A DNA stretch of 64,000 nucleotides from Defluviitaleaceae bacterium (lineage in GTDB: Bacteria > Bacillota > Clostridia > Lachnospirales > WQUN01), in NCBI GenBank assembly GCA_009787785.1, contig WQSR01000009.1, forward strand, positions 3,638-67,637, read 5' to 3'. A program made the position numbers and the translations under genes. Positions within the stretch are counted from its first letter, which is position 1. Each line of letters starts with the position of its first letter. This document shows, piece after piece, positions 1 through 64,000 of this stretch. The notes under the pieces are model-generated. The model searched no databases. It had not been told where the DNA came from and saw nothing but the letters and a program-made list of their open reading frames with translations.

Positions 1-74
1 GTATTTTTCCTTTGGGAATGTTGTGATGTTAATATTATGACGTAAACGAGGACATATAGGGTAACGCTTGTTTT

Positions 75-1010
75 TTATGGATGGGTATAGTCTTGGACTA
101 TAACCCCGTATTCTGCCACAACAGATTTTAATTCTTCGAGATATAGGGTCGCTTGCTTGGTAAGCTGAATCGAACCGTGTGCAATCCAGCCCACTTCCAT
201 AAAATCGTCAATTTTCAAAGGCACGGCAATGATATTCTCACCATTCAAATCCGCGCTAAGTATGCCTGTTGATATGGTGTAGCCATTAAGCCCAATCATA
301 AGGTTAAAAATGGTGGCTCTGTCGCTCACACGGATGCTTTTCTTGCTAAACGCTGTGCTAAAAATTTCTTCCGAAAAATAGAAGGAATTATACTCGCCCT
401 GTTCAAAGGAAAGGCACGGGTAATCGGCCAAATCCTGTGTTGTTACATATTCCTTGGCGGCAAGGGGGTTTGCCGAACTGATAAAAACGTGTGGCTCGGC
501 GGTAAATAGCGGATAAAAAACCAACCCATTCTCACAGAGCAGTTTTTCTATCACTTTTCTGTTAAATGTGTTCATGTAAAGAATGCCCAATTCACTGCGT
601 AAATTTTTTACATCCGCTATGATTTCATATGTCCGTGTTTCCCGCAGGGTAAATTCATACTCATCTGCGCCGCTTTTTTTCACCATGTTTACAAAGGCGT
701 TTACCGCAAAGGCATAATGCTGGGTAGAAATTGAGCATAAACGGCGCGATGGCTTTTTATGCAAGTACCTCTGCTCCAAAAGACTCGCCTGTTCCATCAC
801 TTGCCGCGCATAGCCTAAAAACTCTATTCCGTCCGTGGTAAGACTAATCCCCTTGGGTGTGCGGGAAAAAAGTTCAATGCCCACTTCCCCTTCCAAATCC
901 TTGACTGCACTGGAAAGGCTGGGCTGGGTAACATAGAGGTTCTTGGCGGCTTTACTGATAGAGCCACAGTTTGCTATTTCTATAAAGTATTTCAAATGTT
1001 GTAACGTCAT
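75..1010 (-). CDS. LysR-family transcriptional regulator
   Basis: 311-aa ORF. The N-terminal wHTH MTLQHLKYFIEIANCGSISKAAKNLYVTQPSLSSAVKDLE is typical of LysR regulators. It is co-directional with the last cob-operon gene and 14 nt downstream of it. Confidence 0.9.
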   Translation of the reverse strand: MTLQHLKYFIEIANCGSISKAAKNLYVTQPSLSSAVKDLEGEVGIELFSRTPKGISLTTDGIEFLGYARQVMEQASLLEQRYLHKKPSRRLCSISTQHYAFAVNAFVNMVKKSGADEYEFTLRETRTYEIIADVKNLRSELGILYMNTFNRKVIEKLLCENGLVFYPLFTAEPHVFISSANPLAAKEYVTTQDLADYPCLSFEQGEYNSFYFSEEIFSTAFSKKSIRVSDRATIFNLMIGLNGYTISTGILSADLNGENIIAVPLKIDDFMEVGWIAHGSIQLTKQATLYLEELKSVVAEYGVIVQDYTHP

Positions 1011-1024
1011 ATGTGCATCCCCAT

Positions 1025-1273
1025 CTATCCGGCAGCGTTTGCTTCAATAATCTTTTTAATGATTACATCATAGTATTCCGGCACATGGGGCAGATGGCAG
1101 TCTATGCAAATTTTAAGCCCTCTTGCGCTACGGATAAATTTGCCGCCACACGCATCTGACGGGTAAAGGGGGCAGTAGCAAAACAGGCAATTAAACCGCG
1201 CTGATTCCGGTGCATTATGGCATGGAAAATGTTTGCATTCGTTGTTGTTGAAAAAACGCTCATTATTCTTCAT
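1025..1273 (-). CDS. Cysteine-rich small domain protein (cobalamin-cluster associated)
   Basis: 82-aa ORF with many Cys (CKHFPCH...CLFCYCPLYP...CGG...CIDCHLPH). It abuts the cobD stop. Domains of this kind are known to travel with cob genes. Confidence 0.7.
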   Translation of the reverse strand: MKNNERFFNNNECKHFPCHNAPESARFNCLFCYCPLYPSDACGGKFIRSARGLKICIDCHLPHVPEYYDVIIKKIIEANAAG

Positions 1274-2329
1274 CTAAATATCTCCCATCGCAGCTAACAA
1301 TTTGCTGTTGTTTTCTGCTGTTGACACAGCAATTCGGTAATAGCTGTCATCCAGTCCGTGGTAGTTCCCGCAAGCGCGGATGCGGATGCCTTTTCTATCG
1401 AGTTTTTCGCGCAAATCAAAAGGGTGCGGATTCCGAAAAAATATATAATTGGCTTCGGAAGTAGATATTTTGTATCCAAGCCGTGCCAGTTCTTTCACTA
1501 ATGTATTTCTTTGGGTGGATGTAAATGCTACTGTTCGTTTGATAAAATCTTCCGCGCCATCAAGTGCCGCCAGCCCTGCCCCCTGTGCTAAATTAGACAC
1601 AGCCCAATCCGCTCCATGAAAATATAAACTGTCAATCAAGGCTTCATCTGAGCATAGGGCATAACCAAGACGGATACCCGGCAAAGCGAACATTTTTGTA
1701 AATGCTTTCAAAATAACGAGATTTGGATATTCTTCAAGGTAGATTTTACTGGTATGTAAAACCGCCTGTTGCGCAAAATCCATAAAACATTCGTCAACAA
1801 CAACCCATGCGCCGATTTGCTTGGCGCAGTCCAGCAATTCGCCAATCAACCGAGCCTCTGTTAGCTTGCCGGTGGGATTATTAGGATTGCATACATAAAT
1901 AAGAGTGGGTTTTTCTTTCTGCACAGCTTTAATAAATCTACCATCCAGTGTAAAATCATCATCCCGATACATAACATGGCGGCATATTTCCGCGCCATAT
2001 GATTGTGCCGACCTTTCGTAATCAGCAAAAGTAGGCGCACAAACCATTACTTTTTTTGCCTTCATTGCTCTCGGCAAGCGGAAAATAATGTCAGATGCTC
2101 CATTACCAAAGAATATCCATTCTGGCTTTACGCCTTCAAATACTGCTGTTTTTTCGCACAGTAAAGTGTTGAAATTGTCGGGATAGCGGTTGATATTTGG
2201 AAATTCACGGATAATCGCGGACTCTACCCCTTCCGGCACACCCAGCGGGTTTATGTTGGCAGATAAATCAATGATGCCTTCATTTCCATGTTCAAAAACG
2301 GCATTTCCACCGTGGCTGTATTTATACAT
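1274..2329 (-). CDS. cobD: L-threonine-O-3-phosphate decarboxylase (class I/II aminotransferase fold)
   Basis: 351 aa. Starts HGGN...IDLSANINPLG and has the PLP-aminotransferase-like core (YVCNPNNPTG). ATG at 2327-2329. It overlaps the cbiB stop by 8 nt and ends in TAG. Confidence 0.88.
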   Translation of the reverse strand: MYKYSHGGNAVFEHGNEGIIDLSANINPLGVPEGVESAIIREFPNINRYPDNFNTLLCEKTAVFEGVKPEWIFFGNGASDIIFRLPRAMKAKKVMVCAPTFADYERSAQSYGAEICRHVMYRDDDFTLDGRFIKAVQKEKPTLIYVCNPNNPTGKLTEARLIGELLDCAKQIGAWVVVDECFMDFAQQAVLHTSKIYLEEYPNLVILKAFTKMFALPGIRLGYALCSDEALIDSLYFHGADWAVSNLAQGAGLAALDGAEDFIKRTVAFTSTQRNTLVKELARLGYKISTSEANYIFFRNPHPFDLREKLDRKGIRIRACGNYHGLDDSYYRIAVSTAENNSKLLAAMGDI

Positions 2330-3305
2330 AAATAAATCCTCTCAGAACGAAGCCGACTGCCGCCAGCACCACCACCGCAAGTACGGAAGCGGCGTACATT
2401 AAACGATTGGCGGCTTTGATATGCTTCGGGTCGGGAACATTAACATCATCACCGATTGTGGGTTTATGGACGAGAACACCGCGATAATAGCTGTCACCGC
2501 CAAGGCATAAGCCAAGCGCACCCGCGCAAACGGACTCGGTTTGTGCGGCATTGGGGCTTTTGTGGTTGTTTCGGTCTCTGGCATAAATTCGAGCCGCGCC
2601 TTTTATATCGCCGCCAACAAATATACTTCCCACCATCATCAGCAATGCGGAAATCCTCGCCGGAATAAAATTCACCACATCATCTAAACGAGCCGCAAAC
2701 TTGCCAAAATATTCATAATCATCGTTTCTGTAACCAATCATGGAATCCAATGTATTCACCGCTTTGTAAGCCATGCCCAAAGGTGCGCCTCCGATGAAGA
2801 TGAATATAAGTGGGGCAATAACGCCATCCGATAAATTTTCTGCCACCGTTTCCACAGCGGCTTTTGTAACGCCTTGTTCATCAAGGTTTTGTGTATCTCT
2901 GCCAACAATCCATGACAGATTTTTTCGCGCCTCTTGCAAATTCCCTGCGGCTAATGAGTGGTACACTTTCATACTCTCGACTTTGAGTGCCTTTGCCGCA
3001 ATTAGGAAATAGCAGATTACAGCTTCGGCAACTAAGCCAATCCACCAATTGATTTGATAAAATCCCCATGTGAGAAGCCTTGTAGCCACAAAAGAAAGGC
3101 ACACAACAGTTATTGTCAAAATCATTCCGGCTATAAACTGGATGGCGTGATTTTGCACTTTCACCTTTTTGAACGCCTTAATTCCCCAAGAGATACAATT
3201 TCCAATAAGCCGTATTGGATGGATGGGGTTTTGCGGGTCTCCAATAATGCTGTCGAGTAGAAATGCAATTATTATGACAATCGCAAAATTTTCTGTAAAA
3301 ATCAT
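2322..3305 (-). CDS. cbiB: Adenosylcobinamide-phosphate synthase (membrane protein)
   Basis: 327 aa, hydrophobic, with the CbiB signature DPQNPIHPIRLIG near the N-terminus. Its ATG (3303-3305) overlaps the TGA of the extended upstream frame as ATGA. Confidence 0.9.
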   Translation of the reverse strand: MIFTENFAIVIIIAFLLDSIIGDPQNPIHPIRLIGNCISWGIKAFKKVKVQNHAIQFIAGMILTITVVCLSFVATRLLTWGFYQINWWIGLVAEAVICYFLIAAKALKVESMKVYHSLAAGNLQEARKNLSWIVGRDTQNLDEQGVTKAAVETVAENLSDGVIAPLIFIFIGGAPLGMAYKAVNTLDSMIGYRNDDYEYFGKFAARLDDVVNFIPARISALLMMVGSIFVGGDIKGAARIYARDRNNHKSPNAAQTESVCAGALGLCLGGDSYYRGVLVHKPTIGDDVNVPDPKHIKAANRLMYAASVLAVVVLAAVGFVLRGFIYV

Positions 3306-3949
3306 ATCTTGTTTACAGGCAACATGGCATAGGTATCTCTTGTTATTTTTTCGCCAAAGGCAAAAGCGACCGGGTGGTTAAAAATTGCGCCATCGGAAAC
3401 AAATGTATGCTACTCTCCATTTTCACCGCATATATCTGCACCTTGGGAAGCGATACGCTCCGCGACTTCTTTAGTTAGCTGTTGCCCTAAAAATTCATCG
3501 CTTAGGTATTTAGTGTTTACAATGGATATGGTTGCAACAAAACCGCTGTCGATAATTTCATATACGACATCTTTCCGGCTCTCGCCCCAAAGTGGAAATA
3601 ATGCCTCTATACCAACATTTTTACATCTTTCGGTACACCATTCCAAATGCCCTTCGATGTCAATATCACCAAAGACACAGGCTTCCGCGCCTTGTTCCTT
3701 GGCACGTTGTAATGCCTTTTCAAAATTCTGCAAGTATTCTTCGCCGCTTGTTTTTATTAGCCACAGCGGAATATTTACCGATTTTGACACGCTGTCCAAT
3801 ACATCTTCTGTCAATCCATGAAAATGGGAACGGTCAGCATCGGTGTTGTATGTTGTGATTAGGGCAATCGGCTCATGCCCTTGTTTTATGGCTCTGTGAA
3901 CAGCTAACGCGCTTTCTTTGCCGCCGCTGTAAGATGCAACAAATTTCAT
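3302..3949 (-). pseudogene. PP-loop ATP pyrophosphatase of the MJ0570/Dph6 (diphthine-ammonia-ligase-like) family, interrupted by a single in-frame TAG at 3410-3412
   Basis: Starts MKFVASYSGGKESALAV (PP-loop SGGKES). The tracked ORF stops after ...ICGENGE. The same frame continues as HTFVSDGAIFNHPVAFAFGEKITRDTYAMLPVNKI and ends in a TGA that overlaps the cbiB ATG. TAG sits where the family motif GE.GE[Y/F].TFV has an aromatic residue. Confidence 0.65.
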
Positions 3950-4788
3950 TATTCCACACCTTCTTCTAATATTTTGTGTATCAATTCCATATCAAGAGAT
4001 TTGCGTACATTTTCCGCTATATGGTTAAACTGCGCCTCAAAATCTGTTGATGGCTCGAAGCTTACGTCATTATCAAACAGACCATCCTCTTCGGGCAGAT
4101 TAATTTCGGTGTAAGGGATTACCCCGGCAACGGGGCGATTGGTTATATCTGCAAGAATTTTCACTCCATCGGCAAAATATGAAGGTTCGCCTTTGAAGCG
4201 GTTTACTATGGTAGCTTTAACATAATTTTTTTCGGTTTCGTCCATTAAGCTAATTGTGCCGAACAGGGAAGCGAAAATGCCGCCTCGGTCGATGTCGGAC
4301 ACCAATATAACAGGGGATTTTGCTCTTTTTGCCATGCCCATGTTGACAATATCATCTTTGTTTAGGTTTAGTTCCACAGGGCTTCCCGCGCCTTCAATAA
4401 TAATCACATCATATTTATTACAGAGACGGATATACGCCGACATAATTTCCGGCACCAATTTTTGTTTAATTTCCTTGAAGTTATAGGCATTTATGTTGTC
4501 AAAATGTTTACCATTTAGAATAACCTGTGTTGATTTTTGTGGTGAGGGTTTCAAAATAATGGGGTTCATGTCGGGGGTTGGTTCTGCCCCTGCCGCCAAT
4601 GCCTGTAACCATTGCGAAATGGCGATTTCTTCCCGGTTGGCAGTTAGGCAAGTATTATTTGTCATATTCTGTGCCTTAAAGGGTGCAACAGAGTATCCGT
4701 CTTGTTTGAAAATTCTGCACAATGCAAGTGTGAGTATGGTTTTGCCAACGCCGGAAGCCGTACCTTGTATCATGAGTGATTTTGCCAT
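3949..4788 (-). CDS. Cobyric acid synthase-like protein: CobQ/CbiP synthetase domain only, without the glutamine amidotransferase domain
   Basis: 279 aa. The N-terminus MIQGTASGVGKT...CRIFKQDGYSVAPFKAQNM...NPIILKP matches the CobQ signature. Length is a little over half of canonical CobQ. TAATG overlaps on both sides (btuC stop, PP-loop start). Confidence 0.8.
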   Translation of the reverse strand: MAKSLMIQGTASGVGKTILTLALCRIFKQDGYSVAPFKAQNMTNNTCLTANREEIAISQWLQALAAGAEPTPDMNPIILKPSPQKSTQVILNGKHFDNINAYNFKEIKQKLVPEIMSAYIRLCNKYDVIIIEGAGSPVELNLNKDDIVNMGMAKRAKSPVILVSDIDRGGIFASLFGTISLMDETEKNYVKATIVNRFKGEPSYFADGVKILADITNRPVAGVIPYTEINLPEEDGLFDNDVSFEPSTDFEAQFNHIAENVRKSLDMELIHKILEEGVE

Positions 4789-5807
4789 TATGCTCGTTCC
4801 TTCCTTTTGTTGAAATAAATGTAAGCGAAAAACGGTGCGCCGATTAAAGCGGTAACAGCACCCACCGGCAGTTCAACGGGGGATGTCACCGTTCGTGCCG
4901 CAAGGTCGGCAAGTACCATAAAAGTGCCACCCAGCACAGCAGACATAGGAATAACGTGCCTATGCGCCGAGCCAAAAATCTTCCGAACGATATGTGGGGC
5001 AACTAAATCCACAAATCCGATAACGCCGACAAATGCAATGGTGCTTCCTGTCAAAGCGGCGGCTGTAATCAGTAAAGTCAGCTTCACGCGCCGAATATTC
5101 ACACCGATGGTTTGCGCTTGCTCTTCGCCAAAGGTCATGACATCCAATTCCCATTTGAAGCGTGAAATGAAAAAGATGCCAATCAATGCGACAGGGGCGA
5201 GGATATACACGGTCTGCCAATCGCGCATGGAAAAACTGCCCATTTGCCAAAATATCATCCGTTGCGCGTTTTCGCGAAACAATGCGAACATTAGTGTTGT
5301 AATGGCATTAATAAACAGCGCGAACACCATGCCCGCTAAAATAATGGTGTGGTTCTCCATGCGAACATCCAACTGCCGCGCAATCGCCATCACGATTAAA
5401 ATAGTAGCGAGCCCAAAAACGAAACCCAAAATCGGCAAAGTCAGCATGGGTAAAAACGGCAAAGCCACACCCATGAAAATGACCAAAGCCGCGCCAAGGG
5501 ACGCGCCGGAGGATACACCCAGCGTGTAAGACGAAGCCAGCGGGTTTCGTAAAACCGACTGCATAACCGCGCCGCTCACAGATAATGCCGCACCCGCAAT
5601 AAAAGCCAGTACAGCGCGAGGCAAACGCAAATTCCACACGATGGCGGCATGAGCAGGGGTAACGTGTTCGGGCAATTCAAACCCGAACACGTTATGCCCA
5701 ATTATGTGCAATACACTCATGGGAGGGATATTTACACTTCCAATTGCAATGCCCAAAAGTATCGCAACAACGCTCACGCATACAGCAATAGCTATTTTTG
5801 TTTTCAT
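4788..5807 (-). CDS. FecCD/BtuC-family ABC permease (corrinoid/siderophore type)
   Basis: 339 aa with about 9-10 hydrophobic segments and the typical RLPR...GAALS...G motif region. ATGA overlap with the upstream binding-protein gene. Confidence 0.9.
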   Translation of the reverse strand: MKTKIAIAVCVSVVAILLGIAIGSVNIPPMSVLHIIGHNVFGFELPEHVTPAHAAIVWNLRLPRAVLAFIAGAALSVSGAVMQSVLRNPLASSYTLGVSSGASLGAALVIFMGVALPFLPMLTLPILGFVFGLATILIVMAIARQLDVRMENHTIILAGMVFALFINAITTLMFALFRENAQRMIFWQMGSFSMRDWQTVYILAPVALIGIFFISRFKWELDVMTFGEEQAQTIGVNIRRVKLTLLITAAALTGSTIAFVGVIGFVDLVAPHIVRKIFGSAHRHVIPMSAVLGGTFMVLADLAARTVTSPVELPVGAVTALIGAPFFAYIYFNKRKERA

Positions 5808-6829
5808 CGGAAATATTCGGGGAATACTGCCTCCGCTATTTGCCGCAAAGCGATTACAATGTTATGGCTCGGACGATTACTGGCGTTGGCATCAATTTGG
5901 AACACATCGCCGTTTTGCACCGCTGTAATTACATTAAAACCCGGTCTTTCCATGATTTCGCCAAGGGGGTCATCCAGGAAGTCCGTGGAAGTAAGGATTA
6001 CATCGGGGTTTGCCTCAAGAAGCACCTCGTCCGTAACAGGAATCCAGCCTACTTGGCCGGCAAAAATATTGGTTGCGCCTACCAATTCAATCATTTCATT
6101 CAAGAATGTTTCTGTGCCAAAGCTGAACATCCACGGCGCGGGGGAAACTTCAAAGTAGACCGTCCGCGTCTCCGCAATGGTGGCGGCTATTTGACCAATT
6201 TCATCTATTGACCCTTGCATGGTAGAAATAATGCCTTCCCCGGCTTCGTTGGCTTCCATCACGGCTGCAATAAATCGTATATCCTCCATGATGGCGGCTA
6301 TGCTTACGCTGATGGGCATATAAATAACCGTAATACCCGCCGCCGAAACAGGGGCCAATGGGTCATCGCCGCCAACCCTTGTCATACCTGTTATCAGCAC
6401 AAGGTCGGGCATTAAATTGACAATATACTCTGCATCAAGTCCCATCATGTCCAGTTCGGTGGAAATGCGGTCGGGTATTCCCACAACGTCTGCCGAGAAC
6501 ATATCAGCGGCAATAATTCTGTCACTTAATCCCAAAGCAACAAGGATTTCTGTGTTAGACGGCCCGATGGAAATAATTGTGTTGATTTCATCGGGCAGGG
6601 AGATGGCATAACCTTCCCGGTCGGTGTCGGGTCGCACTCGCGCCGGGGCAGGTTCTTCCGGTGTAGGTGTTGCGGCCGGGGTTGGGGAAGGTGTTGCTTC
6701 AGCCGTTGGACTGGGGCTTGGTGATGGTGTTGCGACCGGGGTGGAGTTGTTACCACCGCAGGCTGTGAAAATCATGGCCATGATTAACAGCAAGCCGAGA
6801 AGCGTGATGAGGCTTCTTTTTTTGAGCAT
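5804..6829 (-). CDS. BtuF-like periplasmic-binding lipoprotein (ABC substrate-binding protein, cluster A type)
   Basis: 341 aa. Signal peptide with lipobox (LLIMAMIFTAC), a Pro/Thr/Ser-rich linker, then a PBP domain. It lies in a B12-riboswitch operon next to a BtuC-type permease. Confidence 0.85.
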   Translation of the reverse strand: MLKKRSLITLLGLLLIMAMIFTACGGNNSTPVATPSPSPSPTAEATPSPTPAATPTPEEPAPARVRPDTDREGYAISLPDEINTIISIGPSNTEILVALGLSDRIIAADMFSADVVGIPDRISTELDMMGLDAEYIVNLMPDLVLITGMTRVGGDDPLAPVSAAGITVIYMPISVSIAAIMEDIRFIAAVMEANEAGEGIISTMQGSIDEIGQIAATIAETRTVYFEVSPAPWMFSFGTETFLNEMIELVGATNIFAGQVGWIPVTDEVLLEANPDVILTSTDFLDDPLGEIMERPGFNVITAVQNGDVFQIDANASNRPSHNIVIALRQIAEAVFPEYFR

Positions 6830-6844
6830 TTGGAAATCTCTCCT

Positions 6845-7429
6845 TTAGATGGGTTGATATAGTTTAAGCCCATCGGGAACAATGGAATATCCTCGCCCCG
6901 GTTGTGGCTGCCACTCATAGAAATTTTTGGTATTGGGGAATAAATGCGCCATGATGGAAACAATTACACCGCCATGACACACTACAAATAAATCGCCTTG
7001 CCATTTTTCTGTCAGCATTTCAAACCCCTGTAAAACGCGGCGTGTGAAATCTTGCCTGTTTTCACCGCCGGGGCAAGAAACGCCCCCGGCTTCGTCGGTT
7101 ATCCATGCTTGGTAATCATCTTGCTCTTTTAACATCTCGTAACTTTTCATTTCAAAACTGCCAAAATTAAATTCTGCAAGCTGTGGAATGGCTACCCTTG
7201 GAACAGAGCCGTATAATAAATCGAGTGTCTGCTCGGTACGCATTAATCCGCTGGTGAAATAAAAATCTGCACATTTTGGGTATATGCCTTTCTCTTTTAA
7301 TTCCACGAGTTCTATAATCCCCGCATCCGATAAGGGAAGGTCTGTCGCGCCACAGTATAATTTCTGTTCATTCGCGGGGGTCTTGCCGTGGCGGATTAAA
7401 TGGATTTTAATATCGTTGGTATTCCGCAA
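6845..7429 (-). CDS. cobC: Alpha-ribazole phosphatase (histidine phosphatase family)
   Basis: 194 aa with the catalytic motif HLIRHGKT near the N-terminus. The first codon in the track is TTG, so the start is uncertain. Cob-operon context. Confidence 0.8.
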   Translation of the reverse strand: MRNTNDIKIHLIRHGKTPANEQKLYCGATDLPLSDAGIIELVELKEKGIYPKCADFYFTSGLMRTEQTLDLLYGSVPRVAIPQLAEFNFGSFEMKSYEMLKEQDDYQAWITDEAGGVSCPGGENRQDFTRRVLQGFEMLTEKWQGDLFVVCHGGVIVSIMAHLFPNTKNFYEWQPQPGRGYSIVPDGLKLYQPI

Positions 7430-7782
7430 AACAGCCGCACCACCTCACCGGAATTTTGTGCCAATTGCCCCATGGCCCTGCCCACCGCCTCTCGCCATTT
7501 CCGAAAGGTGGCATCAATCGGCACTATGCCGCCGGAAATGTCGTTACATATGACAATGGCGTCCGGGTTTTCTGTTATAAACTGCTTTATTGATTCTGTG
7601 GCATCGGCATTTTTCTTTATCATCGCAAGCATCCATTTGTCTATCTCGTAAACAACCGTCTTGCCTTTGGGCATATCGGTATCCGTGTCATTACAAAAAT
7701 GCACATCATCTTTTGAACGTCCAAACCGCTCCAAGGTGTAATCCAGCTTTCCTTGGTACGCGCCGCCAAAAATTAAAACCAT
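7396..7782 (-). CDS. Short CobU-like paralog with degenerate Walker A
   Basis: The internal ATG at 7780-7782 is preceded by GGAG. The product starts MVLIFGGAYQGKL (GxxxxGK followed by L instead of S/T). The C-terminal half VICNDISGGIVPIDATFRKWREAVGRAMGQLA...GIPTILK resembles the canonical CobU C-terminus. About 128 aa versus about 180 for CobU. Confidence 0.6.
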   Translation of the reverse strand: MVLIFGGAYQGKLDYTLERFGRSKDDVHFCNDTDTDMPKGKTVVYEIDKWMLAMIKKNADATESIKQFITENPDAIVICNDISGGIVPIDATFRKWREAVGRAMGQLAQNSGEVVRLFCGIPTILKSI

Positions 7783-8552
7783 ATCCGCATCTCCAATCCC
7801 TGCAACAGAGCCAGTGCAATAAGCCCGCAAACTTCACCTATAACAAGCGCGTATCCCAGCAAATCCCCGGATATGCCATTGAAATCTTTGTACACGATTC
7901 TGATTGCCGCGCCATAACCTACAATCACCGCAACCGAAACAATAAGACCGAAAGTTCCGGCGTATACATAGGAAAGGGCAACCGCGCCAATGGCGATAAA
8001 GATGATGAAAACCTTATTTCCTGTGCCGGCATTTTGCCCCAGCATCGCGCTGTAATTGCTGATGGGCATATGGCGTAAAAAGAATATAGAAAACGCAGAG
8101 CAAGCCCTTGACAGCACACATATGGTAATCAGCAATGCCAAAAACCGCCCATTTTCCACGATGGTATACATCGCCGCAAACTGTAATAAAAACAGAATTA
8201 CAAGCATCACAACGGCAAACGCACCCACATTTGGGTCTTTCAAAATGCGCAGTTTTTCTTCCAGTGGTCGGCGCGACAGCCGCGCATCGCTTGTATCCAT
8301 ATATCCATCCAAATGGATGAACCCTGCCGTAAAAAACGGAACGACGGTCATAAGTGCGGCCACCATTATGAGTGGGAAATTTGGCGCAAGCAGTAGCAAT
8401 CCGGCACCCCACCATATCGCGCCAAGAATCAACCCAACCACCGGGAGGGATGAAACCATGATGGCGGTCAGCTTCTCATCCCAAATATGGAAGGGTAGGG
8501 GTATTGCGCAGAACATTCCCAATGCCATGTAAAAGCCCCTAATAAATCGCAT
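7773..8552 (-). CDS. cobS: Adenosylcobinamide-GDP ribazoletransferase (cobalamin 5'-phosphate synthase)
   Basis: 259-aa polytopic membrane protein. CobS-like N-terminus (FYMALGMFCAIPLP) and DGYMDTSD-type motif (HLDGYMDTSDA). Confidence 0.9.
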   Translation of the reverse strand: MRFIRGFYMALGMFCAIPLPFHIWDEKLTAIMVSSLPVVGLILGAIWWGAGLLLLAPNFPLIMVAALMTVVPFFTAGFIHLDGYMDTSDARLSRRPLEEKLRILKDPNVGAFAVVMLVILFLLQFAAMYTIVENGRFLALLITICVLSRACSAFSIFFLRHMPISNYSAMLGQNAGTGNKVFIIFIAIGAVALSYVYAGTFGLIVSVAVIVGYGAAIRIVYKDFNGISGDLLGYALVIGEVCGLIALALLQGLEMRIWF

Positions 8553-9093
8553 TAAACAAATCCCTGCCTTTGTGTGTGATTATCTGCGTGTATGAAACTT
8601 CCAACACGACATCGCAATGTCGCGCCGCCAAGCGGTCAAGGGCCGCCAGTGATTTTCGGTATTCTTCTGTTAGTGATTCAAAAATATGGGCATCGCTGTA
8701 AATGTAATCTGAAACGATGACCATGTTTTGCACACGGTTTAATACTTTTTCCAATCCGGCGGCAATCCGCTCACAGGCACTTCCATCAAAATCCCCTGTG
8801 GCTGAGAACATTTCGTTTGCCAACAATGCCGTGAGGCTGTCCAGCAAAAATGAACCTTCGCAGTCATGTTTATCCAATATTTCCTCTATTTTTCGAGGTT
8901 GTTCTATGGTCGTAAAGCCCCAGCCATCCCGCTCCGCTTGGTGTTTAACAATGCGTTCCTCGTCCTCTTTATCTTTGGCAGACATGGTGGCGATGTAATA
9001 TAGCGGATGGGGAGGATTACTTTGGTCTTTCGCCATTTTCTGGGCATAAGTGGACTTTCCGTTTTTACAGCCCCCCGATATGAAAATCCGCAT
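8539..9093 (-). CDS. cobU: Adenosylcobinamide kinase / adenosylcobinamide-phosphate guanylyltransferase
   Basis: 184 aa. Walker A ISGGCKNGKS and an HQAER motif at the position of the guanylylated His region. GGAGGG RBS upstream of the ATG at 9091-9093. Ends in TAG. Confidence 0.85.
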   Translation of the reverse strand: MRIFISGGCKNGKSTYAQKMAKDQSNPPHPLYYIATMSAKDKEDEERIVKHQAERDGWGFTTIEQPRKIEEILDKHDCEGSFLLDSLTALLANEMFSATGDFDGSACERIAAGLEKVLNRVQNMVIVSDYIYSDAHIFESLTEEYRKSLAALDRLAARHCDVVLEVSYTQIITHKGRDLFNAIY

Positions 9094-10150
9094 CTTTTAT
9101 ACCCTCCACATATTCCTCGCTTATATTGCCTTGCTCAAACGTACCCATGTCGCGCATAATTGCACAAGCCGCATCCATAAGCACAAACATCAGCGGACAA
9201 CCGCTTCCTTCGCCAAGCCGCATATTAAGGTGAAGGCAGGGCTTTATATCCAAAAGCTGTGCCGCATATTTATATCCCTGCTCAAAGGAAGCGTGAGAAG
9301 CAAACATATACTCCTTAACAAGGGGATTCAGGCGCGCCGCAACCAAGGCGGCAACGATGGAAATAAATCCGTCAATTACCACAGGCACACGCATATATGC
9401 CGCGCCAATAAAAACGCCAGCCATTGCCGCAATGTCAAAGCCACCCACTTTTGCCAACACATCCACCGGGTCTGCCGGGTCGGGCTTGTTGTGTTTTAAG
9501 GCTGTTTGTATGACTGCTATTTTCCGGCGATGGGCCTCATCGTTTAATCCCGCGCCTTTGCCGGTGGCTTGTTCCGGTGTCGTGTCTGAAAGGGCGCACA
9601 AAACCGCCGACGACGTTGTTGTGTTTCCAATGCCCATTTCACCAACGCCAATTAGCTTATACCCATCATTCGCCGCTTCGATAGCGGTTTCTATACCCAC
9701 CGTTATGGCTTTTATAGCCTCGTCATGGGTCATAGCGGCTTGCTTGGCAATATTCCATGTGCCATTTCTAATCTTCTTGTTTTTAATCATAGGATGGCCG
9801 ATGTTTCCGTTCACACCTACATCTACTATAATTAAGTCTGTATTAAATTGTTTGGCGAGAACATTTACCCCGGTAATCCCCTTGGTGAAGTTCATGGTCT
9901 GCATATATGTAACGGATTGTGGCGCGAGTGAAATGCCTTCTTCTGCAACGCCATTGTCTGATGCCATGACAATCACACACCGCTTGGCGGTGTCATAGTT
10001 CATCTGCCCGCCAATGCCGGAAAGCCTTACCGCAATAGTTTCCAATTCACCCAAACTGCCGGGAGGCTTTACTAATCCATCCAGCTTGGACTGCGCCGCT
10101 TGCATCGCTTCTTTATTGATGGGGTTTATCCCGGTGACATACTTGTCCAC
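9065..10150 (-). CDS. cobT: Nicotinate-nucleotide--dimethylbenzimidazole phosphoribosyltransferase
   Basis: CobT signature KPPGSLGELE...GEMGIGNTT...GGFDIAAMAG...LGEGSG. I place the start at GTG 10148-10150, 8 nt after GGAGG. The tracked ORF start at 10207 has no RBS. Confidence 0.9.
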   Translation of the reverse strand: MDKYVTGINPINKEAMQAAQSKLDGLVKPPGSLGELETIAVRLSGIGGQMNYDTAKRCVIVMASDNGVAEEGISLAPQSVTYMQTMNFTKGITGVNVLAKQFNTDLIIVDVGVNGNIGHPMIKNKKIRNGTWNIAKQAAMTHDEAIKAITVGIETAIEAANDGYKLIGVGEMGIGNTTTSSAVLCALSDTTPEQATGKGAGLNDEAHRRKIAVIQTALKHNKPDPADPVDVLAKVGGFDIAAMAGVFIGAAYMRVPVVIDGFISIVAALVAARLNPLVKEYMFASHASFEQGYKYAAQLLDIKPCLHLNMRLGEGSGCPLMFVLMDAACAIMRDMGTFEQGNISEEYVEGIKDADFHIGGL

Positions 10151-10261
10151 TATAATTCCTCCACGCTTCGCGGTGCTAAACGTGTGCCACCGGCACACAG
10201 CACCCAATCAAAAATCCCGACCCAACGCGAACCACATCGCAATGAACCGGGATTGTATATT

Positions 10262-10560
10262 GTAAGAAAAAGGAACGATGGCAAAACCATCGCTGGGCAC
10301 ACCCACAATATCCATACCGCCCCATTCTCTGTGGAGTCGCTATAGCAACGGCAATGAGCCGTCAAAATGGGGCAGGTCTCCCGACTTAGACATTATCGCT
10401 TCAGCTTCGCCTTCTCAGATATAAAAATATCCAATGGCTGTTCGGGGCAACCGAACGAGAAACTTTGCTAGTCAATACGGTAGCAGGACTGCTCAGGATT
10501 CCAACCTGATTCCCTATTATCGCGTACCCTCCACAGCTTCATACGAGCCGCAGACTACGC
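10262..10560 (-). promoter_or_regulatory. Cobalamin (B12) riboswitch with intrinsic-terminator expression platform
   Basis: The minus strand reads AGGGAAUCAGGUUGGAAUCCUGAGCAGUCCUGCUACCGUA (conserved aptamer core). A B12 box AGUCGGGAGACCUGCC lies at about 10371-10386. The terminator is CGAUGG-UUUUG-CCAUCG followed by UUCCUUUUUCUU (10262-10292). All of this is upstream of cobT. Confidence 0.88.
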
Positions 10561-10567
10561 GCACCAC

Positions 10568-10595
10568 ATTCTATAAATATTCAATTTTTTGGCAA
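10568..10595 (-). promoter_or_regulatory. Putative sigma-A promoter of the riboswitch-cob operon
   Basis: Minus strand TTGCCA - 16 nt - TAGAAT, just upstream of the aptamer. Motif match only. Confidence 0.35.
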
Positions 10596-10671
10596 TTCCA
10601 ATGCCGTGACTTCGCCGTCACAGCAATTCTCATCATATTATACACATGGCCGCTTGTCAAACATCGAAGTA

Positions 10672-10729
10672 TAAAAACACCCTCCCCAAGGCAAGCTAAG
10701 CATTATTTCCTTTGGGAAGGGTGTTTTTT
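10672..10729. terminator. Hairpin flanked by an A-run and a T-run (bidirectional terminator-like)
   Basis: AAAAA-CACCCTCCCCAAGG-(17 nt)-CCTTTGGGAAGGGTG-TTTTTT. The stem is imperfect. The 3' arm also carries the possible RBS of the ORF at 10730. Confidence 0.45.
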
Positions 10730-11002
10730 ATGGAACAAAGCAGAATTGATAAAATGACCGCAGTGGCTAAAAGGCTGACCGATATCAATATCGGGGACTG
10801 TACCGGCGGTTGCAACGAGGTCAGGCTCGCCGCAGAAGCGTGGTTGCGTGCCGTGGAAGACGGGGTAGGGGAGGAGGAAGCGGGCACGCGTCTGCACATT
10901 GCCGCCAAGTCAACCTTGGCCAAGGATGATGCCTGTGGGCACCACCAGCGCGACGATTTGCTGAGTTATGTCGCTGTGCATGAGGAAGTGCTGGAAAGCT
11001 AA
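10730..11002 (+). CDS. Hypothetical small acidic protein (90 aa)
   Basis: ATG at 10730. The protein (MEQSRIDKMTAVAKRL...) looks like a real, helical sequence, and third-position GC is like neighbouring genes. It converges on rpmB with only 4 nt between the stops. No family recognised. Confidence 0.4.
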   Translation: MEQSRIDKMTAVAKRLTDINIGDCTGGCNEVRLAAEAWLRAVEDGVGEEEAGTRLHIAAKSTLAKDDACGHHQRDDLLSYVAVHEEVLES

Positions 11003-11006
11003 TTGC

Positions 11007-11210
11007 CTACACCGCGCGGGTCACTTTCTTAGAGCGAAGGCAACGGGTGCAGACTTTGGCACGGCGTACCGCGCCGTTTTTTTCCACTATCTGCACTTTT
11101 TTCACATTGGAACGCCAAATCTTGTTGGCGCGGCGGGAAACCTGACTGCGGGTAATGCTAACCCGGTGCCCGGTTTGGATGCCTTTATCGCATACTTCAC
11201 ATTTTGCCAT
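11007..11210 (-). CDS. rpmB: 50S ribosomal protein L28
   Basis: 67 aa, MAKCEVCDKG...VCTRCLRSKKV, typical of Firmicute L28. The GGAGG RBS overlaps the rplA stop. Confidence 0.92.
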   Translation of the reverse strand: MAKCEVCDKGIQTGHRVSITRSQVSRRANKIWRSNVKKVQIVEKNGAVRRAKVCTRCLRSKKVTRAV

Positions 11211-11221
11211 GGTTGTGCCTC

Positions 11222-11917
11222 CTAGTCGTTCACGCGGAGCGGGTTGACCTTCACACCCGGGCCCATGGTGGAGGCCAGCGTGATACTTTTTAAATACGTT
11301 CCCTTGGCGGCGGAAGGCTTGGCCTTGATGACCGCGCTCATGAGGGTCTGGAAGTTGTCGGTGAGTTTTTCCGTGCCGAAGCTTACCTTGCCCAGGGGAA
11401 CGTGGATGATATTGGTGCGGTCCAGGCGGTACTCGATTTTACCCGCCTTGATGTCGGCGATGGCTTTGCCCACGTCGGCGGTAACGGTTCCGGCCTTGGG
11501 GTTGGGCATCAGGCCCTTGGGCCCCAGGACGCGGCCCAAACGGCCCACCACGCCCATCATATCCGGGGTGGCTACCACGGCGTCAAACTCAAACCAGTTG
11601 TCGTTTTGAATCTTCGACACCATATCTTCCGCGCCTACATAATCGGCCCCGGCGGCTTCCGCTTCCACGGCCTTGTCCGCCTTGGCGAATACGAGCACAC
11701 GCAAGGTGCGGCCCGTTCCGTGCGGGAGAACTACCGCGCCGCGCACCTGCTGGTCGGCGTGGCGGGAGTCTACGCCCAAACGGATATGGGCTTCCACCGT
11801 GGCGTCAAATTTACTTGTGCTGGTCTTTTGTACTAAATCAATGGCCTCGTTTACGTCGTAGAGCTTCATTTTATCCACCAGCTTGGCGGCCTCGATATAC
11901 TTTTTCCCTTTTTTCAT
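11222..11917 (-). CDS. rplA: 50S ribosomal protein L1
   Basis: 231 aa, MKKGKKY...[14 protein letters not shown]...VVLPHGTG, unmistakably L1. Confidence 0.97.
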
Positions 11918-11929
11918 CTGTCAGCCCTC

Positions 11930-12358
11930 CTATTCCTGCACGACAATGCCCATGCTTCGGGCGGTGCCGGCTACCATGCGCATGGCCGATTCCACGTCGC
12001 TTGCGTTGAGGTCGGGCATTTTCAACTCTGCGATTTTGCGCACTTCGTCTTTGGAAATGGTTGCGACTTTGGCGTTGCGGTTGGCCTCGCCGGAGGCTTT
12101 TTCAATGCCGCAGGCTTTCTTGAGCAGTACCGCCGCCGGGGGGGTCTTCGTAATGAAGCTGTAGCTTCTGTCGGCATATACCGTGATGACCACGGGGATA
12201 ATCATGCCGGCTTGGGACTGGGTGCGCTCGTTAAATTCCTTGCAAAAGTTCGGAATCGCCAAGCCGTGCTGACCCAGCGCGGGCCCCACGGGGGGGGCGG
12301 GGGTTGCTTTTCCCGCTTGGATTTGCAATTTGACCAAAGCGGTGACTTTCTTTGCCAT
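11930..12358 (-). CDS. rplK: 50S ribosomal protein L11
   Basis: Start moved to the ATG at 12356-12358 (GGAGG 7 nt upstream). The product [32 protein letters not shown] is the canonical L11 N-terminus. Confidence 0.96.
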
Positions 12359-12464
12359 TCGGTTTCCTCCTTGTGGTGCCCTGGCGGGCGGCAAACGCGC
12401 TTCGCGCTGGCCTTGCCAGGCTTTCGGGTATTTACCCTCCCACTGAATATCTCAAAACCGCGTT

Positions 12465-13043
12465 TTACATGCGTTGCAAAACGTGGTAATCGAGTTCTAC
12501 TTGGGTTTCGCGGCCAAAGACGCTGAGGGCAATGGTGACGGTCTTCTTCTGGTGGTTGACCTCGCGCACATTGCCGATGGAGCCTTCGAAGGGGCCCGCG
12601 ATGATGCGTACGGTTTCGTCTACGTTCAAGTCCAGCTCGAAGTCGGGGACTTCTACGCCCATGGCGATGATTTCCTCATCGGTGAGGGGTACGGGCTTGC
12701 TGGCCGGCCCCACAAAGCTGGTGACGCCCCGGGTGTTGCGGATGACATACCAGGTGTCCTCGTTCATGACCATTTTCAGCAAGACGTAGCCGGGGTAGAT
12801 TTTACGCTGGACGATTTTTTTCTGGCCGTTCTTGATTTCCAGCGTGTCCTGCACGGGAACCACGGCCTGGATGATGACATCGTGCATCCCACGGGTGTCC
12901 ACGATTTTTTCGATATTCGCCTTGACCTTGTTCTCATAGCCGGAATAGGTGTGCACCACATACCACTTCGCGTCGGGGTGGATGGTGTCAACCATGGTTT
13001 CGGGCATGACTTCCAGGGTGGCTTGATTAATGGTATCCGTCAT
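12465..13043 (-). CDS. nusG: Transcription termination/antitermination factor NusG
   Basis: 192 aa with NGN and KOW domains (KWYVVHTYSGYENKV...GPFEGSIGNVREV). Classical secE-nusG-rplK context. Confidence 0.96.
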   Translation of the reverse strand: MTDTINQATLEVMPETMVDTIHPDAKWYVVHTYSGYENKVKANIEKIVDTRGMHDVIIQAVVPVQDTLEIKNGQKKIVQRKIYPGYVLLKMVMNEDTWYVIRNTRGVTSFVGPASKPVPLTDEEIIAMGVEVPDFELDLNVDETVRIIAGPFEGSIGNVREVNHQKKTVTIALSVFGRETQVELDYHVLQRM

Positions 13044-13051
13044 GGCCGCAC

Positions 13052-13285
13052 CTACACAACCAGCCCGATAAACTGGCGCAAGCCAAAGCTGAATATGCCG
13101 TCCAAAAGGGCGATGTACGCGCCGAAGAGCAAAGAAACGGCGATAACCGTCACGGTATGCTTGAACAGGATTGGCTTGGAGGGCCAGACAATGCGGCGAA
13201 ATTCGGTGCGGTACTCATTGACGATGCTTTTGACGGGGTCGGGACTGTGGTCGGCTTCTTTTTTGGACTTTTTATTTTCTTCCAT
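13052..13285 (-). CDS. secE: Preprotein translocase subunit SecE
   Basis: 77 aa with a single C-terminal TM and an E..KV.WP-like motif (EFRRIVWPSK). GGAGGG RBS. Confidence 0.9.
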   Translation of the reverse strand: MEENKKSKKEADHSPDPVKSIVNEYRTEFRRIVWPSKPILFKHTVTVIAVSLLFGAYIALLDGIFSFGLRQFIGLVV

Positions 13286-13299
13286 TATAATGCCCTCCC

Positions 13300-13449
13300 T
13301 TATCTCGTTTCACGGTGCTCGGTGTGGGCGTTGCAAAAACGGCAGAACTTTTTAACCTCCATGCGGTCGGGGTGCTTTTTTTTGTCCTTGGTGGTGCTGT
13401 AATTGCGCTGTTTGCACGGCACACAGGCCAGGGTAATCTTGGTGCGCAT
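13300..13449 (-). CDS. rpmG: 50S ribosomal protein L33
   Basis: Absent from the ORF track (under 60 aa). Manual translation gives [49 protein letters not shown], 49 aa, ending in TAA. Confidence 0.9.
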
Positions 13450-13539
13450 AGGTATCCCTCACTCTCATTATTTCATTGGCGCGGTACAAAATAAGCCGCA
13501 GACGGCACTAAAAAAGCGCGTCCGCGCTTTGTTTCGCGG

Positions 13540-13569
13540 AGAATACCACAGTTGCAATGAAATTGTCAA
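13540..13569 (-). promoter_or_regulatory. Putative promoter of rpmG-secE-nusG
   Basis: Minus strand TTGACA - 18 nt - TATTCT. Motif match only. Confidence 0.3.
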
Positions 13570-13625
13570 GAATGTAGTATAAGCGAGATACAGTTGAAAC
13601 ATTTTACCCCGAAGGGACGATATCC

Positions 13626-15041
13626 ATGTCAGCCAAGGCCGCGAGCGTAACCGTAAAACGTCTGCAATCCCCGCACCAGTCCGAATCCTTCACGCAGTAC
13701 AAGCCCCTTTCTTCCACGATGAAAGATGAAATTTTTTCCGCCGTAGCCGAAATATTCGAGGCCGCAGGGGGCAAAGCCCTGCTGAAGTCCAGCGGTGATG
13801 TGTACATCAAGCCCAACGCCATCGACTCGAAGCCCTACAGCCACACCCGGGTAGAGCTGGTGGAGGCCGTGATTCATTACTGGCGGAGCAAGGGCGCGAA
13901 CCGGATTTTCCTCTTCGAGAATTGCACCCAGAGCAATTTCACCCGTATGGTGTTCGCGCTGACGGGCTATAGCGATGTGTGCAAAAAATACGGCGTGAGG
14001 GAGGTATACCTCGACGAGGAAGAAAATACGCAATTCACTTTCCGGGGCAAAAGGCCGGAAGCTTCGGAAGAGGGGGGCTATGCAGAAACCACCTTCCGCA
14101 TCCCCAAATTTGTGACGGAAAATCTTATTGACCGTGCAGACGAAAATTTATATATCAATTTACCCAAGCTGAAAACCCACTCCATGGCCGGGGTCACGCT
14201 GGGGGTGAAGAACCAATGGGCCTTCCCCCAGCCCGCCGACCGCCGCGCCGACCACAATTATAATCTGGCCAGCAAGCTTGCGGATATGCTGGATTTTATC
14301 CGGCCGGACTTCACCCTCATCGAAGGGGTGGAGGCTACCATCCACGGGCATTATCCGGTGACGGCCTTTGCGGACAAGTGCGTGTTGCCCTTCAAGGTGC
14401 TCATCGGAAGCACCCATGTCCTTGCCGCCGACCTAGTGGGTGCCAAGCTTTTCGGCCTGACCCCGGAAAAGGACGCCCACCATTTGCAAATCGCGGTGGA
14501 GCGCGGCCATGGCATGGGCGTGAAAAGCCTTGACGATGTCGCAATCATCGGTGATATTGCGGATTTCGACAAGAGCTATGGCTGGGATTTGTACCCCAAA
14601 TACCCACAGGACGTAACAATCATCAAGGGCACCGAGCGGACCTGCCGGGAGGGTTGCCAAAACAATCCCCTGACATTGTTGCAATGCCTTGCCTATGACT
14701 ACCACGGCAAGGGCGGCTTTACGATTCTGATGGGGAAGGGCCACACCCCGGAGTGTATCGACGCCATCCAGGGCCGGGTGCTTGTGGTGGGCAAATGCGC
14801 TATAAAAGAAGCGGGGGACAAGCTTGTGGCGCGGCTGGGCAGGAAAAATGTGTATTTCAGCGGCTATTGCAACGACCTCTGCGCCACCACTAACGCCCTG
14901 TGCCACCTGATGAAGGTGAATCCCCTGGTGATGGCCCCCATGCCCTTTTTACGCTCTATCAAACTGCTCTTTATCGCAAAGAAAAACGGCACCCAAGCGC
15001 GGATACCCTTCTTCTTTGCCCATATCTTCAAGGTAGTGTAA
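13626..15041 (+). CDS. DUF362 domain-containing protein
   Basis: 471 aa. The core (VYIKPN...LPKLKTHSMAGVTLGVKN) recalls the DUF362 family. The start could also be the Met at codon 32. Confidence 0.6.
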   Translation: MSAKAASVTVKRLQSPHQSESFTQYKPLSSTMKDEIFSAVAEIFEAAGGKALLKSSGDVYIKPNAIDSKPYSHTRVELVEAVIHYWRSKGANRIFLFENCTQSNFTRMVFALTGYSDVCKKYGVREVYLDEEENTQFTFRGKRPEASEEGGYAETTFRIPKFVTENLIDRADENLYINLPKLKTHSMAGVTLGVKNQWAFPQPADRRADHNYNLASKLADMLDFIRPDFTLIEGVEATIHGHYPVTAFADKCVLPFKVLIGSTHVLAADLVGAKLFGLTPEKDAHHLQIAVERGHGMGVKSLDDVAIIGDIADFDKSYGWDLYPKYPQDVTIIKGTERTCREGCQNNPLTLLQCLAYDYHGKGGFTILMGKGHTPECIDAIQGRVLVVGKCAIKEAGDKLVARLGRKNVYFSGYCNDLCATTNALCHLMKVNPLVMAPMPFLRSIKLLFIAKKNGTQARIPFFFAHIFKVV

Positions 15042-15163
15042 AATATTTTTCGCCCACAGCCGAATAAACTTGCGCTTTCACGCACTATGTAGTATACTTC
15101 CGAAAAACATCCCCCAAATTTATACATATCTTTATTTGCCTTGCGATAAAAATGAGGTGGAAA

Positions 15164-16390
15164 ATGAAAGTCCGTAAAACCTATCTTTCTCATCTCCTTG
15201 CCTTCAAGGACAAGGAACAAGTCAAATTAATCACCGGGGTCAGGCGGTGCGGCAAGTCTACTTTGCTTGCGCAGTTCAAGCGCAACCTGACGGACAGCGG
15301 CATCCCCAAGGACCGGGTAATATACCTGGGCTTTGAATCTGCGGAGCACAAGCATTTGAAAAACGGCGAAGCCTTGTATGAGTATATCCGCTCGCACACA
15401 AGCGACACGGAGAAAAAATATGTTTTGCTTGACGAGATTCAGTGGGTCTCCGACTGGGAGCGGCACATCAATAATTTACGGATTGAATGCAACGCGGATA
15501 TCTACCTCACCACTTCCGGCATTGAATTGCCCGCCTCCCACCGGGCTTTTCTGGGCGGCCAGTTCGTGCGGATAAAAATGTTTCCCCTGTCCTTCAAGGA
15601 ATATGTACTGTTCAACCCCATAGACAACGAAAACGGCCCCATCACCTATGACGAGCTGGTGGAGATGAAATTCCGGGACGAGTATGTGAAATATGGCGCG
15701 ATGCCCGCCATTTCCGGGATGGAAATGCCCGAGACGGTGATAAACGCGGCTTTGCTGGACATGTTTGACGCGGCCATGGCCCGGGATGTCATCGAGCGCA
15801 ACACCGTGCGCGACGCCGCCTTGCTCCGCAGTGTGGCCCAGTATCTGGCGGAAAACATTGGAAGCAATTTTTCGTCGAAAAAAATCAGCGACCATTTATC
15901 CGCCGGCGGCAAGAAGACCACAAGCGAAACCATAGATAACTATTTGAACATATTGGAGGACGCATTCCTTTTTTATGGCGTGAAGCGGTACGACATAAAA
16001 AATAAACAGCATCTGAAGACCCTGGGCAAATACTACATTGCGGACACGGGCATGTGCGGTGCCTTGCTGGGCCACGCCAATATCAAATTTAAAACCATGC
16101 TGGAGAATGTGATTTACTTCGAGCTGGTGCGCAAGAGCGACCGGGTATACCTGGGCAAGCAAAACAATTACGAAATCGACTTTATGACCGATTCCTATAC
16201 CGACCGGAAATACTATCAAATCGCCGCCGATATCCCCGACGAGGCAAGCCTGAAAAAAGCGTTGAAGCCCCTGGAGGCCATCAACGACAACTACGAGAAA
16301 ATGATTCTGACCATGAACAGGGGCCTTCCCCCCTCTGTGAACGGCATTAAAATTATGAATATTATTGACTTTTTGTTGCATCACCGGTAG
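15164..16390 (+). CDS. AAA-family ATPase with DUF4143 domain (COG1373-type)
   Basis: The ATG at 15164 follows AGGTGG. Walker A is GVRRCGKST and Walker B is LLDEIQ. The C-terminal region is typical of DUF4143 ATPases. Confidence 0.8.
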   Translation: MKVRKTYLSHLLAFKDKEQVKLITGVRRCGKSTLLAQFKRNLTDSGIPKDRVIYLGFESAEHKHLKNGEALYEYIRSHTSDTEKKYVLLDEIQWVSDWERHINNLRIECNADIYLTTSGIELPASHRAFLGGQFVRIKMFPLSFKEYVLFNPIDNENGPITYDELVEMKFRDEYVKYGAMPAISGMEMPETVINAALLDMFDAAMARDVIERNTVRDAALLRSVAQYLAENIGSNFSSKKISDHLSAGGKKTTSETIDNYLNILEDAFLFYGVKRYDIKNKQHLKTLGKYYIADTGMCGALLGHANIKFKTMLENVIYFELVRKSDRVYLGKQNNYEIDFMTDSYTDRKYYQIAADIPDEASLKKALKPLEAINDNYEKMILTMNRGLPPSVNGIKIMNIIDFLLHHR

Positions 16391-16760
16391 GGGGCACCCA
16401 TTTTTCAAAATGGGCCTTGATGCAGGTATAGCTTTCCTCGCTAATGGCGTGTTCAATTTTACAGGCATCCTCGTATGCCTGTTTTTCATTTACCCCAAGG
16501 GCGATAAGCACCTGGGAAAGGAGTACGTGCCGCTGGTGGATGCGCTGGGCGATTTCCGCGCCTTTTTCCGTAAGGGTGATGTACCGCTCGTCTTCGATGG
16601 TGATGTAGCCGTTGTCCTTGAATTTCTTCACGATGATGCTTATGGTGGGCTTGGCGTAATTCATGTGGGCCACCAAATCCTTTGACCGTACCTTGCCGAG
16701 TTTCTGTGAAAGTATCCAGATGGCTTCGAGATAATCTTCTGCGGATGCTTGGATTTTCAT
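16362..16760 (-). CDS. DtxR/MntR-family metal-dependent transcriptional repressor
   Basis: Start set at the ATG at 16758-16760, 7 nt after GGGAGG. The product MKIQASAEDYLEAIWIL...YITLTEKG...RHVLL has the classic DtxR N-terminal HTH plus dimerisation domain. The 3' end overlaps the convergent ATPase gene by 29 nt. Confidence 0.85.
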   Translation of the reverse strand: MKIQASAEDYLEAIWILSQKLGKVRSKDLVAHMNYAKPTISIIVKKFKDNGYITIEDERYITLTEKGAEIAQRIHQRHVLLSQVLIALGVNEKQAYEDACKIEHAISEESYTCIKAHFEKWVPPTGDATKSQ

Positions 16761-16836
16761 GTGCATTCCTCCCAACCCGTCTTGCGTATTGTGTTTTCTC
16801 ATTATACAATATTCACAAAAAAAAGGAGAGGTTTTC

Positions 16837-17970
16837 ATGGCAAAACTTAAAGCGGGTATCATCGGTTGTGGCGGTATCGCCAACGGGAAGCACATGCCCT
16901 ATCTGGCAAAAACGGGCAGGGCCGAAATGGTGGCTTTCTGTGACATCGTAAAGGAGCGCGCCACCAAGGCCGCCAAAGAATATGGCACCCCCGGCGCGAA
17001 GGTTTATACCGATTATAAAAAACTGTTGAAGGATACGGCTCTGGACATGGTGTATGTACTTACGCCCAACAAGTCCCACTCCGTCATTACCATAGACGCG
17101 TTGGAATCGGGCAAGCATGTCATGTGCGAAAAGCCCATGGCCAAAACCGCCAAGGAAGCCCGCGCCATGGTTGCCGCCGCGAAGCGCACCGGGAAAGTCC
17201 TCACCATCGGGTATCAGACGCGTTTCGCCGCCGCCAGCCAGAATATCAAGGCCAGTGTGGAGCGCGGCGATTTGGGCGAGATTTATTTCGCCAAAGGCCA
17301 TGCCCTGCGCCGCCGCGCCGTGCCCACCTGGGGCGTTTTCCTCAACGAGGAGGAACAGGGCGGCGGGCCCCTGATAGACATTGGCACCCACGCGTTGGAT
17401 TTGACTTTGTGGCTGATGAACAACTACGCGCCCAAGTCCGTCATGGGCAACACGTATAAGAAGCTTAACGGCAACGGTGTGTGCGGGAACGCCTTCGGCC
17501 CCTGGAATCCCAAGGAATTTACCGTGGAGGACTCCGCCTTCGGCTTTATCACCATGCAAAACGGCGCGACCATTATTTTGGAATCCAGCTGGGCCCTTAA
17601 CATGGTGGACGCCTTCGAAGCGCAAACCACCCTGTGCGGCACGAAGGCCGGCGCGGATATGCGCGACGGTGTGCGCTACAATGGCGACGACTTCGGTCTG
17701 CTGTATGAAAAGAAGCCGGAACTGCGGGCGGGGAGCGTGGCCTTTTATGACGGTGCCAGCGGCGACCCCGGCGTGGACGAGCAGCTGGTCTTTATCAACG
17801 CCATTGAAAAAGGCACGCCGCTGGTAGTGGAAGCGGAGCAAGCCTGTGTCGTAACCGAAATCCTGGAGGCCATTTATGAATCTGCGGCCACAGGCAAGCT
17901 GGTGGAATTTGCGCCGCCCAAGCCGGTAAAAGCCACCAGAGGCAGACCCGCAAAGGGTGCACGCGTATGA
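16837..17970 (+). CDS. Gfo/Idh/MocA-family NAD(P)-dependent oxidoreductase
   Basis: The ATG at 16837 follows AAGGAGAG. Rossmann motif KAGIIGCGGIANGKH and EKPMA motif. Confidence 0.9.
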   Translation: MAKLKAGIIGCGGIANGKHMPYLAKTGRAEMVAFCDIVKERATKAAKEYGTPGAKVYTDYKKLLKDTALDMVYVLTPNKSHSVITIDALESGKHVMCEKPMAKTAKEARAMVAAAKRTGKVLTIGYQTRFAAASQNIKASVERGDLGEIYFAKGHALRRRAVPTWGVFLNEEEQGGGPLIDIGTHALDLTLWLMNNYAPKSVMGNTYKKLNGNGVCGNAFGPWNPKEFTVEDSAFGFITMQNGATIILESSWALNMVDAFEAQTTLCGTKAGADMRDGVRYNGDDFGLLYEKKPELRAGSVAFYDGASGDPGVDEQLVFINAIEKGTPLVVEAEQACVVTEILEAIYESAATGKLVEFAPPKPVKATRGRPAKGARV

Positions 17971-18932
17971 AGCTGGGCGTTTTGACCGTTCCCCTTAGCG
18001 GGAAATCCGTGGAGGAAGCCTTTGCCTATCTTGCCGGCTTGGGCGTGCAGAGCGTGGAAATCGGCACTGGGGGCTTCCCGGGCAATGCCCATCTGGACCC
18101 GGTGAAGGCTTTATCCGACCCGTCTGTTATTGATACGCTCCAAGCCGCGCTGAAAAAACACAACCTGACCATCAGCGCGCTGAGCGTACACGGCAACCCC
18201 GTCCACCCGGATAAGGCCGTGCGGGACAAGGACCACGAGGATTTTGTAAACACCTGTAAAGTGGCGCAAAAACTGGGCGTGGACACGGTCATCACCTTTG
18301 GCGGTTGCCCCGGCGACCATCCCGGCGCGAAATACCCCAACTGGGTGACTTGCGCGTGGCCGGCGGATTTTTTGGAAATCCTGAAATATCAATGGGACGA
18401 GGTGCTGGTACCCTACTGGAAGGAAGCCGCCGCGCTGGCCGCGTCCTATGGCGTGACCAAAATCGCCCTGGAGATGCACCCCGGCTTCTGCGTGTACAAT
18501 CCGCGTACCCTGATGCAACTCCGGGAAGCCGTGGGCCCCGCCATCGGCGCGAATTTTGACCCCAGCCATCTCTTCTGGCAGGGCATAGACCCGGTGGAGG
18601 CACTGAAGGCCATGAAGGGCGCGATTCACCATTTCCACGCCAAGGACACCCGCATAGACCCTGCCAACGTGGCCGTCAACGGCGTGCTGGAGACCACCCG
18701 CTACGACGATTTCCTGGGGCGGGGCTGGGTGTTCCGCACCGTGGGCTACGGCCACGGCGAAAAACAATGGCGCGACATGATTTCCACTTTGCGTGCCATG
18801 GGCTACGATGGTGCCATTTCCATTGAGCACGAGGATGGCCTGATGTCCATAGAAGAAGGGCTGGAAAAAGCCATCGACTTCCTCAAGCCCATTCTCATGT
18901 ACGAACCCGCCGCGCAGATGTGGTGGGCATAA
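17967..18932 (+). CDS. Sugar phosphate isomerase/epimerase (xylose-isomerase-like TIM barrel)
   Basis: 321 aa, ATGA-coupled to the oxidoreductase. Typical AP_endonuc_2-like pattern (IALEMHPG...HFHAKD...SIEHED). Confidence 0.85.
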   Translation: MKLGVLTVPLSGKSVEEAFAYLAGLGVQSVEIGTGGFPGNAHLDPVKALSDPSVIDTLQAALKKHNLTISALSVHGNPVHPDKAVRDKDHEDFVNTCKVAQKLGVDTVITFGGCPGDHPGAKYPNWVTCAWPADFLEILKYQWDEVLVPYWKEAAALAASYGVTKIALEMHPGFCVYNPRTLMQLREAVGPAIGANFDPSHLFWQGIDPVEALKAMKGAIHHFHAKDTRIDPANVAVNGVLETTRYDDFLGRGWVFRTVGYGHGEKQWRDMISTLRAMGYDGAISIEHEDGLMSIEEGLEKAIDFLKPILMYEPAAQMWWA

Positions 18933-18939
18933 TAGCCCG

Positions 18940-21876
18940 CTATTCCGTTTCGATAATTTTATTTATTTGTCCTATGGCATCCGGGTACATGCCCACAAAT
19001 ACATTGTCTAATAATGCCTTGAGCAACTCCTTCAGCGAGGGATGCTTGGCAAATTCGGTTATTGTTTTATTTGCTTCGTCGATGGCCAGCGCATCGTAGC
19101 TTTCCAGGGCTACTTTGAGCTGGCTTAGGGCGGAGTGTAGCGCGTCGCGGTCATAATCTTCTTGGGCCGAATCATCTGTTGCTTCATCTTTTTCCAGGTT
19201 CAACGTTTGCCCGATGCTTTCCTGCAAGGCCACCAAGCCTTTCAACAAGGCGGGATTGTGCATATGAATGAAGGAGAGGTCTTGCTGTATGGCGGCGGCC
19301 TCCAGCTTTGCGGCTTGCTCGGAAAGGGTGAGCGCGCCGATGTTGGCGCAGGCGGATTTCAGCGCGTGTACGTAGATGTTATACAAATTGAAATTGTTGC
19401 TGTTGGCCGCGTTGGTAAGCTGGGACACCTTCGCTTCGATATCTTGATGGAACAGGGTAAGGATATCGTGGTAAACGGCTTTGTTCCCGCCGGAAAGGGT
19501 TAGACCCCTTTTTGTATCAATGCCCGCTATGGTTAATTCCTCGGCGGGGGCCTCTTTCGGCGGGGGCACGACCTCGGCGCGAATTTGCTTCTCTGCGGGA
19601 ATCCACTTCGCGAGTATGGCGTTGAGCTTATCCAGCTCGATGGGCTTGGAGAGGAAATCGTTCAGCCCGTTGAGCAGAAACATTTCCTTCGCGCCCACAA
19701 TGGCGTTCGCGCTGAGGGCAATAATATTCAGCTTGGCAAACCTGCCCTCCTGCATTTCGCGGATGGTGCGGGTAGCCTCCAAGCCGTCCATGTCTGGCAT
19801 CATATGGTCCATGAACACAATATCATAATGCTTTTGCGTAACGGCCTTTAGTGCTTCGCGCCCGCTAAGGCATATGTCCACCATAGCCTCATAGGGTGCC
19901 AGCAAGCCCTGTGCCACACGCAGATTGGTGGGCACATCGTCCACCACGAGGATTCTTGCCGAAGGGATGCGGAACTGCTCAATACTCTTTTCCTTGAGGG
20001 TTTCCTCCAAGCGGGTGCGGCCGGTCAGCAGTATATTGTTTCCTGAATCATCCAATTCCGCTTCCTCCCAATGGCTCTCAAATTCCTCAAGGACGAACCG
20101 CTGGGGCAACGTGAGGGTAAAAATACTCCCCAAGCCATAGGTGGATTCCGCCGCGACATGCCCACCCATGAGCCGTACCAGGTTGTGGGTGATGGCCAGC
20201 CCAAGCCCCGTGCCTTCCACGTTTTTGTTCTTCTCCATGTCAAACTGCTGGAACTCGCCGAAAAGGTTTTTCAAATCCTCCGGCTTTATGCCGATGCCCG
20301 TATCCTTGATGCGGACAGTCAAAACAAGGCTGTCTTCCTCGGTTTTCTTCCAGGATACATCCAGGGTAATGCGCCCCTCCCGGGTGTACTTCACGGAATT
20401 GTTTAGCAAATTAATCAGCACCTGACGCAAGCGCACCTCGTCGCCTATGAGCCGGTTGGGTACATTGCGTTCCATGTAGGCCACAAAATTCACCTTGGGG
20501 TTAATCATCTTCGTGTTGATGATGTTTACCACGTCATTTATGGTGGAATGGAACAGATACTCCGATTCCACCACTTCCATTTTACCGCTCTCGATTTTTG
20601 AAAAGTCCAGGATGTCGTTGATAATCGACAGCAAGTGGTTGCCGGAGTTTTTGATAATAGTGGCTTGGTCCCGGGCGTTGGGGGAAAGCTCCTCCATGAG
20701 GATAAGCTCGGTCATGCCAATGATGGCGTTCATGGGGGTACGGATTTCGTGGCTCATCTTGGCAAGGAAATCCCCCTTGGCCTTCGACGCGCTCTCCGCC
20801 TCGATGATTAGCCGTTTCAGTGAAGTCACCACCTCCTCGAAGGAATCGAATGCAAGCCCGATTTCGTCGTTACGCTGTACGGTAAATTGTATATCCAGAT
20901 TTCCTTCGGCTACTTCCTTTGCGGTAAGGGCGAGGGTTCTCAGGGGCTTCAAGGTGCGCACAATGATAATCAGCACCAAAAATCCCGCAAGGGTAACGCC
21001 GGAAACCGTGGGCAACAGCGAGACGAATACCAGCCAGGTGGTACTTTCCACGGAATGGGCGTCGAAAAAGCTAACGATGGTCCAGTTCAGGTGGGGTTCA
21101 ATTTCGATGTACGCGATTTTATCCACGCCGGTGATGGCTGAGGTGTGGACAAAAACTTCATTGATGGGGATTCTGCCAAAGGCTTCGTACACGCCCAGGT
21201 CATCCACATGCATTCCGATGTAGCTGGCCCGGTTGGAAAAGAATAGCGTACCCGAGGCGTCGGCTACGTTGACAAAGCTGTCCGCGTCGTGGATGAAATC
21301 CCGTAAATAGATGTCCAGCCGTTGGGTATTTAACAAAATCGCCACAAGCCCGTACACATATCCGTCGCGTATAACAGGCTGGGTGTACAGCTTTTGCACG
21401 TATCCCGTGAAGGGGTTAATCCGTGCATATGAAATATGGGACATGCCCATGCCGGCCCGGACGGCGTTTTCGATAAACATTTCGGAAAGGAAAATTTCGG
21501 AGTGTGGATTGGTCTGGCCCATAAGGCGCAAATCCGTATCAAAAACAGAAATGTTTTCATACAGGGGCGAGCCCATGAAGGCGTCCAGGCTGTCGCTGAG
21601 CGGGTAGGGCTGATAGTGCTCATAAGGGGTTAGCGCGATGTGCACCCGGGGCAGATTGGCTACAATATCCAATATGCCCAGCGTGTGCTCCTGCACAGTT
21701 TCAAAGGTGCCCAAGGTGGTATTGATATTTCCCTTTAAGCGTTCGGCGATGAGGTTTTGCATCTGCGCGTTGGTCTGGGTTGCGCGAATCCACACCACGC
21801 CTGTGATAGCGAAAATAATGATGCCAAGAAAAATAAATCCAAGTGTAAAGGTGACACTGCGATATTTCTTAACCAT
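18940..21876 (-). CDS. Hybrid sensor histidine kinase (extracellular sensor, HAMP, HisKA, HATPase_c, REC, Hpt)
   Basis: 978 aa with two TM segments flanking a sensor region of about 270 aa. H-box is FLAKMSHEIRTPMN and the G-boxes are DTGIGI...GTGLGL. The REC domain reads ILVVDDVPTN...DHMMPDMDG. The C-terminal Hpt-like helix reads VHALKSACANIGA. Confidence 0.9.
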   Translation of the reverse strand: MVKKYRSVTFTLGFIFLGIIIFAITGVVWIRATQTNAQMQNLIAERLKGNINTTLGTFETVQEHTLGILDIVANLPRVHIALTPYEHYQPYPLSDSLDAFMGSPLYENISVFDTDLRLMGQTNPHSEIFLSEMFIENAVRAGMGMSHISYARINPFTGYVQKLYTQPVIRDGYVYGLVAILLNTQRLDIYLRDFIHDADSFVNVADASGTLFFSNRASYIGMHVDDLGVYEAFGRIPINEVFVHTSAITGVDKIAYIEIEPHLNWTIVSFFDAHSVESTTWLVFVSLLPTVSGVTLAGFLVLIIIVRTLKPLRTLALTAKEVAEGNLDIQFTVQRNDEIGLAFDSFEEVVTSLKRLIIEAESASKAKGDFLAKMSHEIRTPMNAIIGMTELILMEELSPNARDQATIIKNSGNHLLSIINDILDFSKIESGKMEVVESEYLFHSTINDVVNIINTKMINPKVNFVAYMERNVPNRLIGDEVRLRQVLINLLNNSVKYTREGRITLDVSWKKTEEDSLVLTVRIKDTGIGIKPEDLKNLFGEFQQFDMEKNKNVEGTGLGLAITHNLVRLMGGHVAAESTYGLGSIFTLTLPQRFVLEEFESHWEEAELDDSGNNILLTGRTRLEETLKEKSIEQFRIPSARILVVDDVPTNLRVAQGLLAPYEAMVDICLSGREALKAVTQKHYDIVFMDHMMPDMDGLEATRTIREMQEGRFAKLNIIALSANAIVGAKEMFLLNGLNDFLSKPIELDKLNAILAKWIPAEKQIRAEVVPPPKEAPAEELTIAGIDTKRGLTLSGGNKAVYHDILTLFHQDIEAKVSQLTNAANSNNFNLYNIYVHALKSACANIGALTLSEQAAKLEAAAIQQDLSFIHMHNPALLKGLVALQESIGQTLNLEKDEATDDSAQEDYDRDALHSALSQLKVALESYDALAIDEANKTITEFAKHPSLKELLKALLDNVFVGMYPDAIGQINKIIETE

Positions 21877-21927
21877 AATTGGTTCCCCCTGTCTAATGCC
21901 CTGGCTGTTTTATAAGTTAGGTATGGG

Positions 21928-23049
21928 CTATACCTCGATGTAATCATTGGCTCTTTGCAGTTTATCCGTCTTCTCAACGGATTCAAAAGCAATTTGCCGG
22001 AAAATGGGATGAATCTTTTGAATCAGGTTTATCAGGGCCGGGTCAAAGTGGGTGCCACAGCCATCCAGGATTATTTTCAACGCGTCCTCGTGGGACATGG
22101 CGTTCTTGTAGGGCCGCGCCGTAACCAAGGCATCATACACATCGGCAATAGCCATCATGCGCCCCGGCAAGGGAATTTCTTCGCCCTTCAGCCCATAGGG
22201 ATAACCGCTCCCATCCCACTTCTCGTGATGGTAGGCGGCAAACATGCGGGCATATTCCAGAAAATCGCTCTCCGAGGTCTTTTTCATTATGTTCAAAATA
22301 ACCTTTTCGCCAAAGGTGGTATGCTTCTTCATGTCGTTAAATTCCTCCGGGGTAAGCTTGCCCGGCTTAAACAAAATAGAATCGCTTACGGCGATTTTAC
22401 CCACGTCATGCAATTGGCACGATTGCATGATATAGGTCTCGTTCATCCCCGAAGCCTCCGATTCATACACGCCATATACCTTCATTCCATCAAGGAGAGC
22501 CTTGATATAATCCCGCGTCCTTTCAATGTGACCGCCGGTAATTTCGTCCCGGTATTCCACCAGCTCCGCCATGGTGGAAAGCAGGGCGTTTTGCAACTCT
22601 ACCACCTGGTGGGTCTTCCTTTCCACCATCTGTGTCAGGTTGTCGTTAAAGTTAATCAGCTCCAGCGTTTGGTCCTGCACCAGCAAATGGACATCCAGCC
22701 GTTTAAGTAACAAGGGTGTGGAGAAGGGCTTGTGGATGAAGTCAATGGCTCCCAGCGACAAGCCCTCCAGCTCCACTGCCTCGTCGGTCATGGCCGTAAG
22801 GAAAATCACGGGTATCTTTGCTGTCTTGGGGTTGGCCTTGAGCCGTTTTATCACCTCAAAGCCGTTCATGCCCGGCATATTCAAGTCCAGCAAAATTAAG
22901 TCGGGACTTACATTCTCCAGCATGTTCATCAGTACCATGCCGGAGTTAATGGTAAACACATTGTAGGTACCGGCCAGGGCATTCTTGCCAATGGCCAGGT
23001 TCGTTACCTCATCGTCCACTAAAATAACCGTTTTCCGCGTGTCGCTCAT
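21928..23049 (-). CDS. Response regulator with HD-GYP domain (putative c-di-GMP phosphodiesterase)
   Basis: Start at the ATG at 23047-23049, after GGGAGGA. REC domain (VILVDDEV...LLDLNMPGMNG), then HD (LHDVGK) and HHEKWDGSGYP motifs. Confidence 0.9.
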   Translation of the reverse strand: MSDTRKTVILVDDEVTNLAIGKNALAGTYNVFTINSGMVLMNMLENVSPDLILLDLNMPGMNGFEVIKRLKANPKTAKIPVIFLTAMTDEAVELEGLSLGAIDFIHKPFSTPLLLKRLDVHLLVQDQTLELINFNDNLTQMVERKTHQVVELQNALLSTMAELVEYRDEITGGHIERTRDYIKALLDGMKVYGVYESEASGMNETYIMQSCQLHDVGKIAVSDSILFKPGKLTPEEFNDMKKHTTFGEKVILNIMKKTSESDFLEYARMFAAYHHEKWDGSGYPYGLKGEEIPLPGRMMAIADVYDALVTARPYKNAMSHEDALKIILDGCGTHFDPALINLIQKIHPIFRQIAFESVEKTDKLQRANDYIEV

Positions 23050-23169
23050 GCAATCCTCCCTCAAAAACGCTCTACAAAGAAAAAACAGGCTCATCCCAGC
23101 CTGAAACAAAATTTATTAGCACCCATTCTAACCGACATTTTGTATCTGGGCAACTGTTGCGATTATAGC

Positions 23170-23691
23170 CTACTGCTCCCGCTCAACGACAATAACACCT
23201 GAACGCGGCATGGCGGCAAGCCGCGCCATTTCTTTTGTCAAGGCCCGCTCATACGCTTCAAGGCTACGTTGCATGGAGTTGATTAATCCGTTGCGTTCTT
23301 CGTCCGTTAAACGTGGGTCGAATATACCCGCTTCAAAATCCCGCAACCGGCCTCTGACGGAACGAATGTTTATATGTAGTTCCTGCGTGCGGGGAGATGA
23401 TGTATTTGATTGAAGAAAACTTCCTACCGGCACACGATTCTGGCCTTTTGGCACCACGAAGATTCTAACCGCGTCACGGTCGGTTAAGCCCAAAAACCGG
23501 CGAACCGATTCCACTAACGCTTTGTCCTCCTCCGAAGTGGCAAACAAGCCCCCCACTTCATTTCTTACACTGAGATGACTGTCTAATCCAGTGGAATCGC
23601 GCTGTGTTTGGATACTGTCATTCGATGGAGATGGGCTCTCGTTATACCGATTCAACACGGAACAAAAAGCCTGAGACTTTTCAACACGCAT
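23170..23691 (-). CDS. Hypothetical protein (173 aa)
   Basis: ATG preceded by GGAGG. No recognisable family. It lies between tRNA-Leu and the HD-GYP regulator on the same strand. Confidence 0.55.
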   Translation of the reverse strand: MRVEKSQAFCSVLNRYNESPSPSNDSIQTQRDSTGLDSHLSVRNEVGGLFATSEEDKALVESVRRFLGLTDRDAVRIFVVPKGQNRVPVGSFLQSNTSSPRTQELHINIRSVRGRLRDFEAGIFDPRLTDEERNGLINSMQRSLEAYERALTKEMARLAAMPRSGVIVVEREQ

Positions 23692-23760
23692 AAAATACCT
23701 CCGCCGGTGTTATCGTGGCTCTTGTATACCACATCGGCATATATACGACTTTTTCATTAA

Positions 23761-23814
23761 CAAAAATCCGAACCCCTCGCCGATGAATTTTATCTTCGGC
23801 TTATGGTTCGGATT
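23761..23814 (-). terminator. Intrinsic terminator downstream of tRNA-Leu
   Basis: Minus strand AAUCCGAACC-(loop with an inner GCCGA/UCGGC stem)-GGGUUCGGAUUUUUG. Confidence 0.6.
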
Positions 23815-23826
23815 ATTTGTAAGCTT

Positions 23827-23910
23827 TGCCCGAGAAGGGACTTGAACCCCCACCCCGTTGCCGGGAGCGGATTTTGAGTCCGCCGCGTCTGCCATTCCGC
23901 CACTCGGGCT
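23827..23910 (-). tRNA. tRNA-Leu (anticodon CAA), type II with long variable arm
   Basis: The minus strand reads GCCCGAGTGGCGGAATGGCAGACGCGGCGGACTCAAAATCCGC...GGGGGTTCAAGTCCCTTCTCGGGCA. The acceptor arm pairs, the T-loop is GTTCAAGTC, and the anticodon loop is CUCAAAA. No CCA is encoded. Confidence 0.9.
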
Positions 23911-23955
23911 TTGAGCCGGAAATCATGGGCATTATACAAATCTATTCCCAGAGTG

Positions 23956-26373
23956 TCAAATTTTCCCCCGTTCGCCCTTTTCTTTTATCTTTCCCTCCGG
24001 CAACCATTTCGCCAGCGCGCTGCTTAGCTGCGCGATGTCTACCGGCTTGGAGAGATAGTCATCAAAGCCGCTTTTCAAGAACATTTCCTTTGAGCCGGCG
24101 ATGGCGTTGGCGGTGAGGACGACGATGGGTATTTTTTGCTTGCCTTCCAGGGCACGGATAGCGCGCATGGTTTCGGTTCCGTTCATTGCCGGCATCATAT
24201 GGTCCATAAGGATTAGGTCAAAATGGTTGGCTTGGGCGGCTTTTACGGCTTCTTCGCCGCTTTGGCAAAGGGTGGTCTTTATTTTGAAATGCTCCAGCAT
24301 GGTTTCCACCACGGTAAGGTTTATCTCTACATCGTCCACGGCCAAAACGTGGGCCTCCGGCGCGGTAAAGATGGTCGGGGCGTCTATCTCCGGTATGGCT
24401 TCGCTTTCGCCGATTTCCTGTGGCAAGGTGATTAAGAATGCACTGCCCAGCCCATATTCGGATTCTACTTGTATAGTGCCGTCCATGAGCTGTATCAGGC
24501 TTCGGGTGATGGCAAGGCCAAGCCCCGTGCCTTCCACGTTGTGGTTCTTTTCCAGGTCAAATTGTGTGAAAATATCATACACCCTGTCCAGATTATCCGC
24601 GTCAATCCCGATTCCGCTGTCCTTTACCTGGATGTGTAGCACGCAAACCCCCGCCTCGGAGGGTGTCCCCGTTATGGTGAGGGTGATGCCGCCGTCGCGG
24701 GTATATTTGACCGCGTTGTCCAGTAGGTTGATGAGAATTTGTTGCAATTTCACTTCGTCCCCCACAAGCACCGGGGGTATATTCTTGTCGATGTCCGCAC
24801 TAAATTTCACCTTGGAATCCTTCAGGCGCAGCTGGATGATTTGCGTTACATACTCCACCATATTAAGGAAGCGATACGGGAATTTGATAATCACCATATG
24901 GCCGGTCTCGATTTTTGTTAAGTCGAGGATGTTGTTGATAATAGACAGCAGGTACCCGCCCGATTTGTAGATTATCGTGGCTTGGTCGTGTACTTTGTTG
25001 GAGAGCTTTTCCCGCAGGATAAGCTCGGTCATGCCTAGAATCGCGTTCATGGGCGTACGGATTTCGTGGGACATCTTGGCAAGGAACTCGGATTTGGCGT
25101 TTTTGGCCGCCAAAGCGACGCTGGCCCGGTTCCGCTCCGCCACCAGCTCTGCCTGGGTTTGGACAAAATGGATGCCCAGCGCGGCGGCGTTAATCACAAT
25201 GAAGGCCAAGGTGCCGAATTGCAGGTAGTTTACGCCCATTAAGGTGGGGTTAAATACAAAATGCAGGGATTCCATCGCGCCAAAGAATACGCTGGTGGTG
25301 CTGGCAATGAATACCAGAATATGCTCGACACTTCTCATGGCAGGGAATTTTATAATAATCCATACGGTATTACCCAGCATAGACACAGAAATCACCGTGA
25401 ACATGATATTGAAGAAAACAAGGAATTGCGTGTAGAAAGGGGTAGGGGTGGTGAGTACCAAAATGGACTGCGCAATGAAATATCCTATGGCGGGTACAAG
25501 GAAAACCCGGTTGAAGCCCCGCCGCTTTTTCCCGACATTGCGCATAAACATGGCGTTCATAAATAAGATGGCAAAGATGATAAAGCCATTGGTGCTTAGG
25601 TAGCTGAGCCGGTGCACGGTTTCCCAGCTTATCTCCGGGAAAAAGGTTGTAATCAGCACATGCTCCCGAATCAGCGTGCGCAACACCATCATCAAGCAAA
25701 TGAGGGCGGCGTACAAGCAACGCTTCCGGTTGTTGAAAATTAAATACATGCCCACGAAATAAAGGAAGGATATCGCGATTATACCCAGCATGATATTAAT
25801 ATTGACAAGGGTGCGGCGGTTTATATTCGTGATTAGGGTTTGCTCCCCAAGGAACAGGGGATTGAGGCTTCCGCCCCGGGCGTGGACAAAGCTGGAGCGT
25901 TGGATGACAATTTCCGTATAGCCCTGTGCCGCCACAAAGAACAAAGTGAAGTGGCTGGTTCTGGCGGTCATGGCCTCCAGGCTGTCGGCGGGTACGCCAA
26001 CGCAATACCGCAAAACCCCATCCACCCAAATAGCCATGGCATGTAAAGCGGAATAGCCGGAAAGGCCGTATATTACCCCCGGCTCCAAGGGAAGCAAAAG
26101 CCTGTAGGTGGCGTAAAGCTCCTGATTTGGCCTTACCGGCACCCTATGTACCCCCTGGGCAAAATCCGCCGGGGTAAGCAACGCCCGGGGAAAGGCGTCG
26201 AAGGCTTCCAGCTGTAAACGGGCCACGCGGGAGGATAAATCAAATGTCTCCAGCCGGGCCGTGTCATAGACGGGCTCTGTCTCTATGCGGGTCAGCACCG
26301 TAATGGTAGTAAAAATCACCAAGGCCAGCCCCATAAAACAAAATATGGCGAAAATCGTATACCTGGGGCTCAT
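23956..26373 (-). CDS. Hybrid sensor histidine kinase with 7TMR-DISM-type N-terminal sensor and C-terminal REC
   Basis: 805 aa. One N-terminal TM, an extracellular region of about 170 aa, then seven hydrophobic helices. H-box is FLAKMSHEIRTPMN, followed by HATPase_c and a REC domain (VLAVDDVEIN...DHMMPAMNG). The start overlaps the mutS stop as ATGA. Confidence 0.88.
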   Translation of the reverse strand: MSPRYTIFAIFCFMGLALVIFTTITVLTRIETEPVYDTARLETFDLSSRVARLQLEAFDAFPRALLTPADFAQGVHRVPVRPNQELYATYRLLLPLEPGVIYGLSGYSALHAMAIWVDGVLRYCVGVPADSLEAMTARTSHFTLFFVAAQGYTEIVIQRSSFVHARGGSLNPLFLGEQTLITNINRRTLVNINIMLGIIAISFLYFVGMYLIFNNRKRCLYAALICLMMVLRTLIREHVLITTFFPEISWETVHRLSYLSTNGFIIFAILFMNAMFMRNVGKKRRGFNRVFLVPAIGYFIAQSILVLTTPTPFYTQFLVFFNIMFTVISVSMLGNTVWIIIKFPAMRSVEHILVFIASTTSVFFGAMESLHFVFNPTLMGVNYLQFGTLAFIVINAAALGIHFVQTQAELVAERNRASVALAAKNAKSEFLAKMSHEIRTPMNAILGMTELILREKLSNKVHDQATIIYKSGGYLLSIINNILDLTKIETGHMVIIKFPYRFLNMVEYVTQIIQLRLKDSKVKFSADIDKNIPPVLVGDEVKLQQILINLLDNAVKYTRDGGITLTITGTPSEAGVCVLHIQVKDSGIGIDADNLDRVYDIFTQFDLEKNHNVEGTGLGLAITRSLIQLMDGTIQVESEYGLGSAFLITLPQEIGESEAIPEIDAPTIFTAPEAHVLAVDDVEINLTVVETMLEHFKIKTTLCQSGEEAVKAAQANHFDLILMDHMMPAMNGTETMRAIRALEGKQKIPIVVLTANAIAGSKEMFLKSGFDDYLSKPVDIAQLSSALAKWLPEGKIKEKGERGKI

Positions 26374-28796
26374 GAAGCGTCACCCCGCGCCACAGGGTTT
26401 AATTCGCGCAACAGCTTTTCCGCTCTTTCCAGCGTGGTTTTGGGCAAGCCCGCCAGCCGTGCCACATGTATGCCGTAGCTTTGCCCGGCCTCGCCGCGTA
26501 CCAGCTTACGCAAAAAGACGATATCCGCGCCTTGCTCCTGGGTGGTGAAGCAAAAATTAAGCACCCCCGGCAGTTGGCTTTCAAGCTGGGTCAGCTCGTG
26601 GTAATGGGTGGCGAAGAGGGTCTTCGCGCCGATGCCTTCGACGATATGCTCCAGCACCGCCCAGGCAATGGATAGGCCGTCGTAGGTGCTGGTCCCCCGG
26701 CCGATTTCATCCAGGATAATCAGGCTGTGGCGGGTGGCGTTGTGCAAAATGTTGGCTACCTCGGTCATTTCCACCATGAAGGTACTCTGCCCCGTGGCCA
26801 GGTCGTCCGACGCGCCTACCCGGGTGAAAATGCGGTCCACCGCGCCGACGCGGGCTTCCTCTGCCGGGACGAAGGAGCCGATATGCGCCATCAGCACAAT
26901 GAGGGCCACCTGGCGCATGTAGGTGGATTTCCCCGACATATTGGGCCCGGTGATGACGGACAGGCGGTGCGTGGCGTCCCCCATGTGGGTATCGTTGGGG
27001 ATAAAGCGGGTGTTGTCGCTTGCGGAACTTTCCAGTACCGGATGCCGCCCTTCCTTTATATATATCTCCGTAGAATTGTCCACTATAGGCCGGACATAAC
27101 GCCCCCGGTCGGCGGCCTCGGCCAAGGATTGCAACGCGTCCAGGGTAGCCAAGGCCATGGCGGTGAACTGCACCCGTGTCATTTGCTCCACCACTTCCCG
27201 GCGCACCGCATCGAAGAGGTCATACTCCAGCGCAGTGATTTCTTCTTCCGCGCCGGATATGGCCTCCTCCCATTTTTTCAACTCGGCGGTGGTGTAACGT
27301 TCGCCGTTGGCAATGGTTTGCTTGCGGTTGTAATGGGGGGGAACCTTCGAAAGATTGGCGGCGGTTACTTCAATGTAATAGCCGAAAACCCGGTTGTTTT
27401 TCACCTTGAGGGAATGGATGCCCGTCTCCTCCCGCTGGCGCAGTTCGTACCGCGCTATGAAATCCGCGGCGTTGTCGCGGATGCCGTTAAGCTCATCCAG
27501 CCGCGCATTAACGCCGGGGCGAATCATCCCCCCCTCGCGGGTGCTGTGGGGCGGGGCTTCCACGATACGGGCGGCGATATTTTCATGTATGTCGGCCAAA
27601 TTATCATAGGTGCGCGAAATTTCAGCCAGCGCGGCACTTTTACATTCCCTAAGCAACGCGCCGACGGCGGGTAAATCATGCAAGGAAGCCCGCAAGGTGG
27701 CTAAGTCCCGGGCGTTGGCGTTGCGGGCGGCCAGCCGGGCCATAATCCGTTCCAGGTCGTGGACGTTTTGAAGGCGTATCTGCAAGTCCGCACGGCGCAG
27801 GGGGTTTTCATGCCATTCGGCCACGGCCTGCTGGCGGCGGTTGATTTCTTCGGTGCAGAGTAGGGGAAGCTCCACCCAGCTGCGCAAAAGCCGGGCACCC
27901 ATGGCGGTTTTCGTATGGTCAAGCACGCCCAGGAGGGAGCCTTTCTTGCCCGGCTCCCGCATACGGGTGGTGAGTTCTAAATTGCGGCGGGAAGGGGCGT
28001 CCAGCACCATATAATTTTGCTGTGTGTAGGGCTTAATCGCCGTGACTTGCGCCAGGGCGTGCTTTTGCGTTTCGGCCAGATAAGAAAGCAATGCCCCCGC
28101 CGCAGGGATTTCCGGCGCGTGATGTGACAGGCCGAAGCCCTCCAGGTGCAGGGTATAAAAATGCTCGGTTAGGCATTTGAAGGCGTTGTGCTGGGTAAAT
28201 GTCCACGCCGGGACGGGGGTGGCCTTCAGTCCGGTGACATTTTCCACCACCCGCGTCAAGGGGAAGCCCTCGGGCAGGAGAATCTCCGCCGGGGCGATGC
28301 GGGTCAGCTCGTCGGTCATTTTCTGGCTGTCGGGTACGGCCGTGACCATGAACAAGCCTGTGGTAATATCTGCCGTGGCTATGGCGTATGTATCCTTTTC
28401 GTGGTGGACGCAAGCTATGTAATTGTGCCGGTTTTCCTCCAGGAGCTGTGCGTCCGTCACCGTGCCGGGGGTAATGACCCGCACCACGTCGCGCTTGACG
28501 ATGCCCTTGGCGAATTTCGCGTCCTCCACCTGGTCGCACAAAGCCACATGGAAGCCTTGCGCCACCAGCCGCGCTATATAGCCGTCCACCGCGTGGGCGG
28601 GTACGCCGCACATGGGGGCGCGCTCCTCTTGGCCGCAATCCCTGGCCGTAAGGGCGATGCCCAACGCCTGGGACGCGGTTTTCGCGTCTTCAAAGAACAT
28701 TTCAAAGAAATCGCCCAAGCGAAACAGCAAAATGCAATGCCGGAATTTTTCCTTAATCGTAAAATACTGTTGCATCATGGGGGTATAGCCGGACAT
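26370..28796 (-). CDS. mutS: DNA mismatch repair protein MutS
   Basis: Start moved to the ATG at 28794-28796, giving MSGYTPMMQQYFTIKEKF, the canonical MutS N-terminus. Walker A is GPNMSGKST. The tracked upstream extension is Cys/Tyr-rich junk. Confidence 0.95.
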   Translation of the reverse strand: MSGYTPMMQQYFTIKEKFRHCILLFRLGDFFEMFFEDAKTASQALGIALTARDCGQEERAPMCGVPAHAVDGYIARLVAQGFHVALCDQVEDAKFAKGIVKRDVVRVITPGTVTDAQLLEENRHNYIACVHHEKDTYAIATADITTGLFMVTAVPDSQKMTDELTRIAPAEILLPEGFPLTRVVENVTGLKATPVPAWTFTQHNAFKCLTEHFYTLHLEGFGLSHHAPEIPAAGALLSYLAETQKHALAQVTAIKPYTQQNYMVLDAPSRRNLELTTRMREPGKKGSLLGVLDHTKTAMGARLLRSWVELPLLCTEEINRRQQAVAEWHENPLRRADLQIRLQNVHDLERIMARLAARNANARDLATLRASLHDLPAVGALLRECKSAALAEISRTYDNLADIHENIAARIVEAPPHSTREGGMIRPGVNARLDELNGIRDNAADFIARYELRQREETGIHSLKVKNNRVFGYYIEVTAANLSKVPPHYNRKQTIANGERYTTAELKKWEEAISGAEEEITALEYDLFDAVRREVVEQMTRVQFTAMALATLDALQSLAEAADRGRYVRPIVDNSTEIYIKEGRHPVLESSASDNTRFIPNDTHMGDATHRLSVITGPNMSGKSTYMRQVALIVLMAHIGSFVPAEEARVGAVDRIFTRVGASDDLATGQSTFMVEMTEVANILHNATRHSLIILDEIGRGTSTYDGLSIAWAVLEHIVEGIGAKTLFATHYHELTQLESQLPGVLNFCFTTQEQGADIVFLRKLVRGEAGQSYGIHVARLAGLPKTTLERAEKLLRELNPVARGDAS

Positions 28797-28864
28797 GGAA
28801 CACCTCGGGGGAAATATGTAGCAAATGCATATGTCGCCGGAATTATAGCATACCGCGTAAATTA

Positions 28865-28873
28865 TGCTATAAT
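28865..28873 (+). promoter_or_regulatory. Putative extended -10 promoter element (TGcTATAAT) for the AKR/ABC operon
   Basis: TG at 28865-28866 and TATAAT at 28868-28873, 38 nt upstream of the ATG at 28912. No good -35 element. Confidence 0.35.
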
Positions 28874-28911
28874 AATATTCACAAATTTTGCAGTGCTTGG
28901 TGGGATACCCT

Positions 28912-30075
28912 ATGCAGTACCGCGAAGACAAGGCTTCGGGCAATCAACTATCCATGCTGGGCATGGGCTGTATGCGCTTCCCCGGCAATAAGGCCGAAAC
29001 CGAGCGCATGATTCTGGCCGCCATTCGAGGCGGGGTCAATTTCTTTGACACAGCGTACATCTACCCCGGCAGTGAGAAAACACTGGGCGATATCCTGGCG
29101 CGGCACAAAAAGCGCGAGGAGGTATACATCGCCACCAAGCTTCCTTTGCTCATGTGCAAAAGCACAGAGGACTTCGACCGCTTCTTCGACGAGCAACTGA
29201 AACGGCTCAAAACCGGTTACATAGACTATTATTTCCTGCACAGCATCACCGACTACAAGCAATGGGATAAGTTCCGCGCTTTGGGTCTGGATGACTGGCT
29301 GGCGAAAAAGAAAAAGGCCGGCCTTATCCGTAATGTCGGCTTCTCCTTCCACGGCACCTGCGACGATTTCTTGAAAATTCTGGTGGATTATGCCTGGGGC
29401 TTTTGCATGATTCAATATAATTATTACGACGAGAACTACCAGGCCGGGCGCAGGGGATTGGAGGCCGCCGCCCGGGGTGGGGTTTCGGTAATGGTAATGG
29501 AGCCGTTGCTGGGGGGACGGCTGGCCACGGGCCTGCCCAAGGAAGCGGTACATATTTTCGAGAAAGCGGTGCCCGGACGCCCCCCCGCCGAATGGGCCTT
29601 GCACTGGCTGTGGAACCAGCCCGAAGTAACCGTGGTGCTCAGCGGCATGAGCAGTACGGACGTGCTGGAAAAAAACCTGAAAGCCATGGACAATTTAAAT
29701 CCCAATGAAGACACCAACGCGCCTGTGTACGCGGCAGTTATCGAAGAATTTCGCAAGTCCTATAAAATCAACTGCACGGGATGCAATTATTGTCTGCCCT
29801 GTCCCATGGGCATTAACATCCCCGCCTGTTTCTCGGCCTACAACACGCGATACGCCCAGGGCTTCATCACGGGCATGACGCTGTACATGACCTCTACCGC
29901 CGCCATCCGCAAGGAAACCGCCAGCCCCCGAAAATGCAACCACTGCGGCAAATGTGAGAAAAATTGCCCCCAATACATCCCCATCCGCAAGGCGTTGAAA
30001 AAAGTGGCGGGCAAAATGGAGCCCCTTCCGGTACGGGCGTTGCTGGCACTGGTGCGGAGGGTGATGCCGCGGTGA
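28912..30075 (+). CDS. Aldo/keto reductase with C-terminal 4Fe-4S cluster-binding region
   Basis: ATG at 28912. AKR N-terminus (LSMLGMGCMRFP...FFDTAYIYPGSE). The C-terminal Cys motifs are CTGCNYCLPCP and CNHCGKCEKNCP. Confidence 0.85.
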   Translation: MQYREDKASGNQLSMLGMGCMRFPGNKAETERMILAAIRGGVNFFDTAYIYPGSEKTLGDILARHKKREEVYIATKLPLLMCKSTEDFDRFFDEQLKRLKTGYIDYYFLHSITDYKQWDKFRALGLDDWLAKKKKAGLIRNVGFSFHGTCDDFLKILVDYAWGFCMIQYNYYDENYQAGRRGLEAAARGGVSVMVMEPLLGGRLATGLPKEAVHIFEKAVPGRPPAEWALHWLWNQPEVTVVLSGMSSTDVLEKNLKAMDNLNPNEDTNAPVYAAVIEEFRKSYKINCTGCNYCLPCPMGINIPACFSAYNTRYAQGFITGMTLYMTSTAAIRKETASPRKCNHCGKCEKNCPQYIPIRKALKKVAGKMEPLPVRALLALVRRVMPR

Positions 30076-30752
30076 TTATCACCGCTACCGGCGTCAAGCG
30101 CGGCTTCCCCATCGGCGGCGATACCTTCTGGGCCCTGAAGGGCATTGACCTGGCCGTGGCCAAGGGGAAGCTTACGGTATTAAAGGGCCGCTCCGGTAGC
30201 GGCAAGACGACCTTGATGAACATTCTGGGTGCCTTGGATTATCCCACGGCCGGGGATGTTTTTTTTGATGGGCTTTCCCTCTGCGCGGCGTCGGAGGCCA
30301 AGCGGGACACATTGCGCCGGATGAAGATGGGCTTTGTGTTCCAGTCGGTGGCCCTCGTAAGCATGATGACCGCGTACGAAAACGTGGAATTTATCCTGCG
30401 CATCAGCGGCTACCCGGCGCGGGAACGGCGCAAGCGGGTGGAGGCTTGCCTGGACTGGGTGGGTCTGGCCGGGCGGATGCATCATTTGCCCCCGGAGCTT
30501 TCCGGCGGCGAGCAACAGCGCGTAGCCATCGCCCGCGCCATCGCACACCGGCCCCTGGTGATTTTCGCCGACGAGCCCACGGCAGAGCTGGACACCAACA
30601 CGGGCTTGCAGGTGATAAAAATTTTCAAGGATTTAATCGAGCACGAAGGCGCGACCATCGTCATGACCACCCACGACCCCGGCCTGATGGAAGTGGCCGA
30701 CAAGGTGTACGAGCTGGCCGACGGGGAAATCGCAGAGGGCGGGGCGGGATGA
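30072..30752 (+). CDS. ABC transporter ATP-binding protein (MacB/LolD/FtsE-like subfamily)
   Basis: The GTG start at 30072 overlaps the AKR stop (GTGA) and lies 10 nt after GGAGGG. Walker A is GRSGSGKTT, the signature is LSGGEQQR, and Walker B is IFADEP. Confidence 0.85.
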   Translation: MIITATGVKRGFPIGGDTFWALKGIDLAVAKGKLTVLKGRSGSGKTTLMNILGALDYPTAGDVFFDGLSLCAASEAKRDTLRRMKMGFVFQSVALVSMMTAYENVEFILRISGYPARERRKRVEACLDWVGLAGRMHHLPPELSGGEQQRVAIARAIAHRPLVIFADEPTAELDTNTGLQVIKIFKDLIEHEGATIVMTTHDPGLMEVADKVYELADGEIAEGGAG

Positions 30753-31636
30753 GCCCTGACAACGTAATCGTCGCGGAAAGCCTGGTCAAAATATACAAGA
30801 CCAAGGACATCGAGGTGCTTGCCTTGCAGGGGCTTGATTTGACCATTGCCCGTGGCGAGGTTATGGCCATCATAGGCAATTCGGGCAGTGGGAAGTCCAC
30901 ACTACTCAATATGATTGGCGGGCTGGATAAGCCCAGCGCGGGCTCCCTCATCGTGGACGGTAAGGATTTATTTAAAATGAAGGAAAAGGATTTGGTGGCG
31001 TACAAAACCGTCACCGTGGGCTTCGTATGGCAGAACAACGCCAGAAATCTCATCCCCTACCTCACCGCCATGGAAAATACGATGATGCCCATGCAGTTCA
31101 ATACGGCCCGGCCCGTGAAAAATAAAAAAGCCCGCGCCAGGGATTTGCTGGAGCTGGTGGGCATGGGGCATAGGGCTACCCACCAGTTGGGCCAGCTATC
31201 CGGCGGCGAACAACAACGGGTGGCCATCGCTTTGGCCCTGGCCAATCACCCGGCGGTGCTACTGGCCGACGAACCCACCGGCAGTGTGGACACCAAAACC
31301 ACCAACGCCATCCTCGATATGTTCCGCGCCGTCAACCGGGAGCTGGGCACCACCGTGGTCATCGTCACCCACGACCGCGAAATTTCAAAACGGGTGGAGC
31401 GGGTGGTGGCCATCCGCGACGGCAAGACATCCAGCGAATTTATTATGTCCTACGCCCACCAATTGGCCAACATCGAGGGCTTTGGGGGCAAGGGTGCCCA
31501 AGTCGAGCTGGCTGTGCTGGACCGAGCCGGGCGGGTGCAAATCCCACGGGAATTTTTAGACAAAATGGGGCTGGAGGGCAACCGCTTGCGCATACACATG
31601 GACGACGAAAACCGCGTCATTTTACAATCACCATAA
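30749..31636 (+). CDS. ABC transporter ATP-binding protein with C-terminal SpoVT/AbrB-like extension
   Basis: The ATG at 30749 overlaps the upstream stop (ATGA). Walker A is GNSGSGKST, followed by LSGGEQQR and LLADEP. The extra C-terminal tail of about 65 aa, ...LDRAGRVQIPREFLDKMGLEGNRLRIHMDDENRVILQ, resembles the swapped-hairpin AbrB/MazE motif. Confidence 0.8.
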   Translation: MSPDNVIVAESLVKIYKTKDIEVLALQGLDLTIARGEVMAIIGNSGSGKSTLLNMIGGLDKPSAGSLIVDGKDLFKMKEKDLVAYKTVTVGFVWQNNARNLIPYLTAMENTMMPMQFNTARPVKNKKARARDLLELVGMGHRATHQLGQLSGGEQQRVAIALALANHPAVLLADEPTGSVDTKTTNAILDMFRAVNRELGTTVVIVTHDREISKRVERVVAIRDGKTSSEFIMSYAHQLANIEGFGGKGAQVELAVLDRAGRVQIPREFLDKMGLEGNRLRIHMDDENRVILQSP

Positions 31637-31649
31637 AAGGAGGAACAGC

Positions 31650-32471
31650 ATGTCACTACCTGTAGCGTTGCAGTTGTATTCTGTGCGGGATGAATTTGCC
31701 GCCGACTTGCGGGGGACCCTGCAACAAGTGAAGGAAATGGGGTATGTGGGCGTAGAGCTTGCCGGATTTGGCAATTATTCGCCCATGGAGGTAAAAAACG
31801 CGCTGACGGAGGCCGATTTGCATTGCATATCCGCCCATGTGCCCTACGATGTCATCGCCGCCGACCCCGCGAAGGTTTTAGCCGATTACAAATCCGTGGG
31901 CTGTGCGTACATCGTCATCCCGTGGCTGGACATGGAGCGTGCGCCGGGCGGCGAGGATTTCGAGGGGATGATTCCCGAAATCGAAGCCATGGGAAAACAG
32001 GCAAAGGAAAGCGGCCTCACCCTCCTGTATCACAACCACGACTTTGAATTTAGAAAAATCGGTGACAAGTATGGGCTGGACGTACTCTATGAGCGCGTGC
32101 CGGCAGATTTGCTCCAAACCCAGATAGACACCTGCTGGATAAAATTCGTGGGCATCGACCCTGCCGACTATCTGCGCAAGTACAAAAACCGCGCACCGCT
32201 GGTGCATATCAAGGATTTCACCATGGGGGAAAACTTCACCGGCGTGCCCTATGGCTTAATCGGCGCGGACACAGAAACAAAAAAAGAAGCCATGAGCGGC
32301 TTCACTTTCAAGGCAGTGGGTAGCGGTATTCAGGATGTCCCCGCCATTTTGCAAGCGTCACTGGACGTGGCGGCACAGTGGGTTATCGTTGAATTTGACG
32401 CCTCCCCCGAACGCCCACCCCTGGAAACGGCACGGATGAGCCGTGACTATTTGCGCAAACTGGGATGGTAA
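31650..32471 (+). CDS. Sugar phosphate isomerase/epimerase (xylose-isomerase-like TIM barrel)
   Basis: 273 aa. AGGAGG RBS. Pattern LQLYSVRD...GYVGVELAG...LLYHNHDFEF...VHIKD. Confidence 0.85.
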   Translation: MSLPVALQLYSVRDEFAADLRGTLQQVKEMGYVGVELAGFGNYSPMEVKNALTEADLHCISAHVPYDVIAADPAKVLADYKSVGCAYIVIPWLDMERAPGGEDFEGMIPEIEAMGKQAKESGLTLLYHNHDFEFRKIGDKYGLDVLYERVPADLLQTQIDTCWIKFVGIDPADYLRKYKNRAPLVHIKDFTMGENFTGVPYGLIGADTETKKEAMSGFTFKAVGSGIQDVPAILQASLDVAAQWVIVEFDASPERPPLETARMSRDYLRKLGW

Positions 32472-32474
32472 AAT

Positions 32475-32652
32475 AAAAAACCCAGAATGTCGGTCCTATA
32501 TTTTGACACCTAGCCTTAGGGCTAGGTGGGTGTCCGCAGCGTGATTTCCGCCCTCCGCTACAAGGCGGCCCGGCGTACCTCACGCATAAATAAGACTCCC
32601 GTTTCACGTCTGTAGGTTCAAAATAATAGGTTGTCGAGCATTCCAGGCCCGT
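32475..32652 (-). ncRNA. Candidate structured small RNA with rod-like, 6S-RNA-like architecture
   Basis: In the minus-strand reading, the 5' and 3' ends pair over about 24 bp. CCUGGAAUG(C)UCG at 32647-32635 pairs with CGACAUUCUGGG at 32492-32481, including 2 G-U pairs. CCUAU(U)AUUUUGA at 32630-32618 pairs with UCAAAAUAUAGG at 32506-32495. The middle is unpaired, there is an apical GCGUGA/UCACGC helix, and the RNA ends in UUUUUUAUUU. A promoter-like TTGCGC-18-TATAAT lies just upstream. Confidence 0.45.
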
Positions 32653-32658
32653 GTCGGT

Positions 32659-32688
32659 ATTATACCCAATACGGGCCCTTTTGCGCAA
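32659..32688 (-). promoter_or_regulatory. Putative promoter of the 6S-like RNA
   Basis: Minus strand TTGCGC (32688-32683), 18 nt spacer, TATAAT (32664-32659). The predicted start falls at the 5' end of the closing helix. Confidence 0.35.
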
Positions 32689-32722
32689 GAGAAATATTTC
32701 CTGGAAATTACGTGTAAAATGT

Positions 32723-33451
32723 CTACTCCGCAGTCAAGCCCTCCCGCAGGGTTTGGAGCACCCGTTTTTCTATCCGGGACACCTGTACCTGGGAGACGCC
32801 GATGGCCTTGGCCACTTCCATTTGGGTCTTGTCCTGGAAATAACGGAGGATGATAACCTGCCGTTCCTTGGGCTTCAGCCGCCCGATGAGTTGCTTTAGC
32901 GCGAGGATATTTACTGTCTGCTCGCCGGCATCCTGACCCTGGCTTACCTTGTCTATCAAATATATGGGACTGCCGTCGCCCTGGTAAATGGTGGTGTATA
33001 GGGATTCCACCTCCAGCCCGGCTTCCATGGCCACCACCAGCTCCTCGGTCTCTACGTTGATTTCCTTTGCCAGCTCGCTTAGCGTGGGTGTGCGGTTCAG
33101 CTTTGCCGTGAGGGCTTCCTGCACATAGCGCGCCTTGGCCGCCAGTTCCTTTATGGGGCGCGAAACCTTGATGATGCCGTCGTCGCGCAGGAAGCGTTTG
33201 ATTTCGCCAATAATCATGGGTATGGCATAAGTAGAGAATTTCACGTCGAAGCCCAGGTCAAATTTGCGGATGCATTTCAGCAAGCCGATGGCCCCTATTT
33301 GGTAGAGGTCGTCCAGCTCATAGCCCCGCTTGGAAAATTTTTTTACCACAGACCAAACAAGGCCGCTGTTTTCCCGGATGAGCTGTTCAACGGCGGCTTC
33401 GTCACCTTGTTGGGCGCGGGCGATTAAGGCTCTTTTCGCGTCAAGCTCCAT
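32723..33451 (-). CDS. sigF: Sporulation sigma factor SigF (SpoIIAC)
   Basis: 242 aa. Region 2 reads DLYQIGAIGLLKCIRKFD...FSTYAIPMIIGEIKRFLRDD. Region 4 HTH is present. It lies directly downstream of spoIIAB. Confidence 0.93.
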   Translation of the reverse strand: MELDAKRALIARAQQGDEAAVEQLIRENSGLVWSVVKKFSKRGYELDDLYQIGAIGLLKCIRKFDLGFDVKFSTYAIPMIIGEIKRFLRDDGIIKVSRPIKELAAKARYVQEALTAKLNRTPTLSELAKEINVETEELVVAMEAGLEVESLYTTIYQGDGSPIYLIDKVSQGQDAGEQTVNILALKQLIGRLKPKERQVIILRYFQDKTQMEVAKAIGVSQVQVSRIEKRVLQTLREGLTAE

Positions 33452-33902
33452 GTTCGGCCCCGTTGCTTTTTATGTCCTTGGTCATGGTCACGGTGGTACC
33501 CACACCGGGGGTGGAGATGACATCCACAGTGTCCATGAAGGATTCCATTACGGTGAAGCCCAGCCCCGAGCGTTCCAGCTCCGGTAAGGTGGTGAAAAGC
33601 GGCTCGCGAGCCCCGGCGATATCGGTGATGCCGATGCCGTTGTCGGTGACTTCCACCGTAAGCAACCGCCCGGAAAGGGTCAAAGTCATACGCACGATAT
33701 GGGCCTCGTCCTCGCCGTAGCCATGGATGATGGCGTTGGTCACGGCTTCAGAGACGGCGGTTTTTATATCGGAGAGCTCCATCACGTCGGGGTCCACCGG
33801 CGCGATAAAGGCCGCAACCATGACCCGGGCAAGGGAAACATTGCACGAACGGCTTTCCATTTCCAGCACGGTTTTATTTTTCCCTTCATTATGCGTTTGC
33901 AT
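33441..33902 (-). CDS. spoIIAB: Anti-sigma F factor (serine protein kinase SpoIIAB)
   Basis: 153 aa. HATPase-like motifs AVSEAVTNAIIHGY, DNGIGI and GLGF. Overlaps sigF by 11 nt. Confidence 0.92.
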   Translation of the reverse strand: MQTHNEGKNKTVLEMESRSCNVSLARVMVAAFIAPVDPDVMELSDIKTAVSEAVTNAIIHGYGEDEAHIVRMTLTLSGRLLTVEVTDNGIGITDIAGAREPLFTTLPELERSGLGFTVMESFMDTVDVISTPGVGTTVTMTKDIKSNGAEHGA

Positions 33903-34263
33903 GTTTCATGCCTCCTTGCGCGGGATTTCCCACAAATGTTGCCAGGGCATCCTGTGTGGTGGGGAAACTTTTAATAATTTTCGCCAGCCCGGAAATGGTA
34001 TACAAGCGGTTCATTTCGTCGCCCATGTTGGCCAAAGCCAGCGCGCCGCCGCGTTTTTCCGCCTGCTTATACCGCCCAATCAGCATCCCGATACCCGACG
34101 AATCCATAAACCTCACCTGGGAAAAATCAAATACCATATACATGCAAGCCGACTTTTCAAAAGCCGCGTCTATGGCGGAGCGCAAGCGTTCCGCGCTGTG
34201 GGCGTCTATTTCCACGCTGGGTGAAACAAGCATGACCTTACCCTGGGTATCAATGTGCAACAT
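33889..34263 (-). CDS. spoIIAA: Anti-sigma F factor antagonist (STAS domain, SpoIIAA)
   Basis: STAS domain with the phosphorylatable Ser context FMDSSGIGMLIG. The start is uncertain: ATG at 34263, or ATG 34275, or TTG 34281. Confidence 0.88.
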   Translation of the reverse strand: MLHIDTQGKVMLVSPSVEIDAHSAERLRSAIDAAFEKSACMYMVFDFSQVRFMDSSGIGMLIGRYKQAEKRGGALALANMGDEMNRLYTISGLAKIIKSFPTTQDALATFVGNPAQGGMKHANA

Positions 34264-34392
34264 AGCGCACCTCATTTCCAATTATTTACATCCGGCACAA
34301 TAATAATGAAAAATTATTGGATATGCAATAGCTTTTGCCGGAAATGTGTTATAATGCTCTGCGTAGTACACCGCAGAGCGTGGAGGGAACAT

Positions 34393-34833
34393 ATGTTATT
34401 TGGTTCGAAAAAGGCACTCCCGGCAGAAATAGATTCCCCAAATACCGTTATCGGCTCGGGGATAACTATTGAGGCGGCGCGGCTTACGGGGCGCGATTCG
34501 GTGCGTATAGACGGCGAGTTCAAGGGCAATATCGAACTGCAAGGCTCGCTGGTGCTGGGCGAAGGCGGTAGCATCACCGGGGAGGTGCGTTCCAGCTACT
34601 TCCTGGTGGCCGGGGAGGTCAATGGAAATATCTATTGCGATACCCAGCTACATTTCGCCGCCACGGCACGGGTGGTGGGGGACGTCAACACCCCCAACCT
34701 CATCCTGGACGAAGGCAGTCAAGTGACCGGACGCTACAACGTGGGCGAGGTGACGCAACCCGCCACCTATGTGGAAAACCCGCCCGAGGACGATATCTTG
34801 GAGGACAGGCTTCGCTTCTTAGAAGGGGTTTAG
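34393..34833 (+). CDS. Bactofilin-family polymer-forming cytoskeletal protein
   Basis: The ATG at 34393 follows GGAGGG. Repetitive beta-helix pattern (IEAARLTGRDSVRIDGEFKGNIELQGSLVLGEGGSITGEVRSSYFLVAGEVNGNI...). Confidence 0.8.
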   Translation: MLFGSKKALPAEIDSPNTVIGSGITIEAARLTGRDSVRIDGEFKGNIELQGSLVLGEGGSITGEVRSSYFLVAGEVNGNIYCDTQLHFAATARVVGDVNTPNLILDEGSQVTGRYNVGEVTQPATYVENPPEDDILEDRLRFLEGV

Positions 34834-34841
34834 CAAGTTAC

Positions 34842-35621
34842 ATGGACGCGCAACGTATCGGGCGGCATGAGGCTTTGCTTTTACTTGCGCACATCACCGG
34901 GAAAAATAAATTACAATTGTTATTGGAAGAAAATATACCCGAGGAACAAGCTCGTGTTTTTTTTAATGCCTTGGAGCGGCGCGTGTCGGGGGAGCCGTTG
35001 CAATATATACTGGGGGAATGGGATTTTTACGGGCTGACCTTTAAAGTGGATAAACGCGCCCTGATACCCCGCCCGGAAACAGAACTGCTGGTGGAGGAAG
35101 TGCTGGCATTGAATCCCCTGCGTGTGCTGGATATATGTACAGGCAGTGGGTGCATTGCCGTCTCGCTGGCGGTATTTTTAAAGGATGCGGAAATAACGGC
35201 GGTGGACATCAGCGCGGACGCCCTGGCACTGGCAAGGGAAAACGCCGAATGGCATGGGGTGGCCCACCGGGTACGCTTTGTGCAATCGGATTTGGCCGGG
35301 GGCTTACTCCGGGAGCCGGGGCAGGGGTTCGATGCCATCGTATCCAACCCGCCGTATATCCCTACGGGTGAATTGCACGGCTTGCAAACCGAGGTGCGGG
35401 ATTTTGAGCCACACTTGGCCTTGGACGGCGGTGTGGACGGCATGGACTTGTACCGCAAGCTGCTGCCCCAGGCGAAGGCATTACTACGGCCCGGCGGGGC
35501 ATTATTTTTGGAAATCGGGCCCGGTGGGGTGGGGGAGCTGGCCACCGCCGCAGGGTTCGGGGCTGTACGGATAAAAAAGGATTACTCGGGGCTGGATAGG
35601 GTAGTCATTGCATTCTTATAA
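34842..35621 (+). CDS. prmC: Peptide chain release factor N5-glutamine methyltransferase
   Basis: Start at the ATG at 34842. Motifs GEPLQYILGEWDFYGL, LIPRPETE, DICTGSGCIA and the catalytic NPPY. Confidence 0.9.
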   Translation: MDAQRIGRHEALLLLAHITGKNKLQLLLEENIPEEQARVFFNALERRVSGEPLQYILGEWDFYGLTFKVDKRALIPRPETELLVEEVLALNPLRVLDICTGSGCIAVSLAVFLKDAEITAVDISADALALARENAEWHGVAHRVRFVQSDLAGGLLREPGQGFDAIVSNPPYIPTGELHGLQTEVRDFEPHLALDGGVDGMDLYRKLLPQAKALLRPGGALFLEIGPGGVGELATAAGFGAVRIKKDYSGLDRVVIAFL

Positions 35622-35672
35622 TTTTTTCGCTAAACTGGCTAAAATTTCATATCCACCAAGGGAGAGCGGGCA

Positions 35673-36980
35673 ATGGCTACAGGTGTATTGATGCCGAAGG
35701 CGGGCATATCGGTTGAAAGCTGTATTATCGGCACATGGCACAAACAGCCCGGCGACCCTGTCCAGATGGGTGACATCCTCTTCGATTATGAAACGGACAA
35801 GGCTACCTTTGAGTGCGAGTCTACGGCAGTGGGGCATCTCATTGAAATTTTTTTCCAGAGCGGCGACGAGGTGCCGTGCTTGACGGTTGTGTGCGCCGTG
35901 GGGCAACCGGGCGAGGATGTTTCCGGTTTGAAGACCGGTAGCCCGCCCGTATCCGAACCCGTACCCGCATCTGCACCCGCACCCGTATCCACGCCTTCCA
36001 TAGTTGAGCCTTCCATAGCTGAGACTTCCATAACCGCGCCGCCCGCAGTGCAAGCCGGCTCCGGTATAGTGGGTGCCGTGTCCCCCCGCGCCAGAAAATT
36101 AGCGGAACGCTTGCGGGTGGATTTGCAATATGTCACCCCCACGGGCCCCCGGGGACGCGTCATCGAAAGGGATATCCAGACGGCGGCGCGTACGCTGAAA
36201 ACCGGGGACGGCATCGGCGGCCGCAGGCAGGACGGTTTTATCGGTGGGGCGGGTGCCGCTTCGGGGGTTTCTCTTGCCGCCGGCGCGGGATATACCGACG
36301 AAAAAATGTCCCCCATCCGCAAGGTTATCGCCAAATCCATGCTCAAATCCCTTACGGAAATCGCACAGCTCACCCATGTACATTCCTGCGACGCCACGGT
36401 TTTGCTAAGCCTACGGCGGCGTTTCAAAGATTCCGGCAAAGGTCTTGAGGGTATTTCCCTCAATGACCTTGTTATATTTGCCGTTGCGCGGACACTGGCC
36501 GCCCACCCCGATTTAAACGCCCACTTGGTCAATGGGGATACCTTGCGTAGGTTCAACGGGGTGCATTTGGGCATGGCGGTGGATACGCCCCGGGGCTTGC
36601 TGGTGCCGACGATTTTCAATGCCGACAAAATGAGCCTTTTGCAATTGTCGGCGGCAACAAAGGACGTAGCCGACATGGCGAAATCCGGTAGCATCAGCCC
36701 GGATTTGTTGCAGGGCGCGTCCTTTACCGTATCCAATTTAGGCGCGCTGGGGGTGGAAATGTTCACCCCGGTGATAAATCCGCCCCAGGTGGCGATTTTG
36801 GGTGTGTGCGGACTTTCCCCCAAGGTGAAGGAAGAAAATGGGAAAATTGCGGTGTATCAAAGCATGGGGCTGGCCCTGACTTACGACCACAGGGCCGTGG
36901 ACGGCGCACCCGCCTCGCGGTTTGCCGCCAATCTGGCCAAGAATCTGGAAAATATAGATTTGCTAATGATGTCTTTATAA
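35673..36980 (+). CDS. Dihydrolipoamide acyltransferase (E2) of a 2-oxoacid/acetoin-type dehydrogenase complex
   Basis: 435 aa. One lipoyl domain (ETDKATFE), a Pro/Ala linker, a subunit-binding domain (SPRARKLA...GPRGRV), and a catalytic domain with DHRAVDG. Confidence 0.93.
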   Translation: MATGVLMPKAGISVESCIIGTWHKQPGDPVQMGDILFDYETDKATFECESTAVGHLIEIFFQSGDEVPCLTVVCAVGQPGEDVSGLKTGSPPVSEPVPASAPAPVSTPSIVEPSIAETSITAPPAVQAGSGIVGAVSPRARKLAERLRVDLQYVTPTGPRGRVIERDIQTAARTLKTGDGIGGRRQDGFIGGAGAASGVSLAAGAGYTDEKMSPIRKVIAKSMLKSLTEIAQLTHVHSCDATVLLSLRRRFKDSGKGLEGISLNDLVIFAVARTLAAHPDLNAHLVNGDTLRRFNGVHLGMAVDTPRGLLVPTIFNADKMSLLQLSAATKDVADMAKSGSISPDLLQGASFTVSNLGALGVEMFTPVINPPQVAILGVCGLSPKVKEENGKIAVYQSMGLALTYDHRAVDGAPASRFAANLAKNLENIDLLMMSL

Positions 36981-36993
36981 GAAGGTGAAAGCC

Positions 36994-38364
36994 ATGTCCC
37001 AACGGCATAGCGATGTACTGATTATCGGCGGCGGCCCCGCCGGATATCTGGCCGCAGAAAGAGCGGCCCAGGGCGGCCTGACGGTGACGCTGTTTGAGAA
37101 ACGCGCCATGGGTGGCGTGTGCTTGAATGAAGGATGCATCCCCACGAAAACCCTTTTGCACTCCGCGAAAATCTACGAAACCGCCTTAAAAGGCGGCGCG
37201 TATGGCGTCACCGCCGACAATGTAAGGCTGGACCACAACGCCGTAGTCACCCGCAAGGACAAGGTAGTGAAAATGCTTGTCTCCGGTGTGGAAGGCAAGA
37301 TGAAGGCGGGCAAAATATCCGTAATAAAATCAACTGCGGTTATAAACGAAAAAAACGGAGCCCATTTTATCGTGGAAGGGGCGGGGGAAAAATACAGCGG
37401 GCGGTATATATTGCTTGCCGCAGGTTCAGAGCCCATGATTCCTCCCATACCCGGCTTGAAGGAAGGGCTCGAAAAGGGCTTCGCCGTAACCAGCCGCGAA
37501 ATCCTCGAACTGCGGGAAATACCTGAAAAGTTAACGGTTATCGGCGCGGGGGTGGTGGGCTTGGAAATGGCGGCCTACTTCGCCACGGCAGGGTCGAAAG
37601 TCAGCGTCATTGAAATGACGGAAAAGATTGCCGGCTACACCGACGCGGAAATCGCCAGCATCCTGTTGAAGGACATGCAACATAGAGGCATTGATTTCAA
37701 GCTGGGGTGCCAAGTGACCGGATTGTCCCCCGGCTCCGTTACCTATGAGAAAAACGGCAAGGCCGAAAAACTGTCAACCGACTGTGTGCTCATCGCCATA
37801 GGCCGCCGCCCCACGATTCAAAACTTGGGCTTCGAGAAATTAAACATCCACACAGAGCGGGGCGCAATCCCCACGGACAATCAACTGCGCACCAATGTTT
37901 CCGGTGTATACGCCATAGGCGACATCAACGGCAAAAGTATGCTGGCCCATACCGCCTACCGGGAGGCCGAGGTCGCCGTCAATCACATTTTGGGTAAAAA
38001 GGACACCATGCGCTATGACGCGATTCCGGCGGTGATTTACACCGCCCCCGAGGTCGCCGGGGTGGGGGAAACGGAGGAATCCGCCCGGGAAAAGGGACTG
38101 GCCTTTTCCGTGAAAAAATTATCCACGCGCTATTCCGGGCGTTTTGTGGCGGAGAACGACAAAGCCGACGGCTTATGTAAGCTTCTTATCGAAAACGGTA
38201 CGGAACGTCTCATCGGCGCGCATTTGATTGGCCCCTATGCCTCGGAAATGATTTACGGGGCGTCTATGATGATTGAGTCCCGCTGGCCGGTGGGCGATTT
38301 GAAGGAACTGGTCTTCCCCCATCCCACGGTGAGTGAAATTATACGTGAAACATTCTTTAATTAA
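36994..38364 (+). CDS. lpd: Dihydrolipoyl dehydrogenase (E3)
   Basis: The ATG at 36994 follows AGAAGGTGA. FAD motif IIGGGPAGY, redox disulfide GGVCLNEGCIPTK, and the C-terminal interface HPT.SE. Confidence 0.95.
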   Translation: MSQRHSDVLIIGGGPAGYLAAERAAQGGLTVTLFEKRAMGGVCLNEGCIPTKTLLHSAKIYETALKGGAYGVTADNVRLDHNAVVTRKDKVVKMLVSGVEGKMKAGKISVIKSTAVINEKNGAHFIVEGAGEKYSGRYILLAAGSEPMIPPIPGLKEGLEKGFAVTSREILELREIPEKLTVIGAGVVGLEMAAYFATAGSKVSVIEMTEKIAGYTDAEIASILLKDMQHRGIDFKLGCQVTGLSPGSVTYEKNGKAEKLSTDCVLIAIGRRPTIQNLGFEKLNIHTERGAIPTDNQLRTNVSGVYAIGDINGKSMLAHTAYREAEVAVNHILGKKDTMRYDAIPAVIYTAPEVAGVGETEESAREKGLAFSVKKLSTRYSGRFVAENDKADGLCKLLIENGTERLIGAHLIGPYASEMIYGASMMIESRWPVGDLKELVFPHPTVSEIIRETFFN

Positions 38365-38385
38365 TTCCCAAAAGGAGTAAAAATC

Positions 38386-40851
38386 ATGCCCAAATCCCTG
38401 CACATCAGTCCTGCCGAGTTGAAAAAAACCGGTAAAATTACCTTCAAGGACATTCCCGTAAACAGCTACAAAAAAACCGCAAAGCAAGCGCGGAAGGATT
38501 TTTCCGATGCGGAGCTGGTGCGGATTTACCGCGATATTACGATACTGCGCGAGTTTGAGCATATGCTCAACCAGATAAAAACCCAGGGTGTGTACAGCGG
38601 CATCGAGACCCAATACCCCGGCCCCGCCCATTTGTCTTTGGGGCAGGAGGCCGCCGCCGTGGGCCAGGCGTATCTGCTGGACAAGGATGACTTCATCTTC
38701 GGTAGCCACCGCAGTCACAGCGAAATTCTGGCGAAATCCCTGTCCTGCATCGAAAAGCTAAGCGACAAAGAACTCATGGAAATCATGGAGAATTTCCTGG
38801 GTGGGCGCATATTGAAGACCCTGACGAAAATATACAAGCATTCCTCCGTGAAGGAGCTGGCCATTACCTTCATTATATATGGCACGCTGACGGAGATTTT
38901 CGCCAGGGAGAACGGCTTCCATATGGGGCTTGGCGGCTCTATGCACGCCTTTTTCCTGCCCTTCGGCGTGTACCCCAACAACGCCATTGTGGGCGGCTCG
39001 GGGCCGGTGTCCATCGGCGGCGCGTTGTACAAAAAATGCAACAATAAGAAGGGCATCGTGGTGTGTAATATCGGCGACGGCTCTTTGGGATGCGGGCCTG
39101 TGTGGGAAGCCTTGAATTTCGCCGCCATGGGGCAGTTTGATACCCTGTGGAAGGATAAGCCCGGCGGCCTTCCCATTATTTTTAATGTTTTTAATAACGG
39201 CTACGGCATGGGTGGCCAAACCAGCGGCGAAACCATGGCCTATGATATGCTGGCGCGCCTGGGCGCGGGCGTGAACGCGGAGCAGATGCACGCCGAGCGG
39301 GTGTGGGGCAACGACCCGCTGGCGGTAATTGACGCTTACAAACGCAAAAAAGCCATCATTAAGAAAAACGGCGGCCCCGTGCTGTTGGATGTGGTCACTT
39401 ACCGTCATTCCGGGCATTCCACCTCGGACCAAAACGCCTACCGTTCCAAGGAGGAAATGGACGAATGGTTCGCCCTGGACCCGTGCACGGTTTTCCGCAA
39501 TGAACTGGTGGAGGCGGGGGTCGCCGCCGACGGAGTTTTCGACGACATCTGGACGCAAACCCGGGAACGCATGAAGCAAATTTGCCAATGGGCCTCCAGC
39601 GAAGAGATTTCCCCCTACATGGATTTGAAAAAAGACCGCGCCGCCGTGGAACGCATTATGTTTTCGAATACGAAAATCCCCGTCCTTGGAAAGGAAAAGC
39701 CGGTTGTGCTGATTCCCAAGGAGGAATGCTCACGGGTGAAGCAAATCGCGGGCAAGGAGCGGTTCGCCCTTAAAAATGGCAAGCCCGTGAGCAAGATGAA
39801 ATGCTACAACTACCGCGACGCCATTTTTGAGCCCATTTTGGATAAATGCTACGAGGATTCCTCGTTGATACTCTATGGTGAGGACGTGCGGGACTGGGGC
39901 GGGGCCTTCGCGGTATACCGCGGCCTGGCCGAGGTTTTGCCCCATTCCAGATTGTTCAACGCGCCCATTTCCGAGGCCGCCATTGTGGGCAGTGCCGTGG
40001 GCTATGGGCTTTGCGAGGGCCGTGCGGTGGTAGAGCTTATGTATTGCGATTTCATCGGTAGGGCAGGGGACGAGATATTCAATCAGCTTTCGAAATGGCA
40101 ATCCATGAGCGCGGGTATTTTAAAGATGCCTGTGGTATTGCGGGTTTCCGTTGGGTCGAAATACGGTGCCCAGCATTCCCAGGACTGGACCGCGCTGTGC
40201 GCCCACATTCCGGGGTTGAAGATTTGCTTCCCCGCCACGCCCTATGAGGCCAAGGGCCTGATGCAAACCGCGCTGAACGGCACCGACCCCGTTGTATTTT
40301 TCGAGAGCCAGCGGCTCTATGATATGGGCGAGCAATTCCAGGAAGGCGGCGTTCCCGCCGAGCCCTACGAGCTGGAAATCGGCGACGTGAACGTGGTGCG
40401 CACGGGCAAGGACATTACCATTTTGACCATCGGCGCGACGCTGTACAAAGCCGTGGAAGCCGCAGAGATTTTGAAGGATACATTCGGCATGGAAGCGGAT
40501 ATTATCAACCTGTACAGCCTTGTCCCCCTGGACTATACGAAAATCGTGGCGTCGGTGAAGAAGACCGGGAAGCTGGTGCTGGCCTCCGATGCCTGTGCGC
40601 GGGGCTCCTTCCTGAGCGACATTGCGCGGAATGTAACCGAGCTGTGCTTCGACGATTTGGACGCGCCGCCGGTGGTGGTGGGTGCGAAAAACTGGATAAC
40701 CCCGCCCTTTGAGTTCGATGAATTTTTCTTCCCCCAGGCGGGCTGGATTCTGGACGCGATAAACGAAAGCATCATCCCGCTACCCGGCCATGTACCGGTT
40801 GAAAGCTTTACCGTGATGGAGCAACTACGCAAGGCTAAACTGGGGGTTTAG
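38386..40851 (+). CDS. Fused E1 alpha-beta thiamine-diphosphate-dependent dehydrogenase component
   Basis: 821 aa. The N-terminal half is E1-alpha-like (HLSLGQEA...GDGS...N.YG). The C-terminal half is E1-beta/transketolase-pyrimidine-like (FNAPISEAAIVG...) with a transketolase_C domain. Confidence 0.88.
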   Translation: MPKSLHISPAELKKTGKITFKDIPVNSYKKTAKQARKDFSDAELVRIYRDITILREFEHMLNQIKTQGVYSGIETQYPGPAHLSLGQEAAAVGQAYLLDKDDFIFGSHRSHSEILAKSLSCIEKLSDKELMEIMENFLGGRILKTLTKIYKHSSVKELAITFIIYGTLTEIFARENGFHMGLGGSMHAFFLPFGVYPNNAIVGGSGPVSIGGALYKKCNNKKGIVVCNIGDGSLGCGPVWEALNFAAMGQFDTLWKDKPGGLPIIFNVFNNGYGMGGQTSGETMAYDMLARLGAGVNAEQMHAERVWGNDPLAVIDAYKRKKAIIKKNGGPVLLDVVTYRHSGHSTSDQNAYRSKEEMDEWFALDPCTVFRNELVEAGVAADGVFDDIWTQTRERMKQICQWASSEEISPYMDLKKDRAAVERIMFSNTKIPVLGKEKPVVLIPKEECSRVKQIAGKERFALKNGKPVSKMKCYNYRDAIFEPILDKCYEDSSLILYGEDVRDWGGAFAVYRGLAEVLPHSRLFNAPISEAAIVGSAVGYGLCEGRAVVELMYCDFIGRAGDEIFNQLSKWQSMSAGILKMPVVLRVSVGSKYGAQHSQDWTALCAHIPGLKICFPATPYEAKGLMQTALNGTDPVVFFESQRLYDMGEQFQEGGVPAEPYELEIGDVNVVRTGKDITILTIGATLYKAVEAAEILKDTFGMEADIINLYSLVPLDYTKIVASVKKTGKLVLASDACARGSFLSDIARNVTELCFDDLDAPPVVVGAKNWITPPFEFDEFFFPQAGWILDAINESIIPLPGHVPVESFTVMEQLRKAKLGV

Positions 40852-40852
40852 T

Positions 40853-41923
40853 ATGCTGACGCAAATTATTCCGGCGTTGCGGATGCTGTATTCCCTGGAA
40901 ATGGGGCGGCTGGCGACGGCGACATTCCATGCCGGGGCGCAGGACGGGGAGCTGACCCTCAGCGAGGAGAACAATTTTTCGGATGTAGACATAAAAAAAT
41001 CATTTCAGGATTATTGCAAATCCGGGGGCGTACCCCCCCAGCGTGTTGTAGTGGGGATCATGGGCGTTGTCGAATTGGCTTGCCACGCATCCCCCGGAGG
41101 ACGCCTGGCCGGGAAAATCGCCATCGTTACGGGCAGTGCCCAGGGCTTCGGCAAGGGCATCGCGGAAGCCTTGGCCGCCGAAGGCGTGTATGTGGTCATC
41201 GCTGACATCAACGCCGGGGGCGCGGCGGAATGTGCCGCCGGGCTGAATGAAAAATATGGGGCGTACCGTTCCCTTCCCGTTGCGGTCAACGTGACCGACG
41301 AAGCCTCCGTGGAAAACATGGTGCGCGAAACCGTCTTGGCCTATGGCGGCTTGGATATTTTGATTTCCAACGCGGGGGTAGTGCGCTCGGGCAATTTATT
41401 TGAGTTGACCAAGGAAAATTTCGAATTTGTGACGGCGGTGAACTATACCGCCTTCTTTTTATGCGCCAAGCACGCCGCCGCTGTGATGAAACGCCAGCAC
41501 GACATCACCCCGGCTTTTCCCGCCGATATCATTGAAATAAATTCAAAATCCGGCCTGGAGGGTAGTAATAAGAATTTTGCCTACGCGGGGAGCAAGTTCG
41601 GCGGGATTGGCCTGACCCAGTCCTTCGCCATGGAATGCATCGAGTATGGCATAAAGGTCAACGCCGTGTGCCCGGGGAATTTCCTGGACGGCCCCCTGTG
41701 GGCGGACCCGGTGAACGGGCTGTTCAAGCAATATCTGGACGCGGGCAAGGTGAAGGGCGCGAAGACCATCGCCGATGTGCGCAAATACTACGAAAGCCGC
41801 GTGCCCATGGGGCGCGGCTGTGAAATCGCCGACGTGGCCCGCGCCATCTTCTACGCGGTGGAGCAACAATACGAAACGGGCCAGGCCATTCCCGTGACGG
41901 GGGGGCAGGTGATGCTGAAATGA
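40853..41923 (+). CDS. Short-chain dehydrogenase/reductase (sorbitol-6-phosphate-dehydrogenase-like) with an N-terminal extension of about 95 aa
   Basis: SDR core: GKIAIVTGSAQGFG, NAG, and YAGSK as the YxxxK catalytic motif. The ATG at 40853 lies 1 nt after the E1 stop. The extension has no recognised family. Confidence 0.8.
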   Translation: MLTQIIPALRMLYSLEMGRLATATFHAGAQDGELTLSEENNFSDVDIKKSFQDYCKSGGVPPQRVVVGIMGVVELACHASPGGRLAGKIAIVTGSAQGFGKGIAEALAAEGVYVVIADINAGGAAECAAGLNEKYGAYRSLPVAVNVTDEASVENMVRETVLAYGGLDILISNAGVVRSGNLFELTKENFEFVTAVNYTAFFLCAKHAAAVMKRQHDITPAFPADIIEINSKSGLEGSNKNFAYAGSKFGGIGLTQSFAMECIEYGIKVNAVCPGNFLDGPLWADPVNGLFKQYLDAGKVKGAKTIADVRKYYESRVPMGRGCEIADVARAIFYAVEQQYETGQAIPVTGGQVMLK

Positions 41924-43068
41924 TAAACAATCACATCCACACGATTTATTCCTTTTCGCCCTACACCCCAGCGACGGCGGTGCGCCTTGCCAAGGAAAAC
42001 GGATTGCAAACCGCCGGCATCATGGACCACGACAGTGTGGCTGGTTTGCGGGAATTTATCCGGGCCGGGCAGGAAGAGGGCATCGGCGTGACGGTGGGCT
42101 TCGAGTTGCGCACCTGCTTCAAGGGCACGCCCTTTGCGGGGCGGCGCATTAACAATCCCGACCAGGATTCGGTGGCGTATTTGGCCATGCACGGCATCCC
42201 CCATGATAAAATCGACGCGGCCGACGCCTTTTTGAAGCCGTACCGGGAAGCGCGGAATATCCGCAACCGGAGGATGACCGAGAAGCTGGATGCCTTCGTC
42301 CGAGGGGCGGGGCTGGCAATGGATTTCGACAAGGACGTGTTGCCCCTTTCCCAGCATGAAAAAGGCGGCTCAGTTACCGAGCGGCATATCCTCTTCGCGC
42401 TGGCGGAAAAAACAATGGGGCAGGTGGCCCCCGGCCCGGCTACCATTGCTTTCTTGAAAGACCATTTCGGCATCGAAGCAAGGGGAAAAAACCTGCAAAT
42501 GCTCAGTGACTCCGGCAACGCGTGGTACGCCTATTATTTGCTGGGCGTGCTGAAAGCGGATATGATGGCGCATTTTTACCTTGACGCGGACGCAGAATTG
42601 CCAGATTATAAGAATTTTATTTCCCTGGCCGAAGAAATCGGCGCGATTCCCGCCTATGCCTATTTGGGTGATGTGGGCGACTCCATTACAGGAGATAAAA
42701 AAACGCAGAAATTTGAAGATGAATTTTTGGATGAACTCATTATTTTTTTGAAGGAAGCCGGATTTAGAGCCATTACCTACATGCCGGCAAGGAACACAAG
42801 TGAACAACTTGCGCGTTTAATTACACTATGCGAGCAACATGAAATATTCGAAATTTGTGGCGAGGACATCAATTCCCCCTTCCAGCCCTTCGTGTGCAAG
42901 GAGCTCGAAAGGGCGGAATACAAGCATCTTGTGGACGCCGCCTGGGCGTTGATTGGCCATGAGAAGGCGGGCTTCGGCGCGGGGTTGTTTTCCCAAGGGG
43001 CGATACACAATTATCCCGCCCTGAAGGAACGCGTAAAACATTTTGCAAATATGGGGAGAGCGCGATGA
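41920..43068 (+). CDS. PHP-domain (polymerase/histidinol-phosphatase-like) metal-dependent phosphoesterase
   Basis: 382 aa. N-terminal NNHIHTIYS His motif and GIMDHD. ATGA overlap with the SDR stop. Confidence 0.7.
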   Translation: MINNHIHTIYSFSPYTPATAVRLAKENGLQTAGIMDHDSVAGLREFIRAGQEEGIGVTVGFELRTCFKGTPFAGRRINNPDQDSVAYLAMHGIPHDKIDAADAFLKPYREARNIRNRRMTEKLDAFVRGAGLAMDFDKDVLPLSQHEKGGSVTERHILFALAEKTMGQVAPGPATIAFLKDHFGIEARGKNLQMLSDSGNAWYAYYLLGVLKADMMAHFYLDADAELPDYKNFISLAEEIGAIPAYAYLGDVGDSITGDKKTQKFEDEFLDELIIFLKEAGFRAITYMPARNTSEQLARLITLCEQHEIFEICGEDINSPFQPFVCKELERAEYKHLVDAAWALIGHEKAGFGAGLFSQGAIHNYPALKERVKHFANMGRAR

Positions 43069-44321
43069 AAACAAAAGCGGTTCGATTGTATGGCGTGGAC
43101 GACTTGCGGCTGGAGGAATTTGAACTACCTCCCGTAGGCGCGGAGGAATTGCTGGTGAAAATCGTCGCGGATTCCGCGTGTATGTCCACCTACAAAGCGG
43201 TAAAGCAGGGAAGCGCGCACAAGCGCGTGCCGGACAATGTCCATGAAAATCCTGTCATTGTGGGCCATGAGTTCTGCGGGGAAATAGTGGAAGTGGGGCA
43301 AAATCTGGCCGGACAATATCAGCCCGGACAGAAATTCACCATGCAACCGGGGATGAAGGGCACCATGGAGGCGGCGGGATATTCCTTCCCGCACCTCGGC
43401 GGCAATATGACCCACGGGATTATCCCCAAATGTTATTTTGACCAGAGCTGTGTATTATTATATGAAGGGGAGGGTTTTTTCCACGGCTCACTGACGGAGC
43501 CCCTCTCCTGCGTGATTGGGGCCACCCGCGCCAATTATCACACCCGCCAAGGGGAATATATCCACGACATGGATATAAAAGAAGGCGGAAATATGGCCAT
43601 CTTGGGGGGTTGCGGGCCCATGGGCTTTGCCCATATTGATTATATTTTGCACCGCGACCGGAAGCCGGGCCTGCTGGTGGTTACGGATGTGAAGCAGGAT
43701 AATCTTGACGCGGCGGCGGCGGCTCTTACTGTGGCGAATGCCTTAGAAAACGGCATAAAGCTGGTTTATTTTAATCCCGCGTCCTCCCCTGACCCGGTGG
43801 GAGAGCTCATGAAGCTGACCCATGGGCGCGGGTACGATGACGTTTTCGTATTTTTCCCCCTGGCTGGGCTGGTGGAGCAAGCCGACGCGATACTGGCCAA
43901 CGATGGATGCCTTAATTTTTTTGCCGGGCCAGCGGATACGGCGTTTTCCGCGAAATTGAATTTCTACAATGTGCATTACAACGCCACCCATGTGGTGGGC
44001 ACCAACGCGGGCAACATCGACGACATGAAAGAAGCCTTGGCCATGGCGGCGGCGGGGAAAATTAACCCCGCGGTGCTGGTCTCCCACGTGGGGGGGCTGG
44101 ACGCGGTTGCGGAAACGATTCTAAACCTGCCCGGCATACCCGGCTTCAAAAAGTTAATCTACAATGAAATTTCCATGCCTCTCACCGCGATAAAAGATTT
44201 TGCGGATAAAGGGGAAAAATGTCCGTTTTATAAAACATTAGCGGATATATGCAAGCAAAATAATGGCCTTTGGAGTGTTGAAGCGGAAAAATATCTATTG
44301 GAACACGCGCCAAGGCTGTAA
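43065..44321 (+). CDS. Zinc-type medium-chain dehydrogenase/reductase (L-sorbose-1-phosphate-reductase-like)
   Basis: 418 aa. Motifs CMSTYK...GHEFCGEIVEVG and the Rossmann motif GGCGPMG. ATGA overlap upstream. Confidence 0.8.
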   Translation: MKTKAVRLYGVDDLRLEEFELPPVGAEELLVKIVADSACMSTYKAVKQGSAHKRVPDNVHENPVIVGHEFCGEIVEVGQNLAGQYQPGQKFTMQPGMKGTMEAAGYSFPHLGGNMTHGIIPKCYFDQSCVLLYEGEGFFHGSLTEPLSCVIGATRANYHTRQGEYIHDMDIKEGGNMAILGGCGPMGFAHIDYILHRDRKPGLLVVTDVKQDNLDAAAAALTVANALENGIKLVYFNPASSPDPVGELMKLTHGRGYDDVFVFFPLAGLVEQADAILANDGCLNFFAGPADTAFSAKLNFYNVHYNATHVVGTNAGNIDDMKEALAMAAAGKINPAVLVSHVGGLDAVAETILNLPGIPGFKKLIYNEISMPLTAIKDFADKGEKCPFYKTLADICKQNNGLWSVEAEKYLLEHAPRL

Positions 44322-46207
44322 TGAACGCGGATAATATTATCTTCATCGAAATGGAAAGCCGTGACGCCGCTTTCCATTTTTCGCTTGAGGAATATTTAAT
44401 GCAGGGGCATGTCCACGGCACAGCGGATATCATGATGCTCTGGCAGGTTGACCCGTGTGTGATGCTGGGCAACAATCAAATTGCCCAGGCCGAAGTGGAT
44501 ACGCATTTCGCACAGCGCGAGGGGATTCAGCTTACGCGCCGTTCCAGCGGGGGAGGGGCGATTTACGCCGACGGGGGGACGTTATTTTATACCTGGATTT
44601 CGTGCCACGCTTCACCGGAATCCGCTAAGGAACAATTCGCGGATTCCATCGTGGACGCATTGACCGGCATGGGCATCCCCGCGAAAAAGGAAGGCCGCAA
44701 TGACATCTGCGTGGAGGGGAAAAAAATCACGGGCATGGCCCAATACGCAAGGCACGGCAGGATTTGCACCCACGGTTCCCTGCTATATGACACAGATTTG
44801 GAAAAGCTTGCCTGTGTCCTGCAACCGGACAATAAAAAATTTCAGGGGAAGGCTGTGCGCTCGGTGCGCAGTCGGGTGGGGAATGTAAAGGATATCGCGG
44901 GCTTGACCCGCAACTCCCTAAGCGAAACTACCATCGGCAAATTCAAAACGAAATTAAAACACAAATTATTGCACGAAAAGAAATTTATCGAATATTCCCT
45001 GACAAAAAATGACATTCACGAAATAAACAAAATAAATAAAAACAAATACGCGAACCCTGTTTGGACCTTCGGTCACGCGCCGAATTTTACTTTTCACAAC
45101 AGCAAGCGTTTCCCCGGCGGCACAGTGGGGATATATATAAATGTAGAAAAAGGCGTGGTGCAGGATTGCGCCATTCGCGGGGATTTTTTGGGCATCGCCC
45201 CCATAAATGAACTGGAGCGGCACTTCATAGGCAAGCCCTTCCGGTACGACGCCCTTTGCGACAGCATCAACGGCGTAGAGCTCCAGCCCTACCTGGGCAA
45301 TATCAGCCGGGACGAATTTTTATCCCTCCACGCACCGGAGCGCAAGCCGGACTGGCTACGCCTTCGCCATGTTGAAAACCCCAATCAGGAATATGTTGAA
45401 AAAATTTTGCGCGAAAATAACCTGAACACCGTATGCCGCGAGGCCAACTGTCCCAACCAAGGAGAATGCTTCTCCCAAAAAACCGCGACTTTTATTATTA
45501 TGGGGACACACTGCACGCGGAGCTGTCGTTTTTGTAATATTCAAAATGGCCCGCCCAAGCCCCTCGACTCCGGCGAGCCCCAACGCGTGGCCAATGCGAT
45601 AAAATCGCTGGAATTGAAATACGCGGTCATCACCTCGGTGACGCGGGACGACTTGCCCGACGGCGGCGCGGCCCATTTCGCCAAAACCATCGCGGAAATC
45701 CGCAAGGCCACCCCGGAAACCCTCATCGAGGTGCTGATACCCGATTTCGCCGGGGATTTCGCCGCCCTCAAAACCGTAACGGACGCCACCCCCGACGTAA
45801 TCAGCCACAACATGGAGACCGTGGCCTCCCTCTACGATATTGTCCGTCCCCAAGCCGGGTACCGCCGTTCCCTGGAAATAATCCACAAAATAAAGCAGTT
45901 AAATCCCCGTATCCGCACAAAAAGCGGCATCATGCTGGGCATGGGCGAAACCGACGAAGAAATCCACGCCGTTATGCGCGACCTGCGGGAGGCGGACTGT
46001 GCAATTTTGACCATCGGGCAATATCTCCCGCCTTCTGACCGCCACCACCGTGTGGCGGAATATGTAACGCCGCAAAAATTCGAGGCATGGGGCGTGGCGG
46101 CCCGGGAAGCCGGCTTCGCCTTCGTGGCGTCCGCGCCCCTCGTCAGGAGCTCCTTCCGCGCAGGTGAGGCGGGCAAACTACTCCCACTAAACGGAGGCAT
46201 ACAATGA
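44321..46207 (+). CDS. Fusion protein: lipoate-protein ligase A (LplA) N-terminal half and lipoyl synthase (LipA) C-terminal half
   Basis: 628 aa. Residues about 1-330 are LplA-like (RRSSGGGAIYADGG...KITGMAQ). Residues about 335-628 are LipA, with the auxiliary cluster CREANCPNQGEC, the radical-SAM motif CTRSCRFC, and the C-terminal RSSF. Confidence 0.85.
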   Translation: MNADNIIFIEMESRDAAFHFSLEEYLMQGHVHGTADIMMLWQVDPCVMLGNNQIAQAEVDTHFAQREGIQLTRRSSGGGAIYADGGTLFYTWISCHASPESAKEQFADSIVDALTGMGIPAKKEGRNDICVEGKKITGMAQYARHGRICTHGSLLYDTDLEKLACVLQPDNKKFQGKAVRSVRSRVGNVKDIAGLTRNSLSETTIGKFKTKLKHKLLHEKKFIEYSLTKNDIHEINKINKNKYANPVWTFGHAPNFTFHNSKRFPGGTVGIYINVEKGVVQDCAIRGDFLGIAPINELERHFIGKPFRYDALCDSINGVELQPYLGNISRDEFLSLHAPERKPDWLRLRHVENPNQEYVEKILRENNLNTVCREANCPNQGECFSQKTATFIIMGTHCTRSCRFCNIQNGPPKPLDSGEPQRVANAIKSLELKYAVITSVTRDDLPDGGAAHFAKTIAEIRKATPETLIEVLIPDFAGDFAALKTVTDATPDVISHNMETVASLYDIVRPQAGYRRSLEIIHKIKQLNPRIRTKSGIMLGMGETDEEIHAVMRDLREADCAILTIGQYLPPSDRHHRVAEYVTPQKFEAWGVAAREAGFAFVASAPLVRSSFRAGEAGKLLPLNGGIQ

Positions 46208-49200
46208 AGATAAGCGTGAAAAAAGGGCTTGTAAGCTTTGTGTACGGCCTGATTTTTGGGGTTGGCAGTCCCGTTCCGGGGGTCAGTGCGGGAACGGTGG
46301 CGATTTTGCTCAATGTGTATGACAAATTTTTCAATTCAATTAACAAGGCCGCCGCGAAGAAGAATTTGCTCCCCATTATTATTTTTTTGCTGGGGTGGAT
46401 TGCGGGTCTTTTAAGCATCAGCAATGTGATGCTGTTTCTCTTTGAAAACCACGGAAAATTAATTTCCTTTACCTTCATCGGGCTGGTGTCGGGGTGCATC
46501 CCCATGATTTATCGAAAGGCAAAGGCAGGCCCCGGGAAAATCTGGCACGGCGTTGCCTTCCTGGCGGCACTGGGATTTATGTTTTTCCTTGCCTTCTACG
46601 GCGGGGATTTAACGACAAACAATACCCTCGAACAACTGGGGGGTGTGACGCCAACCCTGCTGATTTGGCTTTTTGTCGCGTGTTTTTTCAGCTCCATGGC
46701 CATGCTCATCCCCGGGGTGGGCGGGTCGCTGATGATGATTGTATTCGGCATTTATACGATTTACATTGAAGCGGTGGCCACCTTTGATATTGTTGTACTG
46801 GGTGTTTTTGTCGTCAGCATGGTCTTGGGGGTGCTGGCGGGCATTTTAATTACGAAAAAAATATTGGAGCGTTTCCCCAAAATGCTGTACTGCGCGATTT
46901 TGGGTTTAATCCTTGGCTCTTTGTTGCTGTTGTACCCCGGATTTACCTTTGGCTTGGAGGGCATGTTGGCCATCGCGCTGGCCGGTGTGGGATTTGGGTT
47001 TGCCTACTGGCTTTCGAAAAAGGAGGCGCGGGAGCCGGAAATCAGCCTTCCCGAAGCCTCGCCTCGTGAAATTGCCCATCAAAACCTCGCCCGTCAGGCC
47101 GCCGCCGAAGGCATTGTACTGTTGGAAAACGACGGTACGCTACCCATCCCGCCTGGCCGGATTGCGCTATACGGCGCGGGGGCGGCGGCCACGATTAAAG
47201 GCGGGACGGGCAGTGGTGAGGTCAACGAGCGGCATTCCGTGACTATCCGCGAGGGGCTCGTCCGTGCCGGATTTGAAATCACCACCCCGGCGTGGCTGGA
47301 CGAATATGTACACCTGCTGGCGGCGAAAAAGAAGCAGTTTTACCGCAAATTCTTTAGAAAGGCGTGGGTTGCGGCCTTCGGCGACGACGACTTGCGCATT
47401 AACATCATGGCGGATTTCTTCCGTTATCCCGTGGGGCCGCTGATAGCAGATATTTCCGACGATGCCGATACCTGCATTTACGTTATCGCAAGGCAAGCCG
47501 GGGAATGCTCCGACCGCAGTTTGGAAAAATTCGATTACCTCCTGGAACCTGACGAAATAGCTAACATAAAAACGGTGGCCGCGCACTACCGCAAGACCAT
47601 CATCGCCATCAACGTGGGCGGCTACATGGATTTGACCCCCTTGGATGAAATGGAAGGCATTAACGCGGTGGTCTTCTTTTGCCAGCAGGGCATGGAGGGC
47701 GGGAATGCATTTGCCGATGTTATAACCGGAAAAATTTCGCCTTCGGGATGCTTGTCCGGCACATGGACGAAAAAATATGACGATATTCCTTTCGCCCGAG
47801 AATACAGTTACTTCAAAGGGGAGCGCGTACAGAACAAAATAAAGGAATACTATAAGGAGGGCATCTATGTCGGCTACCGTTATTTTGACAGTTTTGGGGT
47901 GGTGCCCAGATATGAATTTGGATATGGCCTGACCTATTCAGAGTTCAAAATCGAATACGTCCATTCAACCGTGGAGAAAACAAAAATAGTAACGTCAGTA
48001 CGTGTAATCAACACCGGGAAATACGCCGGGAAAAAAGTCGTCCAACTCTACGCAAGCTGTCCCCACGGGCGGCTCACCCGGGAATACCAGAGCCTTGCCG
48101 CCTTCGGAAAAACCCGCACCCTTCAACCCGGCGAAGCCGAAACCATCGCCATGTCCTTTGATTTTGCCGCCTTGGCGGGATACGACACGCCGTCCTCCTC
48201 GTTTTTGCTGGAGGCGGGGGAGTATATTTTGCGCCTGGGTTCTTCCTCCAGACAAGCGGAGGCCGTGGCGGTGGCCACCCTGGACAAGCGCGTAATCACC
48301 GAGCAATGCAAGCCCATTTGCCCCCTGGCAGACATCCTGGATGAAATAATCCCCCCAGCCGGCACCCGCGAAGAAATGTGCGTTACAACCGAAAAACTAA
48401 CCATCCGCGCCGATGATTTTTTCACAAAAAAAATTACCTACGACTTGCCGGAGCCCCAATACAGCCCGAAGGTACAGGAATGGATGAAATCCCTCACCTT
48501 GGACGACATGATGAAATGCGTGGTGGGAACGGGATTTTTCTCCTCCAGCAGAAAAGGGCTGACCGCTCCCGGCGCGGCGGGGAGGACGACGCGGGATTTT
48601 GTGGACAAGGGCATCCCGGAGGTGATTTTTTGCGACGGCCCGGCGGGGCTTAGGTTGCGCAGAACATCGGTTATAACCCCCTCGGGCAAAATCAAGCCCG
48701 CAGACGCCATGCTGGAAATGCTGAACCATATCCCCGCCATATTCAAGAAATGGGTCTTCGCCGACCCCAGCAAAGGCCGGCCCTCTTACCAATTCGCCAC
48801 GGCCTTCCCCGTGGGCATGGCCATAGCCCAGACCTGGAGCGTGGATTTGCTGGAACGCTTCGGTCAAGCCATAGGCACGGAAATGAAGGAATTTGGCGGG
48901 AATTACTGGCTGGCCCCCGGCATGAACATCCACCGCAACCCCCTGTGCGGCCGCAATTACGAATACTACAGCGAAGACCCGCTACTCTCTGGCAAGCTGG
49001 CCGCCGCGGCAACCATTGGCTTGCAAAGCTTTCCCGGATGCGCCGCCACCATCAAGCACTTTGTGGCCAACAACCAGGAAACCTGGCGCAACCATTCCGA
49101 CAGCGTCGTCTCCGAACGCGCCCTGCGCGAAATTTACCTGCGCGGCTTTAAAACCGCCGTCACGGAAGGCGGCGCGAAGTCCGTCATGACCAGCTACAAC

Positions 49201-49545
49201 CTCGTAAACGGCACCTACACCCCCAACAGTCACGACTTGTGCACAAAAGTCCTGCGCTGTGAATGGGGCTTCAACGGCGTGGTCATGACCGACTGGCTCT
49301 CCACCGGAAAAAATATGGCAAAGAACGGACTGGCCCTGAAAAGCGGCAACGATTTAATCATGCCGGGCGGGAAGGGGTACCTGAAGAAATTGCAAGCAGA
49401 TTTCGCGAAGGGCGAGGTATCGGAAGCAGACATTCGCCGCTGTTGCGGCAATATATTGGAAGCTATTCACACGGAGGAAAAATATGGGAGAAACAGCGCA
49501 GTCTTTGAGAGAAAAAGGCATATGCCCAACTTGTTACAATCGTGA
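46204..49545 (+). CDS. Fusion protein: DUF368 polytopic membrane domain and permuted family-3 glycoside hydrolase
   Basis: 1113 aa. Residues 1 to about 280 carry two DUF368 repeats (VPGVSAGT and IPGVGGSL) and about 8 TM segments. The rest is GH3 in the order sandwich domain, Fn3-like domain, then barrel. It contains KHFVANNQE and the nucleophile context GVVMTDW. ATGA overlap with the upstream stop. Confidence 0.85.
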   Translation: MKISVKKGLVSFVYGLIFGVGSPVPGVSAGTVAILLNVYDKFFNSINKAAAKKNLLPIIIFLLGWIAGLLSISNVMLFLFENHGKLISFTFIGLVSGCIPMIYRKAKAGPGKIWHGVAFLAALGFMFFLAFYGGDLTTNNTLEQLGGVTPTLLIWLFVACFFSSMAMLIPGVGGSLMMIVFGIYTIYIEAVATFDIVVLGVFVVSMVLGVLAGILITKKILERFPKMLYCAILGLILGSLLLLYPGFTFGLEGMLAIALAGVGFGFAYWLSKKEAREPEISLPEASPREIAHQNLARQAAAEGIVLLENDGTLPIPPGRIALYGAGAAATIKGGTGSGEVNERHSVTIREGLVRAGFEITTPAWLDEYVHLLAAKKKQFYRKFFRKAWVAAFGDDDLRINIMADFFRYPVGPLIADISDDADTCIYVIARQAGECSDRSLEKFDYLLEPDEIANIKTVAAHYRKTIIAINVGGYMDLTPLDEMEGINAVVFFCQQGMEGGNAFADVITGKISPSGCLSGTWTKKYDDIPFAREYSYFKGERVQNKIKEYYKEGIYVGYRYFDSFGVVPRYEFGYGLTYSEFKIEYVHSTVEKTKIVTSVRVINTGKYAGKKVVQLYASCPHGRLTREYQSLAAFGKTRTLQPGEAETIAMSFDFAALAGYDTPSSSFLLEAGEYILRLGSSSRQAEAVAVATLDKRVITEQCKPICPLADILDEIIPPAGTREEMCVTTEKLTIRADDFFTKKITYDLPEPQYSPKVQEWMKSLTLDDMMKCVVGTGFFSSSRKGLTAPGAAGRTTRDFVDKGIPEVIFCDGPAGLRLRRTSVITPSGKIKPADAMLEMLNHIPAIFKKWVFADPSKGRPSYQFATAFPVGMAIAQTWSVDLLERFGQAIGTEMKEFGGNYWLAPGMNIHRNPLCGRNYEYYSEDPLLSGKLAAAATIGLQSFPGCAATIKHFVANNQETWRNHSDSVVSERALREIYLRGFKTAVTEGGAKSVMTSYNLVNGTYTPNSHDLCTKVLRCEWGFNGVVMTDWLSTGKNMAKNGLALKSGNDLIMPGGKGYLKKLQADFAKGEVSEADIRRCCGNILEAIHTEEKYGRNSAVFERKRHMPNLLQS

Positions 49546-49939
49546 ACATGGCGGCATTTATGAGGACATAGCCGAAAGAATGTTATATGAAGATGATTTA
49601 TTAGCATGTTTTTTTGAAATCAAACCCCGCCAAGTTGGGCACACGATTATTTTATTAAGAGAACATTATCATGATATGTCTTTTATACCGGATGATGTAT
49701 GCGCGGCAGTTTATGTGTTTGCTAAAAAAGTTATGAATGTATTAAAAGAAGTATTACATGTCGAGAGGGTTTATTTGTGTACAATGTGTGATACAAAAGC
49801 GAACCATTTTCATGTTCAGTTGATTCCAAGACACCCTGATACAATTCATGGTTCAGTTAATTTTGTAAAAGAACGCATGGATTATGTAGAAAACAAAACA
49901 CACATAAGCATGATTAGAGAAAAGTTAAAAAATGACTAA
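49484..49939 (+). CDS. HIT-family (histidine triad) protein
   Basis: 151 aa. GGAGGAAAAAT RBS. Triad variant NHFHVQLIP. Overlaps the GH3 3' end by 62 nt. AT-rich. Confidence 0.75.
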   Translation: MGETAQSLREKGICPTCYNREHGGIYEDIAERMLYEDDLLACFFEIKPRQVGHTIILLREHYHDMSFIPDDVCAAVYVFAKKVMNVLKEVLHVERVYLCTMCDTKANHFHVQLIPRHPDTIHGSVNFVKERMDYVENKTHISMIREKLKND

Positions 49940-49978
49940 TGGTATTATTTCAGTTACTAAAAAGGGGGGAATTATTTA

Positions 49979-50596
49979 ATGAACATTGAAATACGGAAGC
50001 TAACACCTAACAATGTGGATGATTACGCTTGCTTTTTCGATACTACACCGCACAACAACGCAAACAAAGGTGATAAATGTTATTGTGTGACATTTTGCAA
50101 TGACAAAGTTTATCACGGCGGCGGCGAACATTGGTATCCAACGCCGGATGAACGCAGAACGCACGGCATAAAGCGCGTAATGGAAGGCGATATACAGGGT
50201 TATTTAGCTTACAGCGAAGATAATGTAATCGGTTGGTGCAACGCCAACGCTAAGACAAATTGCCAGTTTGTTATAGCTAATATGCAAACCAGAGCGGGTG
50301 TTCCTGTAGAGGATTGCAGAGCAGACGAAAAAATAAAATCCGTTTTTTGTTTTGCGATTGCGCCAAAGGTACAAAAAATGGGCATTGCCACGCGATTGCT
50401 TGAGCATATTTGCAAAGAAGCCGCCACAGAGGGTTTTGACTTTGTTGAAGCATATACACATAGAGATTTTATACAAGACGGTTTTAGAGGAACTTTAACA
50501 TTGTATAAAAATTGTGGGTTTAGCATATACGCAGAAAAGGACGGCAAATTAGTTGTGCGAAAAGAATTAAAAAACATGCATCGTTTCGTACATTAA
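49979..50596 (+). CDS. GNAT-family N-acetyltransferase
   Basis: 205 aa. Acetyl-CoA motif region IAPKVQKMGIATRLLEHI. AT-rich. Confidence 0.75.
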   Translation: MNIEIRKLTPNNVDDYACFFDTTPHNNANKGDKCYCVTFCNDKVYHGGGEHWYPTPDERRTHGIKRVMEGDIQGYLAYSEDNVIGWCNANAKTNCQFVIANMQTRAGVPVEDCRADEKIKSVFCFAIAPKVQKMGIATRLLEHICKEAATEGFDFVEAYTHRDFIQDGFRGTLTLYKNCGFSIYAEKDGKLVVRKELKNMHRFVH

Positions 50597-50805
50597 CCCG
50601 CTTGTTGGCTTGTATAAATCATGGGCTTGGGGATAAATATGCCTTTGTTATGCATTACTTCTAATTGTAGCTGTATTGCTTCTTGTATTTCCCGTATTGC
50701 TTCCTCTCTTGTGTCGCCATGAGCCATGCATCCCTTTAATTCAGGAACAGACGCCACATATATTTTGTCGATGTCATCATATTGAATCAATATTGAATAT
50801 TGCAT
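50593..50805 (-). CDS. hicB: HicB-family antitoxin
   Basis: The ATG at 50803-50805 follows GGAGGTG. The product MQYSILIQYDDIDKIYVASVPELKGCMAHGDTREEAIREIQEAI has the typical HicB N-terminal fold. Confidence 0.8.
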   Translation of the reverse strand: MQYSILIQYDDIDKIYVASVPELKGCMAHGDTREEAIREIQEAIQLQLEVMHNKGIFIPKPMIYTSQQAG

Positions 50806-50821
50806 ATTGCACCTCCATGAA

Positions 50822-51061
50822 CTAAAGACCATGTGCCATTATTATTCCACGTAATTGTCTAACTTGATACCCTTTTGCCTTATTACCGTCTGGTTGAATG
50901 TTCATAAATTCGCCGATTCCATTATGGTAATAAATAACATGTGACCCTTTTTGCCGTTCAAATATAAACCCCAAATCTATAATAAGATTTTGAAAGTCAG
51001 CATATCTAATATTATTATCTGATTGTCCATTTATTACAACGTAGTATATTTTATTTTTCAT
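50822..51061 (-). CDS. hicA: HicA-family mRNA interferase toxin
   Basis: The ATG at 51059-51061 follows AAGGTG. Motif ERQKGSHVIYYH. Immediately upstream of hicB. Confidence 0.8.
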   Translation of the reverse strand: MKNKIYYVVINGQSDNNIRYADFQNLIIDLGFIFERQKGSHVIYYHNGIGEFMNIQPDGNKAKGYQVRQLRGIIMAHGL

Positions 51062-51118
51062 TCGGCTATACACCTTGAATAATGAGAGTGAATAAGAATG
51101 CTTGACAACATCTCTTGG

Positions 51119-51153
51119 AAAAACCCCGCAAATGTTGATTTTGCGGGGTTTTT
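51119..51153 (-). terminator. Intrinsic terminator after tRNA-Trp (flanking A and T runs make it bidirectional in shape)
   Basis: CCCCGCAAA-(7 nt)-UUUGCGGGG followed by UUUUU on the minus strand. Confidence 0.7.
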
Positions 51154-51158
51154 ATTTC

Positions 51159-51231
51159 CAGGGGTAGTAGGATTTGAACCCACAACTTTCGGTTTTGGAG
51201 ACCGACGCTCTACCAATTGAACTATACCCCT
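51159..51231 (-). tRNA. tRNA-Trp (anticodon CCA)
   Basis: The minus strand reads AGGGGTATAGTTCAATTGGTAGAGCGTCGGTCTCCAAAACCGAAAGTTGTGGGTTCAAATCCTACTACCCCTG. The cloverleaf arms pair and the anticodon loop is CUCCAAA. Confidence 0.9.
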
Positions 51232-51302
51232 TAGCGGCAACCATTATAATCCCAGGGGCAAATCCTGTCAAACGCAAGGTGGCGGGCTGGGGGGCTTTTG
51301 CG

Positions 51303-52418
51303 CTATCCAAACAGCTCCCGCTTCAAGTCCAGGTAGAATAAATAATTTTCGGGGGTTACGTCCGGGGGGCAGCGGTGGTCGCAGAAGGGTATGAACCCGC
51401 CGCGCTTTACATAGGGCACCAGACTTTTTAAGTAGGATTCAATGGCCGCCGGGCCGGCAATCATTTGCATTTTGTCAACGCCGCCCATGATGCGGAGGGT
51501 GGGGTATTGGTCCAGCAATTCGCCGGGGTGGGCGCAGGAGTTTACCTCGTAGGGGAAAAGGCAGTTGATTCCCGACTCCAGAAAGATGGGTAGCAGGGGG
51601 CGGACATCGCCGTCGCAGTCGGTATACCAAATATCAATGCCGTGGTTGAGCAGTTTTTTATGGATGCGGCTATACCGGGGCATCACCACTTCCTTGAAAA
51701 ACAAGGGCGGCAAAATGGGCCCGTAATTGAAGCAGATATCCTCCCATCCGCTGGCGTAGTCGAAGTCAATCCGCCCCAGTACCTGGTCAAGCATATTCTC
51801 CACCAGCGTACAGCAAGTCTCCACCATGTCCTCCAGCATGTCGGGGTAATCCGCCCAGGTGTAGCACAGCCCTTCGAAGGTGAGCATGTCGCGGATTTTC
51901 CCTATCATGGAGCCGCAATGTATGCCCAAGGGATAATCCCGCCCGGGGGGATGGGCTCGGATAAGCGCGTCCACGTCCATTTTCCGGGCGGGGCTGTTTA
52001 ACCGGAAGCGTTCCTCCTTCACTTTTTTCCAATCGTCTGGCGTTTTGATGGTGGAATCGGTAAAATGGGGGATGGAGGAACGCTTGTCCTGGGCGATTTG
52101 GGCCGTGAGGCCGTCCTCGTTTTGGACGATTAGCTTATTGCCGTTGCGCCCGATTTCCTTGTACGGGAAGGGCGGGTCCATCCACACCCCGCCAAACACC
52201 ATGGCAATAGGGTCGAAGGAGAAAAACACGTTGGCTTCCTCTTCACAGGTGATGCCGTTTTGCACAAATATATCCCATTGGGTATAATTTTCATCCCAGT
52301 AGCCAAATTCCATGTTAAAGCTACGGTCCACGTCCTGAAAGCGCATTTGGCGGCTGAACCGTTCGCGGGGGGTAAGCTCCCCCTTCCATGCGGCTCGTAT
52401 GGGCGCGAAATTTTTCAT
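51303..52418 (-). CDS. Uroporphyrinogen-decarboxylase (URO-D) family protein
   Basis: Start at the ATG at 52416-52418, after AAAGGATGG. 371 aa. Overall resemblance to clostridial URO-D/MtaA-like proteins. The specific function is unknown. Confidence 0.65.
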   Translation of the reverse strand: MKNFAPIRAAWKGELTPRERFSRQMRFQDVDRSFNMEFGYWDENYTQWDIFVQNGITCEEEANVFFSFDPIAMVFGGVWMDPPFPYKEIGRNGNKLIVQNEDGLTAQIAQDKRSSIPHFTDSTIKTPDDWKKVKEERFRLNSPARKMDVDALIRAHPPGRDYPLGIHCGSMIGKIRDMLTFEGLCYTWADYPDMLEDMVETCCTLVENMLDQVLGRIDFDYASGWEDICFNYGPILPPLFFKEVVMPRYSRIHKKLLNHGIDIWYTDCDGDVRPLLPIFLESGINCLFPYEVNSCAHPGELLDQYPTLRIMGGVDKMQMIAGPAAIESYLKSLVPYVKRGGFIPFCDHRCPPDVTPENYLFYLDLKRELFG

Positions 52419-52520
52419 TGAAACCATCCTTTCCGGGATTGGGTTGACCAGTATGGGGGGTATTGATACAATTTCCACGGTTTATATTGGTAATTCTACC
52501 ACAAAAGGAGAAAACAGCCC

Positions 52521-54761
52521 ATGATATCCACCAACATGCACGAACTCATGCAAGTTGTAGAAGGCAACCATGCCGACCCCCATCATATTTTGGGGATGCA
52601 TGAAGCAACCATTGGGAAGAAGACCCATACGCTGGTGCGGGTTTTCAACCCAGAGGCCAAGGAAGTCGCGGTCATTGGTAAGGACGGCACGCGTCACCCC
52701 ATGAAGCTGGAGCATCGGGCGGGCTTCTTTACGGCACAGTTGCCCAAGACGGCCCATTTTCATTACAAACTGGCGTACACCGGGCACGATGGGCAACAGT
52801 GGGAGGCGTGGGACCCGTATGCCTTCGCGCCGCTGGTTTCGGAATTTGACCTGCATCTTTTTGGGCAGGGCACCCATTACAAGATATATGAAAAGCTGGG
52901 GGCGCATCCCATGACGGTGGAGGGCATCGACGGGGTGCTTTTTGCTGTGTGGGCTCCCAACGCCAAGCGCATTAGCGTAGTGGGGGATTTTAACACCTGG
53001 AACGGTCTGCGGCATCCCATGCGTTCCATGGGGCCCTCCGGGGTGTGGGAGCTGTTTATCCCCGGCCTTGCGAACTATGACAAATATAAATTTGAGCTGA
53101 AGCTTCCCTCGGGGGATATTTTACTTAAATCCGACCCCTATGCCAGCTTCGCCGAGCTGCGCCCCGGAACCGCATCCATGGTCTACGATATCAACGGCTA
53201 TACCTGGGGCGACGGGGAATGGCTGAAAAACCGCACCCGCAAAAATCCTTTGGATGGGCCCATGAACGTATATGAATTTCACCCCGGAAGCTGGAAGCGG
53301 GTGGAGCACGACCATTATCGTTTCCTGTCCTGGCCGGAGCTGACGGCGGAGTTGATTCCCTATGTGCAGGATATGGGCTATACCCATGTGGAAATCATGG
53401 GGGTTTCGGAGTTCCCCTTCGACGGCTCCTGGGGGTATCAGGTGACGGGGTATTACGCGCCCACCAGCCGTTATGGAAATCCGCACCAATTCATGGCCTT
53501 TGTGGACGCTTGCCATCGCGCGGGCATCGGCGTAATCTTGGACTGGGTGCCCGCCCATTTCCCCAAGGACGCCCACGGACTGGCCTTGTTCGACGGTACG
53601 CGCCTGTACGAGCATGAGGACCCCCGCCAAGGGGAGCATCCCGACTGGGGGACGCTGATTTTCAACTACGGGCGCAACGAGGTGAAGAATTTTCTCATCG
53701 CCAACGCCTTGTACTGGGTGGAGAAATTTCACATTGACGGTCTGCGGGTGGACGCGGTGGCCTCCATGCTGTACCTCGACTACGGGAAGAATTATGGCCA
53801 ATGGGTGCCCAACCGCTATGGCGGCCGGGAAAATATCGACGCGGTAGAGTTTATGAAGCATATGAATTCCGTTTTGCTGGGGGCGCACCCCCATGTGCTG
53901 ATGATAGCCGAGGAATCCACCGCCTGGACCGGCGTGACCCGCCCCGCCGCCGAGGACGGCCTGGGCTTCTCCCTGAAATGGAATATGGGCTGGATGAACG
54001 ATTTCCTCACCTACATGACCAAGGACAGCATCTACCGCAAGCACCACCACCACAATCTGACCTTCGGCATGGTGTACGCCTATTCGGAGAAATACATTTT
54101 GGTGCTGTCCCATGACGAGGTGGTGCATGGCAAGGGCTCCATGGTCAACAAAATGCCCGGCGACCTCTGGCAGAAGATGGCCAACCTGCGCGCCGCTTAC
54201 GGCTTCATGATGGGGCATCCGGGGAAGAAGCTGTTATTCATGGGCGGGGAATTTGCCCAGTTTGATGAATGGGGCGAGAACCGCTCCCTCAATTGGTTCC
54301 TCCTGGACCAATACGAGCATCACCGCCAGATGCACCGCTTCGTGAAGGACTTGAATCATCTCTACCTCAAGGAGCGCGCCTGCTGGCAGAATGATTTCCA
54401 CGGCGGCGGCTTCCATTGGCTCAATTGCAATGACTATCAGCGGAGCCTGATTTCCTTTTATCGCGTGACGGAGAAGAAACGCCGCACCAAGGCCGAGCAG
54501 GAAGCCCTGGGGCCGGCCTACGAATATCTAATTTTTGTATGTAATTTCACCCCGGTGCCCCATGTGGATTACCGGGTGGGCTTGCCCGCGCCCGGCAAAT
54601 ACAAGGAAATCCTGAACAGCGATGACGTGAAGTATGGCGGCGGCGGGATTGTGAATCCGGGGCCGTTGATTTCCGACGAGTTCCTCTGCGACGGACGGCA
54701 ACATAGTCTGCACATGAAATTACCGCCACTGGCGGTGGTGGTGCTAAAGGGAGTGGTGTGA
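52521..54761 (+). CDS. glgB: 1,4-alpha-glucan branching enzyme
   Basis: 746 aa. GH13 motifs GVILDWVPAHF, GLRVDAVASM, IAEEST and SHDEVVHGK. Confidence 0.96.
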   Translation: MISTNMHELMQVVEGNHADPHHILGMHEATIGKKTHTLVRVFNPEAKEVAVIGKDGTRHPMKLEHRAGFFTAQLPKTAHFHYKLAYTGHDGQQWEAWDPYAFAPLVSEFDLHLFGQGTHYKIYEKLGAHPMTVEGIDGVLFAVWAPNAKRISVVGDFNTWNGLRHPMRSMGPSGVWELFIPGLANYDKYKFELKLPSGDILLKSDPYASFAELRPGTASMVYDINGYTWGDGEWLKNRTRKNPLDGPMNVYEFHPGSWKRVEHDHYRFLSWPELTAELIPYVQDMGYTHVEIMGVSEFPFDGSWGYQVTGYYAPTSRYGNPHQFMAFVDACHRAGIGVILDWVPAHFPKDAHGLALFDGTRLYEHEDPRQGEHPDWGTLIFNYGRNEVKNFLIANALYWVEKFHIDGLRVDAVASMLYLDYGKNYGQWVPNRYGGRENIDAVEFMKHMNSVLLGAHPHVLMIAEESTAWTGVTRPAAEDGLGFSLKWNMGWMNDFLTYMTKDSIYRKHHHHNLTFGMVYAYSEKYILVLSHDEVVHGKGSMVNKMPGDLWQKMANLRAAYGFMMGHPGKKLLFMGGEFAQFDEWGENRSLNWFLLDQYEHHRQMHRFVKDLNHLYLKERACWQNDFHGGGFHWLNCNDYQRSLISFYRVTEKKRRTKAEQEALGPAYEYLIFVCNFTPVPHVDYRVGLPAPGKYKEILNSDDVKYGGGGIVNPGPLISDEFLCDGRQHSLHMKLPPLAVVVLKGVV

Positions 54762-54994
54762 TGGAATTTTTGGTTGAATTTTCATGGTATGAGGACGAGC
54801 GGATTTGGCTTGCCACATCATCCAACGACAAATTCGCCATGACACTGGACCATGGCTCCTTTGACGCTTTGCTGGAAAGGGTAAAAATTGCCCTGTATGA
54901 TATAGCGGAAAATGACCTTGGATATCATGGTGAGGTTAAAATTAAATTAATGGTTGACCGCACTGTCAGTATGGATGTGCTGGCTACCGCGTAA
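54761..54994 (+). CDS. DUF1902-type (HicB-like) putative antitoxin
   Basis: 77 aa. The pattern WYEDERIWLATSSND...SFDALLERV matches DUF1902. TGATG overlap with the glgB stop and TAATG overlap with hicA. Confidence 0.65.
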   Translation: MEFLVEFSWYEDERIWLATSSNDKFAMTLDHGSFDALLERVKIALYDIAENDLGYHGEVKIKLMVDRTVSMDVLATA

Positions 54995-55188
54995 TGGCTG
55001 ATTATACGAAGCAGGTGCTGAGGTTATTGTCTGATAATGGGTGCTATTTTCTTCGGCGTGGCAAGGGCTCGCATAAAATGTGGTACAGTCCGATTACCAA
55101 TAGACCCTTTGCTGTTGTTGACAAAATTGAAAACAGGCACACAGCGAACGGTATTTTAAAAGATGCCGGAATTAAAAAGAAGGTGTAA
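54994..55188 (+). CDS. hicA: HicA-family toxin
   Basis: 64 aa. Motif RRGKGSHKMW, with a lysine-rich C-terminus. Confidence 0.8.
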   Translation: MADYTKQVLRLLSDNGCYFLRRGKGSHKMWYSPITNRPFAVVDKIENRHTANGILKDAGIKKKV

Positions 55189-55192
55189 CCTT

Positions 55193-56257
55193 TTATTTGT
55201 TAAGTAACACCGCCATCACGCGTTCAATCCCATTCGTATTTTCCTGGGCGGTCATGGCGTTAATATAGTCATGGCGGGATTTATAAAGCGCGTTGATTTC
55301 CGTCAGGAGTCTTTCCGGGGTCATATCTTCTTCGGGTAAAACCGCAGAAAATCCCCGTTTGGCGAAGGATGCCGCGTTATCAATTTGGTCGCCCCGGCTG
55401 GCTTCCCTTGAAAGGGGGATGAGCAGGTGGGGCTTCTTCATGGCCAACAGCTCGAAAAGGGTACCCGCGCCGGCGCGGGAGAGGACGATATCGGCGGCGG
55501 CGTAGAGGTCCGCCAGGCCCTCCTGCACGTATTCAAACTGGGCGTAGCCGAAAAAGGCGTCATGGGGCGTGCTCATCTGGTTTCCCATGCCGCATAGGTG
55601 AATCACGCGGTATTTTTTAAGGAGTGGGGGAAGGGTTCCCCGCAGGCAGGCGTTGATTGCCGCCGCGCCCTGGCTCCCGCCGGTGACGAGCAACACCGGC
55701 CTGTCGGCATTGGGGAAGCCGCACAAGGCAAGCCCCTTGGCGCGGGTGCCCGTTAAGAGCTCCCCACGAATGGGAATCCCCGTAAGCACCCCCTTTTTTT
55801 CGGGTATACGCGTCAAAGTTTCCGGGAAGGCGGTGCAGATTTTTTTCGCGAAGGGGGCGGCGAGGCGGTTGGCCAGCCCGGGGGTGAGGTCCGACTCGTG
55901 GATTACGCAGGGTATACCCAGTATTTTTGCCGCCAATACTACGGGTACGGTGACAAAGCCGCCCTTTGAAAACAGCAAATCCGGCTTTAAGCGGCGCAGG
56001 ATGCGAAGGGAGCCGCCCAGTCCCCGCGCCACGCGGAACAAGTCGGTAAGGTTGCGCACATCCAGATACCGGCGAAGCTTCCCCGAGTAAATGGGATGAT
56101 ATGTAAGCCCTGCCTTTTGCACCAGTTCCCGCTCCATGCCGCTGTGGCTCCCGATATAGTGTACCTCGAACCCCGCTTCCTTGAGCGCGGGGAGCAAAGC
56201 GAGGTGGGGTGTGACATGGCCCGCCGTTCCGCCGCCGGTAAGAATTATTTTTTTCAC
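55193..56257 (-). CDS. murG: UDP-N-acetylglucosamine--N-acetylmuramyl-(pentapeptide)-pyrophosphoryl-undecaprenol GlcNAc transferase
   Basis: GTG start at 56255-56257, 8 nt after GGAGG. Motifs TGGGTAGHVTP and GGSQGA. Confidence 0.93.
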   Translation of the reverse strand: MKKIILTGGGTAGHVTPHLALLPALKEAGFEVHYIGSHSGMERELVQKAGLTYHPIYSGKLRRYLDVRNLTDLFRVARGLGGSLRILRRLKPDLLFSKGGFVTVPVVLAAKILGIPCVIHESDLTPGLANRLAAPFAKKICTAFPETLTRIPEKKGVLTGIPIRGELLTGTRAKGLALCGFPNADRPVLLVTGGSQGAAAINACLRGTLPPLLKKYRVIHLCGMGNQMSTPHDAFFGYAQFEYVQEGLADLYAAADIVLSRAGAGTLFELLAMKKPHLLIPLSREASRGDQIDNAASFAKRGFSAVLPEEDMTPERLLTEINALYKSRHDYINAMTAQENTNGIERVMAVLLNK

Positions 56258-56337
56258 GTATAGTGCCTCCACCTTTTAAAATCTGTTATAATTATACCTA
56301 TTCTACAGTATAACGAAACGTTCCGGGAGCGATTTAG

Positions 56338-57447
56338 ATGAAAATTGCGTACATTAGCGGGAATTTGCCCCATTTCGATAAAGGGCTGGCGAAGTTGCTG
56401 GCGTATACCAAGGATGTGTTCGCCGAGCTGGGCGTGGAAATGTCTGAGCTGAATCTTGGCGTGGTGCATCCGCCCTATTTTGACGGAGTGCGGAACGCCC
56501 ACCTGGACGGGCAAATGGCATCCATAAAGGAAGCGGACGGCATCATCCTTGCCTGTTCGGCTTCCTTTTTCGCGCCGTCGGCAATTTTGCAGACATTTTT
56601 GGAATACTTTGAGTTGCCCGAATACGCACGACTGCTCCAAGCCAAGCACTGCGCGCTGATTGTTGTCTCAGATGAAGGGGGCGAGCGGGGGGCATTGCAA
56701 TACCTTTCCCGGGTGGTACAGCACATGGGCGGGTATGATACCACGCAAATCGGATTGCAAGCGTCCCACATGGAGGCTTTGGAGGAAAGCGATTATATCC
56801 GGGATTTTATCGACAAGGAACTGGAGGTCTTTTATCGCGCCGTCCACCAAAACCGGAAGAAAATCATTCCCCAAGACTATGTCCAGGGGGTTGCGGGAGC
56901 GGTTCCATCCGGCGGCGGCAAGGCCAGTGGCAAATCCACGCACACACACAAGCGGCTGGACGCCTTCACCGAGCAACAGGAGCGCGATATCGAGGAGCTT
57001 TCCCGCCTGTTCGCGGAGAAATACACCGAGCCGGGGGAAGAGGGCGAAGATGATTTCATCAACGAAGACGACGATTTAATCCTGGCACCCATCACACCCC
57101 TTGTGGCCGCGCCCGCCCGTAAGAAAACGGCGCGCCAGCTTACCCAAAACCTGCCCCATTATTTCCAGCCCCAACTGTCGGCGGGAACCCAGGCTGTCAT
57201 CCAAATCAGCATTAACGGAACGGAAACCTTCGAAGGATATTTGACCATCCAAAGCAAGGAATGCACCTACACCGACGGCATTGCCGAAGCCCCGGATGTC
57301 ACCGTTATCGCGGATGCCGCCCTGTGGCTGGACGTGCTCAACGCCAAGTTTACCGCACAAAAGGCGTTTATGATTGGCGGGCTGAAGGTACGTGGGGCGT
57401 TGGCGTTGTTTACCAAATTTGATACTTTGTTCAAGCTGGCGGCATGA
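56338..57447 (+). CDS. Flavodoxin-like (NADPH-dependent FMN reductase-type) domain fused to a C-terminal SCP2 sterol-carrier-like domain
   Basis: 369 aa. The N-terminal 170 aa or so are flavodoxin-like, followed by an acidic linker. The C-terminus KFTAQKAFMIGGLKVRGALALFTKFDTLF is SCP2-like. Confidence 0.6.
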   Translation: MKIAYISGNLPHFDKGLAKLLAYTKDVFAELGVEMSELNLGVVHPPYFDGVRNAHLDGQMASIKEADGIILACSASFFAPSAILQTFLEYFELPEYARLLQAKHCALIVVSDEGGERGALQYLSRVVQHMGGYDTTQIGLQASHMEALEESDYIRDFIDKELEVFYRAVHQNRKKIIPQDYVQGVAGAVPSGGGKASGKSTHTHKRLDAFTEQQERDIEELSRLFAEKYTEPGEEGEDDFINEDDDLILAPITPLVAAPARKKTARQLTQNLPHYFQPQLSAGTQAVIQISINGTETFEGYLTIQSKECTYTDGIAEAPDVTVIADAALWLDVLNAKFTAQKAFMIGGLKVRGALALFTKFDTLFKLAA

Positions 57448-57474
57448 CCGCGCTGTGGCGGCCCGTTCCCGTTT

Positions 57475-57590
57475 TATAGCAAATTAATTCGAAATCGGTC
57501 TCGCCTATCGCGGCAAAATCGCCCGAAACTGCACGTTTTGCAGTTTCGGGTGCCGCTCTGCCGGGACCGTTTCTCATTGAATTTGCTATA
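57475..57590. repeat. 116-nt imperfect palindrome (long hairpin) between convergent genes
   Basis: Outer arms are TATAGCAAATT...AATTTGCTATA. Inner helices are GAAA(T)CGGTC/GACCGTTTC and GCGGCA/TGCCGC. The core is a perfect 12-bp stem, CCCGAAACTGCA-CGTTT-TGCAGTTTCGGG (57522-57550). No T-run follows. Confidence 0.7.
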
Positions 57591-57629
57591 TTCGGCTATA
57601 AATATGTATAATCCACGATTCAAGCTAAC

Positions 57630-58088
57630 TTACTGAAATAAGCCAAACTCGATTTTCAATAGCTCCGACAGCCGTTGCAACATACATTTTATGTCCACCA
57701 TCTGAAAATGCTGAACCGCGTCGTCGCTGTGGGCGACAAAGCGCAGTTTGGCGTTTTTTTTGTACAGGGACAACGCCTCGTCCACCTGCTTTACCGACTG
57801 AAAATCCACCGTATCGTTGGGCATGGTGGTCAGCACGGTGAGGTAGGGGTTTACGATGGTCTGCTTCGGGGCAGGGGAGCGAAGGTTCCTGCCGGGGGCT
57901 TGCACCACGGGCAGATTTATCCCCACCAGGGGATTGCTAATCAGCGCGGCCCCTTTGCGGATATTCACCCGGGCGGCTACCAGCACTTCCATAGCCGGCG
58001 CGTTCACCCATTTTACGGTGCAGTTGAGCTCCGGCTTTTGCTTGAAAAACTCCGCCACCGCATTATTGTTAGTAAATACCGTATACAT
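57630..58088 (-). CDS. GrdX-like protein (hypothetical)
   Basis: 152 aa. N-terminal FTNN... and R..I.KGA.LISNPL.G resemble the small GrdX family. The assignment is tentative. Confidence 0.45.
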   Translation of the reverse strand: MYTVFTNNNAVAEFFKQKPELNCTVKWVNAPAMEVLVAARVNIRKGAALISNPLVGINLPVVQAPGRNLRSPAPKQTIVNPYLTVLTTMPNDTVDFQSVKQVDEALSLYKKNAKLRFVAHSDDAVQHFQMVDIKCMLQRLSELLKIEFGLFQ

Positions 58089-58091
58089 GGG

Positions 58092-58352
58092 CTACGCGGG
58101 CTCGGATGACGTGCCCAAAAGCTGTTCCAGCACGGGCAGGGCCGATTGCTCGTCCTCCCCGTCGGCAATGATTCTCACGGTTTGGCCGCTTTTTAAATCC
58201 AGCGAAATGATGCCCATGATGCTTTTGGCATTGGCTGTTTTGTCTTCGTGCATGAGGGAAATTCGGCTGTTGAACCGGCTGGCCGTCTGCACAAGCACAG
58301 CCGCTTCCCCCGATTCAAACAGCGAATGCACCCGGATTGAACGCTCAATCAT
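58092..58352 (-). CDS. crh: HPr-like phosphocarrier protein of the Crh type (Ser46 present, no His15)
   Basis: 86 aa. Contains LVQTASRF and the KSIMGIISL motif (Ser46). The position of the GIHARPA His-15 loop reads LFESGEAA. Confidence 0.8.
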   Translation of the reverse strand: MIERSIRVHSLFESGEAAVLVQTASRFNSRISLMHEDKTANAKSIMGIISLDLKSGQTVRIIADGEDEQSALPVLEQLLGTSSEPA

Positions 58353-58364
58353 TTTGGTTTGCTC

Positions 58365-58994
58365 CTATTCTCTTGCAAGCTCTGTTGCAATGATGTGTAT
58401 TTTACGTAACCGGTGGTTGACGCCGGATTTGCCAATGGGCGGCTCCAGCATCGCACCGATTTCTTCCAGGCTGGCGTTTTCGTGGGTCAAGCGCAATTGT
58501 GCCACTTCCTCCAGGGATTTGTCCAGATACCCCGGCCCCGTGTTTTCCAGGATGAACCTTATGGTTTCAATTTGACCCAGCGCGGCGGCAACGGTCTTAT
58601 TCAAATTGGCGGTTTCGCAATTCACCTTGCGGTTCAAATGATTGCGCAATTCCTTTTCCACACGGATGCTTTCAAACCGGAGCAAAGACTTATGCGCCGT
58701 CATGATGTTGAGTATATCCGCGATTTCCCCCGCTTCCTTTACATACACCGATTCCAAGCCCCGCCGCATGGTTTGCTTAGGATTCAACCCAAATCCGCGT
58801 AGTATGCGTACCAATTTTTCTGCTACAAAGAACTCCAGGGAAAATTCCAAATGGTACGAGCGGTTGGGGTCGGAAACCGTTCCCCCTGAAAGGAAGCACC
58901 GCTGTACAAAGGCGCGGTTTTCTTCGTCATCCGCCGGAAGCCCCCTTATTTCTGCCTTCACCGCCGCAGAAAATGAGTCTTTTTTATTTCTCAT
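58365..58994 (-). CDS. whiA: Sporulation/cell-division regulator WhiA, unusually short form
   Basis: ATG at 58992-58994. The product MRNKKDSFSAAVKAEI... has the LAGLIDADG-like segment (FLSGGTVSDPNRSYHLEF) and the C-terminal HTH (KSGVNHRLRKI). It is 209 aa, against roughly 310 as usual. Confidence 0.8.
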   Translation of the reverse strand: MRNKKDSFSAAVKAEIRGLPADDEENRAFVQRCFLSGGTVSDPNRSYHLEFSLEFFVAEKLVRILRGFGLNPKQTMRRGLESVYVKEAGEIADILNIMTAHKSLLRFESIRVEKELRNHLNRKVNCETANLNKTVAAALGQIETIRFILENTGPGYLDKSLEEVAQLRLTHENASLEEIGAMLEPPIGKSGVNHRLRKIHIIATELARE

Positions 58995-59871
58995 ACCTTC
59001 CCCCGGAGTGCCGTGCAGGGTCCTTGTCAATATCACGGTGGCTCAACACCACGGAATGGCCATGCTTCAGCGCGGTGAATAGCTCATTTGCCAACGCCAC
59101 CGAGCGGTGACGCCCGCCCGTACAGCCGATGCTTACAATCAGCTGGTTTTTCCCCTCGCTTATGTAGTGGGGAATCAACGAGCGTAGCATAGCAAGCAAA
59201 CTCTCCGAGAAGCGGACGCTTACGGAATGATTCATCACATAATCGCGCACATCCCGGTCCAGCCCCGTAAGGGCCCGCAGTTCGGGATTATAAAAGGGAT
59301 TGGGCAAAAACCGCACATCGAATACCAAGTCTGACTCATCGGGAATGCCAAACTTGTACCCAAAACTTACTACGTTAATCATCATGCTGTCAAATTCCGC
59401 GTTCTCCACGAAGATGTGCAGGATTTTTTCCTTTAGCTGGCGCGGGAGGATAAAACTCGTGTCGATTACATAGGTGGCGCGGGGTTTTACGTCCTCCAGC
59501 AGAACCCGCTCCTTGGCAATCCCGACGCTGACCAGGTCATTCTTCGCCAGTGGGTGCACATGCCGGGTTTCCTTGTAGCGGTTGAGCAGTACGTCGTTGC
59601 TGGCGTCGAGGAACAAAATCGAATAGGCAACGCCCTGGGTTTCGAGCTCCTCCAAGCCCTGGGACAAATCGTCGAACATCTTCCCGCCGCGGATATCAAT
59701 GCCCAAAGCTACCTGGGTAATACCCGTATCCCGCTCTACGCACAGCTTGGCGAAACTCCCGATGAACGTAGGCGGCAGATTGTCCACGCAATGCCATCCC
59801 GCGTCCTCGAAAATTTTAAGCACCGTGGTCTTGCCCGCGCCGGACATACCCGTGACAACAACTATCCGCAT
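58984..59871 (-). CDS. rapZ: RNase adapter protein RapZ (YvcJ, P-loop)
   Basis: 295 aa. Motifs VVTGMSGAGKT and GCTGGRHRSV. Confidence 0.93.
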   Translation of the reverse strand: MRIVVVTGMSGAGKTTVLKIFEDAGWHCVDNLPPTFIGSFAKLCVERDTGITQVALGIDIRGGKMFDDLSQGLEELETQGVAYSILFLDASNDVLLNRYKETRHVHPLAKNDLVSVGIAKERVLLEDVKPRATYVIDTSFILPRQLKEKILHIFVENAEFDSMMINVVSFGYKFGIPDESDLVFDVRFLPNPFYNPELRALTGLDRDVRDYVMNHSVSVRFSESLLAMLRSLIPHYISEGKNQLIVSIGCTGGRHRSVALANELFTALKHGHSVVLSHRDIDKDPARHSGGRYEK

Positions 59872-59996
59872 AATCTACTGCCCCTCCCTCCGCCACATCC
59901 ACGCTTCATTGCGGGCGCATTCTTCGCTCCGCTCGAATTTGCCTCGCATTCAGCGATGCTCGCCCTCCCTCCGTCTGCCCCTGGCAGCGGTCGGGC

Positions 59997-60920
59997 TCAC
60001 ATCCAAGGATATTTTTGGCCCAATATTTTTACTTCCGGCTCTAGCCACACGCCCGCATTCGAATACACATCCTTGCGCACGATTTCCATAAGCCCGCACA
60101 CGTCCTGTGCCGTCGCGCCGCCCTTGTTAATAATAAAGCCCGCGTGCTTTTCGCTTACCTGGGCCGCGCCCACGGTGCGCCCCATCAGCCCCGCCTCGCG
60201 AATCAGCTTCCCCGCGAAATGTCCCTTGGGCCGCTTGAAGGTACTGCCCGCGCTGGGCTCAAAGGGCTGTTTTTCCCGGCGTTCGGCGTTTAGTTTGTTT
60301 ATCGTGGCGCGGATTTCCCCGGGGTCGCCGGGCAACAGACGAAAAATGGCTTCTATTATACAGCCGCCCTCGTTTTGCACGCGGCTGGTGCGATACCCAA
60401 AGGCCATTTCCTTGCCGGGTATTTTTATGATTTTGCCGGTTTTCAATAGGGTTACGGCAGTGCACACCTCTTCGATATCATGCCCATATGCCCCGGCGTT
60501 CATATATACCGCGCCGCCTACAGAGCCGGGTATGGATTGGGCAAATTCCAGCCCCTGCAACCCCGATTCGCAAGCCGCGTCGGCCAGCTTGGAAAGCCGC
60601 ACCCCGGCGGCGGCGGTGATATAGCCGATTTCCCCCGGCTTCGCGTCAATTTGCAGGGTATCCAGCCCTGTGGTTAGCATAACCACCCCATGGATGCCCT
60701 CGTCAGCCACCAGCACATTGCTACCCTCACCCAGCAAGGTCAGCGGCCAGTTGTGGGTGTGGCACAGCGCGGAAATCTCTTGCAATTGCGCCACGGTTGA
60801 CGGCTTAGCCAGTACCTCTGCCGGGCCGCCGATGTTAAAGCTCGTATATTTTGCCATGGGTTCGTTTGTTAGCAATGCCCCGGCGGGCAGTATCTTTCGC
60901 AACGCTTTAATAAACGTCAT
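59997..60920 (-). CDS. murB: UDP-N-acetylenolpyruvoylglucosamine reductase
   Basis: 307 aa. FAD-binding motifs TSFNIGGPA and LGEGSNVL, plus the C-terminal GSTFKRP. Confidence 0.94.
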   Translation of the reverse strand: MTFIKALRKILPAGALLTNEPMAKYTSFNIGGPAEVLAKPSTVAQLQEISALCHTHNWPLTLLGEGSNVLVADEGIHGVVMLTTGLDTLQIDAKPGEIGYITAAAGVRLSKLADAACESGLQGLEFAQSIPGSVGGAVYMNAGAYGHDIEEVCTAVTLLKTGKIIKIPGKEMAFGYRTSRVQNEGGCIIEAIFRLLPGDPGEIRATINKLNAERREKQPFEPSAGSTFKRPKGHFAGKLIREAGLMGRTVGAAQVSEKHAGFIINKGGATAQDVCGLMEIVRKDVYSNAGVWLEPEVKILGQKYPWM

Positions 60921-61899
60921 GAATCCTCATCACTCCACTCGAATTTTTCAATACACGCTCGGTCAAAGCTTCTGCGGCATTGTAGCCAAGCTTTTTTTGT
61001 CGATGGTTTATGGCGGCGGATTCACACAAAATAGAAAGGCTCCGCCCCGGGCGTATAGGAATTGAGTGGCTGCACACTTTGTTACCCAATACATCTGTAT
61101 ATTCCTCCACCTGGCCCAGCCGGTCGTACACACGGGTGGGGTCCCACAGCTCAAGGTTGATAATCAGCTCGATGGACTGGGTGGGCTTAATGGATTGCAC
61201 GCCGAACATCTGCATGATGTCAATGATGCCGATGCCGCGTAGCTCCAGAAAATAGCGGATATTCGCCGGGCAGGAGCCGATGAGGGTTTCAGAAGACACG
61301 CGGCGCACCTCCACGGCGTCGTCGGCTATGAAACGATGCCCGCGCTTGATAAGCTCCAGGGAGGTTTCCGATTTACCCACGCCGCTTTCGCCCACAATCA
61401 GCGTACCCACACCGTAGATATCCAGCAAGCAACCGTGCATGGTGATGCGTGGCGCGAGCTGTACCTTCATCCAGCGTATAATTTCGCTGATAAAATCGGT
61501 GGTGGACCAGGGGGTGGAGAAAATGGGCACGTCATACCGCTCGGCATAATCCAGCATTTCCGGGAAGAGGCCCAGTTTCCGGCACATGACTATGGCCGGG
61601 ATACGATGCTGGAAGATGCGGCGCAGGTTTTCGTTGCGGAAATTTTCCTCCAGCTTGGTGAGGTAGGTATGCTCCACCATGCCGATAACTTGCAGGCGCG
61701 TCGGGTCAAAATAATCGAAAAAACCCGCCAACTGCAGGGCAGGGCGGTTAATATTGGCGCGGGTTAATACTTTTTTTTCAATGTCTACGGCAGGGGTGAG
61801 CAAGTCGAGGTTGAACTCGTTCATAAGAAGGTCGAGGGGAACGGTATAACCCGTACTGGGCGTATTGAGCACGCCGCTTGCGGCTAACCCCGCGCTCAT
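60907..61899 (-). CDS. hprK: HPr kinase/phosphorylase
   Basis: 330 aa. Walker A is GESGVGKSE, followed by the signature LELRGIGIIDI. The start overlaps the upstream stop as ATGA. Confidence 0.94.
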   Translation of the reverse strand: MSAGLAASGVLNTPSTGYTVPLDLLMNEFNLDLLTPAVDIEKKVLTRANINRPALQLAGFFDYFDPTRLQVIGMVEHTYLTKLEENFRNENLRRIFQHRIPAIVMCRKLGLFPEMLDYAERYDVPIFSTPWSTTDFISEIIRWMKVQLAPRITMHGCLLDIYGVGTLIVGESGVGKSETSLELIKRGHRFIADDAVEVRRVSSETLIGSCPANIRYFLELRGIGIIDIMQMFGVQSIKPTQSIELIINLELWDPTRVYDRLGQVEEYTDVLGNKVCSHSIPIRPGRSLSILCESAAINHRQKKLGYNAAEALTERVLKNSSGVMRIHDVY

Positions 61900-62198
61900 A
61901 CGATAGCTATTCCCATCACTTCGCGCTGACTGTTAAACTCCACCTTCATTTCAACGCCGTTGTATATGATGCGTACCGGGTAGAAGGAGTCATAATCCGT
62001 TAGCATCCGCTTCAGCACATCTTCGGAATACTCGCGCATTACACTGTCGATTTCCCGGATGGTCATCATAAAATTGGGGGTAAGGGTGACGCGTCCATCG
62101 GTATCCGATATTTCCAGCGTGATGCGTACCTGCCGGAACTCATCGCTTTCATCTGCGTTGTACACATAATCCATGTCCCAAATAGGTTTATATGCCAT
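61896..62198 (-). CDS. Hypothetical small protein (100 aa)
   Basis: The ATG at 62196-62198 lies 7 nt after GAAGGAGGAGG. ATGA-coupled to hprK. No family recognised. Confidence 0.6.
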   Translation of the reverse strand: MAYKPIWDMDYVYNADESDEFRQVRITLEISDTDGRVTLTPNFMMTIREIDSVMREYSEDVLKRMLTDYDSFYPVRIIYNGVEMKVEFNSQREVMGIAIV

Positions 62199-62273
62199 GG
62201 CGCAACCTCCTCCTTCAAGTGAAGTAAAATTTGCAGGCTCCTCTTGCAAATTTTACTCTGGTTTTATTATACA

Positions 62274-64000
62274 CTAATTTGTTTGTGTGTGAAAGAAGCG
62301 ATGTACCGCTTCCGCGCTTGCCTTGTTCATGGAATCCACTTGCGATAAATCCTTTATTTCCGCCGTGCGGATGGCCTCGATATTTTTAAAATGGGCCAGC
62401 AACGCCTTGCGCCGGGTGGGGCCCACACCGGGGATATCGTCCAGCACGGAGCGCACCTGGGTATCGGTGCGCAATTTTCTGTGATACTCCAGGGCGAAGC
62501 GATGCACCTCGTCCTGTATGCGCGTCACCAGCTTGAAGCCCTCCGAGGTGCGGGGTAGGGGAGCCTCCTTGCCTTCGAAGAGTAATCCCCGGGTGCGGTG
62601 GCGTTCGTCCTTCACCATGCCGCATACGGGAATATCCATCCCAAGGGTGGCGAGGGCTTTTTTCGCCGCCGAAATCTGCCCCTTGCCGCCGTCCACGAAA
62701 ATAATGTCCGGTAGCTTTGAAAAAGCCGTATGGTTCTGGCGGTAGCGGGTCAGGCGGCGGGTGAGGACTTCTTCGATGCCGGCATAATCGTCGGGGCCTA
62801 CCACGCCCTTTAATTTAAATTTCCGGTAATCGCTCCGCTTTGCCTTGCCGTCCTCGAAAACAATCATGGAGCCCACGGATTCGAAGCCCTGGGTATTGGA
62901 TATGTCCAGTGCCTCGATGCGGGTCAGCCGCGCCTCGAAGCCCAGGGCGTCGGTGATTTCGTGCAAAGCGCGGCGGTTGCGCTCCAGCTCGTTGCGTACA
63001 TGGGCACCGAACTGAGCCAGCGTGAGCTGGGCGTTGGTTTGCGCCAGCTTTACCATGTCGCGCTTCTCGCCCTTTTGCGGGACATGGATTTGCACCTGCC
63101 GCTCGGCAAGATGAGACAGCCAAGCGGCGATGGCGTCCTTCTCCGCCGGGGCCGAGATAAGGGACAATTCCTTGGGGATGTAGGCGGCCTCGCTGTAGAA
63201 TTGCTTGAGGAAGGCGGCCAAAATCTCGCCATCGGCGGCGTGGGCGTCCGGCTCCATCATAAAATGCTCACTACCCGCCATTTTTCCATCCCGGACAAAG
63301 AAAATTTCCACCAAGGCGTCGGCGTTGTCCCTGGCCAGGGCGATTACGTCCCGGTCGTCGCCCCCGGTGTCTATTTTTTGCTTCTCGGACAATTCCCCCA
63401 GCATGGCAAGGGTATCGCGGATTTCGGCGGCCCGCTCAAATTGCATTTCCTCGGCGGCGGCGGCCATTTCCTGCTTCAGGCGGGATACCACCGGGGTGGT
63501 TTTGCCCTGGATGAACCGCTCCGCTTCGGTAATATATTGGCGGTAGGTTTCCTCATCGAACAATTTATTGCAGGGTGCGCGGCATTGGCCAATATGATGG
63601 TTCAGGCAGGGGCGTCCCTTATTAAAATCCCGGGGGAAAATCTTCGTGCACCGCCGGATGGGCCAGAGCTTGTGGAGCATATTCAAGATTTCGCGCACCC
63701 GCTCACCGGAGCGGAAGGGGCCGAAATACTTTGCCCTATCCTTCCCTCGTTGCCGCGCAAACAAGATGCGGGGCAGACGTTCGTGTATGGTGATGCGGAT
63801 ATACGGGTATGCCTTATCGTCCTTCAGGCGGATATTGTATTTGGGGCAGTGGCGTTTTATCAGCGCGTTTTCCAGTATGAAGGCTTCCATTTCGCTGTCG
63901 GTGACGGTGTAGGAAAAATGGGTAATGTATTTCGCCATATGCCGCGCCTTATAGTTGGCCGACGCGCCCGTCTGAAAATAACTGCGCACCCGGTTGTGCA
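62274..64000 (-). CDS. uvrC: Excinuclease ABC subunit C (5' end beyond the window)
   Basis: The rest of the GIY-YIG domain (ENALIKRHCPKYNI), the UVR domain, the RNase-H-like endonuclease domain and the C-terminal (HhH)2 (IPGVGPTRRKALL). The frame stays open to the window edge. Confidence 0.94.
   Translation of the reverse strand, partial: HNRVRSYFQTGASANYKARHMAKYITHFSYTVTDSEMEAFILENALIKRHCPKYNIRLKDDKAYPYIRITIHERLPRILFARQRGKDRAKYFGPFRSGERVREILNMLHKLWPIRRCTKIFPRDFNKGRPCLNHHIGQCRAPCNKLFDEETYRQYITEAERFIQGKTTPVVSRLKQEMAAAAEEMQFERAAEIRDTLAMLGELSEKQKIDTGGDDRDVIALARDNADALVEIFFVRDGKMAGSEHFMMEPDAHAADGEILAAFLKQFYSEAAYIPKELSLISAPAEKDAIAAWLSHLAERQVQIHVPQKGEKRDMVKLAQTNAQLTLAQFGAHVRNELERNRRALHEITDALGFEARLTRIEALDISNTQGFESVGSMIVFEDGKAKRSDYRKFKLKGVVGPDDYAGIEEVLTRRLTRYRQNHTAFSKLPDIIFVDGGKGQISAAKKALATLGMDIPVCGMVKDERHRTRGLLFEGKEAPLPRTSEGFKLVTRIQDEVHRFALEYHRKLRTDTQVRSVLDDIPGVGPTRRKALLAHFKNIEAIRTAEIKDLSQVDSMNKASAEAVHRFFHTQTN

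Follow-up and report, generated by a model that had tools for sequence, protein, structure and literature searches.

What does a cobyric acid synthase (CobQ) without a glutaminase domain do in an operon for B12 salvage? The gene that raises this question lies at 3949..4788 on the minus strand of a 64-kb stretch of DNA from a Defluviitaleaceae bacterium (contig WQSR01000009.1); this whole stretch is referred to as the window. A sequence-only reading had proposed that its product, here called sCobQ, forms an amidation module with the neighboring Dph6-like PP-loop protein. Corrinoid salvage and remodeling shape microbial communities, and several of the steps involved still have no enzymes.

The operon lies entirely on the minus strand and is headed by a cobalamin riboswitch at 10354..10583 (RF00174, 92.1 bits, E = 1.5e-21, gathering score 31.5), which homologous loci carry at the equivalent place. 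The riboswitch is followed by cobT, the lower-ligand phosphoribosyltransferase (9065..10207, an ORF whose identical gene in locus L001 has PF02277, DBI_PRT), cobU, the cobinamide kinase / guanylyltransferase (8539..9093; PF02283, E = 7e-28), and cobS, the cobalamin synthase (7773..8552; PF02654 on the identical gene in L001). Next in order are a CobU C-terminal-like small protein (7396..7830; PF02283, profile positions 102-166 only), which is found in nearly all related loci and is conserved in such operons, and cobC, the alpha-ribazole phosphatase (6845..7429; PF00300, with TIGR03162 at 107.9 bits, below its cutoff). A btuF-like substrate-binding lipoprotein (5804..6829; PF01497) and a btuC-like permease (4788..5807; PF01032, E = 3e-94) then precede sCobQ. 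Downstream of sCobQ lie the PP-loop gene, a pseudogene here as described below, cbiB, the adenosylcobinamide-phosphate synthase (2322..3305; PF03186, E = 8e-106; TIGR00380, 240 bits), cobD, the threonine-phosphate decarboxylase (1274..2329; PF00155, with TIGR01140 at 270 bits, just below cutoff), and a zf-like Cys-rich small protein (1025..1273; PF04071, E = 3e-21). TAATG overlaps are found at both the btuC/sCobQ and the sCobQ/PP-loop junctions, the second of which had already been noticed. No homologs of CbiA (a,c-diamide synthase), CbiC, or GATase_3 were detected in the whole 64-kb window, in keeping with the salvage-only context that had been claimed, and no btuD ortholog was found in the window, hence none in the operon. 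Under the control of the cobalamin riboswitch, the operon serves to take up corrinoids and assemble the nucleotide loop. Outside the window, the host genome could still carry genes for ring synthesis or a full-length cobQ.

The product of 3949..4788 is 279 aa long and matches the cobyric acid synthase model NF001989 at 343.6 bits (cutoff 273) over model positions 1-237 of 480. Pfam recognized only CbiA (PF01656) / AAA_26 (PF13500) in sCobQ and gave no match to GATase_3 (PF07685), as expected of a CobQ without its glutaminase. Alignment with full-length CobQs showed that the glutaminase domain has been cleanly deleted from the interior of the protein, with the last ~30 residues kept, and thus bore out the suggestion of a clean excision with a retained tail. 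In the reverse comparison, full-length representatives aligned to the profile of the short CobQs twice, once through the N-domain and once through the tail. The reading frame is preserved across this precise deletion, which takes out a GATase_3 region of ~210-250 aa. An AF2 model of sCobQ (pLDDT 87.9) has a synthetase domain of the dethiobiotin-synthetase fold, a disordered linker at 235-250, and a tail folded into helices at 251-276 with pLDDT >90; a PDB sequence search found no CobQ structure. sCobQ therefore arose by internal deletion of GATase_3, which left the ATP-grasping synthetase domain and the C-terminal helices. A separately encoded glutaminase nearby was considered and ruled out for the loci examined, since no short-CobQ locus among them has a GATase_3 gene and the tail has remained attached to the synthetase.

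A truncated gene in an operon that has lost other parts could be a functionless relic, with the whole feature in decay. The nonsense codon in the PP-loop gene and the absent btuD show that parts of the operon have been lost, and isolated truncated CobQ genes do exist. The conservation of sCobQ effectively refutes this explanation. Its dN/dS is ~0.05, with synonymous divergence saturated (pN 0.145 and pS 0.74 against its homolog in L003), and the best 120 homolog clusters are all 255-314 aa long with CbiA only; more than 120 clusters share this architecture. The precise in-frame deletion and the confident AF2 model also count against decay. The sCobQ gene is intact and maintained by selection, and it belongs to a large, deep CobQ clade under strong purifying selection. 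One isolated truncated CobQ (L049, 316 aa) branches beside the full-length genes of L051 and L054 in neighbor-joining trees, which carry no support values. A metagenome scan with the short-CobQ alignment returned mostly full-length CobQs among the matches listed; these were used as controls, and few new short loci were gained.

Loss of essential synthetase residues would have spoken against a catalytic role, but the synthetase motifs are all kept. Of the 115 positions that are at least 90% conserved in full-length N-domains, 95 are kept in sCobQ, and the P-loop GK, EGAGSPxE, NL..D..NM, and DIDRGG motifs are all present. One patch has been remodeled, with ALNS changed to TxNT at 43-46 and MGRA changed to IA[VI]S at 55-58, and within it sCobQ has lost an Arg that all of the 76 full-length sequences compared share. 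Short lineages that branch separately (L016/L017, L089, and L100) lack the same Arg, a repetition that is expected if the role of this residue is tied to the glutaminase domain.

By its motifs, the neighboring gene falls in the DUF71-B12 subgroup of the DUF71/COG2102 family of PP-loop proteins (Dph6, MJ0570). Membership in the Dph6 family was confirmed by profile search (PF01902, Diphthami_syn_2, E = 3e-38), and the gene has an SGGKES PP-loop. The nearest solved structure is PF0828 (3RJZ, E = 2.4e-16). The TIGR03679 (Dph6) score of 111.9 bits is below the cutoff of 197.3, and a His occupies the position of the Dph6 catalytic Glu188. To our knowledge, diphthamide is absent from bacteria; NCBI's label "diphthine--ammonia ligase" for bacterial DUF71 proteins is a misnomer. 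The subgroup has ENGE[F/Y]H in place of the Dph6 EGGE/DxE188 motif (PMC3541065), and the signature here reads ENGE-TAG-H where relatives have ENGEYH. The gene is clustered with B12 genes, with btuF and btuC upstream and cbiB downstream. The link between this subgroup and B12 salvage is not new, as de Crécy-Lagard et al. predicted such a role for DUF71-B12 in 2012 (PMC3541065).

The PP-loop gene had been taken for an intact ORF at 3302-3949 coupled to cbiB through ATGA, and neither claim held. Codon 180 is TAG (3410..3412, minus strand; ...CGENGE*HTFV...) and replaces the conserved Tyr of ENGE[F/Y]H, so that the ORF as encoded has 179 codons (3410..3949, minus strand) and stops 107 nt short of cbiB. 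An intact DUF71-B12 gene codes for ~215 aa, a length that the gene here does not reach. The former C-terminal 35 codons (3302..3409, minus strand) keep their frame, and it is only in the read-through frame that their TGA overlaps the cbiB ATG. Sequencing error was ruled out as the source of the TAG, since the identical codon is present in independent assemblies, L001 (ENA ERZ27257339) and L002 (Logan SRR6219166). Recoding was also ruled out because TAG is an ordinary stop in the window, where it ends 19 of the 57 ORFs, including cobD, cobU, L1, and L11; the DUF71 gene here is thus a recent pseudogene. The equivalent codon is TAC in L029 (P0121, a 95% identical protein) and TAT in L003. Compared with L029, dN/dS is 0.20 after the TAG (3302..3409) vs 0.033 upstream, and the synonymous/nonsynonymous counts are 7/5 vs 38/6 (Fisher p = 0.045). 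The gene has recently acquired a nonsense change from TAC to TAG at the codon just ahead of the motif His. Of the sCobQ/DUF71 pair in this organism, only sCobQ would be functional as encoded.

Does the pair recur elsewhere? The survey of related loci bore out the expectation that it does. DUF71 occurs in 9 of 11 salvage-clade loci vs 0 of 85 full-length CobQ loci (p = 4e-11), and CbiA or CbiC occurs within ±10 kb in 0 of 10 salvage-clade loci vs 31 of 37 full-length loci (p = 1.5e-6), though these Fisher tests overstate independence because the loci share ancestry and some of them were found by way of sCobQ. Salvage-clade loci also have btuF/btuC and riboswitches.

These neighborhoods bear on the possibility that sCobQ is an ordinary de novo cobyric acid synthase, which dispenses with a glutaminase where gut ammonia is plentiful and has its ring genes elsewhere, the salvage neighbors being incidental. 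Full-length-CobQ producers (L012, L015, L033, and others) have the same cobT-U-S-C-cbiB-cobD-cobQ architecture, and the intact catalytic motifs of sCobQ are consistent with this role. Fusions to de novo enzymes are found among other CobQs without a glutaminase (to CbiC in P0264, to CbiA in P0298), so glutaminase loss alone does not imply salvage; L113 and L114 add to this side. However, CbiA and CbiC are missing both from the salvage-clade neighborhoods and from the 64-kb window, and the clade is embedded with btuF/btuC and candidate remodeling genes (DUF71-B12, CbiR-like). We consider a de novo role unlikely. The Akkermansia-type cobDQ was rejected as a further short form, as one scanned CobD::CobQ fusion (P0272) carries GATase_3.

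The same survey bears on the proposal of the sequence-only reading, in which sCobQ and the PP-loop protein make up one obligate, glutamine-independent module that re-amidates scavenged corrinoid carboxylic acids; a possible division of labor would give the a/c-type positions to DUF71-B12 and the b/d/e/g-type positions to sCobQ. Besides the strong co-occurrence, the two genes are tightly spaced or overlapping in loci that span the clade to its full depth (L006, L112, L004, L005, L003, and L027), and PP-loop enzymes are typically amidoligases, a point made by the reviewer Aravind (PMC3541065). Each protein is also fused elsewhere to a corrinoid adenosyltransferase, sCobQ to CobA (P0274) and DUF71 to a PduO-type enzyme, and these fusions link both proteins to adenosylated substrates. 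DUF71 has a zf-like fusion partner as well (DUF71::PF04071 in P0154, P0160, P0170, and others). On the other hand, the partner is a pseudogene in this genome while sCobQ is intact, and a module that includes it cannot operate here as encoded. Each gene is found without the other. DUF71 is missing from the sCobQ loci L022-L024 (L022 has a CbiR-like gene), L016/L017 (where cbiB is the only partner), and L117 (only cobC), and DUF71-B12 occurs without sCobQ in the recovered stretches of L111, L116, and L029, although the contigs of L029 and L030, where sCobQ is apparently absent upstream of an intact DUF71, are short. Neither the 120 best DUF71 matches nor the 150 best sCobQ representatives included an sCobQ::DUF71 fusion, and PMC3541065 describes most of its 102 clusters as lying beside btuCDF or cbiB only. 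An obligate module is thus rather improbable, and a working one in this organism was not borne out. Since sCobQ and DUF71-B12 are separable, two enzymes of one salvage route are likelier than an obligate complex.

What DUF71-B12 contributes to such a route was addressed in 2012 with the proposal that it functionally replaces CbiZ, opening imported cobamides or cobinamide at the nucleotide loop to yield adenosylcobyric acid for CbiB. sCobQ would then act only downstream or alongside, for example in side-chain amide repair, with no shared chemistry. In bacteria, the distribution of DUF71-B12 is anticorrelated with that of CbiZ, and its genes lie clustered with btuCDF and cbiB (PMC3541065). In the spirochaete locus L022, where cbiB and cobD are absent, an AP_endonuc_2 protein fills the DUF71 slot after sCobQ; its best NCBIfam match is CbiR (NF041277), at 26.9 bits, far below the cutoff of 105, which weakens the argument. 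In L111, DUF71 is found together with cbiB-cobD and no sCobQ, as this proposal would allow. However, PP-loop ATP pyrophosphatases have little precedent as amidohydrolases (reviewer comment, PMC3541065). We regard a CbiZ-like role as possible but doubtful.

Another explanation is that sCobQ activates the f-carboxylate of cobyric acid, at the expense of ATP, for the membrane protein CbiB, and salvagers that rebuild cobinamide phosphate would for this reason retain the synthetase half only. CobQ-type chemistry (ATP to ADP and Pi) matches the stoichiometry assigned to EC 6.3.1.10, and we know of no recognized nucleotide-binding motif in CbiB, both of which would favor such a partner. sCobQ shares an operon with cbiB-cobD in most loci and directly adjoins cbiB in L016/L017, L025, and L114. 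Expression cassettes in an engineered E. coli B12 producer pair CbiB or CobD with CbiP or CobQ (10.1101/394338). Several sCobQ loci lack cbiB or cobD altogether (L022-L024 and L117), which argues against this role. Also, Halobacterium cbiP mutants reportedly grow on cobyric acid, suggesting that CbiB is independent of CobQ. Activation for CbiB is therefore very unlikely.

Judged from its sequence and surroundings, sCobQ is most likely an ammonia-dependent amidoligase for corrinoid side chains in salvage. The best explanation as a whole, to which we give a probability of roughly 0.5, is that sCobQ is a salvage amidoligase and that DUF71-B12 is a separable partner, a pseudogene here. sCobQ would phosphorylate free side-chain carboxylates of adenosylated corrinoids, as in the b/d/e/g-type CobQ reaction, and would amidate the activated carboxylates with free ammonia and not with ammonia derived from glutamine. 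In corrinoid importers it would thereby supply the amide groups that imported corrinoids lack, whether these were never fully amidated or have been deamidated, and this step would precede completion of the cofactor by CbiB and CobU/S/T. The model assumes that partly deamidated corrinoids are abundant enough in nature for sCobQ to be selected. A more tentative extension, which may well prove wrong, is that sCobQ and DUF71-B12, perhaps with the zf-like protein and an adenosyltransferase, make up an unrecognized ATP-dependent, glutamine-independent branch of B12 salvage that re-amidates or finishes imported corrinoid carboxylic acids. If so, "damaged" or incomplete corrinoids would be nutritionally available, and a ligase function would be assigned to DUF71-B12, an unassigned "B12 salvage" family since 2012. 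The occurrence of the two genes in ring-gene-poor neighborhoods suggests substrates that can be tested, namely ammonia and the side-chain carboxylates of corrinoids. The value is lower for this particular genome because one partner is a pseudogene. There are also two annotation problems, as short CobQs are named as if they were complete enzymes and bacterial DUF71 proteins as if they made diphthamide.

How does the locus compare with known systems? sCobQ resembles CobQ/CbiP (EC 6.3.5.10) in a synthetase domain homologous over its whole length, in the P-loop and catalytic motifs, in the C-terminal tail, and in an operon position after cbiB/cobD that is common to sCobQ. It differs in lacking the entire GATase_3, in the altered patch at 43-46 and 55-58 with its missing Arg, and in that its clade is found in uptake/salvage operons without neighboring ring-synthesis genes. 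Members of the sCobQ family are named "cobyric acid synthase" by NCBI. No description of a glutaminase-less or ammonia-dependent form of CobQ was found in the open-access literature. The PP-loop gene is of the same subgroup as the DUF71-B12 proteins of PMC3541065, sharing the SGGK[DE]S PP-loop, the ENGE[F/Y]H signature, and btu/cbiB clustering, but its signature F/Y codon is TAG, which cuts the product short at 179 aa; the accessible part of the 2012 text contains no discussion of an association with a glutaminase-less CobQ. Dph6, the diphthine-ammonia ligase of archaea and eukaryotes, shares its fold and PP-loop with DUF71-B12, which differs in the His at the catalytic Glu188 position and in scoring below the TIGR03679 cutoff. 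MurT/GatD (PMC5871853, PMC6085368) shows that a CobQ-type GATase_3 and a synthetase can be separate modules, and it is the converse of the present case: a stand-alone GATase_3 with a Mur-ligase-like partner there, a stand-alone synthetase with no GATase_3 partner seen here. CbiZ and CbiR occupy the same operon niche, with a CbiR-like gene in the DUF71 slot of the spirochaete locus, but neither sCobQ nor the DUF71 protein of the window is homologous to them. In the NH3-dependent NAD+ synthetase NadE, the synthetase domain works without a fused glutaminase by using free ammonia. sCobQ is like these ammonia-dependent forms in lacking a fused glutaminase, and its use of ammonia is predicted.

A single minus-strand operon headed by a cobalamin riboswitch (10354-10583, minus strand; RF00174, 92 bits) was found at 1025-10583 of the window. 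From the riboswitch, the genes run cobT, cobU, cobS, an ORF resembling the C-terminus of CobU, cobC, btuF-like, btuC-like, the short CobQ (3949-4788, minus strand; NF001989 match), a PP-loop gene, cbiB, cobD and, last, an 82-aa zf-like protein (1025-1273, minus strand). TAATG overlaps lie at each end of the short CobQ gene, including the overlap with the PP-loop start pointed out in the sequence-only reading. The operon contains btuF and btuC and lacks the btuD ATPase (75-10583). In the related loci L003, L025, L027/L028 and L112, btuD closes the operon, whereas in the window the next gene after the zf-like ORF is a LysR gene; ABC ATPase matches in the window are limited to distant ones at 30.1-31.6 kb (about 29-30% identity). 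The ORF between cobS and cobC (7396-7830, 144 aa) matches the C-terminal third of CobU alone (profile positions 102-166), and a 126-128 aa counterpart is present in nearly all related loci, with short or full-length CobQ alike. Rfam also placed 6S RNA and two tRNA genes at 32475-32652, 23827-23909 and 51159-51231, which bear no relation to the finding.

The 279-aa product of 3949-4788 had been described as a CobQ without its glutaminase domain, and the profile searches agree. NF001989, the cobyric acid synthase model, matched it with 343.6 bits over model positions 1-237 of 480 only, and Pfam found CbiA/AAA_26 and, as expected, no GATase_3. Alignment with eight full-length clostridial CobQs showed a clean internal deletion with the tail retained, as had also been proposed; a variable linker of ~15 residues marks the site and is followed by a strongly conserved tail, QFxxIAxxVRKSLDMxLIxKIL in the short form compared to QYDxLAxxLRxxLDMxxIYKI in full-length CobQ. 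The AlphaFold model was confident (pLDDT 87.9, pTM 0.89), with the tail folded into two helices (251-276) and disorder at the former junction (235-250). Among solved folds, dethiobiotin synthetase came closest (TM 0.75, normalised to the target), with SRP-type GTPases and the amidoligase domain of CTP synthase behind it at lower TM; a sequence search of the PDB found no CobQ structure.

The short form is conserved. All of the 120 best homologue clusters fall at 255-314 aa and have CbiA as sole domain. Their sources are Defluviitaleaceae, Oscillospiraceae, spirochaete and other MAGs, and their name at NCBI is 'cobyric acid synthase'. An exhaustive profile search gave 6,700 relatives, with about a dozen complete short forms among the 150 best 50%-identity representatives. 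Compared to L003, pN was 0.145 and pS 0.74 (saturated), indicating strong purifying selection at a level similar to cbiB and btuC. Of 115 positions that are at least 90% conserved in the N-domains of 76 full-length CobQs, 95 are identical in the short CobQ, and the synthetase motifs are among those kept (P-loop, EGAGSPxE, N141, D146, N149, DIDRGG). The synthetase domain is thus intact and under selection, while a glutaminase is absent both in cis and nearby. A functionless relic is contradicted by this conservation and is scarcely credible.

Seven of the 20 altered positions fall in two short runs, 43-46 (ALNS to TxNT) and 55-58 (MGRA to IA[VI]S). Within the second lies an Arg, invariant among the full-length CobQs and missing from the short clade. 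Rough neighbor-joining trees, which carry no support values, placed the window protein in one deep short-CobQ clade (with L003-L006, L019, L022, L025, L027, L112, P0241, P0249 and P0251), the salvage clade, outside the full-length clostridial CobQs. L016/L017, L089, L093, L100, P0264, P0298 and P0274 are further short forms, which branched apart. The same Arg is also gone from L016/L017, L089 and L100, and is kept in L006, L093 and some other short forms. Its repeated loss would fit a residue whose role was coupled to the glutaminase domain. L089, L093 and L100 are stand-alone genes (280-313 aa ORFs) with no B12 genes around; their neighbors encode an Exo_endo_phos protein, an ADP-ribosylglycohydrolase and a PNPOx-like protein.

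The genomic context of the salvage clade is that of salvage. CbiA (a,c-diamide synthase) or CbiC was encoded in 0/10 salvage-clade loci versus 31/37 full-length loci (loci of at least 12 kb only; Fisher p = 1.5e-6), and a DUF71-B12 gene, the PP-loop subgroup of the window, in 9/11 versus 0/85 (p = 4e-11), although both p-values are generous since the loci are phylogenetically non-independent and several were retrieved via the short CobQ itself. The pairing of short cobQ with a PP-loop gene, therefore, recurs elsewhere. Instead of ring genes, these loci bear btuF/btuC(/btuD), riboswitches and nucleotide-loop genes. Outside the salvage clade, glutaminase-less CobQs are fused to CbiC (P0264, L113), to a complete CbiA/CobB, which carries the only GATase_3 in the protein (P0298, L114/L115; cbiB is next in L114) and to the CobA/BtuR adenosyltransferase (P0274). 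The glutaminase was thus lost repeatedly, in de novo settings too, and the synthetase domain of CobQ can evidently do without a glutaminase of its own. An ordinary de novo enzyme whose ring genes lie elsewhere would suit these fusions; given the salvage context, we consider it unlikely for the window protein. Two side observations concern related loci. In L025, the B12 salvage operon ends with btuD, and immediately behind it (13051-16483) come a NifH::NifD-like fusion (nifH 318 bits, F430 CfbC 315 bits, both under cutoff) and a second NifD/K/BchB-like protein. A HAD-family gene just upstream of cbiB-cobD in L111 (7368-7985; SerB/ThrH-like on scan) and L112 (6464-7066; Pfam HAD label only) could furnish L-threonine phosphate instead of PduX.

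Next to the short CobQ, the PP-loop frame (3302-3949) is interrupted by an in-frame TAG at 3410-3412 (...ADICGENGE*HTFVSDG...). The ORF as encoded has 179 aa and ends 107 nt before cbiB, so the ATGA coupling to cbiB that had been reported exists only in the read-through frame. A sequencing error was ruled out by the same TAG in independent assemblies (ENA ERZ27257339, Logan SRR6219166), and general TAG reassignment by the 19 of 57 window ORFs that end in TAG, cobD, cobU and the genes for ribosomal proteins L1 and L11 among them. The codon is TAC in P0121 (locus L029), a homologue of 95% identity, and TAT in L003; all other inspected homologues read ENGEYH. Compared to L029, dN/dS rose from 0.033 upstream of the TAG to 0.20 downstream (synonymous/nonsynonymous 38/6 and 7/5; Fisher p = 0.045). 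The TAG is a recent nonsense mutation by which the protein loses its final 35 residues and, in the C-terminal motif, the His and Thr; the gene is a pseudogene in this organism. The glutamine-independent module of short CobQ and PP-loop protein put forward in the sequence-only reading is, therefore, broken here.

In other loci, DUF71-B12 often accompanies the short CobQ but can be dispensed with. It is missing from Gudongella (L016/L017, short CobQ-cbiB-cobD) and from a spirochaete operon (L022-L024) that also lacks cbiB/cobD. There, an AP_endonuc_2 TIM-barrel protein follows the short CobQ (L022 10846-11616, GCA_009778155.1); its best NCBIfam match is the cobamide remodelling enzyme CbiR, well short of the threshold (26.9 bits, cutoff 105), and a second cobalamin riboswitch with btuB-like/btuFCD genes comes after it. 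L117 is a minimal cobC-short CobQ pair, again without DUF71. Such loci without cbiB weaken the idea that the short CobQ is an ATP-using partner of CbiB, as do Halobacterium cbiP mutants, which reportedly use cobyric acid; we regard this role as very improbable. Conversely, DUF71-B12 stands without a short CobQ in Tyzzerella (L111, cobA-HAD-cbiB-cobD-DUF71), in L116 and apparently in L029/L030; in L116 and L029/L030 the sequence ends near the gene, and a short CobQ could lie beyond. In L029 (1-300) and L030 (1-335), the lineage of the 95%-identical intact DUF71, window homology starts only 16 nt upstream of DUF71, with the last five short CobQ codons, and a 25-60-nt riboswitch-region piece lies upstream in inverted orientation; this could be a rearrangement or a short-contig assembly artefact. 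No fusion of short CobQ to DUF71 was seen, while DUF71-B12 is fused to a PduO-type adenosyltransferase (P0152, L019) and, 8 times among the top 120 matches, to the zf-like PF04071 domain that the window encodes after cobD. The cobD stop there is a TAG directly followed in frame by the zf-like ATG (1273-1276), the operon's second in-frame TAG junction and probably a coincidence (1 in 3). An obligate two-protein module would account for the 9/11 pairing, and with partners missing on either side it is doubtful.

That DUF71-B12 is linked to B12 salvage was known before. In 2012, de Crécy-Lagard et al. (PMC3541065) divided DUF71/COG2102 into Dph6 and DUF71-B12, with ENGE[F/Y]H instead of EGGE/DxE188 as hallmark of the latter and clustering with btuCDF (75/102 genes) and cbiB (18/102). 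The window gene, with its SGGKES loop and ENGE-[TAG]-H motif, scored 111.9 bits against the Dph6 equivalog, under the cutoff of 197.3. The same authors found bacterial DUF71-B12 anticorrelated with CbiZ and suggested, with caution, that it acts like CbiZ in the salvage of pseudo-B12; the reviewer Aravind raised the objection that PP-loop enzymes act as ligases rather than hydrolases (PMC3541065). Our literature search yielded no biochemical study of the subgroup from later years. That DUF71-B12 substitutes for CbiZ with the short CobQ only alongside is rather unlikely, and overlaps with the reading that we prefer.

That reading, to which we give a probability of about 0.5, is that the short CobQ is a putative ammonia-using CobQ-type enzyme that finishes or repairs amidation in corrinoid salvage. 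It would retain CobQ chemistry, the ATP-dependent formation of acyl phosphates on corrinoid side-chain carboxylates, with free ammonia used. In corrinoid importers, it may finish or mend amidation ahead of the CbiB and CobU/S/T steps. In the searchable literature, we found no description of a CobQ clade that lacks the glutaminase and is associated with salvage operons and DUF71-B12. The short CobQ clade represents a known enzyme in a new form and gives a helpful lead on DUF71-B12, a family unassigned since 2012.

Follow-up and report, generated by a model that had tools for sequence, protein, structure and literature searches.

The acetoin dehydrogenase system (AcoA/AcoB/AcoC/AcoL) consists of a thiamine-diphosphate (TPP)-dependent E1, a lipoyl E2 and an E3. 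The same set of enzymes is encoded in the window studied here, i.e. the whole stretch of 64,000 nucleotides from a Defluviitaleaceae bacterium (GCA_009787785.1 WQSR01000009.1:3638-67637). Unlike in Aco, E1 alpha and beta are fused, with insertions at the N-terminus and internally; the genes are arranged as E2-E3-E1, and the clostridial E2 is of the classical 2-oxoacid_dh type. The regulators also differ from those of Aco (DeoR or SorC types), as do the neighbours: sugar isomerases, kinases, aldolases and a PHP phosphoesterase. To find a lipoyl synthase gene inside an anaerobe's Aco cluster is not new: in Pelobacter carbinolicus, acoABCSL includes one together with a butanediol dehydrogenase (PMC3543383), and the window likewise combines its own lipoyl synthase with secondary-alcohol dehydrogenases. 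Pyruvate and branched-chain 2-oxoacid dehydrogenase complexes (PDH and BCKDH) share the E1, E2 and E3 domain architecture, but the E1 studied here lies below the curated PDH and OGDH cutoffs and is set in sugar-phosphate contexts.

For rhamnose, DeoR-type RhaR regulators and RhaEW, a bifunctional rhamnulose-1-P aldolase/L-lactaldehyde dehydrogenase whose SDR (short-chain dehydrogenase) half makes L-lactate, are established; they work with RhaA and RhaB, and lactate dehydrogenases are included in some rha regulons (PMC3870299). Relatives of the window have an aldolase-SDR fusion of the same architecture as well as RhaA, rhamnulokinase and DeoR. However, this fusion stays under the cutoff of the RhaEW model (292 < 567) and has an SDR half nearer to SrlD, and in the window the aldolase half is deleted. 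The classical RhaEW pathway has no PHP, no MDR (medium-chain dehydrogenase) and no lipoyl complex.

In the L-sorbose pathway, SorE is an MDR (sorbose-1-P reductase) and SorD an SDR (glucitol-6-P dehydrogenase). By the same logic, the MDR and the SrlD-like SDR of the window could move the carbonyl of a ketose phosphate away from the phosphate end to the opposite one. The likeness extends to the logic alone. No sorbose, sorbitol or PTS genes lie nearby, and the SDR is under the SrlD cutoff. In the Lsr pathway (LsrK, LsrR, LsrG, LsrF), a phosphorylated 1-deoxy (methyl-keto) pentose, phospho-AI-2, is converted to acetyl-CoA and triose phosphate. The split into acetyl-CoA and a sugar phosphate, the SorC-type regulator and the FGGY kinase would be shared features. 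The enzymes, in contrast, are of other kinds altogether: LsrF has a thiolase-like class I aldolase fold, and the pathway works with neither TPP nor a lipoyl cofactor.

Organisation of the locus

Eight head-to-tail ORFs on the + strand fill positions 35673-49545 of the window, preceded by a candidate promoter-like site:

35593..35622, +, candidate promoter-like site TGGATA-18-TATAAT, 51 nt 5' of the E2 start, 10/12 match
35673..36980, +, E2 dihydrolipoyl acyltransferase, 435 aa, with a single lipoyl domain besides its E3-binding and catalytic domains
36985..38364, +, E3 dihydrolipoyl dehydrogenase, 459 aa, GTG start, redox motif CLNEGC
38386..40851, +, fused E1 alpha-beta thiamine-diphosphate enzyme, 821 aa
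40853..41923, +, SrlD-like short-chain dehydrogenase (SDR), 356 aa
41920..43068, +, predicted PHP-family metal-dependent phosphoesterase of the TrpH/Cv1693 subgroup, 382 aa including a helical insert
43065..44321, +, zinc-type medium-chain (polyol-type) dehydrogenase (Zn-MDR), 418 aa
44321..46207, +, LplA-LipA fusion of a lipoate/octanoate-protein ligase and a radical-SAM lipoyl synthase, 628 aa
46204..49545, +, PopT(DUF368)-GH3 fusion (gene 8), 1113 aa

ORF and domain calls recovered all eight coupled genes, with the coordinates, gaps, overlaps and domains first described by the sequence-only reading. The intergenic gaps are 4, 21 and 1 nt; ATGA overlaps are found at 41920, 43065 and 46204 and a TAATG overlap at 44321. 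The promoter-like site is weak evidence because similar sites were at least as frequent in shuffled sequences. The co-directional run exceeds eight genes, with bactofilin and PrmC upstream and HIT and GNAT downstream. Tight gene packing by itself is common in Firmicutes; it is the conservation test in related loci that marks the grouping of genes 1-7, and not that of gene 8, as non-random.

Conservation of genes 1-7

Related loci were collected around E1 (the best 80 of at least 598 matches) and around the PHP protein (the best 80 of at least 561). As the best 80 were taken from longer lists, both sets are biased towards close relatives. The fused E1 is present in at least 598 species, and the 80 loci kept are 61–77% identical in E1.

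E2 was directly upstream of E1 in all 64 informative loci, and 53 of these 64 had the order E2-E3-E1. This order, earlier pointed out as inverted relative to classical pdh/bkd/aco operons, is a fixed trait of the fused-E1 family. Among the 35 well-flanked E1 loci (at least 8 kb on either side), MDR was found in 15, SDR in 10, PHP in 10 and LplA in 18. Dedicated genes for lipoylation recur beside E1. PrmC, bactofilin, HIT, GNAT, PopT and GH3 were found in none of the 35. About one third of the well-flanked loci carried at least two of SDR, PHP and MDR; ~70% of the E1 loci had none of the three nearby. In the reverse test with PHP-anchored loci of at least 18 kb (n=17), E1 was present in 10, SDR in 13 and MDR in 12.

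The identical seven-gene order was found in L096 and L097/L089, whose E1 is 86–88% identical to that of the window. Gene fusions, namely PHP-MDR (L081), aldolase-SDR (L007, L051, L086, L089, L090 and L091) and LplA-LipA, link the module parts to one another. As had been proposed for the neighbourhood, many lineages of Clostridia combine the fused E1 with SDR, PHP, MDR and genes for lipoylation. Hence, genes 1-7 (35673-46207) are one conserved, widespread module of anaerobic Clostridia. No description of this seven-gene module was found in the literature. The idea of a self-contained catabolic module stands as far as genes 1-7 are conserved together; its glycosidase and its sorbitol/sorbose context do not.

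The PopT-GH3 gene

Gene 8 has a complete PopT-family domain followed by a complete, circularly permuted GH3 enzyme of the beta-glycosidase kind. Its DUF368 domain (PF04018, 95.7 > 26, profile positions 9–276 of 277) belongs by current naming to the PopT polyprenyl-phosphate transporter family, but the PopT equivalog cutoff is not reached (NF052563, 102 < 400). The GH3 part holds PF00933, PF01915 and PF14310 in the order GH3_C (304–558), Fn3 (612–682) and GH3_N (854–1080), with KHF at 951 and TDW at 1029, which identifies it as a GH3 enzyme. It is 50–63% identical to stand-alone enzymes (62% to one of 837 aa). These relatives are ~830 aa long and leave no room for a signal peptide.

Unlike known PopT and GH3 proteins, the two are fused here; no second DUF368-GH3 fusion was found, which leaves this one as a singleton. 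The junction lies near residue 272, and the AAGGAGG at 47020-47026 is a fossil ribosome-binding site. PopT and GH3 were absent from all 80 E1-anchored and all 80 PHP-anchored loci, including the relatives with 86–88% identical E1. On this count (0/160), gene 8 lies outside the module, against its earlier inclusion as the glycosidase: it is a chance neighbour, although it is translationally coupled to the module here.

The lipoyl complex

By their domains and motifs, E1, E2 and E3 make up a complex of the 2-oxoacid/acetoin dehydrogenase type. The motifs of E2 are intact (lipoyl TDKA with K43, DHRAVDG at 405), it carries the classical PF00198 catalytic domain, and its closest relatives of solved structure are PDH acetyltransferases. 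The model of AcoC-type E2 (NF011457) matches its lipoyl part only (63.7 < 307). Since an E2 of the classical kind is likewise found in some Gram-positive Aco systems, an Aco-like function would still be compatible with this result. E3 is above the curated TIGR01350 cutoff (462 > 408.8) and has its CLNEGC redox disulfide motif at 46.

E1 contains PF00676, PF02779 and PF02780 (TPP-binding E1_dh, transketolase Pyr and C-terminal domains) with an intact GDG...NN motif (GDG at 230–232, NN at 270–271). It lies beneath every curated NCBIfam cutoff. The best NCBIfam matches are PDH models (TIGR03182 / NF006667), with 190.7 < 393.85 for alpha and 224.8 < 321 for beta. Against E1-alpha entries of the PDB, E-values were 1e-25 to 1e-18 at best, and identity to split E1s was ~30–34%, about equally far from PDH and BCKDH structures. 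The best 120 protein-database matches were 69–100% identical, i.e. the family itself is highly conserved. These comparisons mark the fused E1 as a distinct family, in agreement with the earlier expectation that it would not group tightly with ordinary PDH or BCKDH.

E1 is also 51–53% identical to orthologues on Rhizobium and Agrobacterium plasmids. There, E1 adjoins a lipoyl protein and an alpha/beta hydrolase, each corresponding to one half of the AcoC model, NF011457. These clusters also carry SorC regulators, xylB or PfkB kinases, sugar ABC transporters, lipA and a DalD-like polyol dehydrogenase or psicose-epimerase-like protein. Because these orthologues use an AcoC-type E2, the gene context favours the Aco-style cleavage that had been proposed. 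The E1 scores under all PDH cutoffs and the acetyltransferases as nearest solved relatives of E2 also count for an Aco-type reaction over a PDH one.

Dehydrogenases, PHP protein and lipoylation genes

The best match of the SDR is the sorbitol-6-P dehydrogenase SrlD (NF009050), below the cutoff (245.5 < 307); PDB entry 5o3z was matched with E = 2.5e-49, and the TGxxxGxG and YxxxK motifs are intact. Its N-terminal extension, given earlier as about 95 aa and unexplained, is ~83 aa long and can be accounted for by comparison with the fusions of relatives. Residues 1–83 share PALRMLYS and 40–43% identity with the fusions in L089, L090 and L091, while the SDR domain and its counterpart in the L086 fusion are 67% identical. 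What precedes the SDR domain is thus left over from the middle, inter-domain part of an aldolase-SDR fusion of RhaEW-like type whose catalytic aldolase half has been lost; a domain search found no Aldolase_II domain in the window SDR. The score against the RhaEW model TIGR02632 is 163 (cutoff 567.75), and the full fusions of relatives are also under this cutoff (292).

PF02811 covers the N-terminal 65 aa only of the PHP protein (32.6 > 26.4). The AF2 model (pLDDT 93.9) has its best fold matches in 3e0f, 2yb1 and 9etk (target-normalised TM 0.71–0.73). Conserved residues are H5, H7, D36, H37, D38, E62, H91 and D316, and the last motif is D-I-N, not D-x-H. The GHE and GxGxxG motifs of the MDR are intact, and MDR homologues near E1 in relatives are 52–61% identical.

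Both halves of LplA-LipA pass their own equivalogs (TIGR00545, 332 > 280; TIGR00510, 359 > 310); the fusion model NF053790 gives 682 < 800. Both LipA Cys motifs (CX3CX2C and CX4CX5C) are present. The fusion is also found in L096, separate LplA_cat and LipA pairs in L050, L069 and L079, and full-length LplA with LipA in L001.

Deoxy-sugar genes near related loci

The sorbitol/sorbose context suggested earlier was not borne out: the relatives show RhaA, FucI, rhamnulokinase, class II aldolase and GH95 instead. RhaA occurs with rhamnulokinase in L090, L122, L124 and L132 and alone in L096 and L108. In L090, the kinase scores above the rhamnulokinase cutoff (534 > 528), and a class II aldolase accompanies nearly all RhaA loci. 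FucI is found with a kinase in L163, and the kinase alone in seven further loci. L006 and L051 encode a GH95 fucosidase, to which L077 has a weaker match (33% identity). A DeoR regulator is present in 54 of 88 loci. Rha/Fuc genes occur in a minority of loci, namely 6 of the 17 long PHP-anchored loci and 2 of the 17 module-carrying E1-anchored loci. No RhaA, FucI, kinase, aldolase or DeoR gene was found within the 64-kb window.

MtnA (396 bits > cutoff 271) is found together with an MtnB/aldolase-like protein in the module of L084 and L085, two loci with one and the same E1 protein; L084 also encodes a purine nucleoside phosphorylase a few kb upstream. In L099, MtnA again follows MDR.

Proposed function and alternatives

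From the enzyme families and neighbours, we infer a 6-deoxyhexose-linked branch that would end in acetoin-dehydrogenase-style cleavage to acetyl-CoA, with a probability of roughly 0.45. SDR, MDR and PHP would prepare the substrate from L-rhamnose or L-fucose via rhamnulose- or fuculose-1-phosphate. The two polyol-type dehydrogenases may shift the carbonyl next to the terminal methyl by reducing C2 and then oxidising C5 (the SorE/SorD logic), or they may act on the C3 aldolase product. Either route would yield a methyl ketol, CH3-CO-CHOH-R. The fused E1αβ, with bound thiamine diphosphate, would cleave this ketol in the manner of acetoin dehydrogenase, so that acetyl-CoA, an aldose (phosphate) and NADH are formed. 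E1 would hand a two-carbon acyl group, in all likelihood acetyl, to the single lipoyl domain of E2, and E2 would pass it on to CoA, while E3 would re-oxidise dihydrolipoamide with NAD+. LplA-LipA would supply the cofactor; other lipoylated proteins are probably few in this organism. More specifically, and rather more tentatively, the complex may be an undescribed deoxy-ketose-phosphate dehydrogenase (acetyl-transferring) that converts 1-deoxy-2-ketose phosphates to acetyl-CoA and aldose phosphate. These substrates would arise from fuculose-, rhamnulose- or 5-deoxyribulose-1-phosphate by MDR/SDR carbonyl relocation.

Several observations speak against the 6-deoxyhexose branch. The route needs no phosphatase, yet PHP is among the most tightly linked genes. 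The window has no Rha/Fuc genes, and such genes are in the minority among the loci. As ~70% of E1 loci lack SDR, PHP and MDR, the complex may take a more general substrate. Moreover, the RhaEW-like descent of the SDR and the aldolases at nearly all RhaA loci point to a path from lactaldehyde to lactate and pyruvate instead of deoxyketose cleavage. An aldolase would then yield DHAP and L-lactaldehyde, the SDR would make L-lactate, the MDR perhaps pyruvate, and E1/E2/E3 would be a clostridial NAD-dependent PDH giving acetyl-CoA and CO2. RhaEW does make L-lactate, and some rha regulons reach lactate dehydrogenases (PMC3870299). The best matches of E1 and E2 are PDH models and PDH acetyltransferases, respectively, and many loci contain no more than a regulator, LplA and E2-E3-E1, which would suit a general PDH. 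We nevertheless consider this PDH ending unlikely, if a serious competitor, since E1 is far under the PDH cutoffs and only ~30% identical to split PDH/BCKDH E1s, and the SDR resembles SrlD (245 bits) more than it does RhaW (163 bits). Alpha-proteobacteria already possess a housekeeping PDH, and still the 51–53% identical orthologues pair with an AcoC-type E2 in sugar-kinase clusters. PHP would be left without explanation, and no MDR family member is known to be a lactate dehydrogenase.

An ordinary aco operon for acetoin/2,3-butanediol, in which SDR and MDR would be butanediol dehydrogenases that differ in stereospecificity and which would bring its own genes for lipoylation, is improbable. 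The SDR matches BudC/acetoin reductase models at 133–143 bits and the MDR weakly matches (R,R)-butanediol dehydrogenase; the AcoC-type E2 of the orthologues and the lipoyl synthase and butanediol dehydrogenase of P. carbinolicus acoABCSL (PMC3543383) would also fit. However, the regulators belong to the DeoR or SorC types, both sensors of sugar phosphates, and the genes around encode sugar isomerases, sugar kinases, aldolases, glycosidases and transporters for sugars; the SDR best matches a sugar-phosphate dehydrogenase. The closely linked PHP phosphoesterase would have no role there, and AcoR and AcoX were not seen. Quite improbable, too, is the salvage of SAM by-products, in which 5-deoxyribulose-1-P or methylthioribulose-1-P, from 5'-deoxyadenosine and MTA, would undergo carbonyl relocation and Aco-style cleavage to acetyl-CoA (or methylthioacetyl-CoA) and glyceraldehyde-3-P, as an alternative to the DHAP shunt. 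MtnA, the MtnB/aldolase-like protein and the nucleoside phosphorylase agree with it, and the chemistry matches that of the 6-deoxyhexose branch with a standard product, GAP; this salvage is really a special case of that branch. Such MtnA loci number three only, in two independent contexts, and Rha/Fuc genes are several times commoner than MtnA. A scheme of all eight genes, in which a sugar set free by the membrane-anchored GH3 would be oxidised and cleaved by enzymes of the same operon, is very improbable. The 4-nt ATGA overlap between LplA-LipA and PopT-GH3 and a run in which no terminator stands out would fit it, but it is largely refuted by the lack of conservation: none of the 160 related loci has GH3 or PopT. 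The fusion, moreover, is a singleton, and a fossil ribosome-binding site marks its junction. Every other close homologue of the GH3 part is a stand-alone protein of ~830 aa, and the one genomic context examined was unrelated. To our knowledge, GH3 enzymes are not rhamnosidases or fucosidases.

If the 6-deoxyhexose branch with its acetyl-transferring complex is correct, Clostridia of the gut, rumen and termite gut would recover the full carbon and ATP from fucose and rhamnose. They would do so without excreting 1,2-propanediol and without a B12 microcompartment. The version with an AcoC-type E2 would also serve plant-associated Rhizobiaceae.

Gene layout

Genes 1–7 (35673-46207, plus strand; hereafter the module) are followed by gene 8 (46204-49545, plus strand). 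All eight ORFs lie exactly where the sequence-only reading had placed them. Its junctions were read again from the sequence and agree: the first four genes are separated by gaps of 4, 21 and 1 nt, and the later ones overlap, by ATGA at 41920, 43065 and 46204 and by TAATG at 44321. Pfam and NCBIfam also upheld the domain content it had assigned, and the catalytic motifs of the enzymes are all intact.

Genes of the run, in order, with the source of the match
Gene 1: E2, single lipoyl domain (Pfam/NCBIfam)
Gene 2: E3, exceeds the curated cutoff (NCBIfam)
Gene 3: E1αβ, fused, 821 aa (Pfam/NCBIfam)
Gene 4: SDR, top model sorbitol-6-P dehydrogenase, score below the cutoff (NCBIfam)
Gene 5: PHP protein, match restricted to the N-terminus (Pfam)
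Gene 6: Zn-MDR, the zinc dehydrogenase of the sequence-only reading (Pfam/NCBIfam)
Gene 7: LplA-LipA fusion (Pfam/NCBIfam)
Gene 8: DUF368 (PopT) plus GH3 (Pfam/NCBIfam)

The co-directional run is longer than this, with bactofilin and PrmC genes at its start and HIT and GNAT genes at its end. Therefore, tight packing by itself is not enough to define an operon. Scanning for consensus signals gave a single promoter-like site, located 51 nt before the E2 start, and no signal inside the run above the shuffled background.

SigF and SpoIIAB genes lie upstream of the run, and the source organism is a spore-forming Firmicute. The window contained further features:

32475-32652, minus strand: 6S RNA (Rfam RF00013, 68 bits), between a xylose-isomerase-like gene (31650-32471) and the SigF/SpoIIAB genes
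10354-10583, minus strand: cobalamin riboswitch (RF00174, 92 bits), upstream of minus-strand genes that occupy about 9065-10207 and lower positions
28888-30075, plus strand: aldo/keto reductase fused to a 4Fe-4S dicluster domain
30446-31636: ABC ATPase with a MazE-like C-terminus, next after the aldo/keto reductase fusion

Conservation of the seven genes

Loci of relatives (L-numbers) were the best 80 of larger match lists, for E1 and PHP each. The main E1-anchored tblastn search used E ≤ 1e-10 and coverage ≥50%, and later scans E ≤ 1e-8 to 1e-15 and coverage ≥40% to ≥50%; at these thresholds divergent partners may be missed. All counts refer to the loci, with genes elsewhere in the same genomes outside the view.

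Judged by sequence identity (69–100% among the best 120 database matches), the fused E1 family is very conserved. Scanning one genome per species for a sequence pattern found it in at least 598 species. Among the best 80 loci (tblastn with the window proteins), E2 was directly upstream of E1 on the same strand in all 64 with enough upstream DNA. The order was E2-E3-E1 in 53 of these 64, and E2-E1 without E3 in the remaining 11.

The neighbourhood search proposed in the sequence-only reading showed that the combination recurs. Neighbours were counted in the 35 loci where each flank of E1 spans 8 kb or more.

Neighbours of the fused E1
MDR: 15/35 loci
SDR: 10/35 loci
PHP: 10/35 loci
At least two of SDR, PHP and MDR: 11/35 loci
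LplA: 18/35 loci
LipA: 3/35 loci
PrmC, bactofilin, HIT, GNAT, PopT, GH3 (internal negative control): 0/35 loci each

The PHP family has more than 7900 database matches, every one named merely "PHP domain-containing protein". The reverse test counted neighbours in 17 PHP-anchored loci spanning 18 kb or more: 13 had SDR, 12 MDR and 10 E1. A cultured organism, Ruminococcaceae bacterium OttesenSCG-928-L11, carries the fused E1 as well as the PHP protein. Nine further contigs, with genes called and labelled by Pfam, showed the same gene set in shuffled orders. Moreover, three kinds of fusion tie the parts of the module together: PHP-MDR (815 aa, L081), class II aldolase-SDR (634–671 aa; L007, L051, L086, L089, L090, L091) and LplA-LipA (the window and L096). 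The order of the window, E2-E3-E1-(Ald)SDR-PHP-MDR-LplA-LipA, is also that of the closest relatives (E1 86–88% identical). Because of the locus counts, the reverse test, the fusions and this shared order, genes 1–7 are a conserved functional module.

The aldolase-SDR fusions also account for the N-terminal extension of the SDR, which had been called unexplained. The SDR domain of the window and the SDR half of the L086 fusion share 67% identity. In a multiple alignment, residues 2–83 align to the inter-domain region of the fusions, with which the extension shares the motif PALRMLYS; identity to the fusions of the nearest relatives is 40–43%. The catalytic aldolase half (~235 aa) is missing, and intermediate truncations occur in L087, L074 and L096. 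Hence, by alignment, the extension is a vestige of the fusion and not a new domain.

For the PHP protein, an AlphaFold model built with 30 homologues (pLDDT 93.9) matches BAD_1165, the pAp phosphatase Cv1693 and RNase AM. The motifs HxH, DHD, E and H are conserved, but the last motif is D-I-N. Phosphoesterase activity is plausible.

Gene 8

The sequence-only reading had counted the glycosidase as a member, and the loci argue against this: PopT and GH3 were each absent from all 160 related loci. What follows the seven genes varies, e.g. PFK in L089 and, in L096, an aldolase, RhaA and a GH10 gene on the opposite strand. Gene 8 is a bystander to the module.

Apart from the window protein, no second PopT-GH3 fusion was among the best 120 matches from 5.8 billion proteins. 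The other matches are stand-alone permuted GH3 proteins of ~820–920 aa (mostly ~830), covering 71–75% of the query. One of them already aligns from its residue 13, to residue 284 of the window protein, so that no signal peptide fits in front of it; the one homologue neighbourhood that was viewed is unrelated. The domain junction (47010-47060) carries a perfect Shine-Dalgarno-like AAGGAGG at 47020-47026, and no in-frame ATG, GTG or TTG follows it there. Gene 8 may be a recent fusion of adjacent genes for a polyprenyl-phosphate transporter and a cytoplasmic permuted GH3, or an assembly error. At its 3' end, a HIT-family ORF (49484-49939, plus strand) overlaps it by 62 nt as listed; the true start of this ORF is probably further downstream.

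Type of complex

Curated-model cutoffs, PDB matches and annotated plasmid matches served as proxies for placing E1 with respect to AcoA/AcoB of the acetoin dehydrogenase (Aco) system. E1 scores below every curated PDH (pyruvate dehydrogenase) and OGDH cutoff and is about equally distant from solved PDH and BCKDH E1s, while E2 is closest to acetyltransferases.

By tblastn, E1 orthologues with 51–53% identity over 97% of the length were found on plasmids of Rhizobium, Agrobacterium and Pleomorphomonas; every other plasmid match was ≤34% identical. These orthologues belong to plant-associated alpha-proteobacteria (L092, R. johnstonii 3841 pRL8, 12001-17649; L093; L094). In the plasmid clusters, E1 is followed by a 78-aa lipoyl protein and an α/β hydrolase, which match the two halves of the AcoC model NF011457, and by a SorC-type sugar-phosphate regulator. 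The surroundings encode xylB-like or PfkB kinases, a DalD-like polyol dehydrogenase or a psicose-3-epimerase-like protein, and sugar ABC transporters; the Agrobacterium cluster has lipA as well. A rhizosphere transcriptomics paper on pRL8 does not mention the E1 cluster. Such hosts already possess a housekeeping PDH. The comparison points to an acetoin-dehydrogenase-type reaction (non-decarboxylating, acetyl-transferring) on a sugar-derived ketol.

In the anaerobe P. carbinolicus, genes for lipoyl synthase and butanediol dehydrogenase are co-located with the aco genes (PMC3543383). A lipoylation machine of its own, as pointed out in the sequence-only reading, is therefore not new in itself.

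On a Brevibacillus laterosporus plasmid (L176, 4995-10943), a split E1α-E1β-E2-E3 operon of the classical kind, with only 33% identity to the E1 of the window, is likewise flanked by a PTS system and a sugar regulator of the SorC type. The link between lipoyl complexes and sugar-phosphate metabolism may therefore be more general.

Sugar context

A DeoR-family regulator was present in 54 of 88 loci. In L090, RhaA and a kinase passing the rhamnulokinase cutoff are divergent from DeoR-E2-E3-E1-(split transketolase)-LplA-Ald/SDR-PHP-MDR. RhaA was further found in L096, L108, L122, L124 and L132, and rhamnulokinase-like kinases in seven loci besides. In L163, the genes SDR-PHP-kinase are followed by one for a 599-aa L-fucose isomerase. 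L006 and L051 have GH95 fucosidases, and L077 has a weaker match (33% identity). MtnA lies inside the module in L084 and L085 and after MDR in L099. The shared theme of these neighbours is ω-deoxy-2-ketose-1-phosphates. None of the context genes (RhaA, FucI, kinase, GH95, MtnA, DeoR-type) was found within the 64-kb window. Experiments have identified RhaEW as a rhamnulose-1-P aldolase/L-lactaldehyde dehydrogenase, and RhaR regulators of the DeoR type are well established (PMC3870299).

Roughly 70% of E1 loci have the regulator, LplA and E2-E3-E1 alone. Downstream of such a core-only E1, L014, L016 and L022 encode an archaeal-type TIM, a SIS-domain protein, UPF0047, an FGGY kinase, a FucI_C-like isomerase and an FSA-type aldolase; L016 adds an MFS transporter and L022 a GH4. 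This set is a second, different sugar context of the same complex.

The window encodes a translationally coupled GFO_IDH_MocA oxidoreductase and xylose-isomerase-like TIM-barrel protein (16759-17970 and 17967-18932, plus strand). The former is 59–62% identical to the oxidoreductase encoded right after the module (after LplA) in L075, L081 and L082, and it may be a detached accessory of the same pathway.

Other pathways were considered and dropped. The sorbitol/sorbose lead of the sequence-only reading is kept as a chemical analogy only, as no locus had PTS, sorbose or glucitol genes. For myo-inositol catabolism, the leads were a weak IolM match of MDR and GFO_IDH_MocA plus AP_endonuc_2 neighbours (L013, L068, L075, L081); these leads were too sporadic and no iol genes were found. 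The D-apiose/apulose transketolase pathway and AI-2 (Lsr) processing, prompted by the split transketolase of L090 and the SorC/xylB contexts, had no recurring supporting genes.

Candidate pathway and alternatives

We infer the function of the module from gene context. Our preferred reading, with a probability of about 0.45, is a branch of 6-deoxyhexose catabolism. SDR and MDR would make a methyl ketol by SorE/SorD-like carbonyl relocation on a deoxyketose-1-phosphate; alternatively, the ketol would come from the C3 aldolase product. The complex would split it in the manner of Aco, giving acetyl-CoA. If the cut falls between C4 and C5, the sole stereocentre separating fuculose from rhamnulose would on paper be lost, which would account for one module serving both sugars.

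In the main rival, which we regard as rather unlikely, the complex is a PDH and acts on pyruvate that RhaEW-like chemistry yields by way of lactate. In favour of this rival, RhaA loci constantly have an aldolase, a RhaEW-like fusion is the ancestor of the SDR, and core-only loci make up a large share, some of them beside the second sugar set. The plasmid clusters point to the Aco-type reaction. Catabolism of acetoin or butanediol and salvage of SAM by-products are minor alternatives, as is the eight-gene scheme of the sequence-only reading (glycoside to ketol to acyl-CoA), which includes the bystander gene 8. The PHP step is needed by none of the proposed routes.

Significance

In the preferred reading, the module represents a lipoyl complex of the Aco/PDH type that was recruited to the catabolism of deoxy-sugar phosphates. 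It is widespread and experimentally tractable; a full-text literature search found no description of it. Two annotations change: the SDR extension becomes a fusion remnant and the DUF368-GH3 fusion a singleton. If the complex is merely a PDH, the module still explains lipoylation genes in strict anaerobes and still assigns a context to the large "PHP domain-containing protein" and "thiamine pyrophosphate-dependent enzyme" families.

Mucin, pectin and algal polymers supply gut anaerobes with fucose and rhamnose as major substrates, and in textbook accounts the C3 half of these sugars ends up as 1,2-propanediol under anaerobic conditions. If the deoxy end is converted to acetyl-CoA by a lipoyl complex, the 2-oxoacid/acetoin dehydrogenase superfamily would gain a new reaction type, and fermentation a new branch that differs in its balance of ATP, H2 and products. 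The fused-E1 complex is present in hundreds of uncultured Clostridia.

Follow-up and report, generated by a model that had tools for sequence, protein, structure and literature searches.

The window analysed here, a stretch of 64,000 nucleotides from a Defluviitaleaceae bacterium, carries on its forward strand an operon encoding a lipoyl-dependent dehydrogenase together with the enzyme that probably matures it. The E2 acyltransferase gene (35673..36980, +) encodes the sole lipoyl domain detected across the genome, with its lipoyl-lysine K43 in a DKA motif (35799-35801). It is followed by genes assigned with Pfam to E3 (36985-38364), a fused E1 alpha-beta (38386-40851), an SDR (40853-41923), a PHP (41920-43068) and a Zn-ADH-like protein (43065-44321), the conserved cassette from E3 through the Zn-ADH-like gene spanning 36985..44321 (+). 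The next gene, at 44321-46207 (+, frame 1), translates into 628 residues with zero internal stops, as the sequence-only reading had stated. Its ATG shares bases with the upstream stop codon (TAATG) and its TGA shares bases with the ATG of the following gene (ATGA). The analysis confirmed that this is a genuine single gene, encoding a complete Lpl(AB)-type ligase and a complete LipA connected by a 5-residue joint.

The ligase half comprises a catalytic domain (residues 15-214, 44363..44962; Pfam PF21948, LplA-B_cat, E 4e-50) and an LplB-type accessory C-terminal domain (residues 254-336, 45080..45328; Pfam PF10437, Lip_prot_lig_C, E 1e-24). The lipoate-protein ligase model TIGR00545 matched this N-terminal half only, with 332 bits against a cut-off of 280. 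Both motifs previously read from the sequence were present, namely RRSSGGGAIY at residues 73-82 (RRSSGGG loop, 44537-44557) and KITGMAQ at residues 135-141 (catalytic Lys135, 44723-44725). In an alignment with the solved ligases 8cri, 5ij6, 1vqz and 5iby, K135, R73, R74 and G77-79 all matched, and these positions are invariant among 116 fused proteins. The TIGR00545 score, the catalytic lysine, the RRxxGGG loop and the accessory domain for adenylation assign this half to the Lpl(AB)/LplJ type.

The LipA lipoyl synthase module occupies residues 342-617 (45344..46171). TIGR00510 (lipA) scored 359 bits against a cut-off of 310 and was confined to the C-terminal half, in which Pfam Radical_SAM covered residues 392-555 (E 1e-16). 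Every hallmark attributed earlier to this half was found: CREANCPNQGEC at residues 372-383, with the auxiliary cluster ligands C372/C377/C383 (45434-45469), CTRSCRFC at residues 398-405, with the radical-SAM cluster ligands C398/C402/C405 (45512-45535), and RSSF at residues 609-612 (46145-46156). The half was aligned with human LIAS, T. elongatus LipA2 and 5exi. The cluster cysteines and R609, S610 and S611 are invariant in the 116 fused proteins, the terminal motif being RSS(F/Y). Thus, besides the model score, this module has the CX4CX5C auxiliary motif, the CX3CX2C radical-SAM motif and the RSSY/F serine ligand of LipA. A synthase of the LipS1/LipS2 type was rejected, the LipS2 model NF053743 scoring 22.9 bits for a cut-off of 270.

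When protein and DNA were aligned with relatives, both fused and split, the junction fell at the pentapeptide HAPER (residues 337-341, 45329..45343), preceded by the final ligase helix (EFLSL) and followed by the LipA entry motif KPDWLR. AlphaFold predicted well-folded modules for the full protein (pLDDT 89) with a pLDDT of 75-79 at HAPER, and a pTM of 0.61 at which the mutual orientation of the modules is not confident and a fixed two-site geometry finds no support.

The host genome is a metagenome-assembled genome (MAG) of 99 contigs, 97% complete, and gene absences are given here as "not found" in that assembly. It contained one LplA/LipB-family (PF21948) domain, one LipA, one biotin/lipoyl domain and one E2 core. 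No GcvH, LipB/LipM-type transferase, FabF, FabZ or BCCP was found in this 97%-complete MAG, in which two sub-threshold FabH-like genes and one ACP were present. A LipB/LipM octanoyltransferase route was rejected, the sole PF21948 domain being that of the fused gene, which carries the accessory domain. Apparently, both type II fatty-acid synthesis and any further lipoate machinery are missing from the host. The operon E2 is thus the only lipoyl acceptor found, in agreement with the earlier view that the fusion sits within the operon of its presumed only client. A genome with a single ligase-synthase and a single client is a clean test case.

This domain architecture had been described before. 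NCBIfam has a model for it, NF053790, LplA_LipA_fuse ("bifunctional lipoate--protein ligase/lipoyl synthase"), and it is common to more than 100 protein clusters (Prevotella, Izimaplasma); only the lineage, a separate fusion event, is new. Like the NF053790 proteins of Prevotella, Izimaplasma and Xianfuyuplasma (about 607-615 aa), the window protein has ligase catalytic, accessory and LipA modules in this order in a single polypeptide, a short joint that ends in KPD(W/Y)L, and identical invariant catalytic residues. The Izimaplasma HR1 fusion also adjoins its client, heading a gcvT-H-PA-PB-lpdA operon. However, the window protein shares only about 40% identity overall with NF053790 members (about 31% in the LplA half), and aligned to model positions 10-605 with 682 bits, below the 800-bit cut-off. 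Together with five fused relatives at 53-63% identity (649-675 bits) it forms a group, hereafter clade A, scoring 649-682 bits overall, compared with 1067 for Prevotella and 921 for Izimaplasma. No paper describing a natural LplA-LipA fusion, of either the window or the NF053790 type, was found in a full-text literature search, and no biochemical or expression data on any such fusion were found in the literature searched.

Both halves of clade A are closer to stand-alone proteins (median identity 63% for LipA and 49% for LplA) than to NF053790-type fusions (51% and 31%). In both half-trees the 6 clade-A fusions and 33 stand-alone proteins formed a clade, with supports of 100 and 99, within which fusions and stand-alone proteins are reciprocal sisters. 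An AU test rejected the placement of all fusions in a single clade (p = 1.5e-58; the group to be tested was defined once the tree was known). Descent from the NF053790 lineage as an already fused gene was rejected by the half-trees, the AU test, the identities and the bit scores. The seven-gene order of the cassette is the same in four other loci (L016, L018, L023 and L052), and also in the Defluviitaleaceae MAG Emb289P1bin126 (WQVF01000003.1; L025/L056), but there lplA (333 aa) and lipA (279 aa) are split, overlapping by 11 nt in different frames. This cassette keeps E2, E3, fused E1, SDR, PHP-like, Zn-ADH-like, lplA and lipA in the order of the window, and its LplA and LipA are 53% and 66% identical to the window halves. 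Compared with it, its closest split relative, the window shows a net one-base frame change that puts both modules in one frame, and it lacks the tail of the ligase and the start of LipA. Because the halves group with stand-alone pairs and a Defluviitaleaceae MAG keeps the genes split, the phylogenies indicate that the window fusion is a recent event, independent of the Prevotella/Izimaplasma fusions, within a small Defluviitaleaceae-type lineage. Its direction, fusion rather than fission, is suggested by outgroup parsimony and one fossil ATG, the fused relative L023 keeping an in-frame ATG exactly at the lipA start site of the split genes. Similar adjacent lplA-lipA pairs occur in termite-gut Treponema and Oscillospiraceae MAGs.

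Two other proteins of the phylum sample examined here have LipA covalently joined to its substrate-making enzyme, as in the window: an Lpl(AB)-DUF116-LipA protein of 821 aa (G185), which differs by its inserted domain, and a LipB-type domain-LipA protein of about 508 aa (G285), which differs by its partner. As far as the pattern of NF053790 matches shows, both appear unrelated by descent to the window fusion. Ligase-LipA fusions seem to have arisen at least three times. Long open frames upstream of LipA in three other genomes (G007, G058 and G266) were rejected as fusions, being high-GC non-coding read-through.

We propose, with a probability of about 0.78, that a single polypeptide of recent and independent origin performs the whole lipoyl-cofactor assembly for the operon E2. 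The N-terminal Lpl(AB) module would activate free octanoate with ATP, and probably accepts lipoate too, before loading the acyl group onto the E2 lipoyl domain at Lys43; the C-terminal LipA module would then insert sulfur into C6 and C8 by radical SAM chemistry with its auxiliary [4Fe-4S] cluster. The protein probably originated where adjacent lplA and lipA genes overlapped, a net one-base change of frame there joining the two. Fusion would keep the two activities close together and in equal amounts within a dehydrogenase cassette that is self-contained and transferable, any kinetic benefit being presumed, as are the use of octanoate and the order of the reactions. In E. coli, LplA with octanoate bypasses lipB.

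The sequence-only reading had already proposed ligation of octanoate followed by sulfur insertion, and the genome supports it: because LipB/LipM, FabF, FabZ and BCCP were not found, this is the only substrate route left for the LipA half, and a path from free octanoate through ligation and sulfur insertion to a single client is likely. Its description of ligase and LipA as belonging to alternative routes needs correction, as the two are not strictly alternatives. Tanabe et al. 2023 reported that 14% of bacterial genomes combine Lpl with LipA and read such combinations as cooperating on free octanoate, an accepted scheme (PMC10332631). The chemistry and step order are those proposed here, ATP-dependent octanoate ligation and then LipA, but in that scheme the proteins are separate, whereas the window pair is covalent and constitutes the only lipoate enzymes found in its genome; the only fusions mentioned there lie within the ligase (PMC10332631). 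The sLpl(AB)-LipS1/LipS2 system (PMC10332631) is likewise ligase-first, uses free octanoate or lipoate, adjoins a dedicated client and is thought mobile as a unit, but it relies on the two-protein LipS1/LipS2 synthase instead of LipA and its ligase belongs to a different clade.

It is unlikely, yet the most serious alternative, that the ligase merely attaches scavenged lipoate while LipA serves as a back-up or acts on octanoyl-E2 made otherwise, the fusion being a neutral accident that leaves the activities uncoupled. LplA-type ligases generally accept lipoate, and if the habitat were rich in lipoate the ligase half alone would suffice. The junction also fits a single indel at the 11-nt gene overlap, and at the above pTM no fixed interface between the modules is seen. 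However, no other octanoyl-transfer enzyme was found in the genome, and within clade A the LipA half is better conserved than the LplA half (61-71% versus 46-58% identity) and keeps every cluster ligand, which indicates selection on this half and a requirement for an octanoyl substrate. The three or more origins of ligase-LipA fusions, with the other fusions of LipA to an upstream enzyme, further argue for a selective benefit.

A still less probable explanation is that one half is catalytically dead and serves for docking only, the ligase half for instance presenting E2 to LipA. The ligase half has diverged faster than the LipA half and the client E1 (46-58% identity, against 85-88%, among Defluviitaleaceae-type copies), and it has an Ala in place of the His after GGGAIY. 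Yet the same position also varies among active ligases of solved structure (D in 5ij6, L in 6jom). Moreover, K135, RRxxGGG, GRND and the accessory domain are all intact or invariant, the fused ligase halves have branch lengths in the LplA tree similar to those of stand-alone ligases, and no other enzyme able to load E2 was found in the genome.

Finally, two true genes merged by a sequencing error would account for the frame change relative to the split relative and for the NCBI annotation of the locus, which lists only a 301-aa LipA beginning at residue 328, and the sequence does come from a MAG, but this is highly improbable: that product requires a non-canonical ATC start with no stop upstream of it in the window, the identical 628-aa product was called on 3 contigs from three sources (JGI/IMG, Logan, ENA), and the five diverged fused homologues, from other assemblies, have diverse junctions that are all in frame (5/5). 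Moreover, no in-frame ATG or GTG was found in the window sequence from residue 320 to the auxiliary-cluster cysteines, so no canonical start codon is available to a separate complete LipA; the single TTG of this stretch (Leu363) has no obvious ribosome-binding site. What the analysis shows is the architecture, intact catalytic residues, an independent origin and a single client, with no alternative enzymes found in the MAG, and the earlier claim of a genuine fusion of LplA, accessory domain included, with LipA stands.

A ligase-synthase working from octanoate on its operon E2 would have several implications. It is conceivable, although we hold it only tentatively, that the fused enzyme serves for maturation in a self-sufficient lipoyl-dependent dehydrogenase cassette that moves horizontally, so that a host without fatty-acid synthesis or other lipoate metabolism can make the cofactor from free octanoate, and that the repeated independent fusions (at least three) reflect a real substrate hand-over, the E2 lipoyl domain visiting first the ligase site and then the LipA site of one polypeptide. 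As a natural "Rosetta-stone" fusion, the protein links ligase-type octanoate attachment to LipA and supports Lpl/LipA pairs as a true biosynthetic route from free octanoate, beyond salvage; as its origin is separate from that of the catalogued family, the coupling would have been selected repeatedly. It is also a candidate compact single-gene tool for lipoylation in heterologous hosts. For annotation, two gaps emerge: the NF053790 cut-off misses the clade-A lineage and a third lineage, and the NCBI record reduces the fused gene to its ATC-initiated LipA part.

We found that the fusion gene is open over 628 codons on the + strand, from 44321 to 46207, as the sequence-only reading had claimed, and every motif quoted in that reading was found where stated in the 628-aa protein. 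At its 5' end the ATG shares bases with the stop codon that ends the upstream Zn-ADH-like gene (TAATG), and at its 3' end the TGA does so with the ATG of the downstream gene (ATGA), indicating translational coupling on both sides; a GGAGG lies shortly upstream of the downstream ATG. By exact look-up, the 628-aa product was recovered as called on 3 contigs (JGI/IMG, Logan and ENA). Five homologues from other assemblies, with 53-63% identity, are each encoded by one ORF, their junction sequences differing but all being in frame. The NCBI entry for window positions 45302-46207 is a 301-aa 'LipA' corresponding to residues 329-628, with Met replacing Ile328. As the codon at this start is ATC, which is non-canonical, and the window shows no stop ahead of it, the entry is a truncated call and not a different sequence. 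This mis-annotation in the NCBI record is one of the new points of our analysis.

By Pfam, residues 15-214 match the LplA/B catalytic domain, 254-336 the accessory C-terminal domain of the ligase and 392-555 a radical SAM domain. Among NCBIfam models, the equivalogs TIGR00545 (ligase, 332 bits) and TIGR00510 (LipA, 359 bits) matched their respective halves above cut-off. The top single match, with full-length coverage, was NF053790 ("bifunctional lipoate--protein ligase/lipoyl synthase"), at 682 bits for a cut-off of 800. Over its whole length, the LipA half can be aligned with human LIAS, Thermosynechococcus LipA2 and 5exi, and it retains CX4CX5C (C372, C377, C383), CX3CX2C (C398, C402, C405) and RSSF (residues 609-612). 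A loss of LplA catalytic residues, raised in the sequence-only reading, was not seen when the ligase half was aligned with the solved ligases 8cri, 5ij6, 1vqz and 5iby: RRxSGGG and the lysine K135 in G-K-K-I-T-G are kept. After GGGAIY an Ala replaces His, at a position which is not fixed in solved ligases either (D in 5ij6, L in 6jom). R73, R74, G77-79, K135, the six cysteines and R609-S611 are invariant in 116 fused proteins. The AlphaFold model built with the alignment of these proteins had a mean pLDDT of 89.4 and a pTM of only 0.61, so that the modules are well folded while their mutual orientation carries no confidence; its sole disordered internal stretch, 173-177, is a loop on the surface of the catalytic domain.

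A full-length protein search for the same architecture recovered more than 120 protein clusters of identical Pfam architecture, from Izimaplasma, Xianfuyuplasma, Prevotella and others. This type of fusion is already recognised by NCBI curators, as NF053790 shows, and the ligase-then-LipA logic was also known; the novelty first attached to the fusion was therefore overstated. Our literature search found no paper describing a ligase-LipA fusion.

The decisive approach to the origin of the fusion was to search with each half separately. Many stand-alone LipAs share 60-67% identity with the LipA half, and stand-alone ligases share 50-55% with the ligase half; the two kinds of match often lie together on one contig (MAGs of Treponema, Defluviitaleaceae, Synergistaceae and Lachnospiraceae). 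With Izimaplasma/Prevotella-type fusions, the identities are about 51% and 31%, respectively. In maximum-likelihood half-trees, clade A, made up of the window protein and five fused relatives, is monophyletic (support 86 for LipA, 97 for ligase) and joins 33 stand-alone proteins in a larger clade supported at 100 and 99. The other fusions form at least two or three groups in different parts of the trees. Forcing all fusions into a single clade, a group defined after the tree was seen, lowers the log-likelihood by 154 units (AU p = 1.5e-58). NF053790 scores match this split: 1067 for Prevotella, 919-921 for Izimaplasma, 736-750 for a third lineage and 649-682 for clade A. Thus, the window protein belongs to a new, independent and recent fusion lineage below the cut-off of this model. 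A scan of GTDB species representatives added one clade-A copy (Defluviitaleaceae Co191P1bin64) and many adjacent split lplA/lipA pairs, and among 300 genomes sampled from the window's phylum none carried a full-length fusion.

The direct split-gene ancestor of this lineage is represented, as a further new point, by the arrangement of the Defluviitaleaceae MAG Emb289P1bin126, in which the same operon encodes separate lplA (333 aa) and lipA (279 aa) genes overlapping by 11 nt. At the DNA level, a net frame change in the overlap distinguishes the fused genes from this pair. The fused relative at locus L023 retains, exactly three codons ahead of KPDW, an ATG in frame at the point where lipA starts in the split genes; at the window junction, the ligase tail and LipA start are reduced to five residues, HAPER. 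The trees recover fused and split groups as reciprocal sisters, so the direction of change is read from outgroup parsimony and this fossil ATG. In Terrisporobacter and Peptostreptococcaceae genomes (L067-L071), the order is reversed, lipA preceding lplA by a few bases, which indicates that the linkage was assembled more than once.

Ligase-LipA fusions have at least three origins, and this recurrence supports a benefit of fusing the two enzymes, which might lie in stoichiometry, proximity and hand-over of the swinging lipoyl domain. Two further LipA fusions in the phylum sample point the same way. One, a different ligase-LipA fusion (L136; G185, contig C335, 8300-11800, minus strand), is an 821-aa ORF in which a DUF116 domain rich in cysteines lies between an Lpl(AB) ligase and a complete LipA. 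In the other (L138; G285, contig C7, 118500-121200), a LipB-type catalytic domain, lacking the accessory domain, shares an ORF of ~508 aa with a complete LipA. The NF053790-type fusion of Izimaplasma HR1 (L020, 10001-17442) comes first in a glycine-cleavage operon, followed by gcvT, gcvH, gcvPA, gcvPB and lpdA; that of Prevotella rectalis stands alone.

The window's own genome is a MAG of 2.66 Mb in 99 contigs, 97% complete, in which absences mean not found and are not proof. It holds one LplA/LipB-family domain, one LipA, one biotin/lipoyl domain and one E2 core; GcvH, FabF, FabZ and BCCP were sought there and not found. This is a one-enzyme, one-client lipoate genome, also a new point, and the E2 of the fusion's operon is the sole client found, as had been presumed. 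One ACP is present, and two FabH-like genes on contig C22 (about 10.6-20 kb; L046, L049, L050) score 100-109 bits, below the 292-bit cut-off; a weak FabF-like stretch lies in the same region. Type II fatty-acid synthesis seems to be absent from the genome, although its one ACP is kept.

In the proposed route, the ligase half would attach free octanoate to the cassette E2 and the LipA half would then insert two sulfurs on octanoyl-E2. Since no octanoyl transferase was found and there is apparently no octanoyl-ACP supply, LipA substrate would arise only via the ligase half; the LipA half is better conserved than the ligase half within clade A and is therefore in use. The genome content and this conservation support the predicted ligate-octanoate-then-sulfurate reading. 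Such a route matches the accepted scheme of a ligase and LipA acting on free octanoate: Tanabe et al. (PMC10332631) report that 14% of bacterial genomes have an Lpl/LipA combination, and describe clade 2 ligases as apparent partners of LipA, usually encoded in operons.

The fusion gene is the seventh of a cassette (35673-46207) ordered E2, E3, fused E1 alpha-beta, SDR, PHP-domain protein, Zn-ADH-like and fusion, in which the E2 lipoyl-domain lysine is K43 within a DKA motif. The order is identical in all fused relatives. The cassette, counting lplA/lipA as its seventh member whether fused or split, is common to termite-gut-type Defluviitaleaceae, Treponema and Oscillospiraceae MAGs (L016, L018, L023, L052, L056, L058, L059), being rearranged in the latter two. 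The fused E1 alpha-beta is 821 aa long, with 85-88% identity among Defluviitaleaceae-type copies, and a relaxase gene lies near one cassette copy. The cassette often adjoins rhamnose-type genes (RhaA, class II aldolase, kinase); either pyruvate or a compound derived from a deoxy-hexose may serve as its substrate. In the split-gene relative (L025, 2097-4046), the SDR and a class II aldolase form one 649-aa fusion protein of RhaD-aldolase/ADH type. The window SDR (40853-41923) carries only an N-terminal extension of ~87 aa, which matches nothing in Pfam and may be what is left of that aldolase.
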